Assembly: GCA_030295235.1 (NCBI GenBank)
Contig: AP026180.1
Location: 124,001-188,000, forward strand
DNA: 64,000 nucleotides
Source of the DNA: Fistulifera solaris
Lineage: Eukaryota
Direction of reading: 5' to 3'
Each line of letters opens with the position of its first letter. Within the stretch, counting starts at the first letter, position 1. The translations under genes were made by a program, and so were the position numbers. The notes under the pieces were generated by a model. It saw only the letters and a program-made list of their open reading frames with translations. It was not told where the DNA came from and ran no database searches. Positions 1 to 64,000 of the stretch are shown piece by piece.

Positions 1-856
1 CTCCGACTGTAGGCTTGCAAGGACGCGTCGGTCGGTTCCGCAAACCCAATGTTTTCAAACGTCTCGACACGGTTCACGAGCCGATACATGTACGAACGCC
101 AAAGGACTTGTTTCGTCCATTCCTTATGACTCCAGGACCGCGGTATACGGCGTGGATTGTCTGTTTGTTTGTCGCTCGACGAAAAGAATAACTCCAAGAT
201 GGACGCTTTGAGAAAAATGGTGCCCCGGTCGAGCTCCCGATAGACATTGCAAAACGAATGACGGGACATTCGTTCATTCAAAGAATACGGAAAATTTTCC
301 GGATACTGCGTCTTTCGTTCCCACATTCGTTGTCGTTCGTACGCAAAAGATAAAATTGCAGAATGTGCAGTGACACGTGAGCGGAAAAAATTCCCGGAAT
401 GAACGATGCCTCGTGTTGAAAGACTTTTGTTCAAGTCCTTGCAAGCCAAATAAACAGTTTGTTCGTCGAATGTCTTGTGCCTCTGTTGAATAGTTGGTTC
501 TCTTTGGTATATCGATCATCGTCATCCGAAGGAGTTCGTCATCATCCGCTTCGATGGCAGTTTCCTCATCGCCGTCATCATAAATGATACTAACAAAGGA
601 GCCTTCAACAAACTCTACCGTTCCATAGAAGTAAACGCCATCGAATTTCTGAATCCGAAAATCGCGTAAGTTTCGATTGCAAGCAGAGCGCAAAACTCGC
701 TGAAAGATAAAACAACTCGCCTACCTTTTTGATTCTTTGACCGAATTGAAACGTAGGATAAGGTAACTCGCGTTTGAGGACAATGGGGCGGGATAATACC
801 TCGTCGGCGTGTACACGAGGAAGCTGAGCATCGGAAGGATGCTTACTTGTTGACAT
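1..856 (-). CDS. Tudor-like domain + aGPT-PPlase1 / 5-hmdU DNA kinase helical domain protein (3' end beyond window)
   Basis: ATG at 856. GT-AG intron 649-724 joins GQRIKK|KFDGVYFYGTVEFVEGSFVSIIYDDGDEE (Tudor-like). After apparent frameshift(s) at ~350-540, a frame open to base 1 reads AYERQRMWERK...PYSLNERMSRHSFCNVYRELDRGT...LWRSYMYRLVNRVETF. Confidence 0.7.
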
Positions 857-949
857 GCTTAGTACCTAATTGCAAAAATGGAAATGCAAGGCAAACACCG
901 CGCACCCCGCCATCATCGTCGTCTTTATTTTCCGGCGTCAAAACTTTCC

Positions 950-2110
950 ATGAGACGTTGGATTTTCACTATAACGCAGAGTGTTGGTTCAAGCCAACCC
1001 AGACTGAATTGCAGTTATGAACCGAACAATAAAGGGTTCCGTTTTGCGCCTGTCGCGTCCATCAAATCTTATTCACATGAGAATAAAAATATTAGTTCGG
1101 GTAAATAGAGTCGCAGCAATGATTCTAGTGTTTCTTCGATTTTTCACCTCGAAAAACCAACGCATCGACAACGTGGATTTTCACTATGACGCGGAGTGTT
1201 GGTTTACGCTAACGAAGACTGGATTGCAACCATGAACCGAACAATAAAGGGTTCCGTTTTGCGCCTCTCGCGTCCATCCAATCTCAATCACATGAAAATA
1301 AAAATATTAGTTCGGGTAAATAGAGTCGCAGCAATGATTCTAGTGTTTCTTCAATTTTTCACCTCGAAAAGCCAACGCATCGACACCTTGAATTTTCACT
1401 ATAAGACGGAGTGTTGGTTTACGCTAACGAAGACTGGATTGCAGTCATGAACCAAACAATAAAGGGTTCCGTTTTGCGCCTGTCGCGTCCATCCAATCTT
1501 ACTCACTTGAGAATAAAAATATTAGTTCGGGTAAATAGAGTCGCAGCAATGATTCTAGTGTTTCTTCAATTTTTCACCTCGAAAAACCAACGCATCGACA
1601 ACGTGGATTTTCACTATAAGACGGAGTGCTGGTTTACGCTAACGAAGACTGGATTGCAACCATGAACCGAACAACAAAGGGTTCCGTTTTGCGCCTGTCG
1701 CGTCCATCCAAATCTCAATCACATGAAAATAAAAATATTAGTTCGGGTAAATAGAGTCGCAGCAATGATTCTAGTGTTTCTTCAATTTTTCACCTCGAAA
1801 AACCGACGGATCGACACCTTGAATTTTCACTATAAGACGGAGTGTTGGTTTACGCTAACGAAGACTGGATTGCAACCATGAACCGAACAACAAAGGGTTC
1901 CGTTTTGCGCCTTTCGCATCCGTTCAATGTCATTCGAATAAAATTATAATTACGGGTATATAGAATTGCGATAATTATGATTTTGAACGATATGTGCAAA
2001 GTTTCTTATAAGTTTTTCACCTCGAAAATCCAATTATTGCCACCTTGAATTTTACTATAAGACGGAGTGTTGGTTTACGCTAACCAAGACTGGATTGCAG
2101 TCATGAAACA
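950..2110. repeat. 215-bp tandem repeat, ~5.3 copies
   Basis: The motif ATGAACC(G/A)AACA recurs at 1017, 1232, 1447, 1662 and 1878, with a diverged copy at 2103. The terminal copies are degenerate. Confidence 0.97.
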
Positions 2111-2184
2111 CAATTGCAATTGGTTTTGTGTTGCGATGCCTTTCACAAAACGAAAACGTCGCCTTTGACATCAAAACATTACCA

Positions 2185-3069
2185 ATGTCGACTCCATTAC
2201 CATCCTTTGTTCGTCCTACGATACTAAATGAAATCAATAAACAGGTGGTTCGTCGAAAACTAGCGCGGCAACGTCATTGCATTATTGAACAAGGCATTCA
2301 ACCGGATTATTTGGACTCGCTCTTTCCTCCACTCTTGGAACTGTTTGAACCTCAGTCCGTACAATACAATGGAGGTATTGCGGGGGTCAAAGATTGGAAA
2401 ATATCATGTTATCTAGAAGTCATGCCAGGTGGTGTTCCTACGACAGAGCCCAATGTAGAGTTACTGCAATTGTTTTTGCCCTTGTTGGAGGCATGCAATT
2501 CACTGTTCTGTCACTGGTATCGTCAACAACATGCTTGTAATCACAAAAGCAACAATAAAACTCCGGATGTGCAATGTGAGCGTCTGATGACGTTTATCAC
2601 TCGATACACTCCTGCTCCGGGAGAACAAGCTTTGTTGAAAGTGCGTACCGAGCCGAATACTCGTTGGTATACTATCCTCATCAGCCTCTCAACAACTCTC
2701 TTTTTGTATCGGTAGCACGTCGACGGAGCAGGCAAAGTAGATGGATCGATTGTAGTGGCCTTGCCCATAGATCGATGGTCACCGGGAGGTGATCATTCGT
2801 TTGAAGGAGGCGGGTTGACCTTTTGGGATGGCAAGGGAAGTGATGGTAAACCACTCGAGACACATTATGACACAAGATCCGGCGATATTGCCTTTATCGA
2901 TCGGTGCGTTAATAAAAATGCGGTTTCGTTCATTTGAAAGCAAGTAAAACCCACTCACGAACGGCTTTCTTGTTCTTCTTCTTTGAATCGCAGCGCGGTG
3001 TGGCATCAGGCCGATCCTATTACGAAGGGAACACGCTGGGCACTAGTGATTTTCTACAAAGTGCTTTGA
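2185..3069 (+). CDS. 2-oxoglutarate/Fe(II)-dependent dioxygenase (prolyl-hydroxylase-like)
   Basis: Introns 2641-2715 and 2904-2993. The spliced product has RYTP...LLK|HVDG (HxD), FEGGGLTF and WHQADPITKGTRWALVIF (distal His plus 2OG-binding Arg). Confidence 0.85.
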
Positions 3070-3311
3070 TGAATGATGTCATGGAAGTAGACTATAGAGA
3101 GTATAATCCTTGAAAGAGAGTGCAGCTTGAATCAAGGACGTAGAAATAGACTTGAATTGCCTTAGTAGCAATTGGCAATCTGCTAGAGCTATCCTATCAA
3201 CAGTTCAGGCGACACCATAGATAAGTGAGCTAGATCAATGTGGGAGGAATAGCAACGAACTGGTCTATAAATTTAGCACGAGTTTATGCTACGCAGTTAG
3301 TAATAATTTGT

Positions 3312-3972
3312 TTATTCCCATCCGGCCTCCGAGGAACTGATCACATAAGCGGCAACATTGGCAATCTCATCATCACCTAGACGTCCGCCGAAAGCAGGCA
3401 TGGCGTTCTTTCCGTTGGTGACTTGGTTGATGACGGCCTTCTCGTTTCGGCCACCGGCCAAGTATTGCTCCAAGGCCTCCTTTTCAAGGGTCTTCTCGGG
3501 CATGATCACGTTTTGTCCTCCGGCGTGGCAAGCGGCGCAGTTGGCGTTGAAGACTTGTTCTCCGGCGGCAACATCGGCAGCGAAGACGGGTTGGGTGGCG
3601 ATGACCGCCGCAGCACCAATGGTGGCGGCACCTTGGGCAGCCTGTTGAGAATAGTAGCGATCATAGAGCGTGAGATATCGAGACATTCAATTGTTGATAA
3701 ACGAAAGAACAAATGCAATGTCAAGATGTTGTTGAAAGAAAAAAGCCTTTGTTGATTCACGGTTCGAGTTGGCACGAGCCAAGCACGAGGTAACGGACGG
3801 AGAAAGCGTGCATACGTTTTTCCCAAGCGCTCGCTCTTGCAGAGACGCAACCTGTTGCGGAAGGATCGGCTTTTGCTTTCCGGAACGCGATTGGTGACAT
3901 CTGGAAACTTACCTGCTTAATAGAGAAAGCCGAAGCACTGGCGAGAAGGGAGGCAACAATAGCGATCTTCAT
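3312..3972 (-). CDS. petJ: Cytochrome c6, plastid/thylakoid-lumen targeted
   Basis: Exon 1 is [20 protein letters not shown], followed by intron 3642-3912. Mature part: [21 protein letters not shown] (CxxCH) and [12 protein letters not shown]. Confidence 0.97.
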
Positions 3973-4699
3973 TTTATTGATTATTGTATTGTATTGGTGT
4001 TGATTGCGGTCGTTTTGACGAAAGTGTGTCTTTTTTCTCGACGTCTGTGTTGAGAAAGCACGGTCAAGAGAAGGTCGAACGTAAGGAACGGCGAACGGCG
4101 ACTGACGAAAGTTGAATGTATCTTTTGGATTTGGCGTTCCGACGGAATCTTGCCATCTTTCCGTGAAGAGCAATGGTCTTTCTTCAAGTAAAAAGGTAAA
4201 TCCGAGCTGTAGAATCTTTTAGAGTGTACCAAACGCGTCCGTCACGCGCAGGATACGTCCGCTGCTTCTACGAACACCACCGCTGCTCGGAGACGTCAAA
4301 GGTTGTCAAAAGGATCTTGCCATCGGAAAGGACAACGAGCATTTCAGATTCCAGATTCCATGATGACGTCGGCTTTGAAAGCACCCGGTCGCCGACGACA
4401 GACGACAGACGATCAGAAGTCTGAGATTCATGACTCATGACTGAATTACAGTCGTGGTAAAATGAGAAGACACTTTGGGCTGATAGTCAACAGAAAGGGC
4501 GTACGACTGACAGATATTAGAAATTAAGTGTCGCACGTCTCGCTTCTCCGTTGTGTTCTTGTTCTCAAACTCAAACTGCACCGTCTATTTTATTCCGTAT
4601 TTTTTATTGCTGTTACTGGTAATAAAAGCAATAGCAATCGATTCTCCGTCTTTTCTCCTTTTCTTTTCGCATTAAAAAACTCATAACACCTAATCAGCG

Positions 4700-5698
4700 A
4701 TGAAACAAGCGGATGAACCAAAATGGCGCGACGATCCTGTCGAGTCGTTTAGTGACTGGAAAATAGAAATTTCGAGCGACCGTCGAGAATGTAACACCTA
4801 TTTTGTACACAAGACGTTTCTAGCACACGGCTCCCGACGAAGTGAATACTTTTCACGATTGTTTCGCAGTGAAACGAGCTTTAAAGAAAGTCAATCGAAT
4901 ACCAGTCAAATCGAGCTTGATCCGATCGCAGCCGACGCCTTTCCGACCCTTTTGGACTACGTCTACGGTTCCGAGTTGAGTATTGTGGAAGAAAACGCGA
5001 CCGCCTTGCATCATTTGGGAGAATACTTTGAAATCGATCCGTTGCAAGAAGCTTCCTTGGAATTCTGTCAGCAGAATATGTCACTGGAGAATTTGCATCT
5101 TTATTACGTGGCTGCCAAACAACTCTGCAATGAGCCCGTCATGACTCTCGTTACGGACTGTTTAAGGGCCCATATGGATGACGTTCTACCCACGCATTCG
5201 ATTGTCGAGCAATCCCATCCTCAGTTATGGATCGAAGCGTTGGGACTGGACCAAGGAAACAAACGGTGCAACATTTACGATACAAGCGATCTGAGTCTGG
5301 TCATAGCGAAAATGTGCATGAGTCAAAGCGAAGAAACGCTGGATGCGAAAACGTTTTATACGCTTGTCAATGCTCTGACGATGGTACATCCGGGCGCGGC
5401 CTTGGATTTATGTGAATTGGCGGATCGCTATCGCCTGGATGATGCCAATCACGGCGCTATTTCTGGTCTCGCCTTATTTCAGGAACGATGCGCCAGCACT
5501 TTGGCTAATCAATGGAAAGATTTGCATAGCATGGATGATTTGCAGATAGAAAAGATGTTGCAAAGAAGTCCGGAGTTCCTTGTGAGCCTTCTCATGCAGT
5601 CGTCGAAGCGAGCATCACGAGACGTGGATAGACTGTCGACGGAACTTGTTCATAGTGAAAAGCTCTTGATTGCGGCACAAAAGATACAGTGGCGATAA
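4700..5698 (+). CDS. BTB/POZ domain protein, array copy 1 (intact)
   Basis: WRDDPVESFSDWKIEI...YFVHKTFLAHGSRRSEYFSRLF...AFPTLLDYVYG...ATALHHLGEYF. Confidence 0.85.
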   Translation: MKQADEPKWRDDPVESFSDWKIEISSDRRECNTYFVHKTFLAHGSRRSEYFSRLFRSETSFKESQSNTSQIELDPIAADAFPTLLDYVYGSELSIVEENATALHHLGEYFEIDPLQEASLEFCQQNMSLENLHLYYVAAKQLCNEPVMTLVTDCLRAHMDDVLPTHSIVEQSHPQLWIEALGLDQGNKRCNIYDTSDLSLVIAKMCMSQSEETLDAKTFYTLVNALTMVHPGAALDLCELADRYRLDDANHGAISGLALFQERCASTLANQWKDLHSMDDLQIEKMLQRSPEFLVSLLMQSSKRASRDVDRLSTELVHSEKLLIAAQKIQWR

Positions 5699-6295
5699 CG
5701 CACGCGATGTAGCTGAAAGAGTACAGTATAGACGATCTCACGCGCCATCGTTCGTGAAGTCTACGAATTACGACTCCCTATTGCGTACGTATGAGAATAC
5801 CGGCGAGTTTATTGATGGCAGTAACAAGAAGCGATACGGGCTGAGACAGTTTCCTTGTGAGTCAGATGTACAGCAACGCCGGTATTGTGTTATTACAGTG
5901 CTACAGCGAGTGTTCGAGCAAGGTCTTTCAATATTTGTAAAAGCTCACCGTTCTGGCGCGTTTCATCTGCGAAATTACCAAACCAACATTTTGAAAGCTT
6001 TCGGCAAAAGATCATTTACAGCATAACGTAGAATTGAACGTTGAAACGTAGCTTAGCTGTAGATGCTCGCTTTACACGGTCTCTAGTAACTTTTGAACTA
6101 AAGAGCTAAGCTTATTATCAAAATTTTACTGCGCGTCTGGGATTTTTTTTGGTTTTGGGTTTGCAAAAAAAATCTTTGCCGATTTTGCCGACACAGCAAT
6201 GACATTGGGCTGTGTTCGCGTATTTTCCTTTTCTTATCTCTTACGAAAACAAACCAACGATGGTGACGTCTTTGATGAATGGCGTTGAAGATAAG

Positions 6296-7261
6296 ATGGA
6301 GGTAGAGACGACTTCGACCAAAATGGCGTGACGACCCGGCCGAATCGTTTAGCGACTGGAAAATAGAAATCGTTGTGGAAGAGGGTGATAGCAAGTACAG
6401 CCAAATTTATCACGTTCACAAGACCTTTCTGGCACACGGTCCCAGGCGTCGGCGAATACTTCACGAAGCTCTTGCGAAGCGAAGAGGTTTTCAAAGAGAA
6501 TCATTCTGGCATCAGTCAGATCACACTCGATCCCCTCTCCGCTAAAGCGTTTCCGATTCTCTTAGACTACGTTTACGGCTTCAATCATAGTATCACGACA
6601 GAAACGGCCACCGCATTGGATTATCTGGGAGACTATTTCGGAAACAGTGAACTACAAACCTTTTCTATCCAATTCGGATATAAAGATATGTCGTTAGACA
6701 ACGTGCATGTATACTATGCTCATGCAGAGGAGCTATGCAATGAGGTAATCATGGATGTGATCTACATGTTTCTCAAAAAGCACATTAACAATGTTCTTCC
6801 GACCCATCCTATTGTGGAATGCTCTAATCCTCACCTATGGACCATTGTTTTGGGCGTTAGCACAATCAGACGCTTCGAGCGCATTTCAATCTTTCTTTAC
6901 GACTCATATCCGTTGGCAAGGGTCATTGAGAAGGTCTGCAAGCGTCATAAAGACACTTTGGATATTGCCACGTTTGCGGCGCTCACGGATCTGCTGATTT
7001 CCGTCCCTCCCAGCATTGGCGCTGAGTTTTCTCGAGCTGATTACCCAGTTTGGTGATTCCGAGGAAGCCGAAACTTTATTAGGGCTTTTCAAAGTTCGCT
7101 GTATGAGTTCGATAACGAGAGGCTGGGAAGCTTTGCTCCATTTGGATGATGAACAGCTCGGAATACTGAAACAAAAAAGCCCCGAAGTTTCTTCTCGACC
7201 TAATGCTGAAGTCTTTAAAGGAGGCATCCTTGGATTTGCAGCAGGCCATGAGAAGGGCTGA
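6296..7261 (+). CDS. BTB/POZ protein, copy 2 (frameshifted)
   Basis: KWRDDPAESFSDWKIEI, YHVHKTFLAHG and AFPILLDYVYG are spread over several frames. Confidence 0.75.
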
Positions 7262-7665
7262 GGGGGATTATTGAAGTGAAAGTTTGACTTGATTGGAAGT
7301 AAAATTAGGTTGATTTAACCATTCGGCCACGTTAAATAATAGTGACTCGAATACGGGACTGGAATTATTAGTCCCGTTCATCGTAAACTAACTCTAAATC
7401 CTACAGTATACTTAAACCTCGTAGTGGTACCATTATACTGTTTAGAACAGTGTCTTAATCTTGTGTTTGTCCGTTGAGATAACGCTTCCTCAATGTCACA
7501 TGTCGTCGTTACTACGTACCAGTACTGTACAGGTCCAACGCCTGCCCGCCCTCGCGCACCTTAAACAATTTTTTGCGTTTGGTTTGACAAACAGTTGACA
7601 CAACAACATAATCTGCCATCCGTCATCTATTGCTGTTTAAGGCAAGAACTGCAACGAAGTTGACG

Positions 7666-8649
7666 ATGGTAGATAGTTCTGTGGATCAATTGAAGGCGTG
7701 TAACAGACTCAAGTGGCGTGAATCGTTTAGCGACTGGAAGATCGAAATTGTTTCGGACGATGGTGATAGCAAATGCAGCCAAACGTATCATGTTCACAAG
7801 ACGTTTCTGGCGCACGGGCCCAGACGAAGCGAGTACTTTTGTAAGTTGTTGAGCAGCCGAAGATCGCTTCAAAAGAAATCAAATGAATACAAGTCGCATC
7901 GAGCTCCATCCTCTCAGCGGCTAAAGCATTCCCCGTTCTCCTTGATTTCGTCTACGGTTTCGATCACAGCATCACAACAGAAACGGCACCTGCCATACGC
8001 TATTTGGGAGAATGTTTTGAAATCAGAGCGACTCGAAAGTTCTTTTCCGGGTTCTTCAAGAAGGATATATCATTAGCAAATTTGCATGTCTACTACTCTC
8101 ATGCACAATAACTTGGCGACAAGCCACTCATGAAGACTGTTTCTGTCTATCTGGCGACTCGTTTTCGAAGTCTCCTCCCCGAACATCCTATCGTGGTACA
8201 GTCCACGCCTCAGCTATGGCTTCAAGTTTTCGATCTAAGAAAAAACAGATTCTCGAAACCGTTTTTTGCCATCGAAAACTTTCTCAAAGATCATCGCAAC
8301 AATGGGTATGAATCAGAAGGAAAAGTTAGATGTTCCGTCCTTTCTCGAACTCGTTGATAAGCTCGTATTCATCGAACCATCGGCGGCGCTGATGTTCTTT
8401 GAGATTATCGACTTTGCTTCGACAATCACGACCGATAATCTCTTGAGATACCGCCTCAAAGTTTTTAAAGAGCGATGCACGGAAGCTTTGTCGAAAAACT
8501 GGCATCTTATGTTGGGTTTGGATGATATTCAGCTAGAAAAGATGAAACAGAAAGGACCGGATTTCCTGATGAAGGTCATGATGGGGTCGTTAAAGAAAGC
8601 AGCAGAAGACTACCAGCGGGGTCGCAAGAGAGCACGCGAGGGACACTAA
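7666..8649 (+). CDS. BTB/POZ protein, copy 3 (frameshifted, possibly pseudogene)
   Basis: KWRESFSDWKIEI and YHVHKTFLAHGPRRSEYFCKLL; the C-terminal part lies in ORF 8266-8649. Confidence 0.75.
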
Positions 8650-9355
8650 ATTGGTATTCATTCAGTGCAATGACAAAATCTATATTCAAATCACAGGAGG
8701 CTGCGCACAGTTCATATTTGCAGCCAAATGGAGAACAGTCTGTAGCTTGGAGCGAGGGGAAAGGCTACTGTAGAGACACATTCTATCTACTGTCGTGGAT
8801 CTAGGAAAGATCAGTAACGATTCAATTTCAAAATTGAAAAATAAAACAATTGAATTGTATTTCAATGAAGTACTGCATCTAGAGCTACTACTGTACGTAG
8901 ACTTGCTTTAGTTCTATCAACCATATCACCAAATCTGAACCAATCCGAGTTTTACTATGTGCCGGATCGTTCTTTATCCGTCTTACCAGAAGTGGCTGCT
9001 TTGTTCTTCTTTGTATTTAGTGGCCCAAAATCGCTCTCAACTCAGCGTGGCAATAGCTTGGGCTCGATCCATGGAAAGAAGTTAATTAAGTCGAACTCTA
9101 CGCGTGACTCAGCAGGCGGGACCGCTCATCAGCGTCATCACATCGCATACCAGTATCTTGCAATCATCAATCATAAAAGCTCGTTTTTGTTTCCATTGCT
9201 ATTATGCTTATGCTGCATCAATAGTAGGTTATGCCTTCGCTGCACCAATTATCCTGTTGAGAACTGGCCCGTCAGTTTCTGCTATTCCTTGCCGTTCGCG
9301 AAGCTCTAAAGTTTACAAGTAATACATACAACAAACGTGTGATCCAACTCGATCA

Positions 9356-10315
9356 ATGATGCAAGACGATCAGCCGAAATGGCGCGACGATCCAGTCGAT
9401 TTGTTTAGCGATTGGAAGATTGAGATCATATCCTTTAACGATGAAGGCGTAGAGACAACCGACACATATCACGTGCACAAGAACTTTCTCGCGCGGTTCA
9501 GCGACGAAGCAAATACTTCTTTCGACTCTTTCGGAAGGAAAGCTTCACTGAGAATCAAGCGAGTACGAGTCGAATTGATTTGGATCCCCTAGCAGCTCAA
9601 GCATTTCCTGTTCTTTTGGACTTTGTTTACGGCTCTAATCTTAGTATCACTTCCCAGACGGCTACGGGCGTTGCATCATTTAGGAGAATACTTCGAAATC
9701 AGGCCATTGCAAGACACTTCTTTTGAGTTCTGTCAACATGACATGTCGTTGGATAATTTGCATGCCTATTATGCTTCTGCGAAACAGCTGCACGATGACA
9801 ACGTCATGAATCTGATCGTTGACTATCTGAGGTTGAAGATATCTAAACTCTCCCCGACCAACCCTATCGTGTTGCAATCAAGTCCGGATTTGTGGTTGCG
9901 TGTTCTGGGCTTAGATGATCGTCGTGAAAAGATTGAATTCAAAGATACTATTCTATTGAGCCAGATCATCGCCAAGATGTGCATGAGTCAAAGCGAAGCC
10001 CGATGGACGCAAAAACATTTTATACTTTCACGAATCTTCTGACTTCCATTCATTCAAACGCTGGCTCTGGATTTGTGTGAATTGGATGACCGCTACTCCC
10101 TCGGTGATGACGATGATGAGTCTGACCTTTCCGCGCTCCAACAACTTTGCGTTGACGCCCTTTCCGCCAATTGGACAGATAGGAACAAGTGGAACGATGA
10201 GCAGTTTGACAAAATGAAATACAGAAAACCAAAATTTATCGTAAAAGTTCTCAGGCAGACGGTGAGTGATGCGACCTCAAAATTACCTAGAAAGTCGCAC
10301 TATGCAGATTATTGA
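9356..10315 (+). CDS. BTB/POZ protein, copy 4 (frameshifted)
   Basis: PKWRDDPVDLFSDWKIEI, YHVHKNFLA, ALHHLGEYFEI. Confidence 0.75.
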
Positions 10316-11025
10316 AAGGAAGGTGTTAGGAAGTGTTTCCTGGAGCCTTTTCATGCAATCTTTGAGGCGATCATCACGAGAGGTAAATAGACTTTTGACT
10401 GGACTTGCCGACAATGAAGAGCTTCGGATTCGCCGCATAAACAATACAGTTTTCGGGCGAAATCAATGCAGATGACATGGTCATAATCGATTCGTGAGCC
10501 AAGTCGTTGCTAAGGTGTGTTCTAAGCTGTACTATTCCAAAATGAAAAGAAAGTGGAACGAACACAACCGTAAAGTAGTGGTGAGAGAAGTCTTCCCGAC
10601 TTTCAAGGCAAGCTTTTCAGAAGCCAAAATTAAAGTTAACTACTTGATCGTTCACGCTTCGACAGATACAACCAAAGCGATATGAAAGAATTACTGCTGT
10701 ATTGGCTGGACCCATTACCACCTACACCTTAGAGCTAAAGGGGAACTTCCTTGAGATCAAGAAGTTGATAACCAACTTTTAGCCACTTGAAAACCGCAAC
10801 GGTACACAATTCCTGTATGTAGCTGTACAGTTCATTCGACAGTTATTTGGAATAGATCCCGTTTGCCGGTGTGGTCGATCTGCAACGACACACAAAAAGC
10901 GTGCGCTGCTCGTTGCTTTCATTATTTGTCGTTCTCTCCGCGTATATTTTCGATTTTGAAATCATCGTCCGGTCATCTCTTCACTAGAAATATTTTTACG
11001 AACAGCAATTTTTGAATAATTGAAA

Positions 11026-12145
11026 ATGGAGCAAGAAGGTCGACCAATGTGGCGCGACGATCCGAGCGAATCGTTTAGCGATTGGACGATCGAGATTGTA
11101 TCACTTCAAGAAAGCAAATACAGCGGTACATATCACGTTCACAGAATCTTTCTGGCGCACGGACCAAAACGAAGCGACTACTTTTCTACATTGATACGAA
11201 GCGAAGATGGCTTTCATGAAAATCAAACGAATACAAGTCGCATTGAGCTCGATAGTCTCGCAGCCGAAGCATTTCCGATTCTTCTTGACTATGTCTACGG
11301 CTTCGGCTTAGAATTAACAACAAAGACAGCCACCGCCCTGCATCATTTGGGTGAATACTTTGGAATCGAGCCGTTGCGACTTCGGTCTCTCGAGTTTTGT
11401 CGAAAGAACATGTCTTTGCATAATTTACATTGCTTCTACTGCCATGCAGAGCGACTGAATGATGCGCCTGTTCTGAAACTCGTCACCGATTACTTGAGGG
11501 ACAAAGTTCGTCCCAGTCACCAAATTGTTGAACGGTCCAAGCCTCAGCTATGGATAGAAGCGCTGGGGCCGGATGAAAACGGTTTGGAACTCTATTTGAC
11601 GACACCGATGAACTTAGCAAAGTCATTTCCAAAGTGTGTTCGAGTCAAAGCGAAGAGACTCTCGATGCAGAAACATTTTGCAAGCTCACGGAAGATCAAC
11701 TTTTTCAGTTGATTTTAGCGTTGCCCTGGATTTATGCGAGTTGGCTGATCGCTATTACGAAAATGCAGACGAGGGTGTTATTTCTCGCCTCCTCAATTTT
11801 CAGGACACGTGCGTTCGCGCATTGGCTAATAACTGGAAACTATTGAGAGACCTGAACGGCGAGCAAGCTACACAACTGTCGGAGCGAAGTGCGGGTACCC
11901 TGGTTGAGCTCTTACTGCACACCGTAGAGAATGCGTGGTGCGAAGTGAGTAAATTGTCGAGTGAGCTTGCTGACTGTAAGAGCATGATACAAGCCACGGA
12001 ATCGCGCGAGTTGTCCGTCGCTAAGGCTGGCGACAAGAGACTTCGACCCCTTTATTACAGCAGTAGCGACGATAACAGTACCGACGAAAGCAATTCCAGC
12101 TCGGACGACAGTTCCGTCGAATCTAGTGAGCGTTTTCATGATTGA
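11026..12145 (+). CDS. BTB/POZ protein, copy 5 (frameshifted near 11.6-11.7 kb, acidic Ser-rich tail)
   Basis: WRDDPSESFSDWTIEI, YHVHRIFLAHGPKRSDYF, AFPILLDYVYG. Confidence 0.8.
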
Positions 12146-12640
12146 GCGATGCGGCAGGGGAACGGCAAGTCCGCGAATTATAAAGCGTAAAGCTCCTGTA
12201 AAAATGAGTTTGTCGACGATAAATTCTTCAAAAACCACAGTATCGGCATTGCGAATCTTGAAAGTAGATCTCTTGTAGCATCATGCACAGTAAATTCACC
12301 GCCCCACTACTAATTGTTCGCAGGTACCGTCAACTGCTATCGAGTGATTATTTGCCAAACGAGCACGATCAACCATGGAGGAGAGAGTTGGACACACCAT
12401 TCCATTTGCGGTGACGCAAAATTATCATTAAATGAAACGTGTCCAAAAAGACGCGTCAAAGTGATAAACTACGAATGGGCCACCTTAACGACAAAAAAAC
12501 GAAACTTCGAAATGTATCCTTGGTGATGGCATTTTGAACATAGGGTAACTAGAAGTCTTGAAAGTTAATAACATCAGCCAAATAATTATGATGTGGTGTC
12601 CGCGTCTTCACGTGCACGCAGAATGTTGGCTAAAAGCGGT

Positions 12641-12915
12641 CTTTTCACGTCTCCAGAAAATGTGGGGGTGTGCTTTTTGACGTCTCCAGAAAATGTGGGA
12701 GTGTGCTTTTTCACGTGTCCAGAAAATGTGGGGGTGTGCTTTTTCACCTGTCCAGAAAATGTGGGAGTGTGCTTTTTCACGTGTCCAGAAAATGTGGGGG
12801 TGTGCTTTTTCACCTGTCCAGAAAATGTGGGCGTGTGCTTTTTCACGTTTCCAGAAAATGTGGGGGTGTGCTTTTTCACCTTTCCAGAAAATGTGGGCGT
12901 GTATGCTTTTCCCTG
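12641..12915. repeat. 33-bp minisatellite, 8 copies
   Basis: CCAGAAAATGTGGG(G/A/C)GTGTGCTTTTTCAC.. with the core at 12653, 12686, 12719, 12752, 12785, 12818, 12851 and 12884. Confidence 0.97.
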
Positions 12916-13019
12916 TTTTCATCATTTTCGTTTTTCGCATTCACCTTGCTCTAATTTTTTTATTCCGTAGGTACCAGTATATCATTCTTCTTCGTCGGCA
13001 ATCTTCTCTAGAGCCTACA

Positions 13020-14068
13020 ATGGATCAAGACGATCAACCAAAATGGAGGGACGATCCCAGCGATTCGTTTAGCGACTGGAAAATAGAGATCATCTCACAA
13101 GACGAGAATGAGAAGGGCGAAAAATCCCATCTCTATCATGTTCACAAAATGTTTCTCGCGCACGGATCAAGGCGAAGCGAATACTTCTTTAAACTGTTTC
13201 GAAGTGAAACAGACTTCAAAGAAAACCAGTCGAATATGAGTCAGATCACGCTCGATCCTCTTGCCGCCAAAGCGTTTCCTTGTCTTCTCGATTACATCTA
13301 CGGTGCTAATTTGTGTATCACGACGGAGACGGCTACCGCATTGCACCATTTAGCAGAATATTTTGAGATCAAACCGCTGCAACGCAAGGCGCTGGAATTT
13401 TGGAAGCGGACATCTCAGTGGAGAATGTGCATATCAGTTACGTTCACGCAAAACAGCTGTGCAATGAGCCAGTCATGAGTCTCGTCACGGACTTTTTGAA
13501 GCGAAATATATCGGCTGTACTTCCGACAACTCCCATTGTGGAACAGTCAAGCCCAGATCTATGGTTGAGTGTGCTGGATCTCAATGGCGATCAGGATAAG
13601 ATAGAAATTAAAAACACTGTTCAATTGAGTCAGGTCATTGCCAGAATGTGTATCCGACAACCCAAAGAGACTCTGGATGCGACAACATTTCATACACTTG
13701 CCGACGGATTGACGCGCATTCACTCCAGCGTAGCTTGGGAATTGTCGGAACTGGCGGACGCATATCGTCTTCACGACGAAAAGGTTGAAAATGAGTCGGG
13801 CCTCCCATTGATCCAGGAACGGTGCATTGACTCTCTAGCCACTAAATGGCAAACTTTAGACGGTGCGGATAAAGCTCAGCTTGAAAAAATGAGGCAGAGA
13901 AGCCCAGCATTCCTTGTTGAGCTCTTGGTGCAAACGGTGCGAGAAGCATCTAAGGAAATAGATGCAATGGCGGTTAAACTTGCTGAATGGAAAAGAAAAT
14001 TGAAGGAGCATAATAAGGTCAACAGGAGATATGCGGTGCGCTATCGAAGCGATTCGTCTAGCGATTAG
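13020..14068 (+). CDS. BTB/POZ protein, copy 6 (one frameshift ~13400)
   Basis: MDQDDQPKWRDDPSDSFSDWKIEI...YHVHKMFLAHGSRRSEYFFKLF. Confidence 0.82.
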
Positions 14069-14074
14069 ACGAGA

Positions 14075-14678
14075 CACAATATCACGTGAACATTGCGAAT
14101 ACGGCGGGACAAAAAATATTCTGTAGACATTTCTCGCGCATCGCTTTGAGGAAAAACGCTCACATACGATCCGTATTGAGCTAGAAGTGTTCTCAGCTGG
14201 GACCTTTTTTGTTCTGTTGGACTTTGTCTACGGACACGATACCAGGCGTTTGGCACTAGGGGAGTACTTTGAAACCAAACAATAGAAGCTCGAGTCGTTC
14301 ATCCTGTCAGCAACCAACGTGCACGTTTACGATGTTTCTGCAACACAGCACAGTAATGAGACATTCATGAATCTGACTCTCAACTTTCTGCGAAACAATT
14401 TATATAATGCAGTATCAAAGCATCGCATCGTAAATTCGCCCGATCCTCAACGATGGGTAGATGTTGTACGTTTGTATGACAGTGTTAGGAGTATTCAAAT
14501 GAAGGACTCTCGTCAGCTAAGCAAACTCATTACTAAGCTATGCTTGAATCAAAGTGGAAAGACTTTGGATGTGGAAACTCTTCTAAACTCATCAACCGTT
14601 AATTTCAATCGATTCAGTGTCGCAAATATGTTACTGTACCTGGTAAGGAAGCCGCTGGCGTCCGTCCTTAGTTTTTGA
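14075..14678 (+). pseudogene. Degenerate BTB/POZ copy
   Basis: Remnants corresponding to YHV, LDFVYG, LGEYFE, DPQRWVD and RQLSKLITKLCLNQS, with stops and frameshifts. Confidence 0.6.
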
Positions 14679-14976
14679 ACCAAATATTTGTGATGATTCA
14701 TTCGTACAAAGACGGACGCCAGACGTGTAACAATAATGTCTCGTCGATCTCGTCACGCGGTCATTTCGCAGAAGCGTATCTTTCCTTGGGGAGAGGTCCC
14801 GCATGTCGGTGAGGTCGATCGTCCATCGACGCTTACAAACGTCCGCAGCTCATTGCTGACCAGGTCATCCCGATTCTCTTTCATTTCTGAGATACTTCTT
14901 GGATCTCCTTGCTTCTTTCGCACGGCAAACTATCAACTAGAATTCTTCTTGCAGAAAGCAATTTAGTTTATTGAAA

Positions 14977-15888
14977 ATGGCCCACGAACATCAACTGAAT
15001 TGGCGCGACGCAACGAGCAAATCGTCAAGCGACTGGAAGATAAAGATCACTACAACTACCAATGACCGCACTGCCACGTATCATGTGCACAAAGCAGTCC
15101 TGGCGCACGGACCACGACGCAGCGAATTCTTTGCCGAGATCTTTCAGAACGATTATATGGCCAACGCAATGAATACAAAATCGTCCTTTCAACTCGATTC
15201 TCACGCAGCTCGAGCGTTTCCTGCATTGTTGGATTATATCTACGGTGAGGACTTGAAAATCGATACGAATAATGCTACCGCTTTGCATTATTTGAGCGAG
15301 TTGCTTGGAATGAATCAACTAAAAATCGATTCTCTACAATTTTGTCAAACGAACATGTCATTGGAGAATTTGCATATCTACTACGTTCTTGCAAAACTGC
15401 TTAACGACGCGCAAGTCAAAAATCTCGTCACCGTCTTTTTGAAGATGAACATGCACCACGTACGTCCCGATCATCCCATCGTGGAAGAGTCCGATCCGCA
15501 GCTGTGGATTGATGCTTTGGCGATTCAAGGTCATGCAGAGACGCGAATCGAGGATACCCGCCAGTTGAGCAAGGTCATTGCCAAAATATGCCTTATTTCC
15601 ATGACGTTGGATACGGAGACTTTTGAGCGTCTCGTCGACCCGCTGGCTTGCATCGATTCCAGCGTGGCATTGGATCTGTGTCAATTGGCAGATCATCTTT
15701 ATCCCAAGGATCTGGACTACATTTTGTCGGGTCACCTATTGCTCATGAAACGATGCGTTGAAGCATTGTCAAAGGATCCTAATTTTTTGCGCGAGTTGGA
15801 TCAGCACGAGATGCACATCTTGATGCAGAGAAGCCCGCAGTTTCTTGTGAACCTTTCGTTGGAGACAGTCGCAGGGTATCGCGATTGA
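14977..15888 (+). CDS. BTB/POZ protein, copy 8 (intact)
   Basis: WRDATSKSSSDWKIKI, YHVHKAVLAHGPRRSEFF, AFPALLDYIYG. Confidence 0.85.
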   Translation: MAHEHQLNWRDATSKSSSDWKIKITTTTNDRTATYHVHKAVLAHGPRRSEFFAEIFQNDYMANAMNTKSSFQLDSHAARAFPALLDYIYGEDLKIDTNNATALHYLSELLGMNQLKIDSLQFCQTNMSLENLHIYYVLAKLLNDAQVKNLVTVFLKMNMHHVRPDHPIVEESDPQLWIDALAIQGHAETRIEDTRQLSKVIAKICLISMTLDTETFERLVDPLACIDSSVALDLCQLADHLYPKDLDYILSGHLLLMKRCVEALSKDPNFLRELDQHEMHILMQRSPQFLVNLSLETVAGYRD

Positions 15889-16124
15889 ATAGTGTAAAAG
15901 TGAATGCATTTGCCGTTCGAAAAGATGCGTCCTTTCGTTTTGCATTTCTTCGAGAACGCGCATGGACGTGTGTGTAGTCAATCAAGGATTCGTTGCACGA
16001 ACGGGTTCTCTGAGGTAGTACATACGCCGTAGTACGTATTTCAAGCTATGAACTCCTTGATAGCCCATTCTTTTGTAAAAGCAGCGACAACGAAGTGCCC
16101 TTCGTCATGATCATTGCAGGTGCT

Positions 16125-16354
16125 TTATCGTATATTCAACGGCTTGATGGTCGATTTAAGAGAAAACCAGGTCAAAGGAGCCGGTGCATTGTTATCATTT
16201 GTCGTATCGTGAAGTATTTGAACATGACAGACGGTAGGAGGACGAGAACAAGGCGTTTGCAGGAACTTCTGCAAGCTCCAGTCGCGACGATGAATCCAGT
16301 TGGCTGGCTGCTGGAGAGGAGAAGCAGCTGACGCGCCGACTACACCGATGCTGA
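16125..16354 (-). pseudogene. 3' part of p31comet/MAD2L1BP-like gene, separated from its 5' part by the Harbinger element
   Basis: In frame with 19697-20288 once the element and one TSD are removed: ...RQRLFL|SIGVVG...NWIHRRDW...LTWFSLKSTIKPLNIR*. Confidence 0.75.
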
Positions 16355-16616
16355 GGGCCCAAACTATCGGACGAAAAATCTGTCCATGGACGCGTCCATG
16401 GGCTCATTTTCGTCTGTTCTCATCCGTTTTTTGACTTTTTGAATGTCCGCATGGACGCTTCGAGCGTCCATGGACGTCCATGGGTCCACCGTCCATGGAA
16501 CGGATTTTCAGAACAAAATCGCACCTTTTCTCATTATTTTTCGTGCGGTACTAAGCAAACATTTCATCGTCATCTCTCTTCAATCGCACAAATCCATCGT
16601 TCTTTCATCAATTACA

Positions 16617-18085
16617 ATGTCTACCATCAATTCTATTGCAAGTAGTGATAAAGACAGCAGCGACTGCGAGAGCATGAACACCGCTATGCAGATCGCGATT
16701 GCGCAAGGCGACATTATGATGTCGACGACGCAAGGCAACGTGTCACGCAACACCGATAATGCGCCACCTCCGGATGTTGTTGAAGTCGCTCCCCCGCCCC
16801 CACCACCACCCCTTTCTGCAAGAAGAGGAACTGCTTTTGACCCAGAGACGTTTTCAAAGCTTACAATGGCTGATGTGGTCCTTGGTGATCAGCCGATCTA
16901 CAGGTATGACATGAGCAAGAAGCACGCGATGTCCCGCTTGATCAGTATTGGTCCCTATCCTATTCTTGATATCAAAGTTGATTTTCTACGACCATGGGCG
17001 GGAAAATACGACATAAAGGGGAAAAAAACCCAAGGGTGATTTGGTGCAAGCCATCATTGACAACAAAGAGAATAAGGGTTATAAACCCAAGCCTGCTCCA
17101 AGTGCGGCACCGACGCTCACTACTGCAGGTTTTTTTCAACAAAATTCGCATGGTAAATGCGATGGTCGATCCTTCGGTCGATAATTTGCTTGACTGGAAG
17201 AAGAGTAAGACGGCTGCTGAGATGACCGAGAAACAGCCGATCGGAGAAAAGTGTCTGCAACAGGTCAAATCTTTGTACAACGACAAAGAAAAGTGCAATG
17301 AACCGGTCAAAGAGTTTTCTTGGAAATCGGCAAAACACGATGCTGGTGAATTTTTTGCAAGTCTCGACTTCACACTGTCAAAGCATCTCACTACGGTTCA
17401 TGATGTGCACGCAAAGATGAACGCACTTACGATGGAATACAATCAAGCTTATCAAAAATGGAAAGGCAAGACTAAGCGCTCGGGGCAACATGACGACACA
17501 GCGAAAGTACCTTTTGAAGACATGTATTTCAACACGCCGTGGCTTGTTTATTGTCATTCTGTTGCAGAGAAGCATCCGATCCTTGCTCAGACTACGCGTC
17601 GCGAGTTTCCACCAGGTGTAGGAGTGTGCTCGACCGATCCCCGTACCGCGGTAAAGCCACCACCGCAGAAGAAGGCAAAGAAAGCAGCGCCAACTGAAGC
17701 GATTGCTATTGATGAAGAGCTTGTTGAGTCATCGAAAGATGTAGCAAAACAAGTGGCTGCATTATTGGAGGAAACCAAGAAGAAGAACTTGCGTGAGCAA
17801 AAAGATAACTTGGCAAAGCAGGTAAAGGAGCGTGAGGCGGAAGTTCGCGATATTCTCGAAAAGAAAGGCAAAACGGGACGCTCGGCTTACAAATCCTACA
17901 AGGAGAAAGCAGTCAAGAAGCTTGCAAGCAAAGCTGCAGCTGAAACTTCAGATGACGGCATCGCTCTCACCCAGAACTCGGTGAAGACGGATACAACCGA
18001 GTTCAGTGTCATCAAGGATTTGTTTTCGAAAGAGAACGAGAAACAGCAGGTCGAACGTGAGCTCGAGGAACTGATCAAGAAATAG
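16617..18085 (+). CDS. Harbinger accessory ORF (putative Myb/SANT-like DNA-binding protein with coiled-coil tail)
   Basis: Lies inside the TIRs, convergent with the transposase. Continuous if two homopolymer frameshifts (~17025, ~17132) are corrected. Function is inferred from Harbinger architecture. Confidence 0.7.
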
Positions 18086-18140
18086 ATAGTATTCTAATTT
18101 CTCTTACATATAAGAGTTTCATTACACCACTCTGTGAAGG

Positions 18141-19394
18141 CTAATGGTTGTTGTTTGCGTTGCGAATGAGGTTGTGTAAGGGCCGAACAAGTTGGGGGTC
18201 TTCACTGATGAGTTGCACAAGCAGACCGCGCCGAACGGATGATGAGGCAAGCGGATCTGGACCTTCTACTTCGTCTCCGACAAATTGAGGCTGGTTCGCA
18301 TGAATTAAGCCACCTTCGTGCTCAACAAGCCGATCTTCGTAATCAATTTCCACATTATCGTTGTCAATGACGAAATTGTGTAGCATGCAGCTCACCATAA
18401 AGATTCGTTGGACCTTTTTGTGGCCGTATGCCATCTTACCTCGAAAGATACGATATTTCGTCGTTAGGCGACCAAAAGTCATCTCGATTCGAATCCTCAG
18501 CTGAGAAAGAAAGAAGTTGTAATTTTTCTGAGCTTCCGTCAAGCCATTGCCGCTAAAAGGGATAAGAGAATAGTTTGTGAGTGGGTATGCGGAGTCGGCC
18601 ACTATATAGAAGTCCTTATCAAGCTCATCTCTTGCAAGTCCACGGAGCCAATCAGTGAGGGCCGGAGACATATCCAAAGCAACACTGTCGCTTGTCTTGC
18701 CTGGGGCAGCCACATTTGCGTAGGTAAATCGCAAGTTCGGATCGCACATGCACTGAGTGTTGATTCCATAGCAACCGTAATGCTCCGACCAATAGTCTCG
18801 GCATACTGTCGACTTCGGCTTGTCAACTGCGATCATATACCCATCTAAGCATCCAACAACCCCGTAGAACACTCCTTTTGCATCGCTATGTTCATTAAAG
18901 CCCACCGCGGCAGCCGTGAGCTCATCTTTTGTTTTCGGCAGCTGCAACCACAGCTCCGGTGTATTGAGACATGCATTAAAGAACTTATCGAGGACTCGAT
19001 CAATGGAGGCTCGTCGGGGACCGAACACATCTTCCAAACTCTTCTCCTTCTCCCCTCCAAGGAACCGAAGGCTCATTGCAACCACCATTTCCGGCGAAAT
19101 GTAAAGCGATGGGTCGCCAGTCGAGTTGAGAGATTTCGTTTTGTTGAAGACGATTTTTTCTCCAAGAAGATGCACCAGATATTGAAATGACGAGTACGTC
19201 ATATGATATCGGTTCGCGAAGCCAGAATCACGACATTCGTAAAGGTGTTGATTGAATACCTTTCGGGCGATGTGAATCTTTGCGTCTCGCGTCTTTGATT
19301 CTTGTAAACGTCGTCGACGACGGATTCTCCGCACCGTCAAAGTACTGAGTTGAAACTGCAGTTGAATGATTTGCAACAATAGCAAGTCGTCCAT
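18141..19394 (-). CDS. Harbinger/HARBI1-type DDE transposase (DDE_Tnp_4)
   Basis: Uninterrupted ORF with YHMTYSSFQYLVHLL, ISPEMVVAMSLRFLGG, VVGCLDG, PGKTSD, IVADSAYPL, YNFFLSQLRIRIEMTFGRL and CMLHNF. Confidence 0.95.
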   Translation of the reverse strand: MDDLLLLQIIQLQFQLSTLTVRRIRRRRRLQESKTRDAKIHIARKVFNQHLYECRDSGFANRYHMTYSSFQYLVHLLGEKIVFNKTKSLNSTGDPSLYISPEMVVAMSLRFLGGEKEKSLEDVFGPRRASIDRVLDKFFNACLNTPELWLQLPKTKDELTAAAVGFNEHSDAKGVFYGVVGCLDGYMIAVDKPKSTVCRDYWSEHYGCYGINTQCMCDPNLRFTYANVAAPGKTSDSVALDMSPALTDWLRGLARDELDKDFYIVADSAYPLTNYSLIPFSGNGLTEAQKNYNFFLSQLRIRIEMTFGRLTTKYRIFRGKMAYGHKKVQRIFMVSCMLHNFVIDNDNVEIDYEDRLVEHEGGLIHANQPQFVGDEVEGPDPLASSSVRRGLLVQLISEDPQLVRPLHNLIRNANNNH

Positions 19395-19696
19395 TGTTTC
19401 ATAAGAGAATAATTCATAAAGAAACAAATGAATGATTTGTAATGGGCGACGAATGATTGATGAAATGATTTGAATAGATAAATGCCTTCGAATGAAAAAA
19501 TTGATGCCATTTTTCCAAGGCATTTGTAAGGGAGAAAAGAAGATTTTTACTTAAGAAATTTCGATGTCGTAGAGATATTCCACCCAAGGCCATGGACGTC
19601 AAAATTTTTTGATAACATGCCGTCCGTCCATTCGTCCATGCCCGATGGCCGTGGACGTGTGTCCATGGACAAAAAAAATTTCGATAGTTTGGGCCC

Positions 19697-20288
19697 TGAG
19701 AAACAATCGTTGTCGAGGTGATGAATTTGTAGTAGCTGCACCATCGTGTTGCATTATCGTTCGTATGACTTTGCGAGCCAACGGCGCCTCGTCCTCTAGT
19801 ACTCGAGCATGCACATCGAGAAGACACGAAGCATCGATCCAATAGAGAGTCCGCGGACGAGCAAACGAAGTCCCATAGCTCAGTAATATACATTTGACAT
19901 GTGAGGAATGCAATTCGTTTCGCAGTGCTTCATCAAAATGTTGTATTTGTTGTCGCAATCGCATCCTCTTTGGTAGTACTCGATGTGGTTGTGTCACTTC
20001 TGTCGGAATCGACAAAAGCTCTTCGATCGACCACGGTGAGAAACCGCGCGTACATAGGAGATGTCGAAAGATAGCTTGTGCGGATGTACGAAGCACCGCG
20101 GATGATGCGAGCGGGCGAGGCAGCATCAGATCGAGAGTGATGATCGACGGACCCGTCTTGTGAGAAGGACGCGTTCGTCGACGGCATTTCGTTGCGGTAG
20201 ATCGTTTGCGTCGTTCGATTGCTATATTATCAGTGGTAATATTATCAGCTTTCATAGTAAATTTGTTTCTCTCATTGTTTGAAGCCAT
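19697..20288 (-). pseudogene. 5' part of p31comet/MAD2L1BP-like HORMA gene, interrupted by Harbinger
   Basis: AIFRHLLCTRGFSPWSIEELL, CILLSYGTSFARPRTLYWID, LARKVIRTIM and PRQRLFL resemble p31comet blocks. Family recognised by eye. Confidence 0.65.
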
Positions 20289-20621
20289 CAGACCATTGTT
20301 TGAGAGAGTTGTTGTGACGGGTTTTTAATTGTGCCCCATAAAATCTGTTGAAGTGGTGTTTTCACATCTCCATAAAATCTGAGTGTGTTGTTGTTACGTG
20401 CTTCGTCGTGGGTCGTGGGTCGTGGCTCTTAGGTACCAGGTATCTTTGTTTAAAACGTCCTCTCACCTTTGCTCTGAACGCGCGATAAGGTTAGGCACTA
20501 CTTTACGTAGTACAGTACCTGGTATTTTTCCCCCGCACGACACAAGCACGACACGACGCGCAAAATCAACAAGCCTGTTTTTCTTCGATCCTTTAGTCAA
20601 ACAACTTTTCAAAGTGAAATC

Positions 20622-21901
20622 ATGTCGAACAACACCACGAATAACAGCATTTTCTTGCTTGGTCTAGTTCCTCCGTGCCTACGCAATTACTGGCCCGAGC
20701 AAGTGGCTTATTGGCGTAAAGGGGGCCGTTCTCCGACGTACATGCTGCTAAAGGATCCAGCCGACCTCGATGATCTCAGCAAATACGATTTTAATCTTGC
20801 CATTTGGCGAGACAACGGAACTCTGACTTATGTGTCGCCAAATAGTGCCCGCCAGGACAGCCCCTGTCTTGGTGAAAGATATCTTCTTTACACTTTGAAG
20901 ATCACGGACTTAACGTGTTGTACATTGTCGGAAGGACGAAAGAGGTAATGAAGGAAACAGCCGCATACTTCATGTCCAAGAAGAGGTACGGAACCAAAAA
21001 CTGCACTAGCGGGTCAAATGAATTGTCGAACAAAAGCATGGATACCAGCGTAGTTTTGCTTGGGATGATTCCTCCGTACCTTCTCAAGCCTGAACAAGTG
21101 CCTCATTGGTCTTTAGGGGGTCGTTCTCCGACGTACATGCTGCTTAATAATACATTTGATCTCGATGAACTCAATAGTTACGATGACAATCTAGCCATTT
21201 GGTGCAACAACGGAACGCTTACTTATGTGTCTCCAAAACGTGCGCGCAGGGATTTTCCGCGTCTCGGTGAAATAATCCTTTCTCTACACTTCGAAGACCA
21301 AGGTCTTCATTTGTATATTGTCGGAGAGACGAACGAGGCAATGAAGGAAACAGCCGATTTCTTCAAGACCAAGTCAGGGTAAGGTAAACTACAACTGCTA
21401 TAGCGGATCAAATATTCGTTTTGTCTAACCATGCAAGTCGAAAAGTGGAATCATGTTGAGCGAAAGCACGGATAACAGCCTCCTTTTGCTTGGAATGATT
21501 CCTCCGTACCTTCGCACGCCCGATCAAGTGCCCCATTGGCAAAAGGAGGCAGTTCTCCAACGTACATGCTGATGAAAAGTACATTTGATCTCTTTGAACT
21601 TTTCAAATACAAGGAAAATCTGGCAATTTGGTGCGACAACGGAACGCTAACCTACGTGTTACCAAACCAAAGTTACCGAACTTACTCTTTCTGGGAGTAT
21701 TATGGGCGTTCAAATCGAGACAGCCAAAACTCTCCGCTTCTCGATATAAGCTGTCATTTTCGATACTTTGCAGACCGGGGTCTTCATATGTTCATAGTCG
21801 GAGAAACGGAAGAAGGAATAAAAGAAACCGCCGATTTCTTTGAATACAAAAGGTACGATAACTACAACAGTAATAGTAGAACAAAAATTCGTGTTGTCTA
21901 A
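20622..21901 (+). repeat. Three tandem copies of a ~130-aa N-terminal module of the downstream gene family
   Basis: LLGMIPPYL..PEQVPHW..GG.SPTYMLL...NLAIW.DNGTLTYVSP...L.IVGET.E.MKETA.FF, starting at ~20622, ~21030 and 21453. Confidence 0.85.
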
Positions 21902-21925
21902 CCATAAAAATCTTAAAGTGCGACC

Positions 21926-23391
21926 ATGTTCAGCGAAAGCACGGATACCAGCCTCTTTTTGCTTGGAATGATTCCTCCTTACCTTCGCAGGCCCGAGCAA
22001 GTTCCTCATTGGCGTAAAGGGGGTCATTCTCCCACGTACATGCTGCTGAAAGATCCAGCCGATCTCGATGAGCTCAATAAATACAACTACAATCTGGCTA
22101 TTTGGCGCGACAACGGAACGCTTACATATCTGTCTCCGAATACTGCCCACCAGGACAGTCCGCGCCTTGGTGAACGATTCCTTTATCTGAAAGCCGAAGA
22201 CCATGGTCTACACTTGTACATTGTTGGCGAGACGGACGAGGCAATGGCGGGAACGGCTGCTTTCTTCTTGAATTTGGAGGGAAAGAAACTCGAGAGCTCA
22301 TCGTCACTCGAAGCGTGTACTTTCAATTTTACTTTTGATTTTCAGGCTGGACCTGGTTGCCTGAGGCATATTTTTGAGGCAAACAATAAAAAGCAACTAA
22401 CTGCTCTGGCAGATAGCCGTTGCCACATGCGTTTGCATTTTCATGCATGTCACTTTGATGACAAAGGTAGAGCGCTTCTTGATGTGATTCAGGATAAAAG
22501 GTCAACATTTGACGTATTGCTGTCGAAGGGATGTACAGGCTTGACCAGTCACAATTTGAAACGCCTTGTACACGTCAACACGATGAAGCGCTTGACTCTA
22601 CCCTGCTTGAGCAAAAACATTGCGCTTCTTCCTTTTTCTGCGCAAGTTGAATATCTCGACTACAGCATATCTTCGTCGGTGCTGGAAAAAGTGATAGGGT
22701 CGGTGGACATTGCGACAACCAGAATCTCGCTAACCATACACCATGACAGCGGAACCTTTCCAACGGCATGTATGATTTCGTTGTTTCGGCGTTTAGCTGA
22801 TTTGAAGCATCTGCTGGAGTTGAGAATCAGACTCAATTTTGTGCTCATTCGTACACATCGTACGATACCCGATTGCGTTGTACAAGAATTGCTACTCGCC
22901 ACACTCGCAAACGAGAAGCTGGAGCGTCTTGATTTAGGCGATAGCACGAGGCATTTCGATTGGGCGCCGCACATCAATGCACTTTTGAAGGTGTCCAGTC
23001 TCACAAAAATCTTTGTTCCTTTATAATTGATGTATACAATGATCATGAACTATTCGCCTCCAATTGTTCCTCGCTTCGGCAGCTGCTTACGGCGAACAGA
23101 AGAATCAGAGTGACGAATGGAAATGGATTACTTTGCTGTTGCGGTGTCATGTTTAATTCTGACATCAAAGAGCTATATTCATTCAATGGCTTCTATTGTG
23201 GTTCGGCAGATCTCACAATGGATCCACCATCGGACCGGCTTTCTTTGGTGACAACAGCCTTGTCAAAAAGTGCTTCCTTTAATTTCCAGCGATCTGCTGT
23301 TTTGTTAGCGAATCATGTCGATGTGCTGTATGAACTTTTGCCGTCGGCTATTGCTTACCACGTACCGATACACGAGCATGTCTTTCCGTGA
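21926..23391 (+). CDS. Lineage-expanded hypothetical protein (N-terminal module + degenerate LRR/RNI-like region), copy A
   Basis: ORFs 21926-23026 and 22960-23391 joined by a frameshift; LADLKHLLELRIRL, NEKLERLDLG. Confidence 0.7.
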
Positions 23392-23434
23392 TAAACAAGC
23401 GGAAACGAAGAGGAAAAGTTTTGCGTTTCATTCT

Positions 23435-23770
23435 GCATGGACGGGCTCACTGAGTTTTAATACATAGTACATATTGCATTCTGAGCTTCTTGACAGCCCA
23501 TATTCTCTGTAGATCTGCTGTAGATAGCAGCGACAACGAAGAGCCTTTCATCCCAACCCATGCAGTTGCTTTATTTTATTTTCAACGGTTTGATAGTCGA
23601 TTTAAGAGAAAACCAGGTCAACTGATCCGGTGGATTGTAATCATTTGTCGTATCGTGAAGTATTTGAACATGACAGACGGTAGGAGGACGAGGGCAAGGC
23701 GTTTGCAGAAACTTCTGATAGCTCCAGTCGCGGCGATGAATCCAGTTGGCTGACTGCTGGAGAGGAGATG
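23435..23770 (-). pseudogene. Duplicated 3' fragment of the p31comet-like gene with its downstream flank
   Basis: Close nucleotide match to ~15990-16320; reads SPLQQSANWIHRRDW...LTWFSLKSTIKPLKIK*. Confidence 0.8.
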
Positions 23771-23994
23771 CGCGTTCATATCGTGAATGCAAGAACTTTC
23801 CGCTTTTAGAAAAAGGATGTCATTGTAAATACTTCGAGGAGCAGGGTCTTCAGTTGTACATTGTTGGAGAGACGGTTAAGGCAATGAAGGAAACAGCCGA
23901 TTTTTTCAAATCCAAGACAAGGTACGGTTGCTACAACTGCAATAGTGGATCAAATGTTCGTTGTGTCTAACCATGAAAGAAATAAAGTGCAATC

Positions 23995-25527
23995 ATGTTG
24001 AGCGAAAGCACGGACTCAAGTGTCGTTTTGCTTGGGATGATTCCTCCATACCTTCGCAGGCCCGAGCAAGTACCTCATTGGCGTAGAGGGGGCGTTCTCC
24101 GACGTACATGCTGCTAACCGATCCAGCCAATCTCGATGAGCTCAGAAGACAACTACAATCTGGCTATTTGGCGCGATAACGGAACTCTTACCTATGTGTC
24201 TTCGAATAGTGCCCGCCAGGACAGTCCGCGCCTTGGTGAACGATTCCTCTATCTAGAAGCCGAAGACCTGGGTCTTCAGTTGTACATTGTCGGCGGGACG
24301 GACAAGACAATTGCGGAAACGGCTGCATTCTTTTTGAACTTGGAGGGAAAGAAACTCGAGAGCTCATCGTCACTCAAAACCGACACATTCAGTTATACTT
24401 TTGATTTTCAAGCTGGAACTGGATGCATGAGGAATATTTTTGAGGCAAACAGTGAAAAGCAGCTAACTGCTCTGGCAGATAGCCGTTGCCACATGCGCTT
24501 TCATTTTGAAGCATGTCACTTTGAGGACAAAGGTACCTGGTAATGCGCTTCTTGATGTGATTCAAAATAAAAGGTCAACATTTGACCTATTGCTGTCGGA
24601 GGGATGTACAGGCTTGACCAGTCACAATTTGAAACGCCTTGTACACGTCAACACGATGAAGCGCTTGACTCTACCCTGCTTGAACCAAAAATTGCGCTTC
24701 TCCCTTTTTCTGCGCAAGTTGAATATCTCGACTACAGTATTTCTTCGTCGGTGCTGGAGAAACTGATAGATTCGGTGGACATTGCGGCAACCGGAATCTC
24801 GCTAACCATACACCATGACAGCGGAACCTTTCCAACGGCATGTATGATTTCGTTGTTTCGGCGTTTAGCTGATTTGAAGCATCTGCTGGAGTTGAGAATC
24901 AGACTCAATTTTGTGCTCATTCGTACACATCGTACGATACCCGATTGCGTTGTACAAGAATTGTTACTCGCCACTCTCGCAAACGATAAGCTGGAAATTC
25001 TTGATCTGGGCGATAGCACGGGACATATTAATTGGGCGCCGCACATCAGTACACTTTTCAAAGCTGTTCAGTCTCACAAAAATCTTCGTTCCTTTACAAT
25101 CGATGTTTACAATGAGCCTAAGGTTTTCGCCTCCAATTATTCCTCGCTTCGGCAGCTGCTTACGGTGAACAGAAGAATCAAAGTGAAGAACGAAAGTGGA
25201 TTACTTTGCAGTTGCGGTATCGTGAGTGATTCTGACATCAAAGAGCTATACTCGTTCAACGATTTCTATTGTGGTTCTGCAGATCTGGCGGTGGATCCTC
25301 CATCGGACCGGCTTTCATTGGTGACAACAGCCTTGTCACAGAGTGCTTCTTATGACTTCCAGCGATCTGCTCTTTTGTTGACAGATCATATCGATGTGTT
25401 GTATGAACTTTTGCCGTCGGCTATTGCTTACCAGGCACCAGGTACCGGTACACGAGCTTGTCATTCCGGGATGACAAGCGGGGACGAAGAAGAAAAGGTT
25501 TCATTTCATGAAGGAACCCCATCCTGA
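23995..25527 (+). CDS. Lineage-expanded hypothetical protein, copy B (frameshifted)
   Basis: Highly similar to copy A over its whole length; preceded by a partial module at ~23810-23970. Confidence 0.7.
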
Positions 25528-25691
25528 GAATCAGAAGTAGCCTAGAATTTCTACGATCTTTTTCCAACAAGGTCTCCCAAGTTATTTTCCACACAGAGCG
25601 ATGAAACACCGATTTACAAAAATTGAAACAAAAAGGACAAAGTTATTAAAATCACCATTCTAAAGTATAAACTATCATTTTCAACACATTT

Positions 25692-26300
25692 CTAGGACGG
25701 AACCATACATAAACTTGCTGGAAACCCCAGGCTAACCACGCATCGTCGAGATCGTCCACAGTTCATGATGTGCGAGCCCTCTTTTAGAAGGCACGATATC
25801 TTGCACACGTTCACTGTTCGTTCCTTCCCTCCCCTGTCCGTCAAAATTGCCGCAGACGAGAGTAACTGGTCTAAAGTGAATTGCTTGTCGCTCTCGGAAA
25901 AGAATGGCTGCATAATGGTTTACTGCACCCTCATCCAAGCAGCCACGTTGCAACCATGTCTTTCGTCGACAATAATAGTAGACAAGTTGCTGCTCGCTGT
26001 TAGAGAGGTAGGCTGTGTCTGACATGGCGACAGTCGATAGATTCCACACGTCCAGCCACGCACATCATTGTACAAAGACCCCACCCCTTCCGCCATTCCC
26101 GCTATAATAGCTGCTGTAAGTACATCGATTCAGTGTCGCATCCGTTGGCGTTGAGAGATTTATGTTTGTGTCATCGCAAAGCACCACTCTTTTTCCATGT
26201 ATCTTTTGTTCCATCTGTCGCCTCGCAACTATACATTTTCTGAATGGAAAAACGTCCTTTACATCTGCTCTTGCGTCAATGTACACCGAGAATAGGATTG
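25692..26300 (-). pseudogene. Decayed DDE transposase (DDE_Tnp_4 / ISL2EU-like)
   Basis: VVLCDDTNINL..PTDATLNRCTYSSYYSGNGGRGGVFVQ*CAWLDVWNL...SDTAYL and QPFFSESDKQFT...SAAILTDRGGKERTVNVCK, with stops and frameshifts. Confidence 0.65.
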
Positions 26301-26997
26301 ATCTTTGATGACATCGGGTGCGCGAAGTAAATGAAGTAATGCGTTCTTGTTATAAACTTCGACGCGTGCATAGGGGGCATAGGGATCGAGTTGAATCACC
26401 CCGATAGTTGCGACATGGTTGCGACATCAATTCACCCTCTATAAGTAACCGAAATTGAACCGTGAATTACACAACATATCCGGATATCAACCTGTTCCAT
26501 CGCTTATTGTAAGACGTGTTTGTAATAATCCTGTTGCAGGCGATTGATTCGCCTGCAGCGGCGCATTCGCCTCTTCACTCATTTGTTGACATACTATCTG
26601 CCAATCGTCTTCTCCGCATTTTATTACCCTTGTACATGACGACTCCGTATTATTTCTTGTACAGTATGTATTCACTCTGCGAGAGTTGCGACGACGCGGC
26701 GCGGACGAGAAAATCTTGGAGACGACGTACAGTACCGAATTGTACTCCGTAATGGTGTAGAGGAAGTTACGTACATAAGGCTTTTACATTCAACGGCTGT
26801 ATTATTATCCGTTGAGATAGTTTTGGAGAAGCGTTCGCCGCCCGCGCAGCATAATAAAATTAAAATTCTCGTCCATTCTGTAAAAACGCCTTATCATTCG
26901 TTCAATCTTTCACATCCTTTTGTTGCATCATCCTGCCAGGTACCGACATTGTTATTGCATCCCCTTTTTTAACAAACGAAGATACAATCACCTTATC

Positions 26998-27608
26998 ATG
27001 GCCATCAGTGAAACTTCCGTCGAAGAAATAGTCTCGCCGCACCGAAAGAGCTTTTGGTCTCGCTTTCGCCGTCCGCTGAAACAGAATGACAAACGTCCTT
27101 CGGTTTCCCATAACAACAAACTATTTCCCCAACATCATCCTGTCGTCAACGAACAGGCTCCTCCGGCACGAGAAGCAGCTTTTTCGGGGCCGCCGCGTTA
27201 TGATTGGATGGATATTGTACGTCCTGTAAAATATTTCTTTGTTGCGATTGTCATTTTCTTTTATCTCACAATTTTTTTCTTTTCTTTTCAAAGGAAACGG
27301 CGGCCGCTCTGCAAATCCAAGCGGCGTTTCGACGTCATCGCATTCTGCAGCAATTGGAAAATGCAGGTCATTCGACGGTCGCCATTCGTCAACGGCAGCA
27401 GCGACGTAGTCGTCCCAATCTGTTGGCTTGCTGTGGCGTGGGATTCCTCTTTGATTACAATGATGAACTGGAGCGTCAAGAAGACTATAGCAAGCAGCAA
27501 CAGGAACGAGCGGAGCGGGAAGCGCAACTGCGAGATCAATATTTGCGAAAACAACGACAGCATGAAGCGGAAACTCCTGTGCTCGAAGCCTTTGAAGTTG
27601 TTGAATGA
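26998..27608 (+). CDS. Small IQ-motif-containing protein
   Basis: Intron 27217-27293 joins GPPRYDWMDI|ETAAALQIQAAFRRHRIL. Confidence 0.7.
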
Positions 27609-27713
27609 TGGGGAAACCGTTTATGATTTCTGAAGTCTAAGCAGATCTATAAAATACATTAATAATCAAAAAAGTTATGAATAATGTTATAAATTTATTA
27701 TATACACTTTATG

Positions 27714-29293
27714 TTAACCCAGTTGCACACATCCAAGAGCATCGGGAATATCATAGACACCATCGACCGCCCACGGCTGATCGTTAGCTCGATAACGCAC
27801 TGGACGCACCGGATACGGCAATGGGACCGTCCGTGTCTGCGGTATGGTCGTTCCGTACGGTGCCAATTTGGTTTCGTCGGATGAACTTAACCAGACGCCC
27901 AATTCCCAATGACGAATAAACAAGCGTCGACCCGCAGATCGCATTTGCACTTCGCCCCAAGCCGCCTTGCTTAAATTGTGACTCGTCAAGACGAACCATT
28001 CCATCGTGTTGTCCGCACAATCATCGTCCTCATCATTTCTACTCCCATCATTCGACAACTGGTAGTACGTTTTAATGTGCCCCACGTGTTTCCTTCCTTC
28101 ATCTGACCATCGGTGATACAACGGACGCAAAAATGCTTTCGAGACATTGCGGTAGGGTCCCGGCACCGATCCACCGCCCGAATAGCCTTCGTACGAGGTT
28201 CGAATTTGTTCCACCGTCGGATACACCAGTTGCAACTTTTGTGCCAGAGGAACTGGGGAAGAAGAGGGACGTTCGTGTTTGGGACGACTGGCCGATCTTA
28301 CATCCATCGATTGATACAATTCGTTCAAATACTTTTCCGTCAACGATCCCATGGACGAAAACTGGCAAACGACTGGTCCTGTACTAGTTGCTGGTGATTG
28401 TTTTGTATATCTAGCACATCGCTGTCGAAGCAATTGTTGGATACGCAAGTGACCTTGCAATGCACGATTCGGATGTTCTGAATCGCTCACACGATGATAC
28501 CCCGGTGTCGAGGGTACCAACGCTACGGACGCTGATGAGAAATCATACTGCCGTAACCATTGTATAAGCGAACAGGGAGATGTCTGCGTCGATGGTGACC
28601 ATATGCGAGGTCGAGTGTAGTCATATGTATCATAATACGCCACCAAATCATTTTCAAAGTCGGAGGGTGACGGTGAACACTCTGTATTTTTGAGAGGAAA
28701 ATCCTGAATACAAGCACCTTGTATCTTACGATGAATGTCCAGTTCGAGCAAATTTGCCGTATGAATAATAAGACGGAGTTTCTCTTGCTGTGTTGTCTCT
28801 TCTCGATAACCGAATACAATGATTTTCGAATGATGCACCCCGTAGGGAAATCCGGAAAGGCAAAGGATTGTGAAGACTTCGCGGTGGATCACTGGGTCGT
28901 AACAAACGTGCATCGACAAATGTCGCCTGTTTCCATTGCATCAAATATTCTGGATTCGTTTCGTGTCCATAAAACAAAGTAATTTGTGGAATCGTGAGCA
29001 ATTCGGGAATTTCGTGCAACAAGAATTCAAAATCAATCATGTAATTGCAAATAATCATGGAATGGATCGTCAACGACGATGTTGCCGTGTCGTATCCGAG
29101 CATTTCTCGAAAGGATCGATCATTGGGACTTCGTTCGCGATCTCGAGTTGCGAACAAGTAAATCGGAGCTGGCGAAGAATTCGGCTTTGTTCGTTTCTCA
29201 TCCGACGACAACAACAACTCGGCAGGGGGGTCGTTTGCGATCGGAAAGATTCTCGATGCCTGTATCTGACGGAGCAGGATCCATATGATCCAT
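27714..29293 (-). CDS. TDP1: Tyrosyl-DNA phosphodiesterase 1
   Basis: ICNYMIDFEFL, PYGVHHSK, IIHTANL, VALVPSTPG, VCQFSSMGSL, HIKTY, LTSHNLSKAAWG, IRHWELGV, VPLPY. Two frameshifts (~29228, ~28845). Confidence 0.92.
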
Positions 29294-29316
29294 TTGTTGG
29301 GTCTAAAGTACACCGA

Positions 29317-31738
29317 GTCAACGTTTCCTTGCGCACCGTATGCACTACATATCGGGAAGCATTAATCGCCATCGATACGAAAACAAAACGTTGATGCAAT
29401 GAAAAATGCAATGCTTCGAATGTCTACGTAATATTTCACGTAGCTCTCGTAAGGAAATTTATCGACAGAGGGGGTACCCGGAGATTGTGTAATTTCGATC
29501 ACATCATTATTCGCGTCTTTTGGACACCATTGTCAAAAAGACTTGGACACCATTGTCAACAAGACTTTGTCCAACATCGCTTATGCGATCCATGAAACGG
29601 CATTCGACGTTGATTTGACTGTGAAACTTGAAATAATACAAACATTTAGCTCTGTCAGTGTCTACGCGCATTGTACGTAGCCGCCGTAGGAAATTTATCT
29701 CTGCAGGGGTACCCGGATATTGTGTCTTTCGCCATCATCCAATTGTTGCATTTACAGTGCACAGATGTCAACGTTTCCTTGCGCACCGTATGCACTACAT
29801 ATCGGGAAGCATTAATCGCCATCGATACGAAAACAAAACGTTGATGCAATGGAAAATGCAACGTTTCGAATGTCTACGTAATATTTTACGTAGCTCTCGT
29901 AAGGAAATTTATCGACAGAGGGGGTACCCGGAGATTGTGTAATTTCGATCACATCATTATTCGCGTCTTTTGGACACCATTGTCAACAAGACTTTGTCCA
30001 ACATCGCTTATGCGATCCATTAAACGGCATTCGACGTTGATTTGACTGTGAAACTTGAAACAATACAAACATTTAGCTCTGTCAGTGTCTACGCGCATTG
30101 TACGTAGCCGCCGTAGGAAATTTATCTCTGCAGGGTGCTTGTCGGAAGTCTGTCCGTAACATACTATACAGTTTACGCTTATATAGTAATTATTTCAACG
30201 GAAACATTTGTACTCTACTCAATTGTACAACATTTCCCGATAAATTCCGATACACGTTTTATGCTACGAGCTTAAATGCCGTTTGTCTCTAAGTAATTTT
30301 TTGTCATTATAGAGAGAAATTTTCTCTCTATGAGAGAAATTCTCTCTGTAGAGAGAAATAGGGAGAAAATTTCTCTTTAAGGGAGAAAATTTCTCTCTAA
30401 GGGGAGAAATCGAGAGAAAATCTCTCTCTAAGAGAGAAATTTTCTCACTTCAGCGAGAAATTTTCATTATGGAGTAAGACGATTTCTGTTTAGAGTTTTC
30501 CTCTGTTGAACGAATTTTATGTACTGTACAATGTGGGCGTCGGGCGTCGTTGCGTCGGTGCATTACTTTTCTGCGCTTGACAAGTATCGAAGAGGTTTCT
30601 TTTGCAAAGAGTAATTCATATCAACTCAAAACCTATTATCTAACGCTTTTGATTAATGGCAAGAATGAGAGACCAAAGGATTAAGAGGGAAATCTCTGAA
30701 TGAACTGAGATGCGGCCGTGGCGTGCTGGAAACTCAACAAGCCCGGGAAAACGAAGCAGCCCCAGACCGCTGAAATTTGCCAGACTCTTCAGTCAGCATG
30801 GAAAAGACAAACTGTGTCCAATGAGCCGCGGATCAAATATGTTTTCACAGTAAAAACAAAAGGGAAATTGAAAATGGAACGCACCAAACAGCACGACGCC
30901 GAGCCAAAAATGGCACTCGGCCTGCACACGCGCCATTCGTCTTTCCAAAGCTAAGCCCCATTGTTCCTGTTGACGAGGTCAATTGATGACTAGCTGTCGG
31001 GGACAAATTACATTTTAGTAATTAGAAATGCTTGTCTCGCTGAACCGTCTTTTGTTTTTGCGTTGGTTGTTTTGTGCGATAACGGTTGTTCGTCGTGTGT
31101 TGAGGTCTCTTCATCGTCGATTTTTAACCTTAATTACACAAAGACGTGAACGAAAGCATAGAAAAAATATCTCTCTACAGAGAGAACTTTCTCTCTAAAG
31201 AGAGAAATAGGGAGAAATATACTCTTTAAGGGAGAAAATTTCTCTCTAAGAGAGAAATCGAGAGAAAATCTCTCTAAAGAGAGAAATTTTCTCACTTCAG
31301 AGAGAATTTTTCTCTCTGGCAAAAAACACATTACTTGTTTTGCGTTATGAGCGAACATACCGTTTCGGTTGCTTAAGATAATATTTATCGTTGAAACCAA
31401 GTTTCGTTCATAAATATTTAGGAATCGATACGACATCGAAACCGTAGATAATCGGAACCGCTCGGAGTGAGTAATTTCCGTCAAGCTCCCAGGGGTATCC
31501 GGATATTGTGTCTTTCGCCATCATCCAATTGTTGCATTTACAGTGCACAGATGTCAACGTTTCCTTGCGCACCGTATGCACTACATATCGGGAAGCATTA
31601 ATCGCCATCGATACGAAAACAAAACATTGATGCAATGGAAAATGCAATGCTTCGAATGTCTACGTAATATTTCACGTAGCTCTCGTAAGGAAATTTATCG
31701 ACAGAGGGGGTACCCGGAGATTGTGTGATTTCGATCAG
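29317..31738. repeat. Satellite with ~430-bp dimeric unit (two ~214-bp monomers), interrupted by a TIR element
   Basis: Unit start GTCAACGTTTCCTTGCGCACC at 29317, 29767 and 31553. Monomer core GGAAATTTATC...GGGGTACCCGGA near 29452, 29690, 29903, 30116 and 31690. Confidence 0.92.
30134..31489. mobile_element. Non-autonomous TIR element (Harbinger-like, 1,356 bp)
   Basis: TIRs GGTGCTTGTCGGAA / TTCCGTCAAGCTCC (12/14 match). TSD CAG (30131-30133, 31490-31492). The empty site CTCTG-CAG-GGGTAC is visible at ~29700. Internal AGAGAAA(T)TTTCTCTCT blocks at ~30310-30460 and ~31165-31320. Confidence 0.85.
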
Positions 31739-32072
31739 ACCATTTCCAACGTTGAATGCAAACGCTGCCATAGTAGAAACTATTTCAGTGCAGCAAGGCG
31801 AACGGGTGCTCAAGAGTGTCGTGGGAACGAACGAATGCTCTAGAGAGAGGTAGCATTGACGCCCGAAAGAATAAGTATTCATGACTGGGGCAGTCATAGT
31901 AGATACATCTGTACTTATTGTGAGACAGACCTGGGAATGTGGTGTTTTCGGTCGCAATGACTTAGCAATGACAATGACGACGATAGCAGACAGCAGCGAG
32001 CAAAGCAGCGCAACAAAACCGCTTTATTTTGTTGAGAATCAACCTAGACTAGTACTTGTACTTTCTTAAACC

Positions 32073-32987
32073 ATGAAACAGACGAGACAACGCAAAAACG
32101 CAAACGGGGGCGCTGCGGCAGCGAATAAAAAGCGCAAGGCCGAGGAAGAAACCCTCCATCAGGACACCGCTAATTCTGGGGTTTCACGCAGCACTAAGAA
32201 ACGAAATGTTTCTCAACAGCCTCTTATCAATGCTGAGACAAATCCAGTCGAAATGGCGTCCCAAAAAAGTACGGCTCGTTCGCGTTCGAAGGATGGCAAA
32301 CCAAAGCAGCGAGTCGAGGAGCCTCGTCCTCCGACTCCCAAACAATATTCGTTAGCCTGGCTGTATAAGGCGGCAGGTAGAAGGGAGAAAGGAGCCGATG
32401 AAACGGAGCTCATAGTGACCTTACGAATGAAAAAGGCAAACGATGTGAAAGGATGGCTTCGAAATATAGAGCACGAACTCGACCCGCAATCAACGCCACC
32501 CAACTTTATCTCGACACAAGCGACACCGCGTCTCCATCTTACGGACAAGGAGCGAGAAAAAGCATACAAGTTACTGCTTCTCGTCAAGCCTCATTTCGAA
32601 GCAATCAAGCTTGTTGCTCATGCGTGGGGTATCGGCCGAAAGGCGATGGAACGATGGGAAAAGAGGGCAGTCGGTAGTCAAGGCATGACCATACAACGCA
32701 AGAAACGGTGCGATGCCGGAAAGACCCTTCTTAACTCGGAAGAGAAACGTCGCTCTGTATACACGCCAAAGTTCATCTTTGCCAAGCTTTTGCGTGAGCG
32801 CAATCCGGGGAAGTCATTCCGACAGGAAGATATCGATAAAGCTTGGGAAGTTGCTGATGAATCAACGAAGAAGGAGTGTTCCGATTTGAGAGATAAATGG
32901 TTGAAGGAAGGTCCTCCTATCAGTATGAGCCACGAAATCTCTAAGGAAAGCCATGACGCTGTCTCAGAAAACCAATTGGAACTTTGA
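32073..32987 (+). CDS. Basic nuclear protein with HTH-like and HMG-like helices, possibly transposase-derived
   Basis: NLS-like KKRK. IKLVAHAWGIGRKAMERWEKR...RKKRCDAGKT resembles a transposase N-terminus. No DDE domain is present. Confidence 0.5.
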   Translation: MKQTRQRKNANGGAAAANKKRKAEEETLHQDTANSGVSRSTKKRNVSQQPLINAETNPVEMASQKSTARSRSKDGKPKQRVEEPRPPTPKQYSLAWLYKAAGRREKGADETELIVTLRMKKANDVKGWLRNIEHELDPQSTPPNFISTQATPRLHLTDKEREKAYKLLLLVKPHFEAIKLVAHAWGIGRKAMERWEKRAVGSQGMTIQRKKRCDAGKTLLNSEEKRRSVYTPKFIFAKLLRERNPGKSFRQEDIDKAWEVADESTKKECSDLRDKWLKEGPPISMSHEISKESHDAVSENQLEL

Positions 32988-33169
32988 TGAAACTAATGCA
33001 ATTTGCGGTTGAGTAAAATTTGTGAGTGAATTTTGCTGCTGCGTCAAATTAAATAATACTAATAGTGTAGTTGATTGTCTTTGCAGAAGATCAACATACA
33101 TTTCTACTAGGTTTTATGTCTTCGTAATGATACGATGAAAATTTAATGCTTTGGACTTTGGACCCGAAT

Positions 33170-33680
33170 ACCAAGTGCTATCTGCATCGTTAAAGTTCCT
33201 ACGGGGCCCATGTGAAATTCGCGTAGACATGCGAAACGTTGTATCGTCGCTCTTTTTTTTAACATTTTAATTTCGAAAGAGTAGTCTCTAGCCATGTTAG
33301 TTCATGTTTTTATGGCATTGCAGTCGAGCATACACGAAAAATGAAAGATATCGAAATATGTAACATCCGGGTTCCCCCTCTGTCGATAAATTTCCCTACG
33401 GGGCTCTACGTGAGACGCACGTAGACATCCGCAACATCGCATCTGTCGTCTTTTTCGTGTCTTGGCGTTCCAATTAAAGTTCAATCTTACCTGTTGGCTC
33501 TATGATTGCTTGTTGAGTCATATTACGATGAATTCGGATGCTGTCGAACCCGAAAATCGATGAGGTCCAATCGGATGAGTTCCGAATTTTAGCTGCATCG
33601 ATAAAATTCCTACGAAGCCTACATGAAAGTCACGTAGACATTCGGAAGAATGAAAATTTCGTAGTTTTTATCAAGCCGGC
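33170..33680. repeat. Three degenerate ~210-bp monomers of the 29.3-kb satellite, inverted orientation
   Basis: CCGGGTTCCCCCTCTGTCGATAAATTTCCCTACG..CTACGTG..CGTAGACAT at ~33367, with related copies at ~33181 and ~33593. Confidence 0.75.
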
Positions 33681-34165
33681 ATGAAATGTGAGTTCTTGGT
33701 CTATGTTGGTACAAGATAACATCTTGAAAAGCCATGTATCTGTTTTACTTTTAATCAGACTGGATTGAGCCTTAGCTGATTTTTTTCAGGTCATGATTAA
33801 TGATTAATGTTGAGTCATGATAGGAATGTGGAACTTCAATTATTGCATCATTTTTTACCGTTGCTGCGATGATGACGGCGCCTCGATTTCGTCATCGCAT
33901 CACTTTTCACGTAGCTCTGGTACTGAAAGAGCGTGCGTGAAAAAGTACTCAAACGAGAATCCTTCCACCTTATTTTTTTTTCTCCTTCATCGGCATGCGC
34001 GTTCCAACTGGACTGACCCGCGCACAGAAAAGAATACGTGGTCCATTTTTTTTTGTTGTTTTCTCCTCCTCCTTTGCAAGAGAACAAACACCTTCTTGTT
34101 GTAACAACATCTGCTGATATTCTTCTTCTTTTACAGTCTCTCTTCGCTCTTTCAACGACAACAAC

Positions 34166-35462
34166 ATGGGCAAAGGAGGTCAAAAGTACAAACGGTGACT
34201 TCATCGTCGTCGGTGAACCATAACGGTAGCTGGGAATCTCCTTACAAACCGCTCGACAAGAATGCTCCCGAACTTCCCTCCAAAGGACAAATTAAAGCTG
34301 TTATTCCCAAAGAATGCTTTGAACGTAGTTATTTCTGGAGTCTCTTTTATTTGGCGCGAGATACGGCCATGGCGGTCGGCTTTGTGTACGCGACGAGTCA
34401 AGTTCTTTCGACCGAACTGCCTCCTTTGGCAGCCAATCCGACGGCTCTCCTCGATTTAGCGCTCTGGGCCTTTGGTTGGTCGTTTTATGCCTTTTGGATG
34501 GGCACGATCATGACCGGTCCTTGGGTTTTGGCACACGAATGCGGACACGGAGCCTTTTCTCCTTCGCAAACCTTTAACGATATCATCGGCTTTGTCTTGC
34601 ATCAAATCTTGTTGGTTCCTTACTTTGCCTGGCAATACACTCACGCCAAACATCATCGTCGCACCAATCATTTGACGGATGGCGAATCGCATGTCCCATC
34701 GACCGCCAAAGACAACGGTTTGGGTGCCAACAACGAGCGATTGTCCTTTTATGCCGTCTATCATGAAGCCATGGGCGATGGTGCCTTTGCCGCCTTTCAA
34801 GTGTGGACGCACTTGTGCATCGGCTGGCCGTTGTATTTGTTGGGACTCGCATCGACCGGTAAACTCGCTCACAACGGAGAACCCTTGGAGGGACGCATCG
34901 CGGATCATTTTCGACCCACGTCGCCCATGTTCCCTGCCAAGGTTAGTTTCAAGATTACACTTTCCACTGTGACCACCGTCGCCACATTGATCGGATTGTG
35001 CTACGCAAAATACCAATACGGCATTCTCCCCGTCGTTTTGTGGTATTGGGGTCCGTACAACTTTACCAACGCCTGGCTCGTCCTCTACACCTGGCTGCAA
35101 CACACCGATCCCTCCATTCCGCATTACGGTGAAGAAGAATGGACGTGGGTCAAGGGTGCACTCAGCACCATTGATCGGGATTACGGCATTTTCGATTTCT
35201 TCCATCACACCATCGGTAGTACGCACGTCGTGCACCACTTATTTCACGAAATGCCCTGGTACAATGCGGGCATTGCGACACAACACGTCAAGGCGTATTT
35301 GGAACCACTGGGATTGTACAATTACGATCCGACGCCGTGGTATCAGGCCATGTGGAAAATTGCCAAGACGTGCCATTATGTGGAAGACGATAAGGGCATT
35401 CAATATTTCAAATCGTTGAACGATGTGCCATTATCGAATGGCAAAAGGCCAAGAAGGCGTAA
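34166..35462 (+). CDS. FAD2: Delta-12 (omega-6) fatty acid desaturase
   Basis: MGKGGQ start, His boxes HECGH, HAKHH and HVVHH, and YTWLQHT. Single-base shifts near both ends relative to ORF 34195-35511. Confidence 0.95.
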
Positions 35463-36575
35463 CAGAATTGGCATGGTATACGTACGTACGTATAATTCGT
35501 CACTTAAATAGTAAGAGTAGAAGGAATTGAAAATATCGGTATAACATCATTATACTCTATAACTTAGGTTAGAGCTTGTTTAGAGTTAGAAAGAGCACGA
35601 GAATTGAGACAATAAGCCTGCAGACCCTAGATGACAGATATATTGTGAAAAAATACATTCTGATGAATGCTTTCCTAGTTTTTCGTTAATCACTTTGCCT
35701 CGAGCCTCAAGCAAAGAGATTTAAGTCCTCAAGCTATCGTTCGTCTTTCAAGGAAAACCGACAACATTCGGGACTGAAAACAGTTGAGTCGTTCGTCGGA
35801 AAAAAAGTAATATACTATCTGCTTCATACTGAGCAATATCTTCTTACGGAGGAGTTTTTTGTAAAGCCGATAACGCTGCATCCCCACGTCATGTCAAAAT
35901 CAACAGCGCTGTAACAATTTAGTTCGATCTACTAAGAAATGTCTTGTCAGAATAGCTCCCGCCTCGTCAACTTGCTTTCGTTATGTGTCTTTGCTGCTTT
36001 GAAGTGTAAACCGTGCGACGGACGGTCGTTCCACGAACTTGGGATTACCACTACGATTCTATACACTTTGACACGACACACCCGATATTACTCTCGATTA
36101 TGAAGTAGTCTGGTCTGGGGGGAGAACGTGTCACACTCGTGAATGACGTAAACATTCGGGCGCGCCAAGTTACTACTTAGAGGACCATAAAAATAGCTAA
36201 GCGCGATTGGTGTACTGTTGGAGTATCACTGCTCAACTCCTAACGTACCCAACGGATCAATTTCGTCGGCCCTTTTCTGTACAAAACGAGGTGCACATGA
36301 AAGGGGGGAAAACTCGTCTCTTCGGCAAACGCCAAATCATCGAATCTGAATGCTGTTGTTGTTGTAGAATAATACCCTTTTACGCTTCGAGTCATTCATT
36401 TATTAATAATTGAATCAACAATAAACAAGTTGCGGCAATTCTATTAGTAGCCGCAACGTTGATTGAGACAAATTCGTACAACATCGAGCTCTCGCAAACG
36501 ATCCTCGGAGTGAAGCCTTGCTTCTCGTTCATTGTAACCTATCATTCTTTGTTTCTCTATCAAACGAACTATAAT

Positions 36576-39500
36576 ATGACAATCCGAAGGAGCTTATTCG
36601 CTCTCTTGGGCATGACTTGCTTGTCGTACGGCTTTATTACGCAAGATGGCAATGGATTCAAGGTGACGAGCGATGTGACCGAAACGTAAGTGACTTTCTG
36701 ATGAATCCAGTTCTTTTGACATAAACGCACTCATTTCGTATTTTTATCGTAATAGAATGAACTTGGCACTCGATATAAAAGCCATGCGTCTCGCGGGAAA
36801 TGATTTTGCGGCCAAAATGGACATTTACGTCAACGGAACGAACGGGTCGGACTTGACCTTACAAATATTGAGCAAGGGCGCTTCGCGACGATGGCCCGAC
36901 AGTCCTTTTACAATATCTATCGCCACGAATTCACGGTACTGGGACAAAAACAAGAACACGATACGTTGGGAGATTTTGATGGTGCGCCCGCGGAAGAATA
37001 TGCCGATCGATTGGTCCTCGATTTGTTTGAATTGAAAGTCGAACACATTGAAGCGGAAGCCACGGTGATTTTGCACGTCATGATGGCGTACCTTAGCGAA
37101 CTCTTTGATATGGTACAAACGTGTTATGCCGTGGCGGATGGTACATCCTCCAATATCAACGATGATACCAACAAAATGCTCCTACTCCTGGATCAAGCGG
37201 CCGCTCTTTATGTCGGAGCCGAACAAACACGCGGTGAATCGACGGGGTTTCTCTTGTACAATTTAGCGCAAGTCACGGGAGCATTCTTTGGACAGGATAC
37301 CGATGGCGTGGAAGTCAAAATCAATCGATTGGTCATTGAACTCTTGCACAGTTTGCAATCCAAAATTAGTAGCGGTACTTGCGCTAGTATGGAAGGATAC
37401 GTTGTCATTCGTGAAGAAGTCAAACTCTTGGTCAAATACACCAATACGATTCTGGTACAAATGATGCTACATCACATTCAGGAAGATACCGAAACTAAGG
37501 CGGATTTTGTCGAATTATATGCCTTGGCGCTCATGCCGCAAATCGCCATTTGCGATGACGCAGCGCATGACATCTTACTCAACTCGGTCGTCGGAGAAGG
37601 TCTCAACGATTCGAATCAAGCCACTGTGATCTCGACGCTGCAAAGTGTGTACGACTGTCTCAATATTAATTGTGAATTGGTGGGTGATTATCAAGGAGAT
37701 CGCCTCTCGGCATGTAGCGACACGGTAACGTCCTTTCCTGCATTGGTGTCGTATCAACCGACCAAGGACGTACGCAGCAAATCATACATCGATCGAGACA
37801 TTCGGCAAATGAGTATATTCATGGCTTACGGAGACTTCAAGACAGCGTACGATTGGTACCGATTTGGCTGGAACAGCAATGTCAAGTTAAGAGACTTTGC
37901 ATTGAACGCAAAAGGCGATTCTGTCGATCTGTACATGGAATATTTTACCGACGAACGATACTATCCCGACAACTTGCTGAGAAATGCTTTCCAACAGAGT
38001 GCCCCCTTTCAAATGGCATCCGATAAACAACGCGAAAGTTTGATCAAAGGTACCATTAGTGGCATACTCATGTTTTGGGCTGTCGTCGATAGTCTGAATC
38101 AAGCGGGACAGAACTGTGACGCCGGCAACGTCGACGCCGCTACCGAATACTGGGACACCGCTGCGGCATATTTCGTGGGATCTGCGGAAGGACAAGCACA
38201 AATGGGTGAAGATGGAGGCCAGCTTCTGTTTGGCGTGGCCAAAGACATGTGTACGGGTTTTGAAACCTGTGAACCCGATATTGGTTCTACTTTAAATGCT
38301 GCTGTGATGGCATCCTTCAAGACCGGCCAGTCCATGCTGACGGAAGGTACCACCAACTGCTTCGGAGTAAAAGATCTTTCCGGAGACATGGTTATTGAAA
38401 TTACGAAAATCTTAGTCCAAGCAACACTCTGGCACGCAGCACGAGTATCCGAAGGTTTGCAAATGGCACAAGGGTCCCTTTTGGCGTATTCTCGATCACT
38501 ACTTCCTGGCGTTGAGGCTGCGAACCCTACAGCCGCCGCTACTATTGACAGCAATACCAATTACTTTTTCGAAGCCAGTACAACCACCGACATGCCGGCT
38601 GTAGTGAATGCTTTTTCCCAGTCCTTTAGTCAGATGGAAATAAATTGTGCTGATATCGGGGACATTACGGTCAAAGGACAAAGGGCGGTGTTTGTGTTGG
38701 AGATCAATTCTTATCGACACCAACGATGGCTCCAAATCCGGCCCCAAGTGTTTCCGCTCCACAAACTCCTCCGGCTGAATATCCTGTCGACTCTCCTGTT
38801 GATGACGATTCGCCGACGCGAGCACCTAACTTGCCTGAAAGTCGTGTTCCTATCTACATACCAGATGCGCACGAAGGCGGTCTTGCATGGGGACGCTATA
38901 TATTTTCCGACGAAACGATTGCACAATCTGATTCTCTCTTTACTCTGGATATTCGAGACATGCACGACGCTCCGACTCCCCTGGATGCGCTGCTTGTTTA
39001 CAACCAAACGTCAAGGAACAGCGACGGACTCTCGCTCACTGGCAATTCGTCGATAAGCAGTCTAAAAGAATTCAGCACCGAAGCATCGACATTCATGTCG
39101 CAAGATCCCATGTACAATTTCTACAGGATTGCACTTTATGAGGATGAAGCGTTTGATGACATCGTCAATGCCGCGGGATGGCCATTTGGTAATGCCGTAG
39201 TCGAGCTGGCTCTGGCTCCAAAGAACGGAAACGACCCTGTTTTAGCCTCTAAGGCAGCAGTGGTAATGAACATATGGATGATGATTGTGCATCGGCTGTA
39301 TGAATCCGCTCGACAGTGCAGAGCGAACTCTTGGTCGCCTAAGTGGATTGACTCCGCTGTCGCTCTCTGGATTGGACAGCAGCAAGGAGAAGGAAAATAC
39401 AACAGTGGATGGAGTATGTACAGAGTCGCGCAAGATGCTGCCATGTTTTACGGGAATAGCGAAGGTGAAGCAATATCAAACGGAGAAGTGCTCACGCTTC

Positions 39501-42500
39501 TAATCGCACTACAACAGGAAGGCACAAAATGTGACGGATCGTCTGAATCATACCTTTCCTACAAGTTTTTGGTCGACGAAACGATACGCGTGATGTCCAC
39601 CCCTCTCTTACAGAATCTTCTGTATCACATGAGCGAAGACAACTTTGAATATGTCGAGCTGTATGCGTTAGCCTTCATTCCGCAAGCGCTATCTTGTAAC
39701 GAGGGTTGGTATTTCAACTTAAGAGATTCGTTGTACGAGAAATTCGAAAGAAACACAAGAATCAATGAACCTTTCATCGAGATCTTTTCTGACGTTTTGA
39801 TATGCCTGAAAATGGAATGCTCAGACCTGGGTAACATATCCACCGCGGGCGCTTTTCTGAAGGACCTTGTTACTGGCCTATGTGGCCGTCTGGAATCCGC
39901 TGCAACAGATAAAGTATTGGCTGGATATGCAATCACAAGTTCTTATGGAGAGCTGGAACGCATCGATCTCGATATTCATCAGATTGAGCTTTTCATGCGG
40001 ACATCCTCCTATGACTTAGCCAGCGACGTTTACGTCAATGGCCGCAACATGATAATCACAGGAGCCCGTGATCTGCACTCACTTAAGGACTTTACAGATT
40101 CCATTGCATCGATGAATACCGGGGGTCTCTTTCAAAAGTTCAAGTCGTACTCAAACGCTGACTCGGACAGCTTCATTACGGATCAAGCACTATCATTACT
40201 TGATGGAGGTGATGGCACTCGTTATGACGGTGCATCGCGGCGGCAACTTTCTGAAGCAATGCTCCGACATTCCCAGACAACTGTCGCTCTATTATTGTTT
40301 GTCGGCAAAATGTATGAAGCTGTAGGAAAATGTGAAGAAGCGGGTGGACAGCAGCAAGTGGACGAAGCTGCGGCCTTCTTCATAGGATCTATGGAAGGTA
40401 GACGTACGGGCGGTGACATTACCAAGCATGGCAAGCTGATGTATGCTCTGGCAAATGAGATGTGCTCTTCCTTTGAAGAATGTACCAATAATGAAGAGGC
40501 CAAAAGCAACGAATTCATTCTATTTGCCTTGAATGATTTAAAACAAGCTATCACAGAAGGCAAATGCGAACAGGCAAAGTCCAAATTGGAAGAAAGCATC
40601 ATTCCGAATTTGTATATCTCTACTATTCAAGGAACGTTGCTTTTGCTGAGATCAACTCTGAGTTGCCACCACAAACAAACGATTCTACTTTAGCTGCTGG
40701 CGATATGCTCGCAAAATCAATCTTGCCAGTGGTCGCAAATATTTCATCCAGCAGTGCTGCTATCATAAGTGAAAATATGGAATTCAGTCTTAGTAACAAG
40801 CCTGTCAAGGATGGCGCCGAGGCTGTCTTCGATGCATTCGCATCTGTCTTGAATTCCACTGGTATTGGGTGTTCTCAAATCGGTCGCTTGGGCGTTTACT
40901 CAACTTGCAGTGTCGGCGATGAAGGCGAACAGCTCGATCCCGAAACGCCAACAAATCTCGGCAAAGGTCTTTACGTGACGACAACGTATGTCCAAGACAG
41001 AGCGGAGATCGGTCTTGATGTGAAAGATATGCTAGACTTGTTGAATACCGGTGATCGCGAGGATCAGGCACTCCTTGTTTATCAGGAAGGAAGACATTCG
41101 GATGTTTATGACAGCGAGGGCAGAGAGTGGACCTTCGGTCGCTAGGCGGATTTTCTTTAAGTGCTAACACGTCGAACCCACTTTACACAATGGCGGTGTA
41201 CGCGCTTCGAGGTCCAAATGGCATGTATCGTGACAGAGATGCATGGCTCTATGCGGATACTGTTGTTAGAGAATCGTTATCAAAGTCCACAATTGCTGCT
41301 GAAGCAGCTGTCGCGCTGAATCTTTGGATGGAGTTAGCAAGAGAGCTTTACAGCACCTTTACGTTGTGCAAAGAGAGCAAAGTGACCGATGAAGATGGGA
41401 TCCATTCCATTGACGAAGCGGTGGCCTATTGGATCGGTGATGGACAAATAGCTGGTGAATCCCAGAAGGGTCATCTTCTTTACGCACTTGCCGAAAAAAT
41501 GGCAGAAAATTTTGGACTAGACGAAGCTGGACAATCTAGGACCAACGAAAACATCTTGCGCCTCTTTCATGAAGCGAGAATTGGAAGTTGCCTCACCCGG
41601 AGCTTGCAAGGATAGAGCTGCTATTCACCGTGTTCGGCATGTGGTAAACAAGATTTTGTCACAAATGATCGTATTAAACATTCAAGCTTTGATCCATTAT
41701 CTCCGAGTCGACGACCGTGACCGAGTATGGGTGTATGCACATGGTGTCGTTCCATTGATTGCTGGTTGTAGTCCGGCTGCATTCGAGTATCTTCGAAAAG
41801 AACTTCTTGAAGATCAATACATCGCCAGTGATGTTGAAAGTATCATACAGCGCATCTATTCAGTTTTCCCATGTTTTGGACTTCAATGCGATGACATCGG
41901 TAAACATTCAACAGAGACGACCTCGTCTTGCACCGACCCGCCAGCACGAACGCCGTTAGCAGGATACAAGCCATACAGTGATGTTTCTGAAGAATCAAAA
42001 ATAGACTTAGATATTTTGGAAATGGGCATTATGATGGAAATGGAAGCTTACGAAGCTGCCGAAGATCTATACTTTTACGGAAAGCATGTTTCTTCAGCGT
42101 CTGATGGAGGTCAGACCGCGTTGAGTCTGCAGTCTCTAGCTACCCTCTCCGACCGATCAAAGGCTCCAGAACTTGAAGCGTTCAAAGTATATTTTGGCGG
42201 AGACGAGAAATATGCCGATTCCATTATTGCTTCGCTGTTCTCTAGTGACAGCAAGTACGACAAGACCGAGCGTCGTGTCATTGCCACCGGAGTCTCCCAG
42301 TACCTGGTTATGTATGCTGCTATTTTGGATTCCATGTACGAATCAATTGAAAATGCGAGTCTTCTGAAACAAGCGATGTAGATGCCGCAATCCACTCGTG
42401 GGATAAAGCTGCAGCTTACATCACGGGTCACCTTGAGGGCTACGATGAAGACGGATCTTCGGAGGGGCTTTTCTTGTGGGGTTTGGCCTCACAAAGCTGC

Positions 42501-43235
42501 GAAGAATTTGGCACGTGCTCCACCGAAACTCCTGGCTCGGCTATCGTTAATGATAAAATATCCACGATTCTTTACTCAGGCCGCGGCGCGATTCTTGGTG
42601 GCAATTGCGCGGAGCTGCGCAAAGCGAGATCTCAACTTATTCCTCTACTCCAGACACCTCTTATTCAGGCATCGCTCAGCTCTCTTACCAAGCTTAATAC
42701 GAGAAACGGTGCTTCGGACTCTTTACTTCACGCTGAAGCCCATGTGCGTTCATTGGCGATCCTTCCCTCGATAGCTGAGAAGGACCGGGCAAGTGCTGAT
42801 ATAATCAGCAAGAACATGGGCATTGACAACACGGCTTTGGTTGACGGCGTCCCTGTCGTAGCATCCGCTTTCGCCGCTTCGATTAGCAAACTCGGTATTG
42901 ATTGCAACAATGTTGGACAATCGAAAACAATTGACGCGTGCACAGGCGATGTAAAAGGAATGAGTACTGGTGCAATCATTGGGATTGTGCTGGCACTTAT
43001 CGTTCCGATTATTGCAGGATGGTTCATCATTCGACGCAGAGGAAGGAAAACGTCTGAAGAGCTTACGGCGTTTGTGCCTCCAAAAGGCGAGTTCAACCAC
43101 GACAGCAACGCGGATTCGGAACCGGAGCAGCCTCGGTCAGACAGCAATGGCAGTAAAGGAAATAGCGAGAGCGCGAACTACACTATTTCCGACGACGACG
43201 ATGGCGTCAGCACTACCGAACCCGATATCGTTTGA
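36576..43235 (+). CDS. Giant type-I membrane protein with six FEA1-like (low-iron-inducible periplasmic protein) repeats
   Basis: Signal peptide MTIRRSLFALLGMTCLSYG and intron 36686-36755. Six D.A.A.(Y/F/W).G....G..L(Y/F/W).(L/V)A motifs. C-terminal TM IIGIVLALIVPIIAGWFII-RRRGRK. The frame is broken by about 6 single-base shifts. Confidence 0.8.
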
Positions 43236-43459
43236 AGATCCGATGTTGATGTTTCGTTAGATGAGTCTACAACAATGGCTCGACTGGTTTGCGATCCAAA
43301 AGGATGCGTGACCTTCGGGCAAAATATTTCAAATGTTTAAAAACGGAGGAGCCACTTGGGCTTGAGCCACTTCAACGTCAGACTTAATCATCTATGGAAA
43401 TGGCGTCACGTTAAAGTTCTAGAAAGTGTTTTGCTTTAATATTGAAAAGTATCGTACAG

Positions 43460-44284
43460 TTATAATTTCATGTTGAGAAGAAAGTCTGGGAATGAAACAT
43501 CTATCTTTTCGCTGTCCCTCAGAGTGCTCTGGGGTCTCGGTAGCGTGTCACATGATCCATTGTTTGTCAAACCGACGACAATATTAGAGCAATCGAAGCT
43601 CACACCGCCGTTCTCACAAAACTCACACGAGTTACACGGGTAATCAGCCAGACTGACTTCACACCCGCATAAACTTGCGCTTTCAGCGAAGGTACTAGTC
43701 GCATTCGACTCGTTCACGGGCTCGCTGACAGGTTCTTCCTCCCCCAAGCATACGTCAAATCCAAAATTCAATGTTCCAACATTGATCGGACCGATGCTTA
43801 TATCCGCGAAAAAGACATTTTTTGTCAAATATTGATCGTCAAAGTCCACAATCACTTCGAAACCAGGAGTAGTGCATATTCTTCGCGTTAATGGGTCACA
43901 TAATTCGTCCGTGTAGATTTCAACTTTAACCTGTCGCTCGATCAATAGAGGGATCAGCAACATGGTTTCGCAATTGATGGATCCTCTGAACTGGTCCTCC
44001 AGCAGTTTGCATGGTCGTAACAAATCAAACCACCTCGGCAATAAAGAAAGCTGGCCGCCATCTGACTCATCACCGTTTGAATCACCACCATCGTCAACAG
44101 CATCGCCACTGTCTTTCTTGGTGCTTTTCTTTTGAGCCGACGCGTTGGGTGAATTTCGAACAATATGGTTGAGCTTCCTTGCTGCACCTCTCACTCTGGA
44201 TGCCGACTTTTCGTCAACGACTCCTCTGGCTTCACCAGCGAGCGCCCATAAAAGAGCCAGTAGAAAAGACAGTTTGTTTATCAT
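43460..44284 (-). CDS. Secreted Cys-rich hypothetical protein
   Basis: Signal peptide MINKLSFLLALLWALAGEARG; C-terminal CGCEVSLADYPCNSCEFCENGGVSFDCSN. Confidence 0.75.
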   Translation of the reverse strand: MINKLSFLLALLWALAGEARGVVDEKSASRVRGAARKLNHIVRNSPNASAQKKSTKKDSGDAVDDGGDSNGDESDGGQLSLLPRWFDLLRPCKLLEDQFRGSINCETMLLIPLLIERQVKVEIYTDELCDPLTRRICTTPGFEVIVDFDDQYLTKNVFFADISIGPINVGTLNFGFDVCLGEEEPVSEPVNESNATSTFAESASLCGCEVSLADYPCNSCEFCENGGVSFDCSNIVVGLTNNGSCDTLPRPQSTLRDSEKIDVSFPDFLLNMKL

Positions 44285-45241
44285 TGTCAAAAGTCGCTTT
44301 TTATAGATCGATTAACGAATATGTGAGGATCGTGCACGAATTTCTGTCGTTGTCGTGTCGAGAAAAATCGTCTCGTGTTTCATTCTTTGCGGATCTTGTG
44401 AGCGCATCGGTTGGGCTTCTTTACGAGAGTCATTTTCTGGTTAGCTACAGTAGTAACACTCGCTTCGAAAAGACTCACAAGATTTTATATGATGGTTTAT
44501 GTAGATTACTTTTTGCGATCAGTACCTCAATGCTATAGTGCGAGGTGCGAGTACCAGATAGAGGTAGTCGGTCATAAATGAAAAATCCTTTACAAGACAA
44601 CTTTGATACGTGCAAGAAAAAAAGATCGCCGGTCACTTTTTATCACGTTTCTCTCCAAAGACGAGATCCATCATCCCATCATCGTTCACCATTCCCTTTT
44701 CATGAATTCTAATACTGAAGAGCCTCTCAGACAATGATGTGACAGTGTTAAAGAGACAACGAATGACAAATTTGCACAACCAGCCAGTGCCGACTCCTCG
44801 TTTCTCATGCTGATAGATCGATCGATATTGATCGACTGCCTGGTATGAATGTCAACCCGACTGAAGTCGTTATGAGGCAACGCCGTCGCGGTAATGGGTC
44901 AACATGGATAGTATTTGTTTAGCGTCAAAGGAATTAATAAACTTGTTGAGAGCCGAAGCGATCTTCGTCACAAATCTTCATTGAAAAGTAGACAATTCAT
45001 GCAACGGCAATTAAAAGAATTTGAATGCTTATTTCATAAGTAAACCGTGTAGACATAGGTAAAGCAGCTTTCACGACAGAGCCACTCATGAAGGATTTAC
45101 TCAATGATTGAGACTCGATTTGATTTCTACAAATTAAAACTACAGGTACGAAGAACTACCTTTCGCTCACTATAGCCTTTAACTCTAGATCAAATATTTT
45201 ACGCAAGTTTAAATATTCATTTTCTAATACAAAATTGAAAT

Positions 45242-46018
45242 CTAATGAGAAATGTACCCCTGGTTGGCGTACTCCTTCATGGCAACCCCGACCGGTTTGA
45301 AAAAGAAGGGAGTCTCCTCGACGACACCCAACTTGCTCACAAATTCTTGGAACGCAAAGGCCGTGATGGCAATCATGGCGAGACGTCCATTCTTGATTTC
45401 GTTGAGCTGCAGACGGCGTTGACCTTCCGGGTCCTTGGGGTACAATCCCAAAGGATCGAATCCCAAATTTCCAGGGAAGTAATCGGCTTTCTTGGCTTGC
45501 GAAAAGCCGTAAGCTTCAATGGCGGCGGCCGCCACCAAGCATACGACCCAATACACGGGGCTGATCTTTCCCAGACCACCGTTGAGAACCGAGGGGGCAC
45601 GGTCTGTGGCGTCGACGATCGACGGAGCCCCGAAAGTAGAGGCGAACTTTGTGTTGAAAAGTTCGGACATGGGCCATCCAGCCGCGGCGAGCATGGCCAA
45701 ACGAGCGTGCTTGATTTCGGCTTCACGATATTTCATGAGCGAAGCGTTATCCTTGGCGAATCCGAAGGGATCGAAGCCAACATCACCGGCGAGTGTTCCA
45801 TCCAAAGCGACAGGACGAGTCATGAAAGGAAGAGACTCCGACATTTTGGACGGAGCAGGGATCGTAGGCATGCTTTCTTCTTGCGCGACGACGGGCATCT
45901 CACCTTCAACAGAGTCGGCCATGGCCAAACTCGTTCGCTTCAAGATAAGCGACGATTGAGGAGCGAATGCCGAGGCACTGACAAGGCAAGTGAGAGTAAT
46001 GGCGGCAGAAAACTTCAT
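45242..46018 (-). CDS. Light-harvesting fucoxanthin-chlorophyll a/c protein, Lhcz/Lhcr-type
   Basis: ASAFAP presequence; GFDPFG, REAEIKHARLAMLAAAGWP, DRAPSVLNGGL, EIKNGRLAM. Confidence 0.95.
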   Translation of the reverse strand: MKFSAAITLTCLVSASAFAPQSSLILKRTSLAMADSVEGEMPVVAQEESMPTIPAPSKMSESLPFMTRPVALDGTLAGDVGFDPFGFAKDNASLMKYREAEIKHARLAMLAAAGWPMSELFNTKFASTFGAPSIVDATDRAPSVLNGGLGKISPVYWVVCLVAAAAIEAYGFSQAKKADYFPGNLGFDPLGLYPKDPEGQRRLQLNEIKNGRLAMIAITAFAFQEFVSKLGVVEETPFFFKPVGVAMKEYANQGYISH

Positions 46019-47178
46019 GATTCTTGAATGCATTATCGATGAACGTGAATGTGTTGATAAGTGAATTATGAACTGAAAGAGAAATCAGTGGATGGATGAG
46101 AGAGGACGACCAGAGCAGCTGCTGATGTGTTGTGAATTGTGATGTCTTTCGAACACATCATCCGTGAAATGTCAAATCGTCCTCACTACCAGTTTTTATC
46201 TAGTCTAGTGTACTCCGAAAAGGATTCTGGAGCTCCTGCGACACGAAAAAGCGTTCCAATTATAACGCGCTCATCCTTTTTGCCAGGAATGCGTCAGAAA
46301 TTGGAGCTGCTTTGTTGGAAAACGAGATCGTTCGAACGCTTTTTTCTCGTCCGCATCCGGAAAGCGCGGTTTTCGTGACGTGTATTTTTGCCGACTGAGT
46401 CATTCTCAGACACGTCAGCAACTATTCCGACGACCCTCCTAGAAACCCTCCGCCTTGACCTCGACTCGTTTTAGTCCAGTCAACAGTCGAAACGGGAAAT
46501 TAGCCCCCGCTTACAGTAGGGCGAAAATGAAAAAGCTTCCCGCAGGATCTGGAAAGCCTGTCGCAGGCGGCTAGAGTTGTAATGAATGCGAAAAGGATGA
46601 CGAGAGATTATAAGATCGTAATGATGACACATTATCAGATTTTCTGGGGAATTGAATATACCCCTATCCCAGATTTTCTGGAAACGTGAAGATATCCCTA
46701 GTGATCACTGTAGAACAAAGTGTAACTCAACTTATCCAAGACTACATTATTTCTGTCATGAGAGCAGATTTTCTGTGGACGTGAAGAAACCCCAAGCCCA
46801 GATTCCCGGAGATGTGAAAACATCACAAAGCACGCATTATTCGCGTTTCTATGATCGTTGAAGCCTATTCCAAGGAAATCATGATGTTGGCGTGCAATAA
46901 AACGCTGTCGCGATAATGTTTTTAATTTGACAGGAAAAACGATTGGCTACCTGACACTTCCGTTTTCAATCCACAATGGCCATCATGGATCAAATGTACG
47001 CAATCGCAGCGTTCCGATGACCTCAAATATAGTCTAGTGTATATGAACTCTATCATGGCTACGTAACGATGCTAATGGTTCCAATTCTCAGAAATTCTTG
47101 TCTCAGTAACAGTTGCTCACACAGTGCCATTGGTGACTTTTCCTAAAAGCGGTATTTTACAATCCTTTTAGTCTACTC

Positions 47179-47853
47179 CTAATTTGCAAGTTCTCGAATC
47201 GCCGTAACTGCGGGTTGAAAGAAAATTGGCGTCGCTCGTACCACCCCCTGGTCTGTAATGTACTCTTGAAATACAAAGGCTATGATAGCGACCATAGCGA
47301 GCCGACCATTTTGGATTTCAGCCAATTGCATGTACCGCTGACCGGCTTCGTCTCGTGGATACAGACCCAAAGGATCAAATCCCAAGTCACCCGGTAAGGC
47401 ATCTACGGTCTTGATTCTGGATAATCCGTACGATTCAATCCATGACGCCGCGAGTACACAGACGATCCAAAAGAGGGGATTGATTTTGTTGAGAGTGCCA
47501 TTCAGAATAGAAGGAGCACAGCCTGTTTCGTCGATAGTCGGTGAAAGATGAAAATAGTCCGCGATCTTTGGATTCAAAACTTCCGACACGGGCCAGCCTA
47601 CCGCGGCCAGCATGGCCAGTCGAGCGTGTTTAATTTCGGCTTGACGATATTGATAGAGTGCCGGCTTGCTGTTCGAAAATCCCAGAGGATCAAATCCTCT
47701 GTCACCTGGATAGGATCCGTCTAGAACGGAATTGCGGTCCATGGAAGAGAAAGATTGGGTCGACCGCGTCCGTTGCGCGACACGAGCGTTGTGAGGAGCA
47801 AACGCTGCACTTTGAGCGGCGAGGATAAGCGCGATCACTGTCGACAGTTTCAT
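47179..47853 (-). CDS. Light-harvesting protein, diverged tandem paralog (Lhcz/Lhcr-type)
   Basis: SAAFAP, GFDPLG, QAEIKHARLAMLAAVGWP, EIQNGRLAM. Confidence 0.93.
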   Translation of the reverse strand: MKLSTVIALILAAQSAAFAPHNARVAQRTRSTQSFSSMDRNSVLDGSYPGDRGFDPLGFSNSKPALYQYRQAEIKHARLAMLAAVGWPVSEVLNPKIADYFHLSPTIDETGCAPSILNGTLNKINPLFWIVCVLAASWIESYGLSRIKTVDALPGDLGFDPLGLYPRDEAGQRYMQLAEIQNGRLAMVAIIAFVFQEYITDQGVVRATPIFFQPAVTAIRELAN

Positions 47854-48554
47854 TGTTGCTCGAGCTCTAAAAATGAGTTTTGGTGTTTTTCAGAGAACTC
47901 TGCTGATCAATTGTTGCTGTTGAAGTTGTTTTTATGAGACATAGAATTGCTTCGCTTCAACAGTATATTTTACGAACACATTCATGCAATCGAGCCTCTT
48001 GTAAGTTCTCGAACAGCTCCAATCTACGACGTCGTTCGATTCGAACGGAAACGCGCTCTCCTCATTTCTTCCGAATTTCATTGGGAAAAGGCGAACCTCA
48101 AGTCGTCGCGAACACATTCCGATGGTGGTTTTATTCAATGACAAACCGCATCTCACGTGATGCATGAAACATGGAGATCGACGAACGATCTATACGCGAC
48201 GCGGGGTTCACGATGGTGTGTGGCCTATAAACCAACAATAATCTGTATAGTGGTGATTTACTACCGGTAGGAGACATCTTTTTTTTATTTTATACGGAGT
48301 AAAAAAAAAGTAAAACACGAGCTCCGACAGCGAATAACAAAATGGCCTAAGGTACAACGAAGTTCATACAATAGCAGATCCAGAGCCTTAATGGAAAAAG
48401 CAAAGATACTCTTCGTCGTGAAGAACGATCACGGACATCGGAATGCGAAAACCTCGTCGACAAAACCGCCGAGAAACAGCTTCTCTTTCGTCCCTTCTCT
48501 CTTGACATCATTACCTGGTAATTATTACTGTGTTGTTCTTACCGACAACTCATC

Positions 48555-50255
48555 ATGCTGCTCTTGTTAGTGCAGTTCCTACTTCTTGTAGCTACAGGGG
48601 AAGGATATGCTTTGCCGAAAGGCAGGCAATCTCGACGGAATCATTATTTCCGAAAATCGGTGTCACACAAGTTGACATCTTTTCATTCTTGGCTCTCGGC
48701 ATCATCGTCCTCGTCATCATGGGACGACTTTGATTATTTGCAACACTGGTATCCCGTGAGTTGGGCTTGTGATATTAAATTGAACCGACCTACGCAGGTC
48801 AGTCTCTTTGACATTCCGTATGCTGTGGCCATCACAAAAACGAACGATACACTTTCGGTGCTGGCCTATGAAGATCGGTGTCCCCATAGAGGGCCGCTCT
48901 TTCGGAAGGACGCGTCACGGAAACGGGCTATTTGCAATGTGCCTATCACGGTTGGTCCTTCGATCAACAAGGCAAATGTGTTCAAATTCCCCAATCGCCC
49001 GCGAAAAGTAGTCAGTATTCCACCCGTGCGTGTGCCAAGGCTGTTCCAGCCATCCTTCATCAAGGTCTCGTATGGCTCTGGCCCGGTCCTGTGACCAACA
49101 ATGATGTGACGTTGCTTCCCTCACCTCCTTCGGTTCCGGAAATGGACGACCCGGCGTTCAAAGTGACAAGGACGGTGCGGGATTTCCCTTGCATTGATTG
49201 GACTCTGTTGTTGAGCAATATCATGGATCCAGATCATGGAATGTTTGCGCATCAAGCTTCGCCGTTTGATATGTACTCGGCTTCTCCAGAATATCAAATG
49301 CAAGTGGAACAATCTTTTGACAGTGCGGGTTGGCAGATGATAAGCAAAGTTCCAGCGCAAGAGAAATTGCGAAACCGGGATCGTATTCTGCGCGGTCTTA
49401 CCACCAAAGCAATGCCCATGAACATCACTGGTGTGACCACGTTTCATGCTGCCACGCATGTAACGATTTCCCGCCGAAACGAACAAGGAGAGACATCGTT
49501 CGTTACTGCTTTTTGGGTGTGTCCAACGGGTACCGGTCGTAGTCGATTCTTGTCCGCCGCCGTCGGCAAATTGCCGTTTTCACCTCCCCGATGGGTCTTC
49601 CATATTGCATTGAACCGATTTCTAGACCAAGATTCCGTGCTTGTGGCATCACAGCAACCACCCGTTCTATCGGCAGAGGTCAAGTGCCTGGACGAAAACC
49701 AACAGTCGATGCGATCAGACGCCGCCAAAGGGGGAGCCCGCACGGGTTTGTTTGTGTACCAAAGTCCCACTGATCGATCGGTGCGACTAATTGGTAAGTT
49801 TCAACGTTTGTCTTTTTTGTTAATGTCAACGATAATCAGTCTCATTACACATCGAAGATTTCTTTTGGGATGCTACCCTGGCTAAGGCGCCGCGTCGATC
49901 GGAGACGTTACTGGCCATGAAAACGGCTGGGCTGCTAGAATCTATTCCACCTCGAAAAGTCGTCTTAGATAGGAAAGTACAACACCTCGATATTTGTCCT
50001 GATTCACAGAATACGGTGCGCAATTGCGAGTTCATCAAACAAACAAGCTTAGTCGTGACGGCCGCTTGGGTTGTGCGTACATTTTTGAACAAGAACGTAA
50101 ACGCCCGCATGTTCTGGTGGATTCCAGTTCTGTTCTCTGGCGCGGGCTGGTCGGCCGAATGGATTCGAAAGCAGTTTTATTACAACCACTCGGAAGCAAA
50201 CCGTGATAGAGATTTGAAAAGTATTCCAAAGAGAATGTGGCTAGATCCAAAATAA
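48555..50255 (+). CDS. Rieske non-heme iron oxygenase (pheophorbide a oxygenase/Tic55-like)
   Basis: WYPV, DRCPHR...QCAYHGWSF, NIMDPDHGMFAH, HLDICPDSQ. Frameshift ~48890; intron 49794-49857. Confidence 0.88.
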
Positions 50256-50497
50256 ACTTCGGAAGCAATGTACAAAGAAATCTTGTAAAAAGAAATGAAT
50301 AGGAACCAGAGGGAAATAATTTTGTAAATATTGACCACTTGCCTCGAAAGGCTTTCCCCTCAATGGACAATCCCTTATGCGCTTACATATTTAGCGCAAG
50401 GATCACAAACGTAAATCACTCGTTTTGAACATAATGTACAGAAGATAATTAATTACAAAGCTATTGGTACGAAATTGACAATCTTTCAGATCTCTCA

Positions 50498-53400
50498 TCA
50501 GCCTGATAGCATACCTTTCCCTGCAGGCAATTCGACCTCTCCGGCAGTCACAGTGAACAGCGATAATCTTGCCTTCTTTGGAAGTAGAGACGTGCGAATA
50601 CGATGGAGACAAGTCTGATACCCCTAGATACGAAGCACGGACACCACTGCAATTACCATACCGATCGTAGAACTGACTAAGTGTTTCAGCAGCATGATCG
50701 TCATCGTAACCCGCTTGGATTCCACCCCATACCAGGCACCCATCTGTGCGATTCACAGTCCCATGCTCGTAGGTAAAATCCAAAAACCGGTGGATTTGTT
50801 GCGGCGGCGCAAATGCATACACCGCCATAGAGTGAATCATGAGATCTCCCAACCTCCGACGATAGATATGTCCCTGGCGATCAATGAATCTGAGAAACTG
50901 GGCGACATCGGGCCTCGTGAAAAACTCCAGATCAGCCACAAAAAAGTTGTTGTAGATGCCACACATTTCTAAATCGATAGGCCGCTGCGCTTTGAATTCT
51001 GGGTGTCGTTTGGTCCACATCGTCCACATGCGTTGTGTTACCTTCATCTCGTAGGCGCACATTCGAAAGCCGTAAACAAATTGTTGCGTTGACATGTAGT
51101 CGAAAATATCATAGCGAATGGGCGAATGAATGAAGCTGTCCTCATCCAAACGCCATATATAACGATAACGACAGCCCTCCTGCTCGTTTATCTGCGAAAA
51201 GTATTCCCAAATGTCGATGGCGAACCAATGCATCATACGGCGGTACCCTTCGGAAAATAAAGGCCATGCAAACCAATCGGCGGGATTGTCGTTTAAATGA
51301 TGAATAGGACGTGTCCAGTACGATGAGTTTGTCAAGTCTACCAAATGCAAAATGCCCTTCAGTTTTAGTGAATCTTGGATCACGTTCCAATCCATTTCCG
51401 TGAAGTCTCCACTATGGAACACAAAAACATCCGCTGTTCCATCATGTGTGTCAAGGTAGTGCTTCTTGAGAAGCTGCATCGATATTAACAGATTTGAGTA
51501 ACTATCCCGACCTTCATAGCTAGAATGGGTTTTCTGTGCCAAGTAGACTATGGCATTTTGATTTTTACGTATTCCGGGAGTTCGTACAATTGACGTATTT
51601 TTCATGGTTTCGGTAACAAATGTAGACGTTATTCGTTGTTGCGCCTTAAACTCCTGTTGCTCCAGTTCTTTACCGACCAACAGGCTAAATTCCTTAGCAG
51701 CAAGTGCGGGGACAGAGTCTTCTAAAGAAATGCTGGTCATATTCGGATTCCAGTACATTGCCGCTTCCGAAACCGCACTCGCGCCATGCAATAAGTATTG
51801 ACATCTTGCAAGCGCCAAAATATCGACCAACGTTTCCGCGTTCACGCGGTGATGCGAGGCGTAAAAGTGCGGCAGCCATTCCCTACTCCTCCCTTTCAAG
51901 GACCGAACAACTTGATTACCTTGATGCAATAGTTCAAGCGAAGCTGTGACGTTCTCGTTTTCGAGCTGTTTGTTCAGGAAATTCAAAGCAGTTCTAGAAT
52001 CGGTCGCCACATAAACACAATGCCCACCAGCCTCCGCGAAGGCACGAATGTATTCCATATACTTCTCCAATGGGATCTTCTTTCGATATTTCCCTTCTTT
52101 ATCAATATTGCGAATGTGCACTCCGAGACAGAGACGACTATCTCCTGTGAGATCGGGCACACGTTCTACCCGCTGCTGCAAATAGGACAAAGGCCGGAAG
52201 TGGGTCTGCAAAATCGAGTGTGCTCTTTGGCGCTGTTCCGGTAAGGACTCTACGGACCACGAAGTCACTTCATCGTAGTGCCAGGCGCGAATCGACGAAG
52301 GATCGTACAGCTCGAGGCCCGTTACGAGAGACGATCCCATCTGCACTAACGGTAATTGCAAACGACACCTTTCAGACGGGCGGAGCGGTTCAAAATAGCT
52401 GTTCCATATTCCATTTCCTTTTAACACAAGCGTAAAGGTTGTATAGGAGAGTTCCTCAGGAGGCCCGGGATATTGGCTTTCGGCTGTATCCCCTAGAGCC
52501 GTGACAGAAAGACTCGTCAGCACAGTTACTGATTGATTGTCGTCACCATGAAAGTCTGGATCAAAAACCAACCGATTTTCTTCCGGATCCAAATGCACCC
52601 AGGGCAGCAGTTGATGTTCTTCTGCATATCGCAATTGATTCAAAATCGCGGTAAAAAATGACCTACCGAATCCATGTCCACCGGCGTTTTGGATGAGTAA
52701 TATACCTTTATAGTTACTACAGTTGATTGTAGCGTCATCGAAACTTTCGACCTTCTCTTCATCTACTTCCCACCACACATCAGTGCGAACACGAGTCGGG
52801 TAAAGAGAGGACGACTGATTCCGCATTTGCAGCAGAGTTCGAAATTGTGCTACCGTGAGCCGCTCATCGGGATCTTCCAAATCAACACTCACCAACTGTG
52901 AGTTCAGCCACAAGGCGGACTCGGAAACGGCCGACAATCCGTGCAACAAGTAATGACATTGTGACAACGCCTGAATTTCAATCAAAACTTCGGTATTGGT
53001 CTGGTGACGATGATGTTGCGGCATATCAAAGACGGCGGTCGCGTTGGTCGAGCGGAGTGCTTGGAACGTGCGGATGCGGGACGTAATCTGAGACGGCCAG
53101 TCATTTTGTATTTCTTGCAACACCAAATCACTGTCTGTGGCTAGATAAATGGCCCAGTCGTCATTCTTGTTGTACAGAGTATTCTGTTGTTGCGCAAACG
53201 CCAATACATACGGCAAGAATTCCGACGTCTCCAAAACACGACGCCCCGCTGCTTTGTCTGAATGTCGAATGTGCAATCCCAGCAGCGCGGAAGCCGGTGG
53301 GTTGACCAATGCCGCCGCATGTCGAATTGGTGCCCGCAATCGAATGTATTGTTGCACGACACGCGCCGCCGTCGCCCGTTGCGGCGCAATCCACTCGTGA

Positions 53401-54281
53401 AAGGGCATGTACAATTGTGTCACGTAATCGGGTAAATAATGATACCGCCAACACCGCGGTGCATAATCCGTAAATCCGTGCAATCCCGGCGTAATCAAAA
53501 ACAAATCCATCGTAACATAAGTATGACACGACGTGTCCCCCGGAATGTAATCCGAAATGGGTTCAAAGTAATGTTCCCATACTCCAGTTCCCGTCAAATT
53601 GAGTTGATGCATCAGAACCGAATGAGAAGCATCGGGCGGACCGGGCGAAAAGTCTTTCATATGCCCACCCGGTCGACGCACATAAGTAGCATTCCGGGCT
53701 TGCATGGGCGGATTCAAACGTACAGTTTGGTGTTGATTCGCTTGATGCACCAACGGATCGTAGACAATATGACTGACGTTATTGAAATGCACCCACGGCG
53801 TCAAATTGTAATGCTCTGCATAGAGAATTTGACTCACGACGAATTGAAAGAAAATGGTGCCGGCCGCACCACCGATATCTCCCATTTGAATGTGATACAC
53901 GCCTTGCGTGTGTTCGCAGGCTCGATGGGTGGGAGTGGTGCGCTTGGGAATAGTGCGTAACGCTTCTAACGAATTCGGATTGGTGTAGAAGGATTCGTCG
54001 TCGTCGTCCGTGTTGCTGTCCAGAGGATCCTTTCGAGAATGACTGTCATTGTCAATTTTAAATGTTTGTTGTTGCGGTTGCTCTTTCTTGTAGTCGATTT
54101 TCTTGCTTGTGTTATCAGCATCTCTTTCTTTTGTATTCTTGTTGATAAAAGAAGAAGAAGGAGAACGATGAATGGTCGCTTGGTAACCCAAATACAAGTT
54201 CACAAACGCAACTGTGACAATTAACAGCACCAACAGTATCAACGATGGCGATTTCATTCGACGAGCAGCGGATTTCATCAT
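50498..54281 (-). CDS. Type-II membrane multidomain glycosyltransferase: two NodZ/GT23-like fucosyltransferase domains + GT15 (KRE2/MNT1-like) domain
   Basis: N-terminal TM. Twice LG(L/V)HIR..DK / Y(L/V)ATDS / L..CxYLLHG.SAVS. Then YRRMMHWF, YIWRLDEDS, IYNNFFVADLEFF, IYRRRLGDL. The C-terminus is probably frameshifted (likely stop at 50498). Confidence 0.82.
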
Positions 54282-54354
54282 TCGAATCACTCTTGCAACC
54301 TAAACATGCTTTCTCGTTAATTGTTTACAAGAATGTTGTCTATTGAAGCGAAAT

Positions 54355-54840
54355 GAGCATGTCAGAGAAAGAAAGAATGGCGCATAGATGCAATTATTTG
54401 ATCTGAAATCCGGGTACCCCTCGGTCGATAAATTTCCCTACGAGAGCTACGTGATAACTACGTACCAGGTAAACATTCGAAGCGGTGCCTTATTTTCGTA
54501 ATAATCCTTTATGTAGACCTATTGATGTCGATTGTTGTCAATCGACATGCGTTAATCAAGAGAAAAGAGAACGGCATTGATACAAGATAGACCCGGAAAA
54601 TGCGGTGTGACCGAAAATTCATTTTTAACAGACATCCGGGTAACCCTCTGCCGATAAATATTTCCTTACGAGAGCTACGTCAAAACTCAAAACTACGTAA
54701 ACATTCGAAGCAAAGCATTACTACGTATTTTTCGTACGATTTACGTATTGATGTCCATTTTCGAGGTCAATTATTGCTAATGGACACGCGTTACATGTCA
54801 GAGAAAGAAAGGCATTGATGCAGAATAAAAGACCCGGAAA
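54355..54840. repeat. About 2 degenerate monomers of the 29.3-kb satellite family
   Basis: ATCCGGGTACCCCTCGGTCGATAAATTTCCCTACGAGAGCTACGT at 54408, with a related copy at 54634. Confidence 0.8.
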
Positions 54841-55033
54841 CTGGTGTCTCAAAAGATTTTCAATTCATGTCAGGACTGAAATGCAGACGTGGCTGTGTTG
54901 GACTCAAGAGTCAAGAGCGACCACAACGATGGAGGTGTTCGCCTATAGCTAGTCCAAAGCTTTAACGCGACATATAGCTAGATGTATTCTGCTATGTTTC
55001 TATCAACAAATTGAAAACGCACCTTTGATGTAA

Positions 55034-55978
55034 CTAAAACGATATCGCCTTCCCCGCATAATCATACAATCCACCCGAATGTTTTGCTTCCAACTGTTGT
55101 AATACTTGCAATAGCTGTTCCACTGTATATTCTGGCGCAAACAAGGATTCCGGCTTGACATTTCGTTGAAAGGGTTGACTCAAATCTGTGCGAGTCGTCC
55201 CCGGATGCAATGCCACACAATACACGGGGGCCTGGTTCCGACGGACCCTGGCTAACTCCAATGCGGTTGTTCTGGTGAATTGATTCAAGGCACTTTTGCT
55301 CATACGATAGGAATACCACCCACCGAGTTGATTGTCCGTAATCGAACCAACTCTTGCTGATAGGTTGGCAATGATGCGGGGTGTAGAAGAAGTCGTCGAT
55401 GGCTGCTGCATGAGCGGTAATAGCTGCTGAGTCCACAAGATAGGTCCCAAAACATTGACTTGCATTGTTCGCAAGAACCAGTCGGGTTGAATTTGCGATA
55501 AAGCACGTTCGGGCATGTGTGTTTCGTCGTGCAAAATGCCGGCGACGTTCAGTAAAACATGAACGGGTCGGCCTTGAAGTTGGCTTTTCAATTCCTCTCC
55601 GGCTTGTTGTATACTAGAAGGATCCGCCAAGTCTAACGCCAAAGGAATTACGCGATCAGGATTGCTCAAGGACAAATCGCGCGTTGGATTTCGACAACAA
55701 GCCACAACCATCCCTTGATAATCATGTAAAAACGCTTCACAAAATTGTTTTCCGATGCCTCGTGAAGCTCCAGTTACCACATAAACAGCATTGGGATCAT
55801 CACGAGGTATATTCTTGTTGCTGTTGTAGGGAACATCAATATCCGGAAAGATGGGTGCGCCCAATGTTCCGGGAGGTACGTGTTGTGTCGCCCATCGACG
55901 CGTAATACTGTGGTTGGTGGCAACGCGAGATGATGATGACAGAGTAAAGGCGAGAACTGATCGAAATGGAAGTAACAT
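55034..55978 (-). CDS. Short-chain dehydrogenase/reductase, CsgA/C-factor-like
   Basis: VVTGASRGIG, LLNVAGILH, NLSARVGSITDNQLGGWYSYRMSKSALN, ALHPGT. Confidence 0.93.
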   Translation of the reverse strand: MLLPFRSVLAFTLSSSSRVATNHSITRRWATQHVPPGTLGAPIFPDIDVPYNSNKNIPRDDPNAVYVVTGASRGIGKQFCEAFLHDYQGMVVACCRNPTRDLSLSNPDRVIPLALDLADPSSIQQAGEELKSQLQGRPVHVLLNVAGILHDETHMPERALSQIQPDWFLRTMQVNVLGPILWTQQLLPLMQQPSTTSSTPRIIANLSARVGSITDNQLGGWYSYRMSKSALNQFTRTTALELARVRRNQAPVYCVALHPGTTRTDLSQPFQRNVKPESLFAPEYTVEQLLQVLQQLEAKHSGGLYDYAGKAISF

Positions 55979-56492
55979 AATAAGAACCAGCCTGGATTAC
56001 GAGAGAGGTCCGAGAGAGCAAGTGCACAGATACTAATCGTCAAATCAATTTATACGGAGTAATAACAATCTAGACTATTGCATGAATTCTTTCGTCGCAA
56101 CAAAAAAAAAGAGGAAAAATGAGTCAGAACATACACATGTCTTTCCAGTTTTCAAAGATAGTAACCTTACGGAGTAGATCACTGACAACCGTTTCCAGAT
56201 TTTCTGGATCATACATAGAAATTCTGTAAGTTCAAGAACACCGACTGTTGCTGACGCCTATGTGACGGCTGAAAAAGTGAATAGAGTCGAATACCAGTCC
56301 GATAGGAGATACTGTGGATTTTTTTCGGTTAAGGTACAAGTCTCGCTATTTTTCAAAAAGATCGAGCCTTTGACAACTTTAATACTAAGAAATGTGATCA
56401 ACTATGTAATAATAACCATTGTGGAATAGTTCAGTGCTAGTGGCGCCGTTGCTTCTAAGCTTTTTGGATACATGGTAATAACGAATAAAAAT

Positions 56493-57004
56493 CATCCAGT
56501 CGTGAACTGGTAGAACCAACAGTTTGGATCATAGTAAAAACATGAAGATCAGGATCGAAAACATTGCCGGCTGAAATCGCAATTGCGCGAAATTCCAAGG
56601 TGAGAGCATAGTTAGTCTAGATTTGGATCTATTATTGTAATGAGACTATAATCAAACGCGAAAAAGACAAAACATTTTGCGCTGCAGGCTGGATATTTTG
56701 ACAAAAAGGATTGGTGCAGTCTCATGACAGAAATCCAGTCGTGAACTGGTAGAACCAACAGTTTGGATCATAGTAAAAACATGAAGATCAGGACTCGAAG
56801 ACATTGCCGGCTGAAATCGCAATTGCGCGAAATTCCAAGGTGACAGCATAATTAGCTCTGGATCTATTATTGTAATGAGACTATAATCAAACGCGAAAAA
56901 GACAAAACATTTTGCGCTGCAGGCTGGATATTTTGACAAAAAGGATTGGTGCAGTCTCATGACAGAAATCCAGTCGTGAATTGGTAGAACCAACAGTTTG
57001 GATC
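56493..57004. repeat. ~238-bp tandem repeat, ~2.2 copies
   Basis: ATCCAGTCGTGAA(C/T)TGGTAGAACCAACAGTTTGGATCA at 56493, 56732 and ~56967. Confidence 0.93.
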
Positions 57005-57227
57005 AACAGAATTTCTGTATCTTCAAGGCAATTTTTCCAGATTTTCTGGAACGACAGTCGATGGTTTTACAGAGAGGAATTGCAACGCACTCAAACGGCC
57101 TTTTCAATAATAAAAATGGACGACGACTCTTTCACGAAGCTTCAAACAGAGGGTTGCATTAGGTTTGATGAGAAAGTTTTGCGTTGATGTTGCAGAATTC
57201 GCTGCTGGGTAGCACATAAGTTCAAGA

Positions 57228-59092
57228 ATGAACTTTCAGGTGTTGTTCGATCGACCGCATCCTCTGTATCTGGCGGGCGAAACTATCACAGGAACGATCC
57301 AGTTCAGTTCGAAGATAATCAAAAATGACACGCAACAAAAAGAATCCGAAGAAAATGAAAAAGAAAGCATTGGCTCTCTCAAGTCGCTGTTTGTTACATT
57401 CTCGTGCACCGCTGAATGTGGGTGGAAGGAGCCAGCGACAAAGAATAATGAAAGCATCAGTCCCACTGTCTACTATTCTTCCAGACAAATACTCTTCTTT
57501 CAACAAGGATCAGCATCTACATTCGCCACAGCACCTCAGATGATCGCACGCGGTGTCACTATTGTCGAAATGGACTCGCGTTATAACACGGCTTCGACTG
57601 ACCCCCATAGCGGCGACGAGATTGAGCCATTGTTCTGGATATTTCAAGTGCTTTGGTGGCCCCAGACATTACAACACAGCAGCAGGAACAGTGCCCCTCT
57701 TTGTTTAGGACAAGTGATGGTGGAAAAGGAAGACGCGCAATTGAAAGAAACGGCCGAACAAGTGTCTTATCTCGTTACTCCCAGCATACATTCCGAAGGA
57801 TCTGTACCTTCCGCACAATCGATTGAAGTTTCTTTCCTTCAAGAACTTACAACAATTCATTCTGTAACTCTTCAACAGCCATTCATGGAAGGCGGGTTTT
57901 TGCAAGTAACACGCAATTTGCACACGAACAGGAAGGACGCCGACAATCAGCCTCTCCGCAACGCCGTACCGTTTTCGTTTGCGATAACTCGCAACGCTCC
58001 GTCGAGTCTAGCGATAGCAACCCCACAGGCGCAAATTCGTTACACCGTCACAATTTTGTTGGTGGACGAGAGTCACCGAGTGCACGAACAAGATGTCTGG
58101 GTCATTCCGCATCCGCCTCTTTTGCCAACATCCTGTACCGACCTACCTGGACACCCCGACAACAAGTTTCTTTACAACCCAGACGCGGTTTCTTTGGGTT
58201 GAGTACTTTTACCAGCGATCCTTATGACGAATATTGTATAACATGTCAAATGGGATTATCGCAAAGAATTTATGCGCCGGGGGATATTCTACAACTCACT
58301 TCACAGACACATGTCGAGAACTATACACACGATCAAGATATTCAGATTACATTACGCTTGATTCGTACTTTGACGTGTACGGTTTTGGATGGATACGTAC
58401 GTCAACAAGTGACTAGCAAATCATATCCGATAGGGACATTGCGGAAGCGCAGATTTTCTAAAGTTCTTTATCCGCATGAAACCTGGGAACCAACTCGGCA
58501 ACCACAGAACCACAATTCTACCTTTGTTATTCCTTCTGTTTCGCCGAGTACATGTTTTACAGAAGAAACAAATTCACCCGTGCAGATATCGTACACAGTG
58601 CAGCTACACGTCAGTCCGGCCAATAGCAATGAAACACTGGCCCAATCAGAATTGCCCGTTTACATTTGTGCATTGCCGCCAAATAAAATGTCCAATTTTC
58701 CGGATGGTGCCGAATGGGACTCAAACGAAAATGGGGAGGAAATTTGTTCAGAATGCACAGTCAACGACTCTCTCCCTTTACCCGAAATGTGCGTTTTACC
58801 CAGTCAAAGCAATGCGCTTTGGGACGTAACAATCAATGGACGATCTGGTGTTTATTCCCCTCGTGAACACGTGTTGACGATGTTGCACGAAGATGACGAG
58901 GAAGACGATGAACAATCTGACGGTGAAGTCTCCATACTGAGTGCAGAAGAGAGGATTGTGCAGAGCCGAACAACGACGGTCCCCGACGATGAAAGTCTTT
59001 CCGATCCGGACGACGAAGATGATGGGAATCAGTTTCCAGCGTCGGACTACGAGGAGGAATCGGGATCGAACCTGCCGCATGACCGGACATGA
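57228..59092 (+). CDS. Arrestin-like protein (one frameshift ~58200)
   Basis: LYLAGETITGTIQF, VPFSFAITRNAPSS...QIRYTV, IYAPGDILQL, VQISYTVQLHV, LPVYI, and an acidic tail. Confidence 0.65.
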
Positions 59093-59128
59093 CAATAACA
59101 ACAAAATTTCTTCGCCGATTTGAAACGT

Positions 59129-60328
59129 TTATTCTGTTTCCTCCGTCTCAAAGTTCAGTTTCGTTTGATGATACCGAGGAAGAGGCTTATCAACGTCCAT
59201 CCAATACGGAAGTACGGTTGGTTCTTCATGACCATCATCGGACGTCGTGTACCAACTATTTCCGGTATTCATTGCTTCGTTGGCGAGCTCTGCCGAAAGA
59301 TACGGAAAAGAAGCAAGGGCCGCGCGTGTTTGAAAATGAGTGAGAACTCTGTTTCTAACACAAACTTCATTCTTCATCCGACAACTAAACTTACGATCCG
59401 CCAATCGATTGTCTGATCGATAGACATGCAACATAGTACATTCCTCCGGTTGTATTTCCTCCTCCAATAATCGCATCGCTTCTTCAAAATACGGTTTAAG
59501 ACTCTCTTTATTCACCTTCCATTGTTTCTGCATTTGTTGAATGACCAAATTCGAATCTCCCTGAATGTGCAACTCGACCGAAAACGTGCGTTCTGCGTTG
59601 GGGTGCAGCTTCCGCAATTCTTCTGCGGCAATCGATAATCCGACAATGACTCCATTGTATTCGGCTTCATTGTTGGTGGCCGACATTGGCACGAACGAAC
59701 GAGCATGCCATGTTTTCGTCTGCCATTGAGTCGTCGCTGAATTATCACTAGCAGAGGAAGGCGTTTGTTGCGTGATACGAACCACCGCACCCGAACCAGC
59801 TCTTCCTGGATTCCCCCGTGAACCACCATCGAATTGAATCGCAATGATCACTTGAGGCGCATCGGCGGAGCGCGGTCTCTTTCGTTGTGTGATAGAAGCA
59901 GCAGCTTCCGTATATCGTTTGGCAGTGGTTCGATCCGCATCGGATGACTTGTGACTTTCGGTACAGCCATTCATTCGTAAAAAGTTCTGTGCTTCTTGTT
60001 CTGTAGCAAACCCTTTAAAGGAGGCACCAGAGTAGCCTTTGACCTAAAGAATACGGCATAATTGTTTCGAAAAAACGACGAGGAAGACTCAGAAAGTGAA
60101 CAATCATTGTATTTAGCAGCAACGCGTCCCGTGAAAACCCGACGTTTCTTTTTGGATGCTTGCTTGTGTAATCGGCGATAGAATGTAAACGTGCAAACTC
60201 AACAACCTTATTTCCTTTTTCCTGCTTTGCTTACATACCTGAGCTTCACACTGCTGCCAAGAACGAAAGATGCCCGTGCTGTGTCCTCTAGCGACCGCAT
60301 AAAACCGTTTCTTGTCTTTATTACCCAT
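59129..60328 (-). CDS. Ribonuclease H1 (N-terminal hybrid-binding domain + archaeal/plant-type RNase HI domain)
   Basis: RFYAVARGHSTGIFRSWQQCEAQ|VKGYSGASFKGF (intron 60044-60238). FDGGSRGNPG, TNNEAEY, GDSNLV, HVYRSDNRLAD|QLANEAM (intron 59290-59394). Confidence 0.92.
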
Positions 60329-60518
60329 TCTTGATTTCTTGATATCGTTATTCAGTAATTGAGAAAAAGATTGAAGGAAAATGAACAACGCAGCAAACCA
60401 AAAAAAGATACCGGAGTAGTCTAAGGAGAGTAAATTTTGCCGCATACGGAGGAGTGATAAATAAGGTTAGGTCTAATCATCATAACAAGTACATGTAAGG
60501 TTACGGGTTACGGAGTAT

Positions 60519-62016
60519 GTAGGATCGAAAAGAATCTGGTCCAGATTTTCAGGACCACCACAGAATTTCTGTAGGAGCACACCACTAATTCCAGAATTTC
60601 TGGAAAATTCACTTTCTTTCGTTACGATCCAAGCAAAGCTTCCAAAATTGCTGCAACCCGCAACCACTTTCGTCGTGATCCATAACAACGACTTCAGATT
60701 TTCTGGAACGTGCGCAGCATTTTCGTAGGATCGAAAAGAATCTGGTCCAGAATTTCTGTACTACCACAGAATTTCTGTAGGAGCACACCACTAATTCCAG
60801 AATTTCTGGAATGTGCGTTTTCTTTCGTTACGATCCAAGCAAAGCTTCCAAAATTGCTGAAACCCGCAACCACTTTCGTCGTGATCCATAACAACGACTT
60901 CAGATATTTTGGAACGTGCGCAGCATTTTCGTAGGATCGAAAAGAATCTGGTCCAGAATTTCTGTACTACCACAGAATTTCTGTAGGAGCACACCACTAA
61001 TTCCAGAATTTCTGGAATGTGCGTTTTCTTTCGTTAAGATCCAAGCAAAGCTTCCAAAATTGCTGAAACCCGCAACCACTTTCGTCGTGATCCATAACAA
61101 CGACTTCAGATATTTTGGAACGTGCGCAGCATTTTCGTAGGATCGAAAAGAATCTGGTCCAGAATTTCTGGACCACCACAGAATTTCTGTAGGAGCACAA
61201 CACTAATTCCAGAATTTCTGGAATGAGCGTTTTCTTTCGTTACGATCCAAGCAAAGCTTCCAAAATTGCTAAAACCCGCAAGCACTTTCGTCATGGTCCA
61301 TAGCACCGACTTCAGATATTTTGGAACGTGCGCAGCATTTTCGTAGGATCGAAAAATAATCTGGTCCAGAATTTCAGGACCACCACAGAATTTCTCTACG
61401 ACCACACCACTAATTCCAGAATTTCTGGAGCATGCACTTTCTTTCGTTACGATCCAAGCAAAGCTTCCAAAATTGCTGAAACCCGCAACCACTTTCGTCG
61501 TGATCCATAACAACGACTTCAGATATTTTGGAACGTGCGCAGCAATTTTCGTAGGATCGAAAAGAATCTGGTCCAGAATTTCTGTACTACCACAGAATTT
61601 CTGTAGGAGCACACCATTAATTCCAGATTTTCTGGAACATTCACTTTCTTTCGTTACGATCCAAGCAAAGCTTCCAAAATTGCTGCAACCCGCAACCACT
61701 TTCGTCATGATCCATAACAACGACTTCAGATATTTTGGAACGTGCGCAGCATTTTCGTAGGATCGAAAAGAATCTGGTCCAGAATTTCAGGACCACCACA
61801 GAATTTCTCTACGACCACACCACATTTTCCAGAATTTCTGGAATGTGCGTTTTCTTTCGTTACGATCCAATCAAAGCTTCCAAAATTGCTGAAACCCGCA
61901 ACCACTTTCGTCGTGATCCATAACACCGACTTCAGATATTCTGGAACGTGCGCAGCATTTTCGTAGGATCGAAAAGAATCTGGTCCAGAATTTCTGGACC
62001 ACCACAGAATTTCTGT
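60519..62016. repeat. 206-bp tandem repeat, ~7.3 copies
   Basis: GTAGGATCGAAAA(G/AT)AATCTGGTCCAG at 60519, 60725, 60931, 61137, 61343, 61551, 61757 and 61963. Confidence 0.97.
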
Positions 62017-62550
62017 ATGATTGAAAACTCTATTTATAGAACACTCGCGAATCGCGAACGACCAAGGCTTGTGATACGAGCTGAGACTTTTGTTTTGATA
62101 TTCGATGCCCGTTTAGACTCGCGAAACGACTTATAAAGCAAACATTTTGTTGATTGTTAACATCTGATGATACTGCTGAAACTCGTAACAATAAACAATA
62201 GGAACAAAGGAACAAACCATGGGCAAGGTTCGACCGACCGACGGGCATTCGTCATTCAACGCAACGGACGCTTTCGCGGACCGTGGGACGTTGGACGACC
62301 GGCGCGCTCGTTCTTAACTATCTACAAGAAAGTACTTCGATGGTACCGTTGCTCGTCGTGTTTTTTCTCCCTCGTCGTTTCGTTCTCTTTATTTCATTTC
62401 CTCTCTCTTTTCCATCGATGGTCTTGTTGTGATAGTGTTGCAGAGAATTTTCTCTTTCATCAAATAATCAAAAGGAACAAACTCAGAAAAGCTGCTGTCG
62501 CTCAAATTCTTCCCGTCGTAAGCTAACGCAACAAAGAAGCGCACACAAAC

Positions 62551-63945
62551 ATGGCGCGACGGCAATCCCTTCCGGTGACGGTGCTCTTCATTTTGTTCAT
62601 TGTGGTCTTGACGTATTTAGTACAAATGAATCAGATTGACATGACTTCATTTCAAGAAGTATGGAGTAAGGCAACGTCGGATACAGCTACGCAGAAAACA
62701 ACGCTCCCTTCGTTGCGATTTGTGTGGGATTCACAACCGACGAAAAGCACATCAAAAACGACGCAACCTGAGAATGATGATTCGAGTGACGACAGCGAAG
62801 ACGATGACGATGATGTCAAAAACGACAATCAAAAGGATAAAGAGGAAAGCAAAGATGATGACGAAGAGAGCAAAGACGAGGAAGAAAGTAGAGACGACGA
62901 TCAGGAAGGAAGCAAAGATGATGAAGAGGAAAGTAAAGACGAAAGCACCGATAGTGTAGACGATAGTAGCGGTGGCGGTGACAGTGACGACGCAAATGAC
63001 GGCAAATCCCTTCGCAAACCACCTCGTTCGTCTTCCACTATCATTCCCAAAGTCGCTTGGTTGGCCAGTTATCCCAATTCCGGTACATCCTATACGATGA
63101 CAACTGTCGAACGATCGACCGATTTGTCAACCGCCACCATGTACGGCATTGAAATTGCGACCAAAGACAAGGATACATCGGAAGTGGTCACACCGGGAGG
63201 CCCCTTGTGGGAAGGCATGTCGGGAAAACGCGGTACGACCATTCGACCTTTACCGACCACCTACGTCTTGACCAAAACACATTGTGGAGGGCGTTGCATC
63301 AAATGCCCCGCCACCGAATACGTCATTGATGTTGAAGAATTTCGTCAAGCCTGTTTGCGAACGACGGGATACGATCCACCGCGACAACGCTTTGAGCGAC
63401 AAATGAAAGTACCCGTCGCCAAAATATTGCATCTGATTCGTAGCCCCTTTACCAACATTGTCGCGCGCTTCCATTTGGAGCAGCGTCATTATGTACGAGA
63501 AGGCAACAACAAGTACGAACGCGATGCCGATGGTTTTCGTCAGTGGTGCAAGGATTTGGACAAGAGATACAGTAAAACGGAACATTTGGTGTGGCAGGAC
63601 GATCCGGCCTTGAAAGAACTTTTTTTGCAAGTGCCCTGTCGAGCGGAATTTTACAAATACACGCAATGGCACAACCATTTGTTCCAATTGCGTGACATGT
63701 TGTCCAATCCGAAGGACGACTACTTGGTCGTGCATTATGAAGACTACGAAACCAATTTGAATGCTACCATTGGAACGATTATGGACTTTTTAGAGCAAGA
63801 AGTAGTGAACCCATTGCGCGAATTCCGACCCTTGCCGGATTATGCCGATCATTTCTCGAAATCGGATCGTCGTCGTGTTCGACAATTAGTTCAGTACATG
63901 TCATCGAGTGAAACGTGGAGCATGTTGGAGCGCTATCTGGATTAA
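62551..63945 (+). CDS. Type-II membrane sulfotransferase-like protein with acidic linker
   Basis: N-terminal TM and D/E-rich stem. WLASYPNSGTSYT (5'-PSB loop), LTKTH, HLIRSP (3'-PB), VHYED. Confidence 0.8.
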   Translation: MARRQSLPVTVLFILFIVVLTYLVQMNQIDMTSFQEVWSKATSDTATQKTTLPSLRFVWDSQPTKSTSKTTQPENDDSSDDSEDDDDDVKNDNQKDKEESKDDDEESKDEEESRDDDQEGSKDDEEESKDESTDSVDDSSGGGDSDDANDGKSLRKPPRSSSTIIPKVAWLASYPNSGTSYTMTTVERSTDLSTATMYGIEIATKDKDTSEVVTPGGPLWEGMSGKRGTTIRPLPTTYVLTKTHCGGRCIKCPATEYVIDVEEFRQACLRTTGYDPPRQRFERQMKVPVAKILHLIRSPFTNIVARFHLEQRHYVREGNNKYERDADGFRQWCKDLDKRYSKTEHLVWQDDPALKELFLQVPCRAEFYKYTQWHNHLFQLRDMLSNPKDDYLVVHYEDYETNLNATIGTIMDFLEQEVVNPLREFRPLPDYADHFSKSDRRRVRQLVQYMSSSETWSMLERYLD

Positions 63946-64000
63946 TTCAAACATATCTAAAATGAGTCGACGTGCTTATGAAGGCACTATGAAAGTAGAG

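Follow-up and report, generated by a model that had tools for sequence, protein, structure and literature searches.

A Fistulifera solaris gene for a membrane protein with six Fea1 domains in three A-B pairs, a candidate surface iron binder

In the 64,000-nucleotide stretch of DNA analysed here from Fistulifera solaris, a raphid pennate diatom (contig AP026180.1, positions 124,001 to 188,000; hereafter the window), 36576-43235 on the forward strand is one gene, with one 70-nt GT..AG intron and six single-base frame breaks. We consider it probable, though well short of assured, that this is one intact nuclear gene for a type I membrane protein with six Fea1 domains that binds Fe(III) at the surface of the cell. 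The original prediction, made from the letters of the sequence, had given the same start (36576) and stop (43233-43235), and its length of about 2,190 aa becomes 2197 aa once the breaks are read through. As it had remarked, the list of open reading frames contains the gene as fragments only, the cause being the intron and the six single-base indels. Both the protein, as a GenBank entry, and the class of multi-Fea1 proteins are already in public records.

The GenBank protein FisN_24Hh058 (P0151; hypothetical protein, F. solaris, 2197 aa) reads through all six breaks; the query piece matches it at 100% identity, and eight exact blocks span 36576-43232. One base reconciles each of the six junctions (five missing bases and one extra G): extension of a run solves four of them (T4>T5, A3>A4, T4>T5 and A4>A5), and the fifth missing base is solved by A>AA. 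A position at ~36870-36885 for break 1 was rejected, as both the reading of the GenBank protein and the consensus of the orthologues (LSxxA....P.YNIY) give the later site (Table 1). Introns behind all frame changes were likewise rejected, a GT..AG intron being needed and present at the first junction only; the other six junctions leave no room for one, and the internal repeats and the GenBank protein run across them. At intron 1 no indel can join the frames because stops close both of them between 36687 and 36693, and splicing yields ...TSDVTET/MNLALD (slash, splice junction) as in the GenBank protein, gap-free against the TTDV..LNLALD block of the orthologues.

That the breaks are real and the gene a decaying pseudogene seems very improbable to us. 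Six frame changes in 6.6 kb would fit such decay, as would the 3.9-kb ORF at 50403-54299 of the same window, which has no frame change, but the protein from the same species crosses every one of the six breaks and is exactly identical on either side, all six are single-base, four of them A or T run-length changes, and the reading frame has no in-frame stop and has lost no conserved residue, the 36 conserved cysteines included. In addition, a similar shift splits the conserved motif CPHRG/AALSEG (slash, position of the shift) of a Rieske gene near 48885, and another lies near 28850, just ahead of the YGVHHSK motif of a TDP1 gene. Since these two other genes of the window are shifted in the same way, we regard the six breaks as assembly errors, and, with at least two further genes cut by shifts of this sort, fragmented ORFs in this window should not be taken for pseudogenes. 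Methods of the pyrosequencing and nanopore type miscount homopolymer lengths, and the indels in the six-Fea1 gene amount to about one of homopolymer type per kb. F. solaris was sequenced by pyrosequencing and with a nanopore assembly for which the available text names only Canu and nanopolish (bioRxiv 10.1101/2021.11.10.468027), which also speaks against decay.

The stops could otherwise define several tandem genes, one per Fea1 pair, a reading to which we give almost no credence. Other organisms do have single-pair proteins, 630-870 aa in length, each with its own signal peptide and anchor, and the raw ORF list is fragmentary; between the pairs, however, there is no signal peptide, no membrane anchor and no stop, the frames overlap and run on, and the sole TM helix sits at the very end. 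Besides, 57 fetched proteins of 2100-2320 aa align along their full length, some of them labelled MMETSP or EukProt, and the full-length relatives so labelled by their sources (P0188, 2243 aa; P0178, 2153 aa) were counted for a single mRNA.

Table 1. Features of the six-Fea1 gene (window positions; residues of the 2197-aa protein)
Feature	Position	Strand	Basis	Remark
Start codon and signal-peptide-like N-terminus MTIRRSLFALLGMTCLSYG	36576..36635	+	first ATG of open frame; basic then hydrophobic stretch	
Intron 1 (GTAAGT...AATAG)	36686..36755	+	matches GenBank protein	sole intron; 70 nt
Domain A1 (residues 36-366)	36681..37742	+	domain alignment	holds intron 1 and indel site 1
Domain B1 (residues 367-692)	37743..38719	+	Pfam Fea1 stretch on piece residues 311-466; domain alignment	
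Pro-rich hinge (residues 693-757)	38720..38914	+	21.5% Pro vs 3.0% in whole protein	
Domain A2 (residues 758-1092)	38915..39919	+	domain alignment; Fea1 in the ESM Atlas clusters closest to it (score 0.93)	
Domain B2 (residues 1093-1434)	39920..40944	+	Pfam Fea1 24.0 bits on piece residues 417-621	
Domain A3 (residues 1440-1772)	40960..41958	+	domain alignment	indel sites 4 and 5
Domain B3 (residues 1773-2105)	41959..42956	+	best Pfam Fea1 stretch of whole protein, residues 1769-2009	
TM helix (about residues 2109-2130, TGAIIGIVLALIVPIIAGWFII)	42966..43031	+	sole Kyte-Doolittle stretch above threshold	RRRGRK next
Cytosolic tail (residues 2131-2197) and stop	43032..43235	+	tail alignment, motif counts	acidic; ends ...EPDIV
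Indel site 1	~36906	+	T4, T5 needed	in domain A1
Indel site 2	~38680	+	A3, A4 needed	in domain B1
Indel site 3	~40641	+	T4, T5 needed	in domain B2
Indel site 4	~41122	+	one A missing	in domain A3
Indel site 5	41578	+	one G too many	in domain A3
Indel site 6	~42350	+	A4, A5 needed	in domain B3

Read through, the protein starts with a putative signal peptide; pair A1-B1 is followed by the Pro-rich hinge, then come A2-B2 and A3-B3, and one TM helix leads into an acidic tail of 67 aa (pI 4.2). The hinge after pair 1 and the C-terminal TM helix with cytosolic tail had both been predicted and were found again, the former by its proline content, the latter as a single hydrophobic stretch followed by RRRGRK and the acidic tail. 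Complete orthologues likewise start with a hydrophobic leader ahead of the TTDV..LNLALD block. Plastid targeting, considered on account of a Phe after the likely cleavage site (SYG/F), was rejected, as complete orthologues show K, I or S there and the motif is thus not conserved. Each domain is about 330 aa long and acidic (pI 4.4-5.0), with six conserved cysteines. The protein may lie at the cell surface; the features considered in this regard are the six Cys per domain, the hydrophobic N-terminal leader, the one C-terminal TM helix and the basic stop-transfer stretch.

The six repeats with alternating cores that had been described are all present in the translation, where the six quoted motifs lie at residues 183, 903 and 1591 (type A) and 504, 1240 and 1921 (type B, the last and sixth being DKAAAYITG). 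The closing C..(I/V/L)G is found in every domain (residues 343, 668, 1059, 1410, 1749 and 2088), and the opening motif, predicted as (L/R)DI-type, takes the form (L/R)D(I/V) in each. The domains align end to end, with identities of 25-26% (A-A), 25-31% (B-B) and 17-24% (A-B), such that within-type identity exceeds between-type identity for every domain pair. Aligned as profiles, A and B match with an hhalign probability of 99.9% (E 9.8e-34, 287 columns), a likeness far beyond chance; the two types are homologous. A domain tree of 96 tips separates A from B with a support of 1.0, and the split holds again in a tree of 142 tips, where single-pair proteins have their N domain placed among A and their C domain among B. 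The three pairs thus descend from one ancestral A-B pair, which is also the unit of the 630-870-aa relatives.

Membership in the FEA1 family was supported by Pfam (Fea1, PF07692; gathering cutoff 25 bits), against which the read-through FisN_24Hh058 scores 48.2 bits. Three other full-length proteins score 51-53 bits, so all four full-length proteins pass, and the uncorrected pieces of the window fall just under the cutoff (24.0 and 14.8 bits). PF07692 is carried by 62 of the 65 long relatives, 13 of 16 relatives exceed the Pfam cutoff, and 24/26 single-pair relatives match the model at E<=1. The Pfam Fea1 model, 359 positions long, covers a single domain; in an orthologue, for instance, its positions 14-338 align with residues 1736-2068. 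Direct matches in FisN_24Hh058 comprise B-type domains only and no A-type domain; in single-pair relatives, A-type domains are matched directly (P0080, residues 31-246; P0092, 24-223). By these matches and the A-B profile homology, which tie in the A-type, all six domains belong to Fea1. A link to DUF4856 (ESM Atlas score 0.87) was without Pfam support in any scan and remains a lead.

AlphaFold models of two pairs were confident (A1-B1, pLDDT 92.0, pTM 0.92; A2-B2, pLDDT 92.3, pTM 0.93), and both are all-helical save for a few isolated bridge residues; the predicted A-B fold is compact. With the domain trees, these two-domain models (pTM 0.92-0.93) uphold the original description of a triplicated pair. 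A Foldseek search of both models against the PDB gave no match at E<=0.001 (the lowest E values were 0.11 and 0.074, with TM <=0.2), and the matches listed for either model include no transferrin; by sequence the PDB yielded no hit, and by profile one chance hit (E 0.16). Because the models are all-alpha and without a PDB match, the predicted fold is not transferrin-like. The word bilobed, as used in the original prediction, is an analogy with transferrin only. Our models agree in this respect with PMC10372677, which sets ISIP2a apart from true transferrins both by its sequence and by its predicted structure.

The multiplication of Fea1 domains to even numbers, from 2 to 10, has been in print since 2016 (Lelandais et al., PMC4855317), which makes the earlier remark that FEA1 proteins are usually far smaller incomplete. 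The six paired domains found here fit this even-number rule, and as the trees reveal multiplication of an A-B pair, the rule is explained by the pair being the duplicating unit. What the available part of that article describes includes no A and B types, raphid group, conserved tail or fold. Its Ot-Fea1 (ostta18g01980), an iron-deficiency-induced protein found iron-loaded, combines a signal peptide and two Fea1 domains with a TM helix at the C-terminus (PMC4855317). This equals one A-B module plus anchor, and the layout matches, in a comparison by description, pair 3 and the 630-870-aa single-pair relatives. Unlike the six-Fea1 protein with its three pairs, Ot-Fea1 has one pair (2490-nt gene) and an unrelated N-terminal region. 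The diatom ISIP2a or phytotransferrin (Phatr3_J54465), again compared by description, is likewise a type I anchored PF07692 protein; it sits at the surface, binds Fe(III) (PMC7676907) and is endocytosed, but is much shorter (gene at 1,000,053-1,001,833), with a Fea1 domain described as C-terminal (PMC4855317). Carbonate dependence and endocytosis are features of ISIP2a and were shown for that protein. ISIP2b was rejected as a relative, being a Cys-rich paralogue of pTF.CatCh1 and not Fea1. Chlamydomonas FEA1 and FEA2, founders of Pfam Fea1, share the domain family with the six-Fea1 protein, but are single-domain, secreted and without anchor, tail or A/B differentiation. The multi-domain transferrins of Dunaliella offer a functional analogy as algal surface iron binders that grew by repeating a binding module (PMC10372677), whereas their fold is unrelated to our models. 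In our word-index homology searches, no match was named ISIP2a or FEA1, and those aimed at naming single-pair relatives brought up only unnamed or fragmentary proteins.

In 336 domain copies, conservation of D, Y, D, N, Q, P, four Cys and several Gly runs at 90-100%, and all of them are present in each of the six domains. The candidate oxygen ligands comprise the Asp in the opening LDI motif, a Tyr about 18 residues further on, the DxAxA Asp, one Asn and one Gln; in B-type domains a second Asp (DxD) joins them, and a Glu takes the place that Gln has in A-type domains. From family membership and the D/Y/D/N/Q set we infer iron binding: each domain would bind Fe(III) via these oxygen ligands, up to six metal sites could be displayed on a stalk, and scarce iron may thus be concentrated at the membrane and then passed to uptake, perhaps by way of internalisation via the conserved tail. 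The characterised relatives ISIP2a and Ot-Fea1 are ferric-iron binders with a role in uptake (PMC7676907; PMC4855317), and in Bigelowiella the levels of Fea1-domain proteins are down 8.7- and 10.8-fold at 24 h following iron resupply (PMC7883536). Literature searches for the locus tag and for PF07692 turned up nothing on iron binding, localisation or iron regulation of FisN_24Hh058.

A Fea1-fold surface protein with a job other than iron acquisition, be it the binding of another metal or ligand, sensing, or a part in a surface or adhesion structure specific to raphids, which are gliding and mostly benthic, is possible, if clearly the less probable reading; its conserved tail would then link the protein to intracellular machinery. 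The CACGTG box is part of diatom iron-responsive promoters, and none of its 11 matches in the window falls in the 1-kb upstream region at 35512-36575, a weak piece of evidence. Motifs of the form R/K-E/D-x-x-E, stressed for Ot-Fea1 and ISIP2a by Lelandais et al. (PMC4855317), are not enriched either (2 present, a number equalled or exceeded in 659 of 1000 shuffles), so that REXXE-type motifs set Ot-Fea1 apart from the six-Fea1 protein. Even the role of Chlamydomonas FEA1 is called debated in the available text of that article. The tails of the 57 aligned proteins of 2100-2320 aa are conserved, with a GExNH-like motif in 46 and an [IVL][IVL] end in 47; PxF occurs in 39/57 and NPxF in 17/57, and the F. 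solaris tail, which reads ...LTAFVPPKGEFNH..., has no NP and no NPxF. A raphid-specific task would also agree with the organism labels, since all seven labelled proteins among the 65 long relatives come from raphid pennates (Fistulifera, Seminavis, Mayamaea, Cylindrotheca, two Nitzschia and one Bacillariaceae MAG) and Phaeodactylum, Fragilariopsis and Pseudo-nitzschia are absent from the named matches, but with seven labelled matches of a word-limited search this taxon pattern is weak. Against a non-iron role also stand the oxygen-ligand residues, kept in all six domains, and the fact that all characterised members of the Fea1 family are tied to iron.

If the protein is indeed a surface iron binder, we would tentatively go further and regard hexa-Fea1 proteins as a distinct, conserved receptor class of raphid pennates, a 'poly-phytotransferrin', though this extension is doubtful. 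An anchored A-B module like that of Ot-Fea1 would have been extended N-terminally to three, pairs 1 and 2 being sisters; a complete oxygen-ligand set would have been retained in each of the six domains; and the tail (PxF...GExNH...hydrophobic C-terminus) would couple the loaded protein to trafficking. Such a class would parallel the Dunaliella multi-domain transferrins independently and with an unrelated fold, and its A-type (Q) and B-type (DxD, E) sites would form a natural pair of different affinity within one module. The Fea1 fold, with its confident all-alpha models and no solved relative, is in any case a worthwhile structural target. Iron limits diatom growth across much of the ocean, and the Fea1-domain proteins ISIP2a and Ot-Fea1 are known non-reductive Fe(III) receptors of algae; should the six-Fea1 protein bind iron, it would offer a natural system for asking how many sites are used and whether A and B differ in affinity.

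The Fea1 locus (36576-43235, + strand) consists of eight consecutive open stretches with the frame changing between them. The first frame change is a true intron, as stops shut both frames between 36687 and 36693; the remaining six leave no space for introns, and on both sides of these breaks the translation stays in a repeat that can be aligned with its sister repeats. A word-index search matched 'hypothetical protein FisN_24Hh058 [Fistulifera solaris]' (2197 aa) at 100% identity to the query piece, and eight exact blocks place this protein on the window between 36576 and 43232, with all six breaks read through. All single-base insertions and deletions near each break were tested by script against FisN_24Hh058; at each of the six junctions, exactly one base sufficed to restore the match. 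The fragments in the ORF track thus resolve, with one intron and six indels, into one gene for a 2197-aa product, as expected from the original prediction of a single protein of ~2,190 aa after polishing.

Positions of the intron and frame breaks (window) and of the protein parts (residues)
Feature	Position	Strand	Remark
Intron	36686-36755	+	70 nt, GTAAGT...AATAG; joins ...TSDVTET to MNLALDIKAM
Break	~36906	+	one base missing, T4 for T5
Break	~38680	+	one base missing, A3 for A4
Break	~40641	+	one base missing, T4 for T5
Break	~41122	+	one base missing, A for AA
Break	41578	+	one G extra
Break	~42350	+	one base missing, A4 for A5
Leader	residues 1 to ~20
Domain A1	residues 36-366
Domain B1	residues 367-692
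Hinge	residues 693-757		21.5% Pro vs 3.0% overall
Domain A2	residues 758-1092
Domain B2	residues 1093-1434
Domain A3	residues 1440-1772
Domain B3	residues 1773-2105
TM helix	about residues 2109-2130		sole strongly hydrophobic stretch
RRRGRK + acidic tail	after TM helix, to residue 2197

The six breaks are assembly errors. A Rieske/pheophorbide-a-oxygenase-type gene (48522-50255, +) carries a single-base shift near 48885 within the motif CPHRG|AALSEG, and a tyrosyl-DNA phosphodiesterase gene (27717-29361, -; Pfam E 1e-62) a one-base shift near 28850, before YGVHHSK, which looks like another assembly indel (28800-28900); since the same type of shift occurs in both genes, the fault lies with the assembly and not with the Fea1 gene. 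Methods of the pyrosequencing and nanopore type miscount homopolymer runs. F. solaris was sequenced by pyrosequencing and also by nanopore, with Canu assembly and nanopolish polishing, according to one preprint (bioRxiv 10.1101/2021.11.10.468027). That the locus is a pseudogene with real frame breaks is highly improbable, as it contains zero in-frame stops and retains all conserved residues; the sole point in favor of such a reading is the uneven indel density across the window, as a 3.9-kb ORF (50406-54299, -) is unbroken.

The window derives from a photosynthetic stramenopile, with fucoxanthin/chlorophyll-binding protein genes, a fatty-acid desaturase and other nuclear genes present. Two genes of the chlorophyll a/b-binding (FCP/LHC) type are closely spaced (45245-46084 and 47182-47889, both -). 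The shift region of the Rieske-type gene (48860-48960, +) holds a G run, with CPHRG in one frame and AALSEGRV...CAYHGW in the next, and the frame may change once more near 49836-49885. The 3.9-kb ORF encodes 1298 aa with a Glyco_transf_15 match and weak FUT8-like matches. A tandem array of five BTB/POZ ORFs (4694-15885, +; starting at 4694, 6367, 11020, 12681 and 14941) was also observed, several of them followed by an overlapping ORF in another frame, which could represent introns or further indels. A 469-aa DDE_Tnp_4 (PIF/Harbinger-type) transposase ORF (18144-20324, -) is preceded upstream by two overlapping ORFs in other frames, and an ORF with RNase H/RVT_3 and a Cauli_VI N-terminal domain (59132-60043, -) could be a gene of the RNase H1 type or what is left of a retroelement. 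The convergent neighbor 225 bp downstream of the Fea1 gene (43460-44311, -) is a Cys-rich 276-aa ORF (CGCE, CNSCEFCENGG) with a signal-peptide-like start, to which no Pfam family was assigned.

End-to-end alignment of the six domains gave identities of 25-26% between A domains and 25-31% between B domains, vs 17-24% for A-B comparisons, in agreement with the proposed A/B alternation. Each domain contains exactly six cysteines and has a pI of 4.4-5.0. The Pro-rich hinge after pair 1 and the C-terminal TM helix with its tail were likewise located. Pfam Fea1 (PF07692), whose model length corresponds to about one domain of this protein, scored 24.0 and 14.8 bits on the uncorrected pieces (two of eight, B domains only; cutoff 25), vs 48.2 bits on the read-through protein, so that the suspected Fea1 membership was borne out. 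All four full-length proteins (FisN_24Hh058 and three relatives) and 13 of 16 assorted relatives exceeded the cutoff, and PF07692 was precomputed on 62 of 65 long relatives. At the sequence level the A-type domains can be tied to the Fea1 family as well, judging from the match between A and B profiles (hhalign probability 99.9%, E 9.8e-34, 287 columns; domains taken from 57 fetched proteins, each 2100-2320 aa long, no further filter), from direct Pfam Fea1 matches to the A-type domain in single-pair relatives, and from the Fea1-labelled ESM Atlas clusters nearest to A2 (score 0.93). Larger Fea1 relatives exist (P0004 and P0005, ~2800 aa; P0028, 2885 aa; P0066, 4250 aa); P0066 has 12 stretches matched by the query and 8 matched by Pfam Fea1 (185 bits), and the family is thus not limited to six domains.

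Exhaustive phmmer searching of 1.84 billion representatives returned 556 proteins at E<=1e-3, of which 98 reached E<=1e-30; many are 2100-2300 aa in length with three matched stretches. Only seven of the 65 long matches bear organism labels, every one a raphid pennate diatom (Fistulifera, Seminavis ['expressed unknown protein'], Mayamaea, Cylindrotheca, two Nitzschia and a Bacillariaceae MAG); two are MMETSP and EukProt records by their source labels, both full-length. In a domain tree with 96 copies, taken from 16 hand-chosen proteins of the 57, A and B split with support 1.0, and A1, A2, A3, B1 and B3 each formed a clade (0.97-1.0); B2 was not recovered as a single clade. A second tree also included 26 single-pair proteins (630-870 aa), each divided into its N and C halves; of 30 candidates, four (P0071, P0088, P0095 and P0110) were left out, as their ends look truncated. 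The A|B split again had support 1.0: the N halves joined the A domains, the C halves joined the B domains, and B1+B2 formed a near-clade (30 of 31 tips, 0.998). When aligned globally, most of the single-pair proteins show hardly any or no identity to the pair-2 query, and the near-invariant columns of this alignment sit over pair 3. Together, the trees and this alignment pattern argue for the A-B pair as the ancestral unit, with pair 3 likely being the original module. The triplication predates the split between these diatoms. Among the single-pair proteins, many have a hydrophobic C-terminus and no tail, others a TM helix and tail.

Unaltered pieces of the window, aligned in each case with whole relatives, were the input for two AlphaFold2 models. 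A2 with the first two thirds of B2 (37 of 70 initially aligned relatives) reached pLDDT 92.3 and pTM 0.93, and A1 from residue 88 with whole B1 (35 relatives) 92.0 and 0.92; both models are nearly all helix, and so high a pTM over a domain pair points to a fixed placement of A relative to B. With Foldseek, neither model had a PDB match at E<=0.001 (best E 0.11 and 0.074, TM <=0.2), a PDB sequence search gave none, and a PDB profile search yielded one chance match (E 0.16). By these all-helical models and PDB searches, the predicted Fea1 domain fold is not the transferrin fold, in agreement with PMC10372677, where the predicted structure of ISIP2a is said to differ from that of true transferrins.

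Among 336 domain copies, residues 90-100% conserved and present in all six domains are two Asp (one in the opening LDI motif, one in DxAxA), a Tyr some 18 residues past the LDI Asp, Asn, Gln, Pro, four Cys and several Gly. B domains specifically carry a second Asp (DxD), the Glu in GSxEG and a CxxFxxC pair; A domains have Gln where B has Glu, a Trp and two other Cys. We consider the conserved Asp, Tyr, Asn and Gln residues, with the additional Asp and Glu of B domains, candidate iron ligands. Four of the 57 long proteins are tailless; NPxF occurs in 17 of 57, PxF in 39, a GExNH-like motif in 46 and two terminal aliphatic residues in 47. The F. solaris tail has Phe at the PxF position, GEFNH and a ...DIV ending; the NP of NPxF is absent from it.

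According to Lelandais et al. 2016 (PMC4855317), Ostreococcus tauri Ot-Fea1 combines a signal peptide with two Fea1 domains and a TM helix, is strongly induced by low iron and was found iron-loaded, and Fea1 domains multiplied several times independently, in even counts from 2 to 10. Iron capture is the likely candidate role here; a Fea1-domain protein with a non-iron role is a less likely but plausible reading. The original observation is confirmed, and its interpretation held wherever testable, namely in gene model, Fea1 family and paired architecture. The protein was already deposited as hypothetical with a Fea1 label, and multi-Fea1 proteins have been described; no description of the six-domain diatom group was found in the open-access literature searched. 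Our analysis adds the gene model, an account of what the breaks are, the differentiation of A and B types with its history, the conserved candidate ligands, the conserved tail, and a confidently predicted all-alpha two-domain model without a solved relative.
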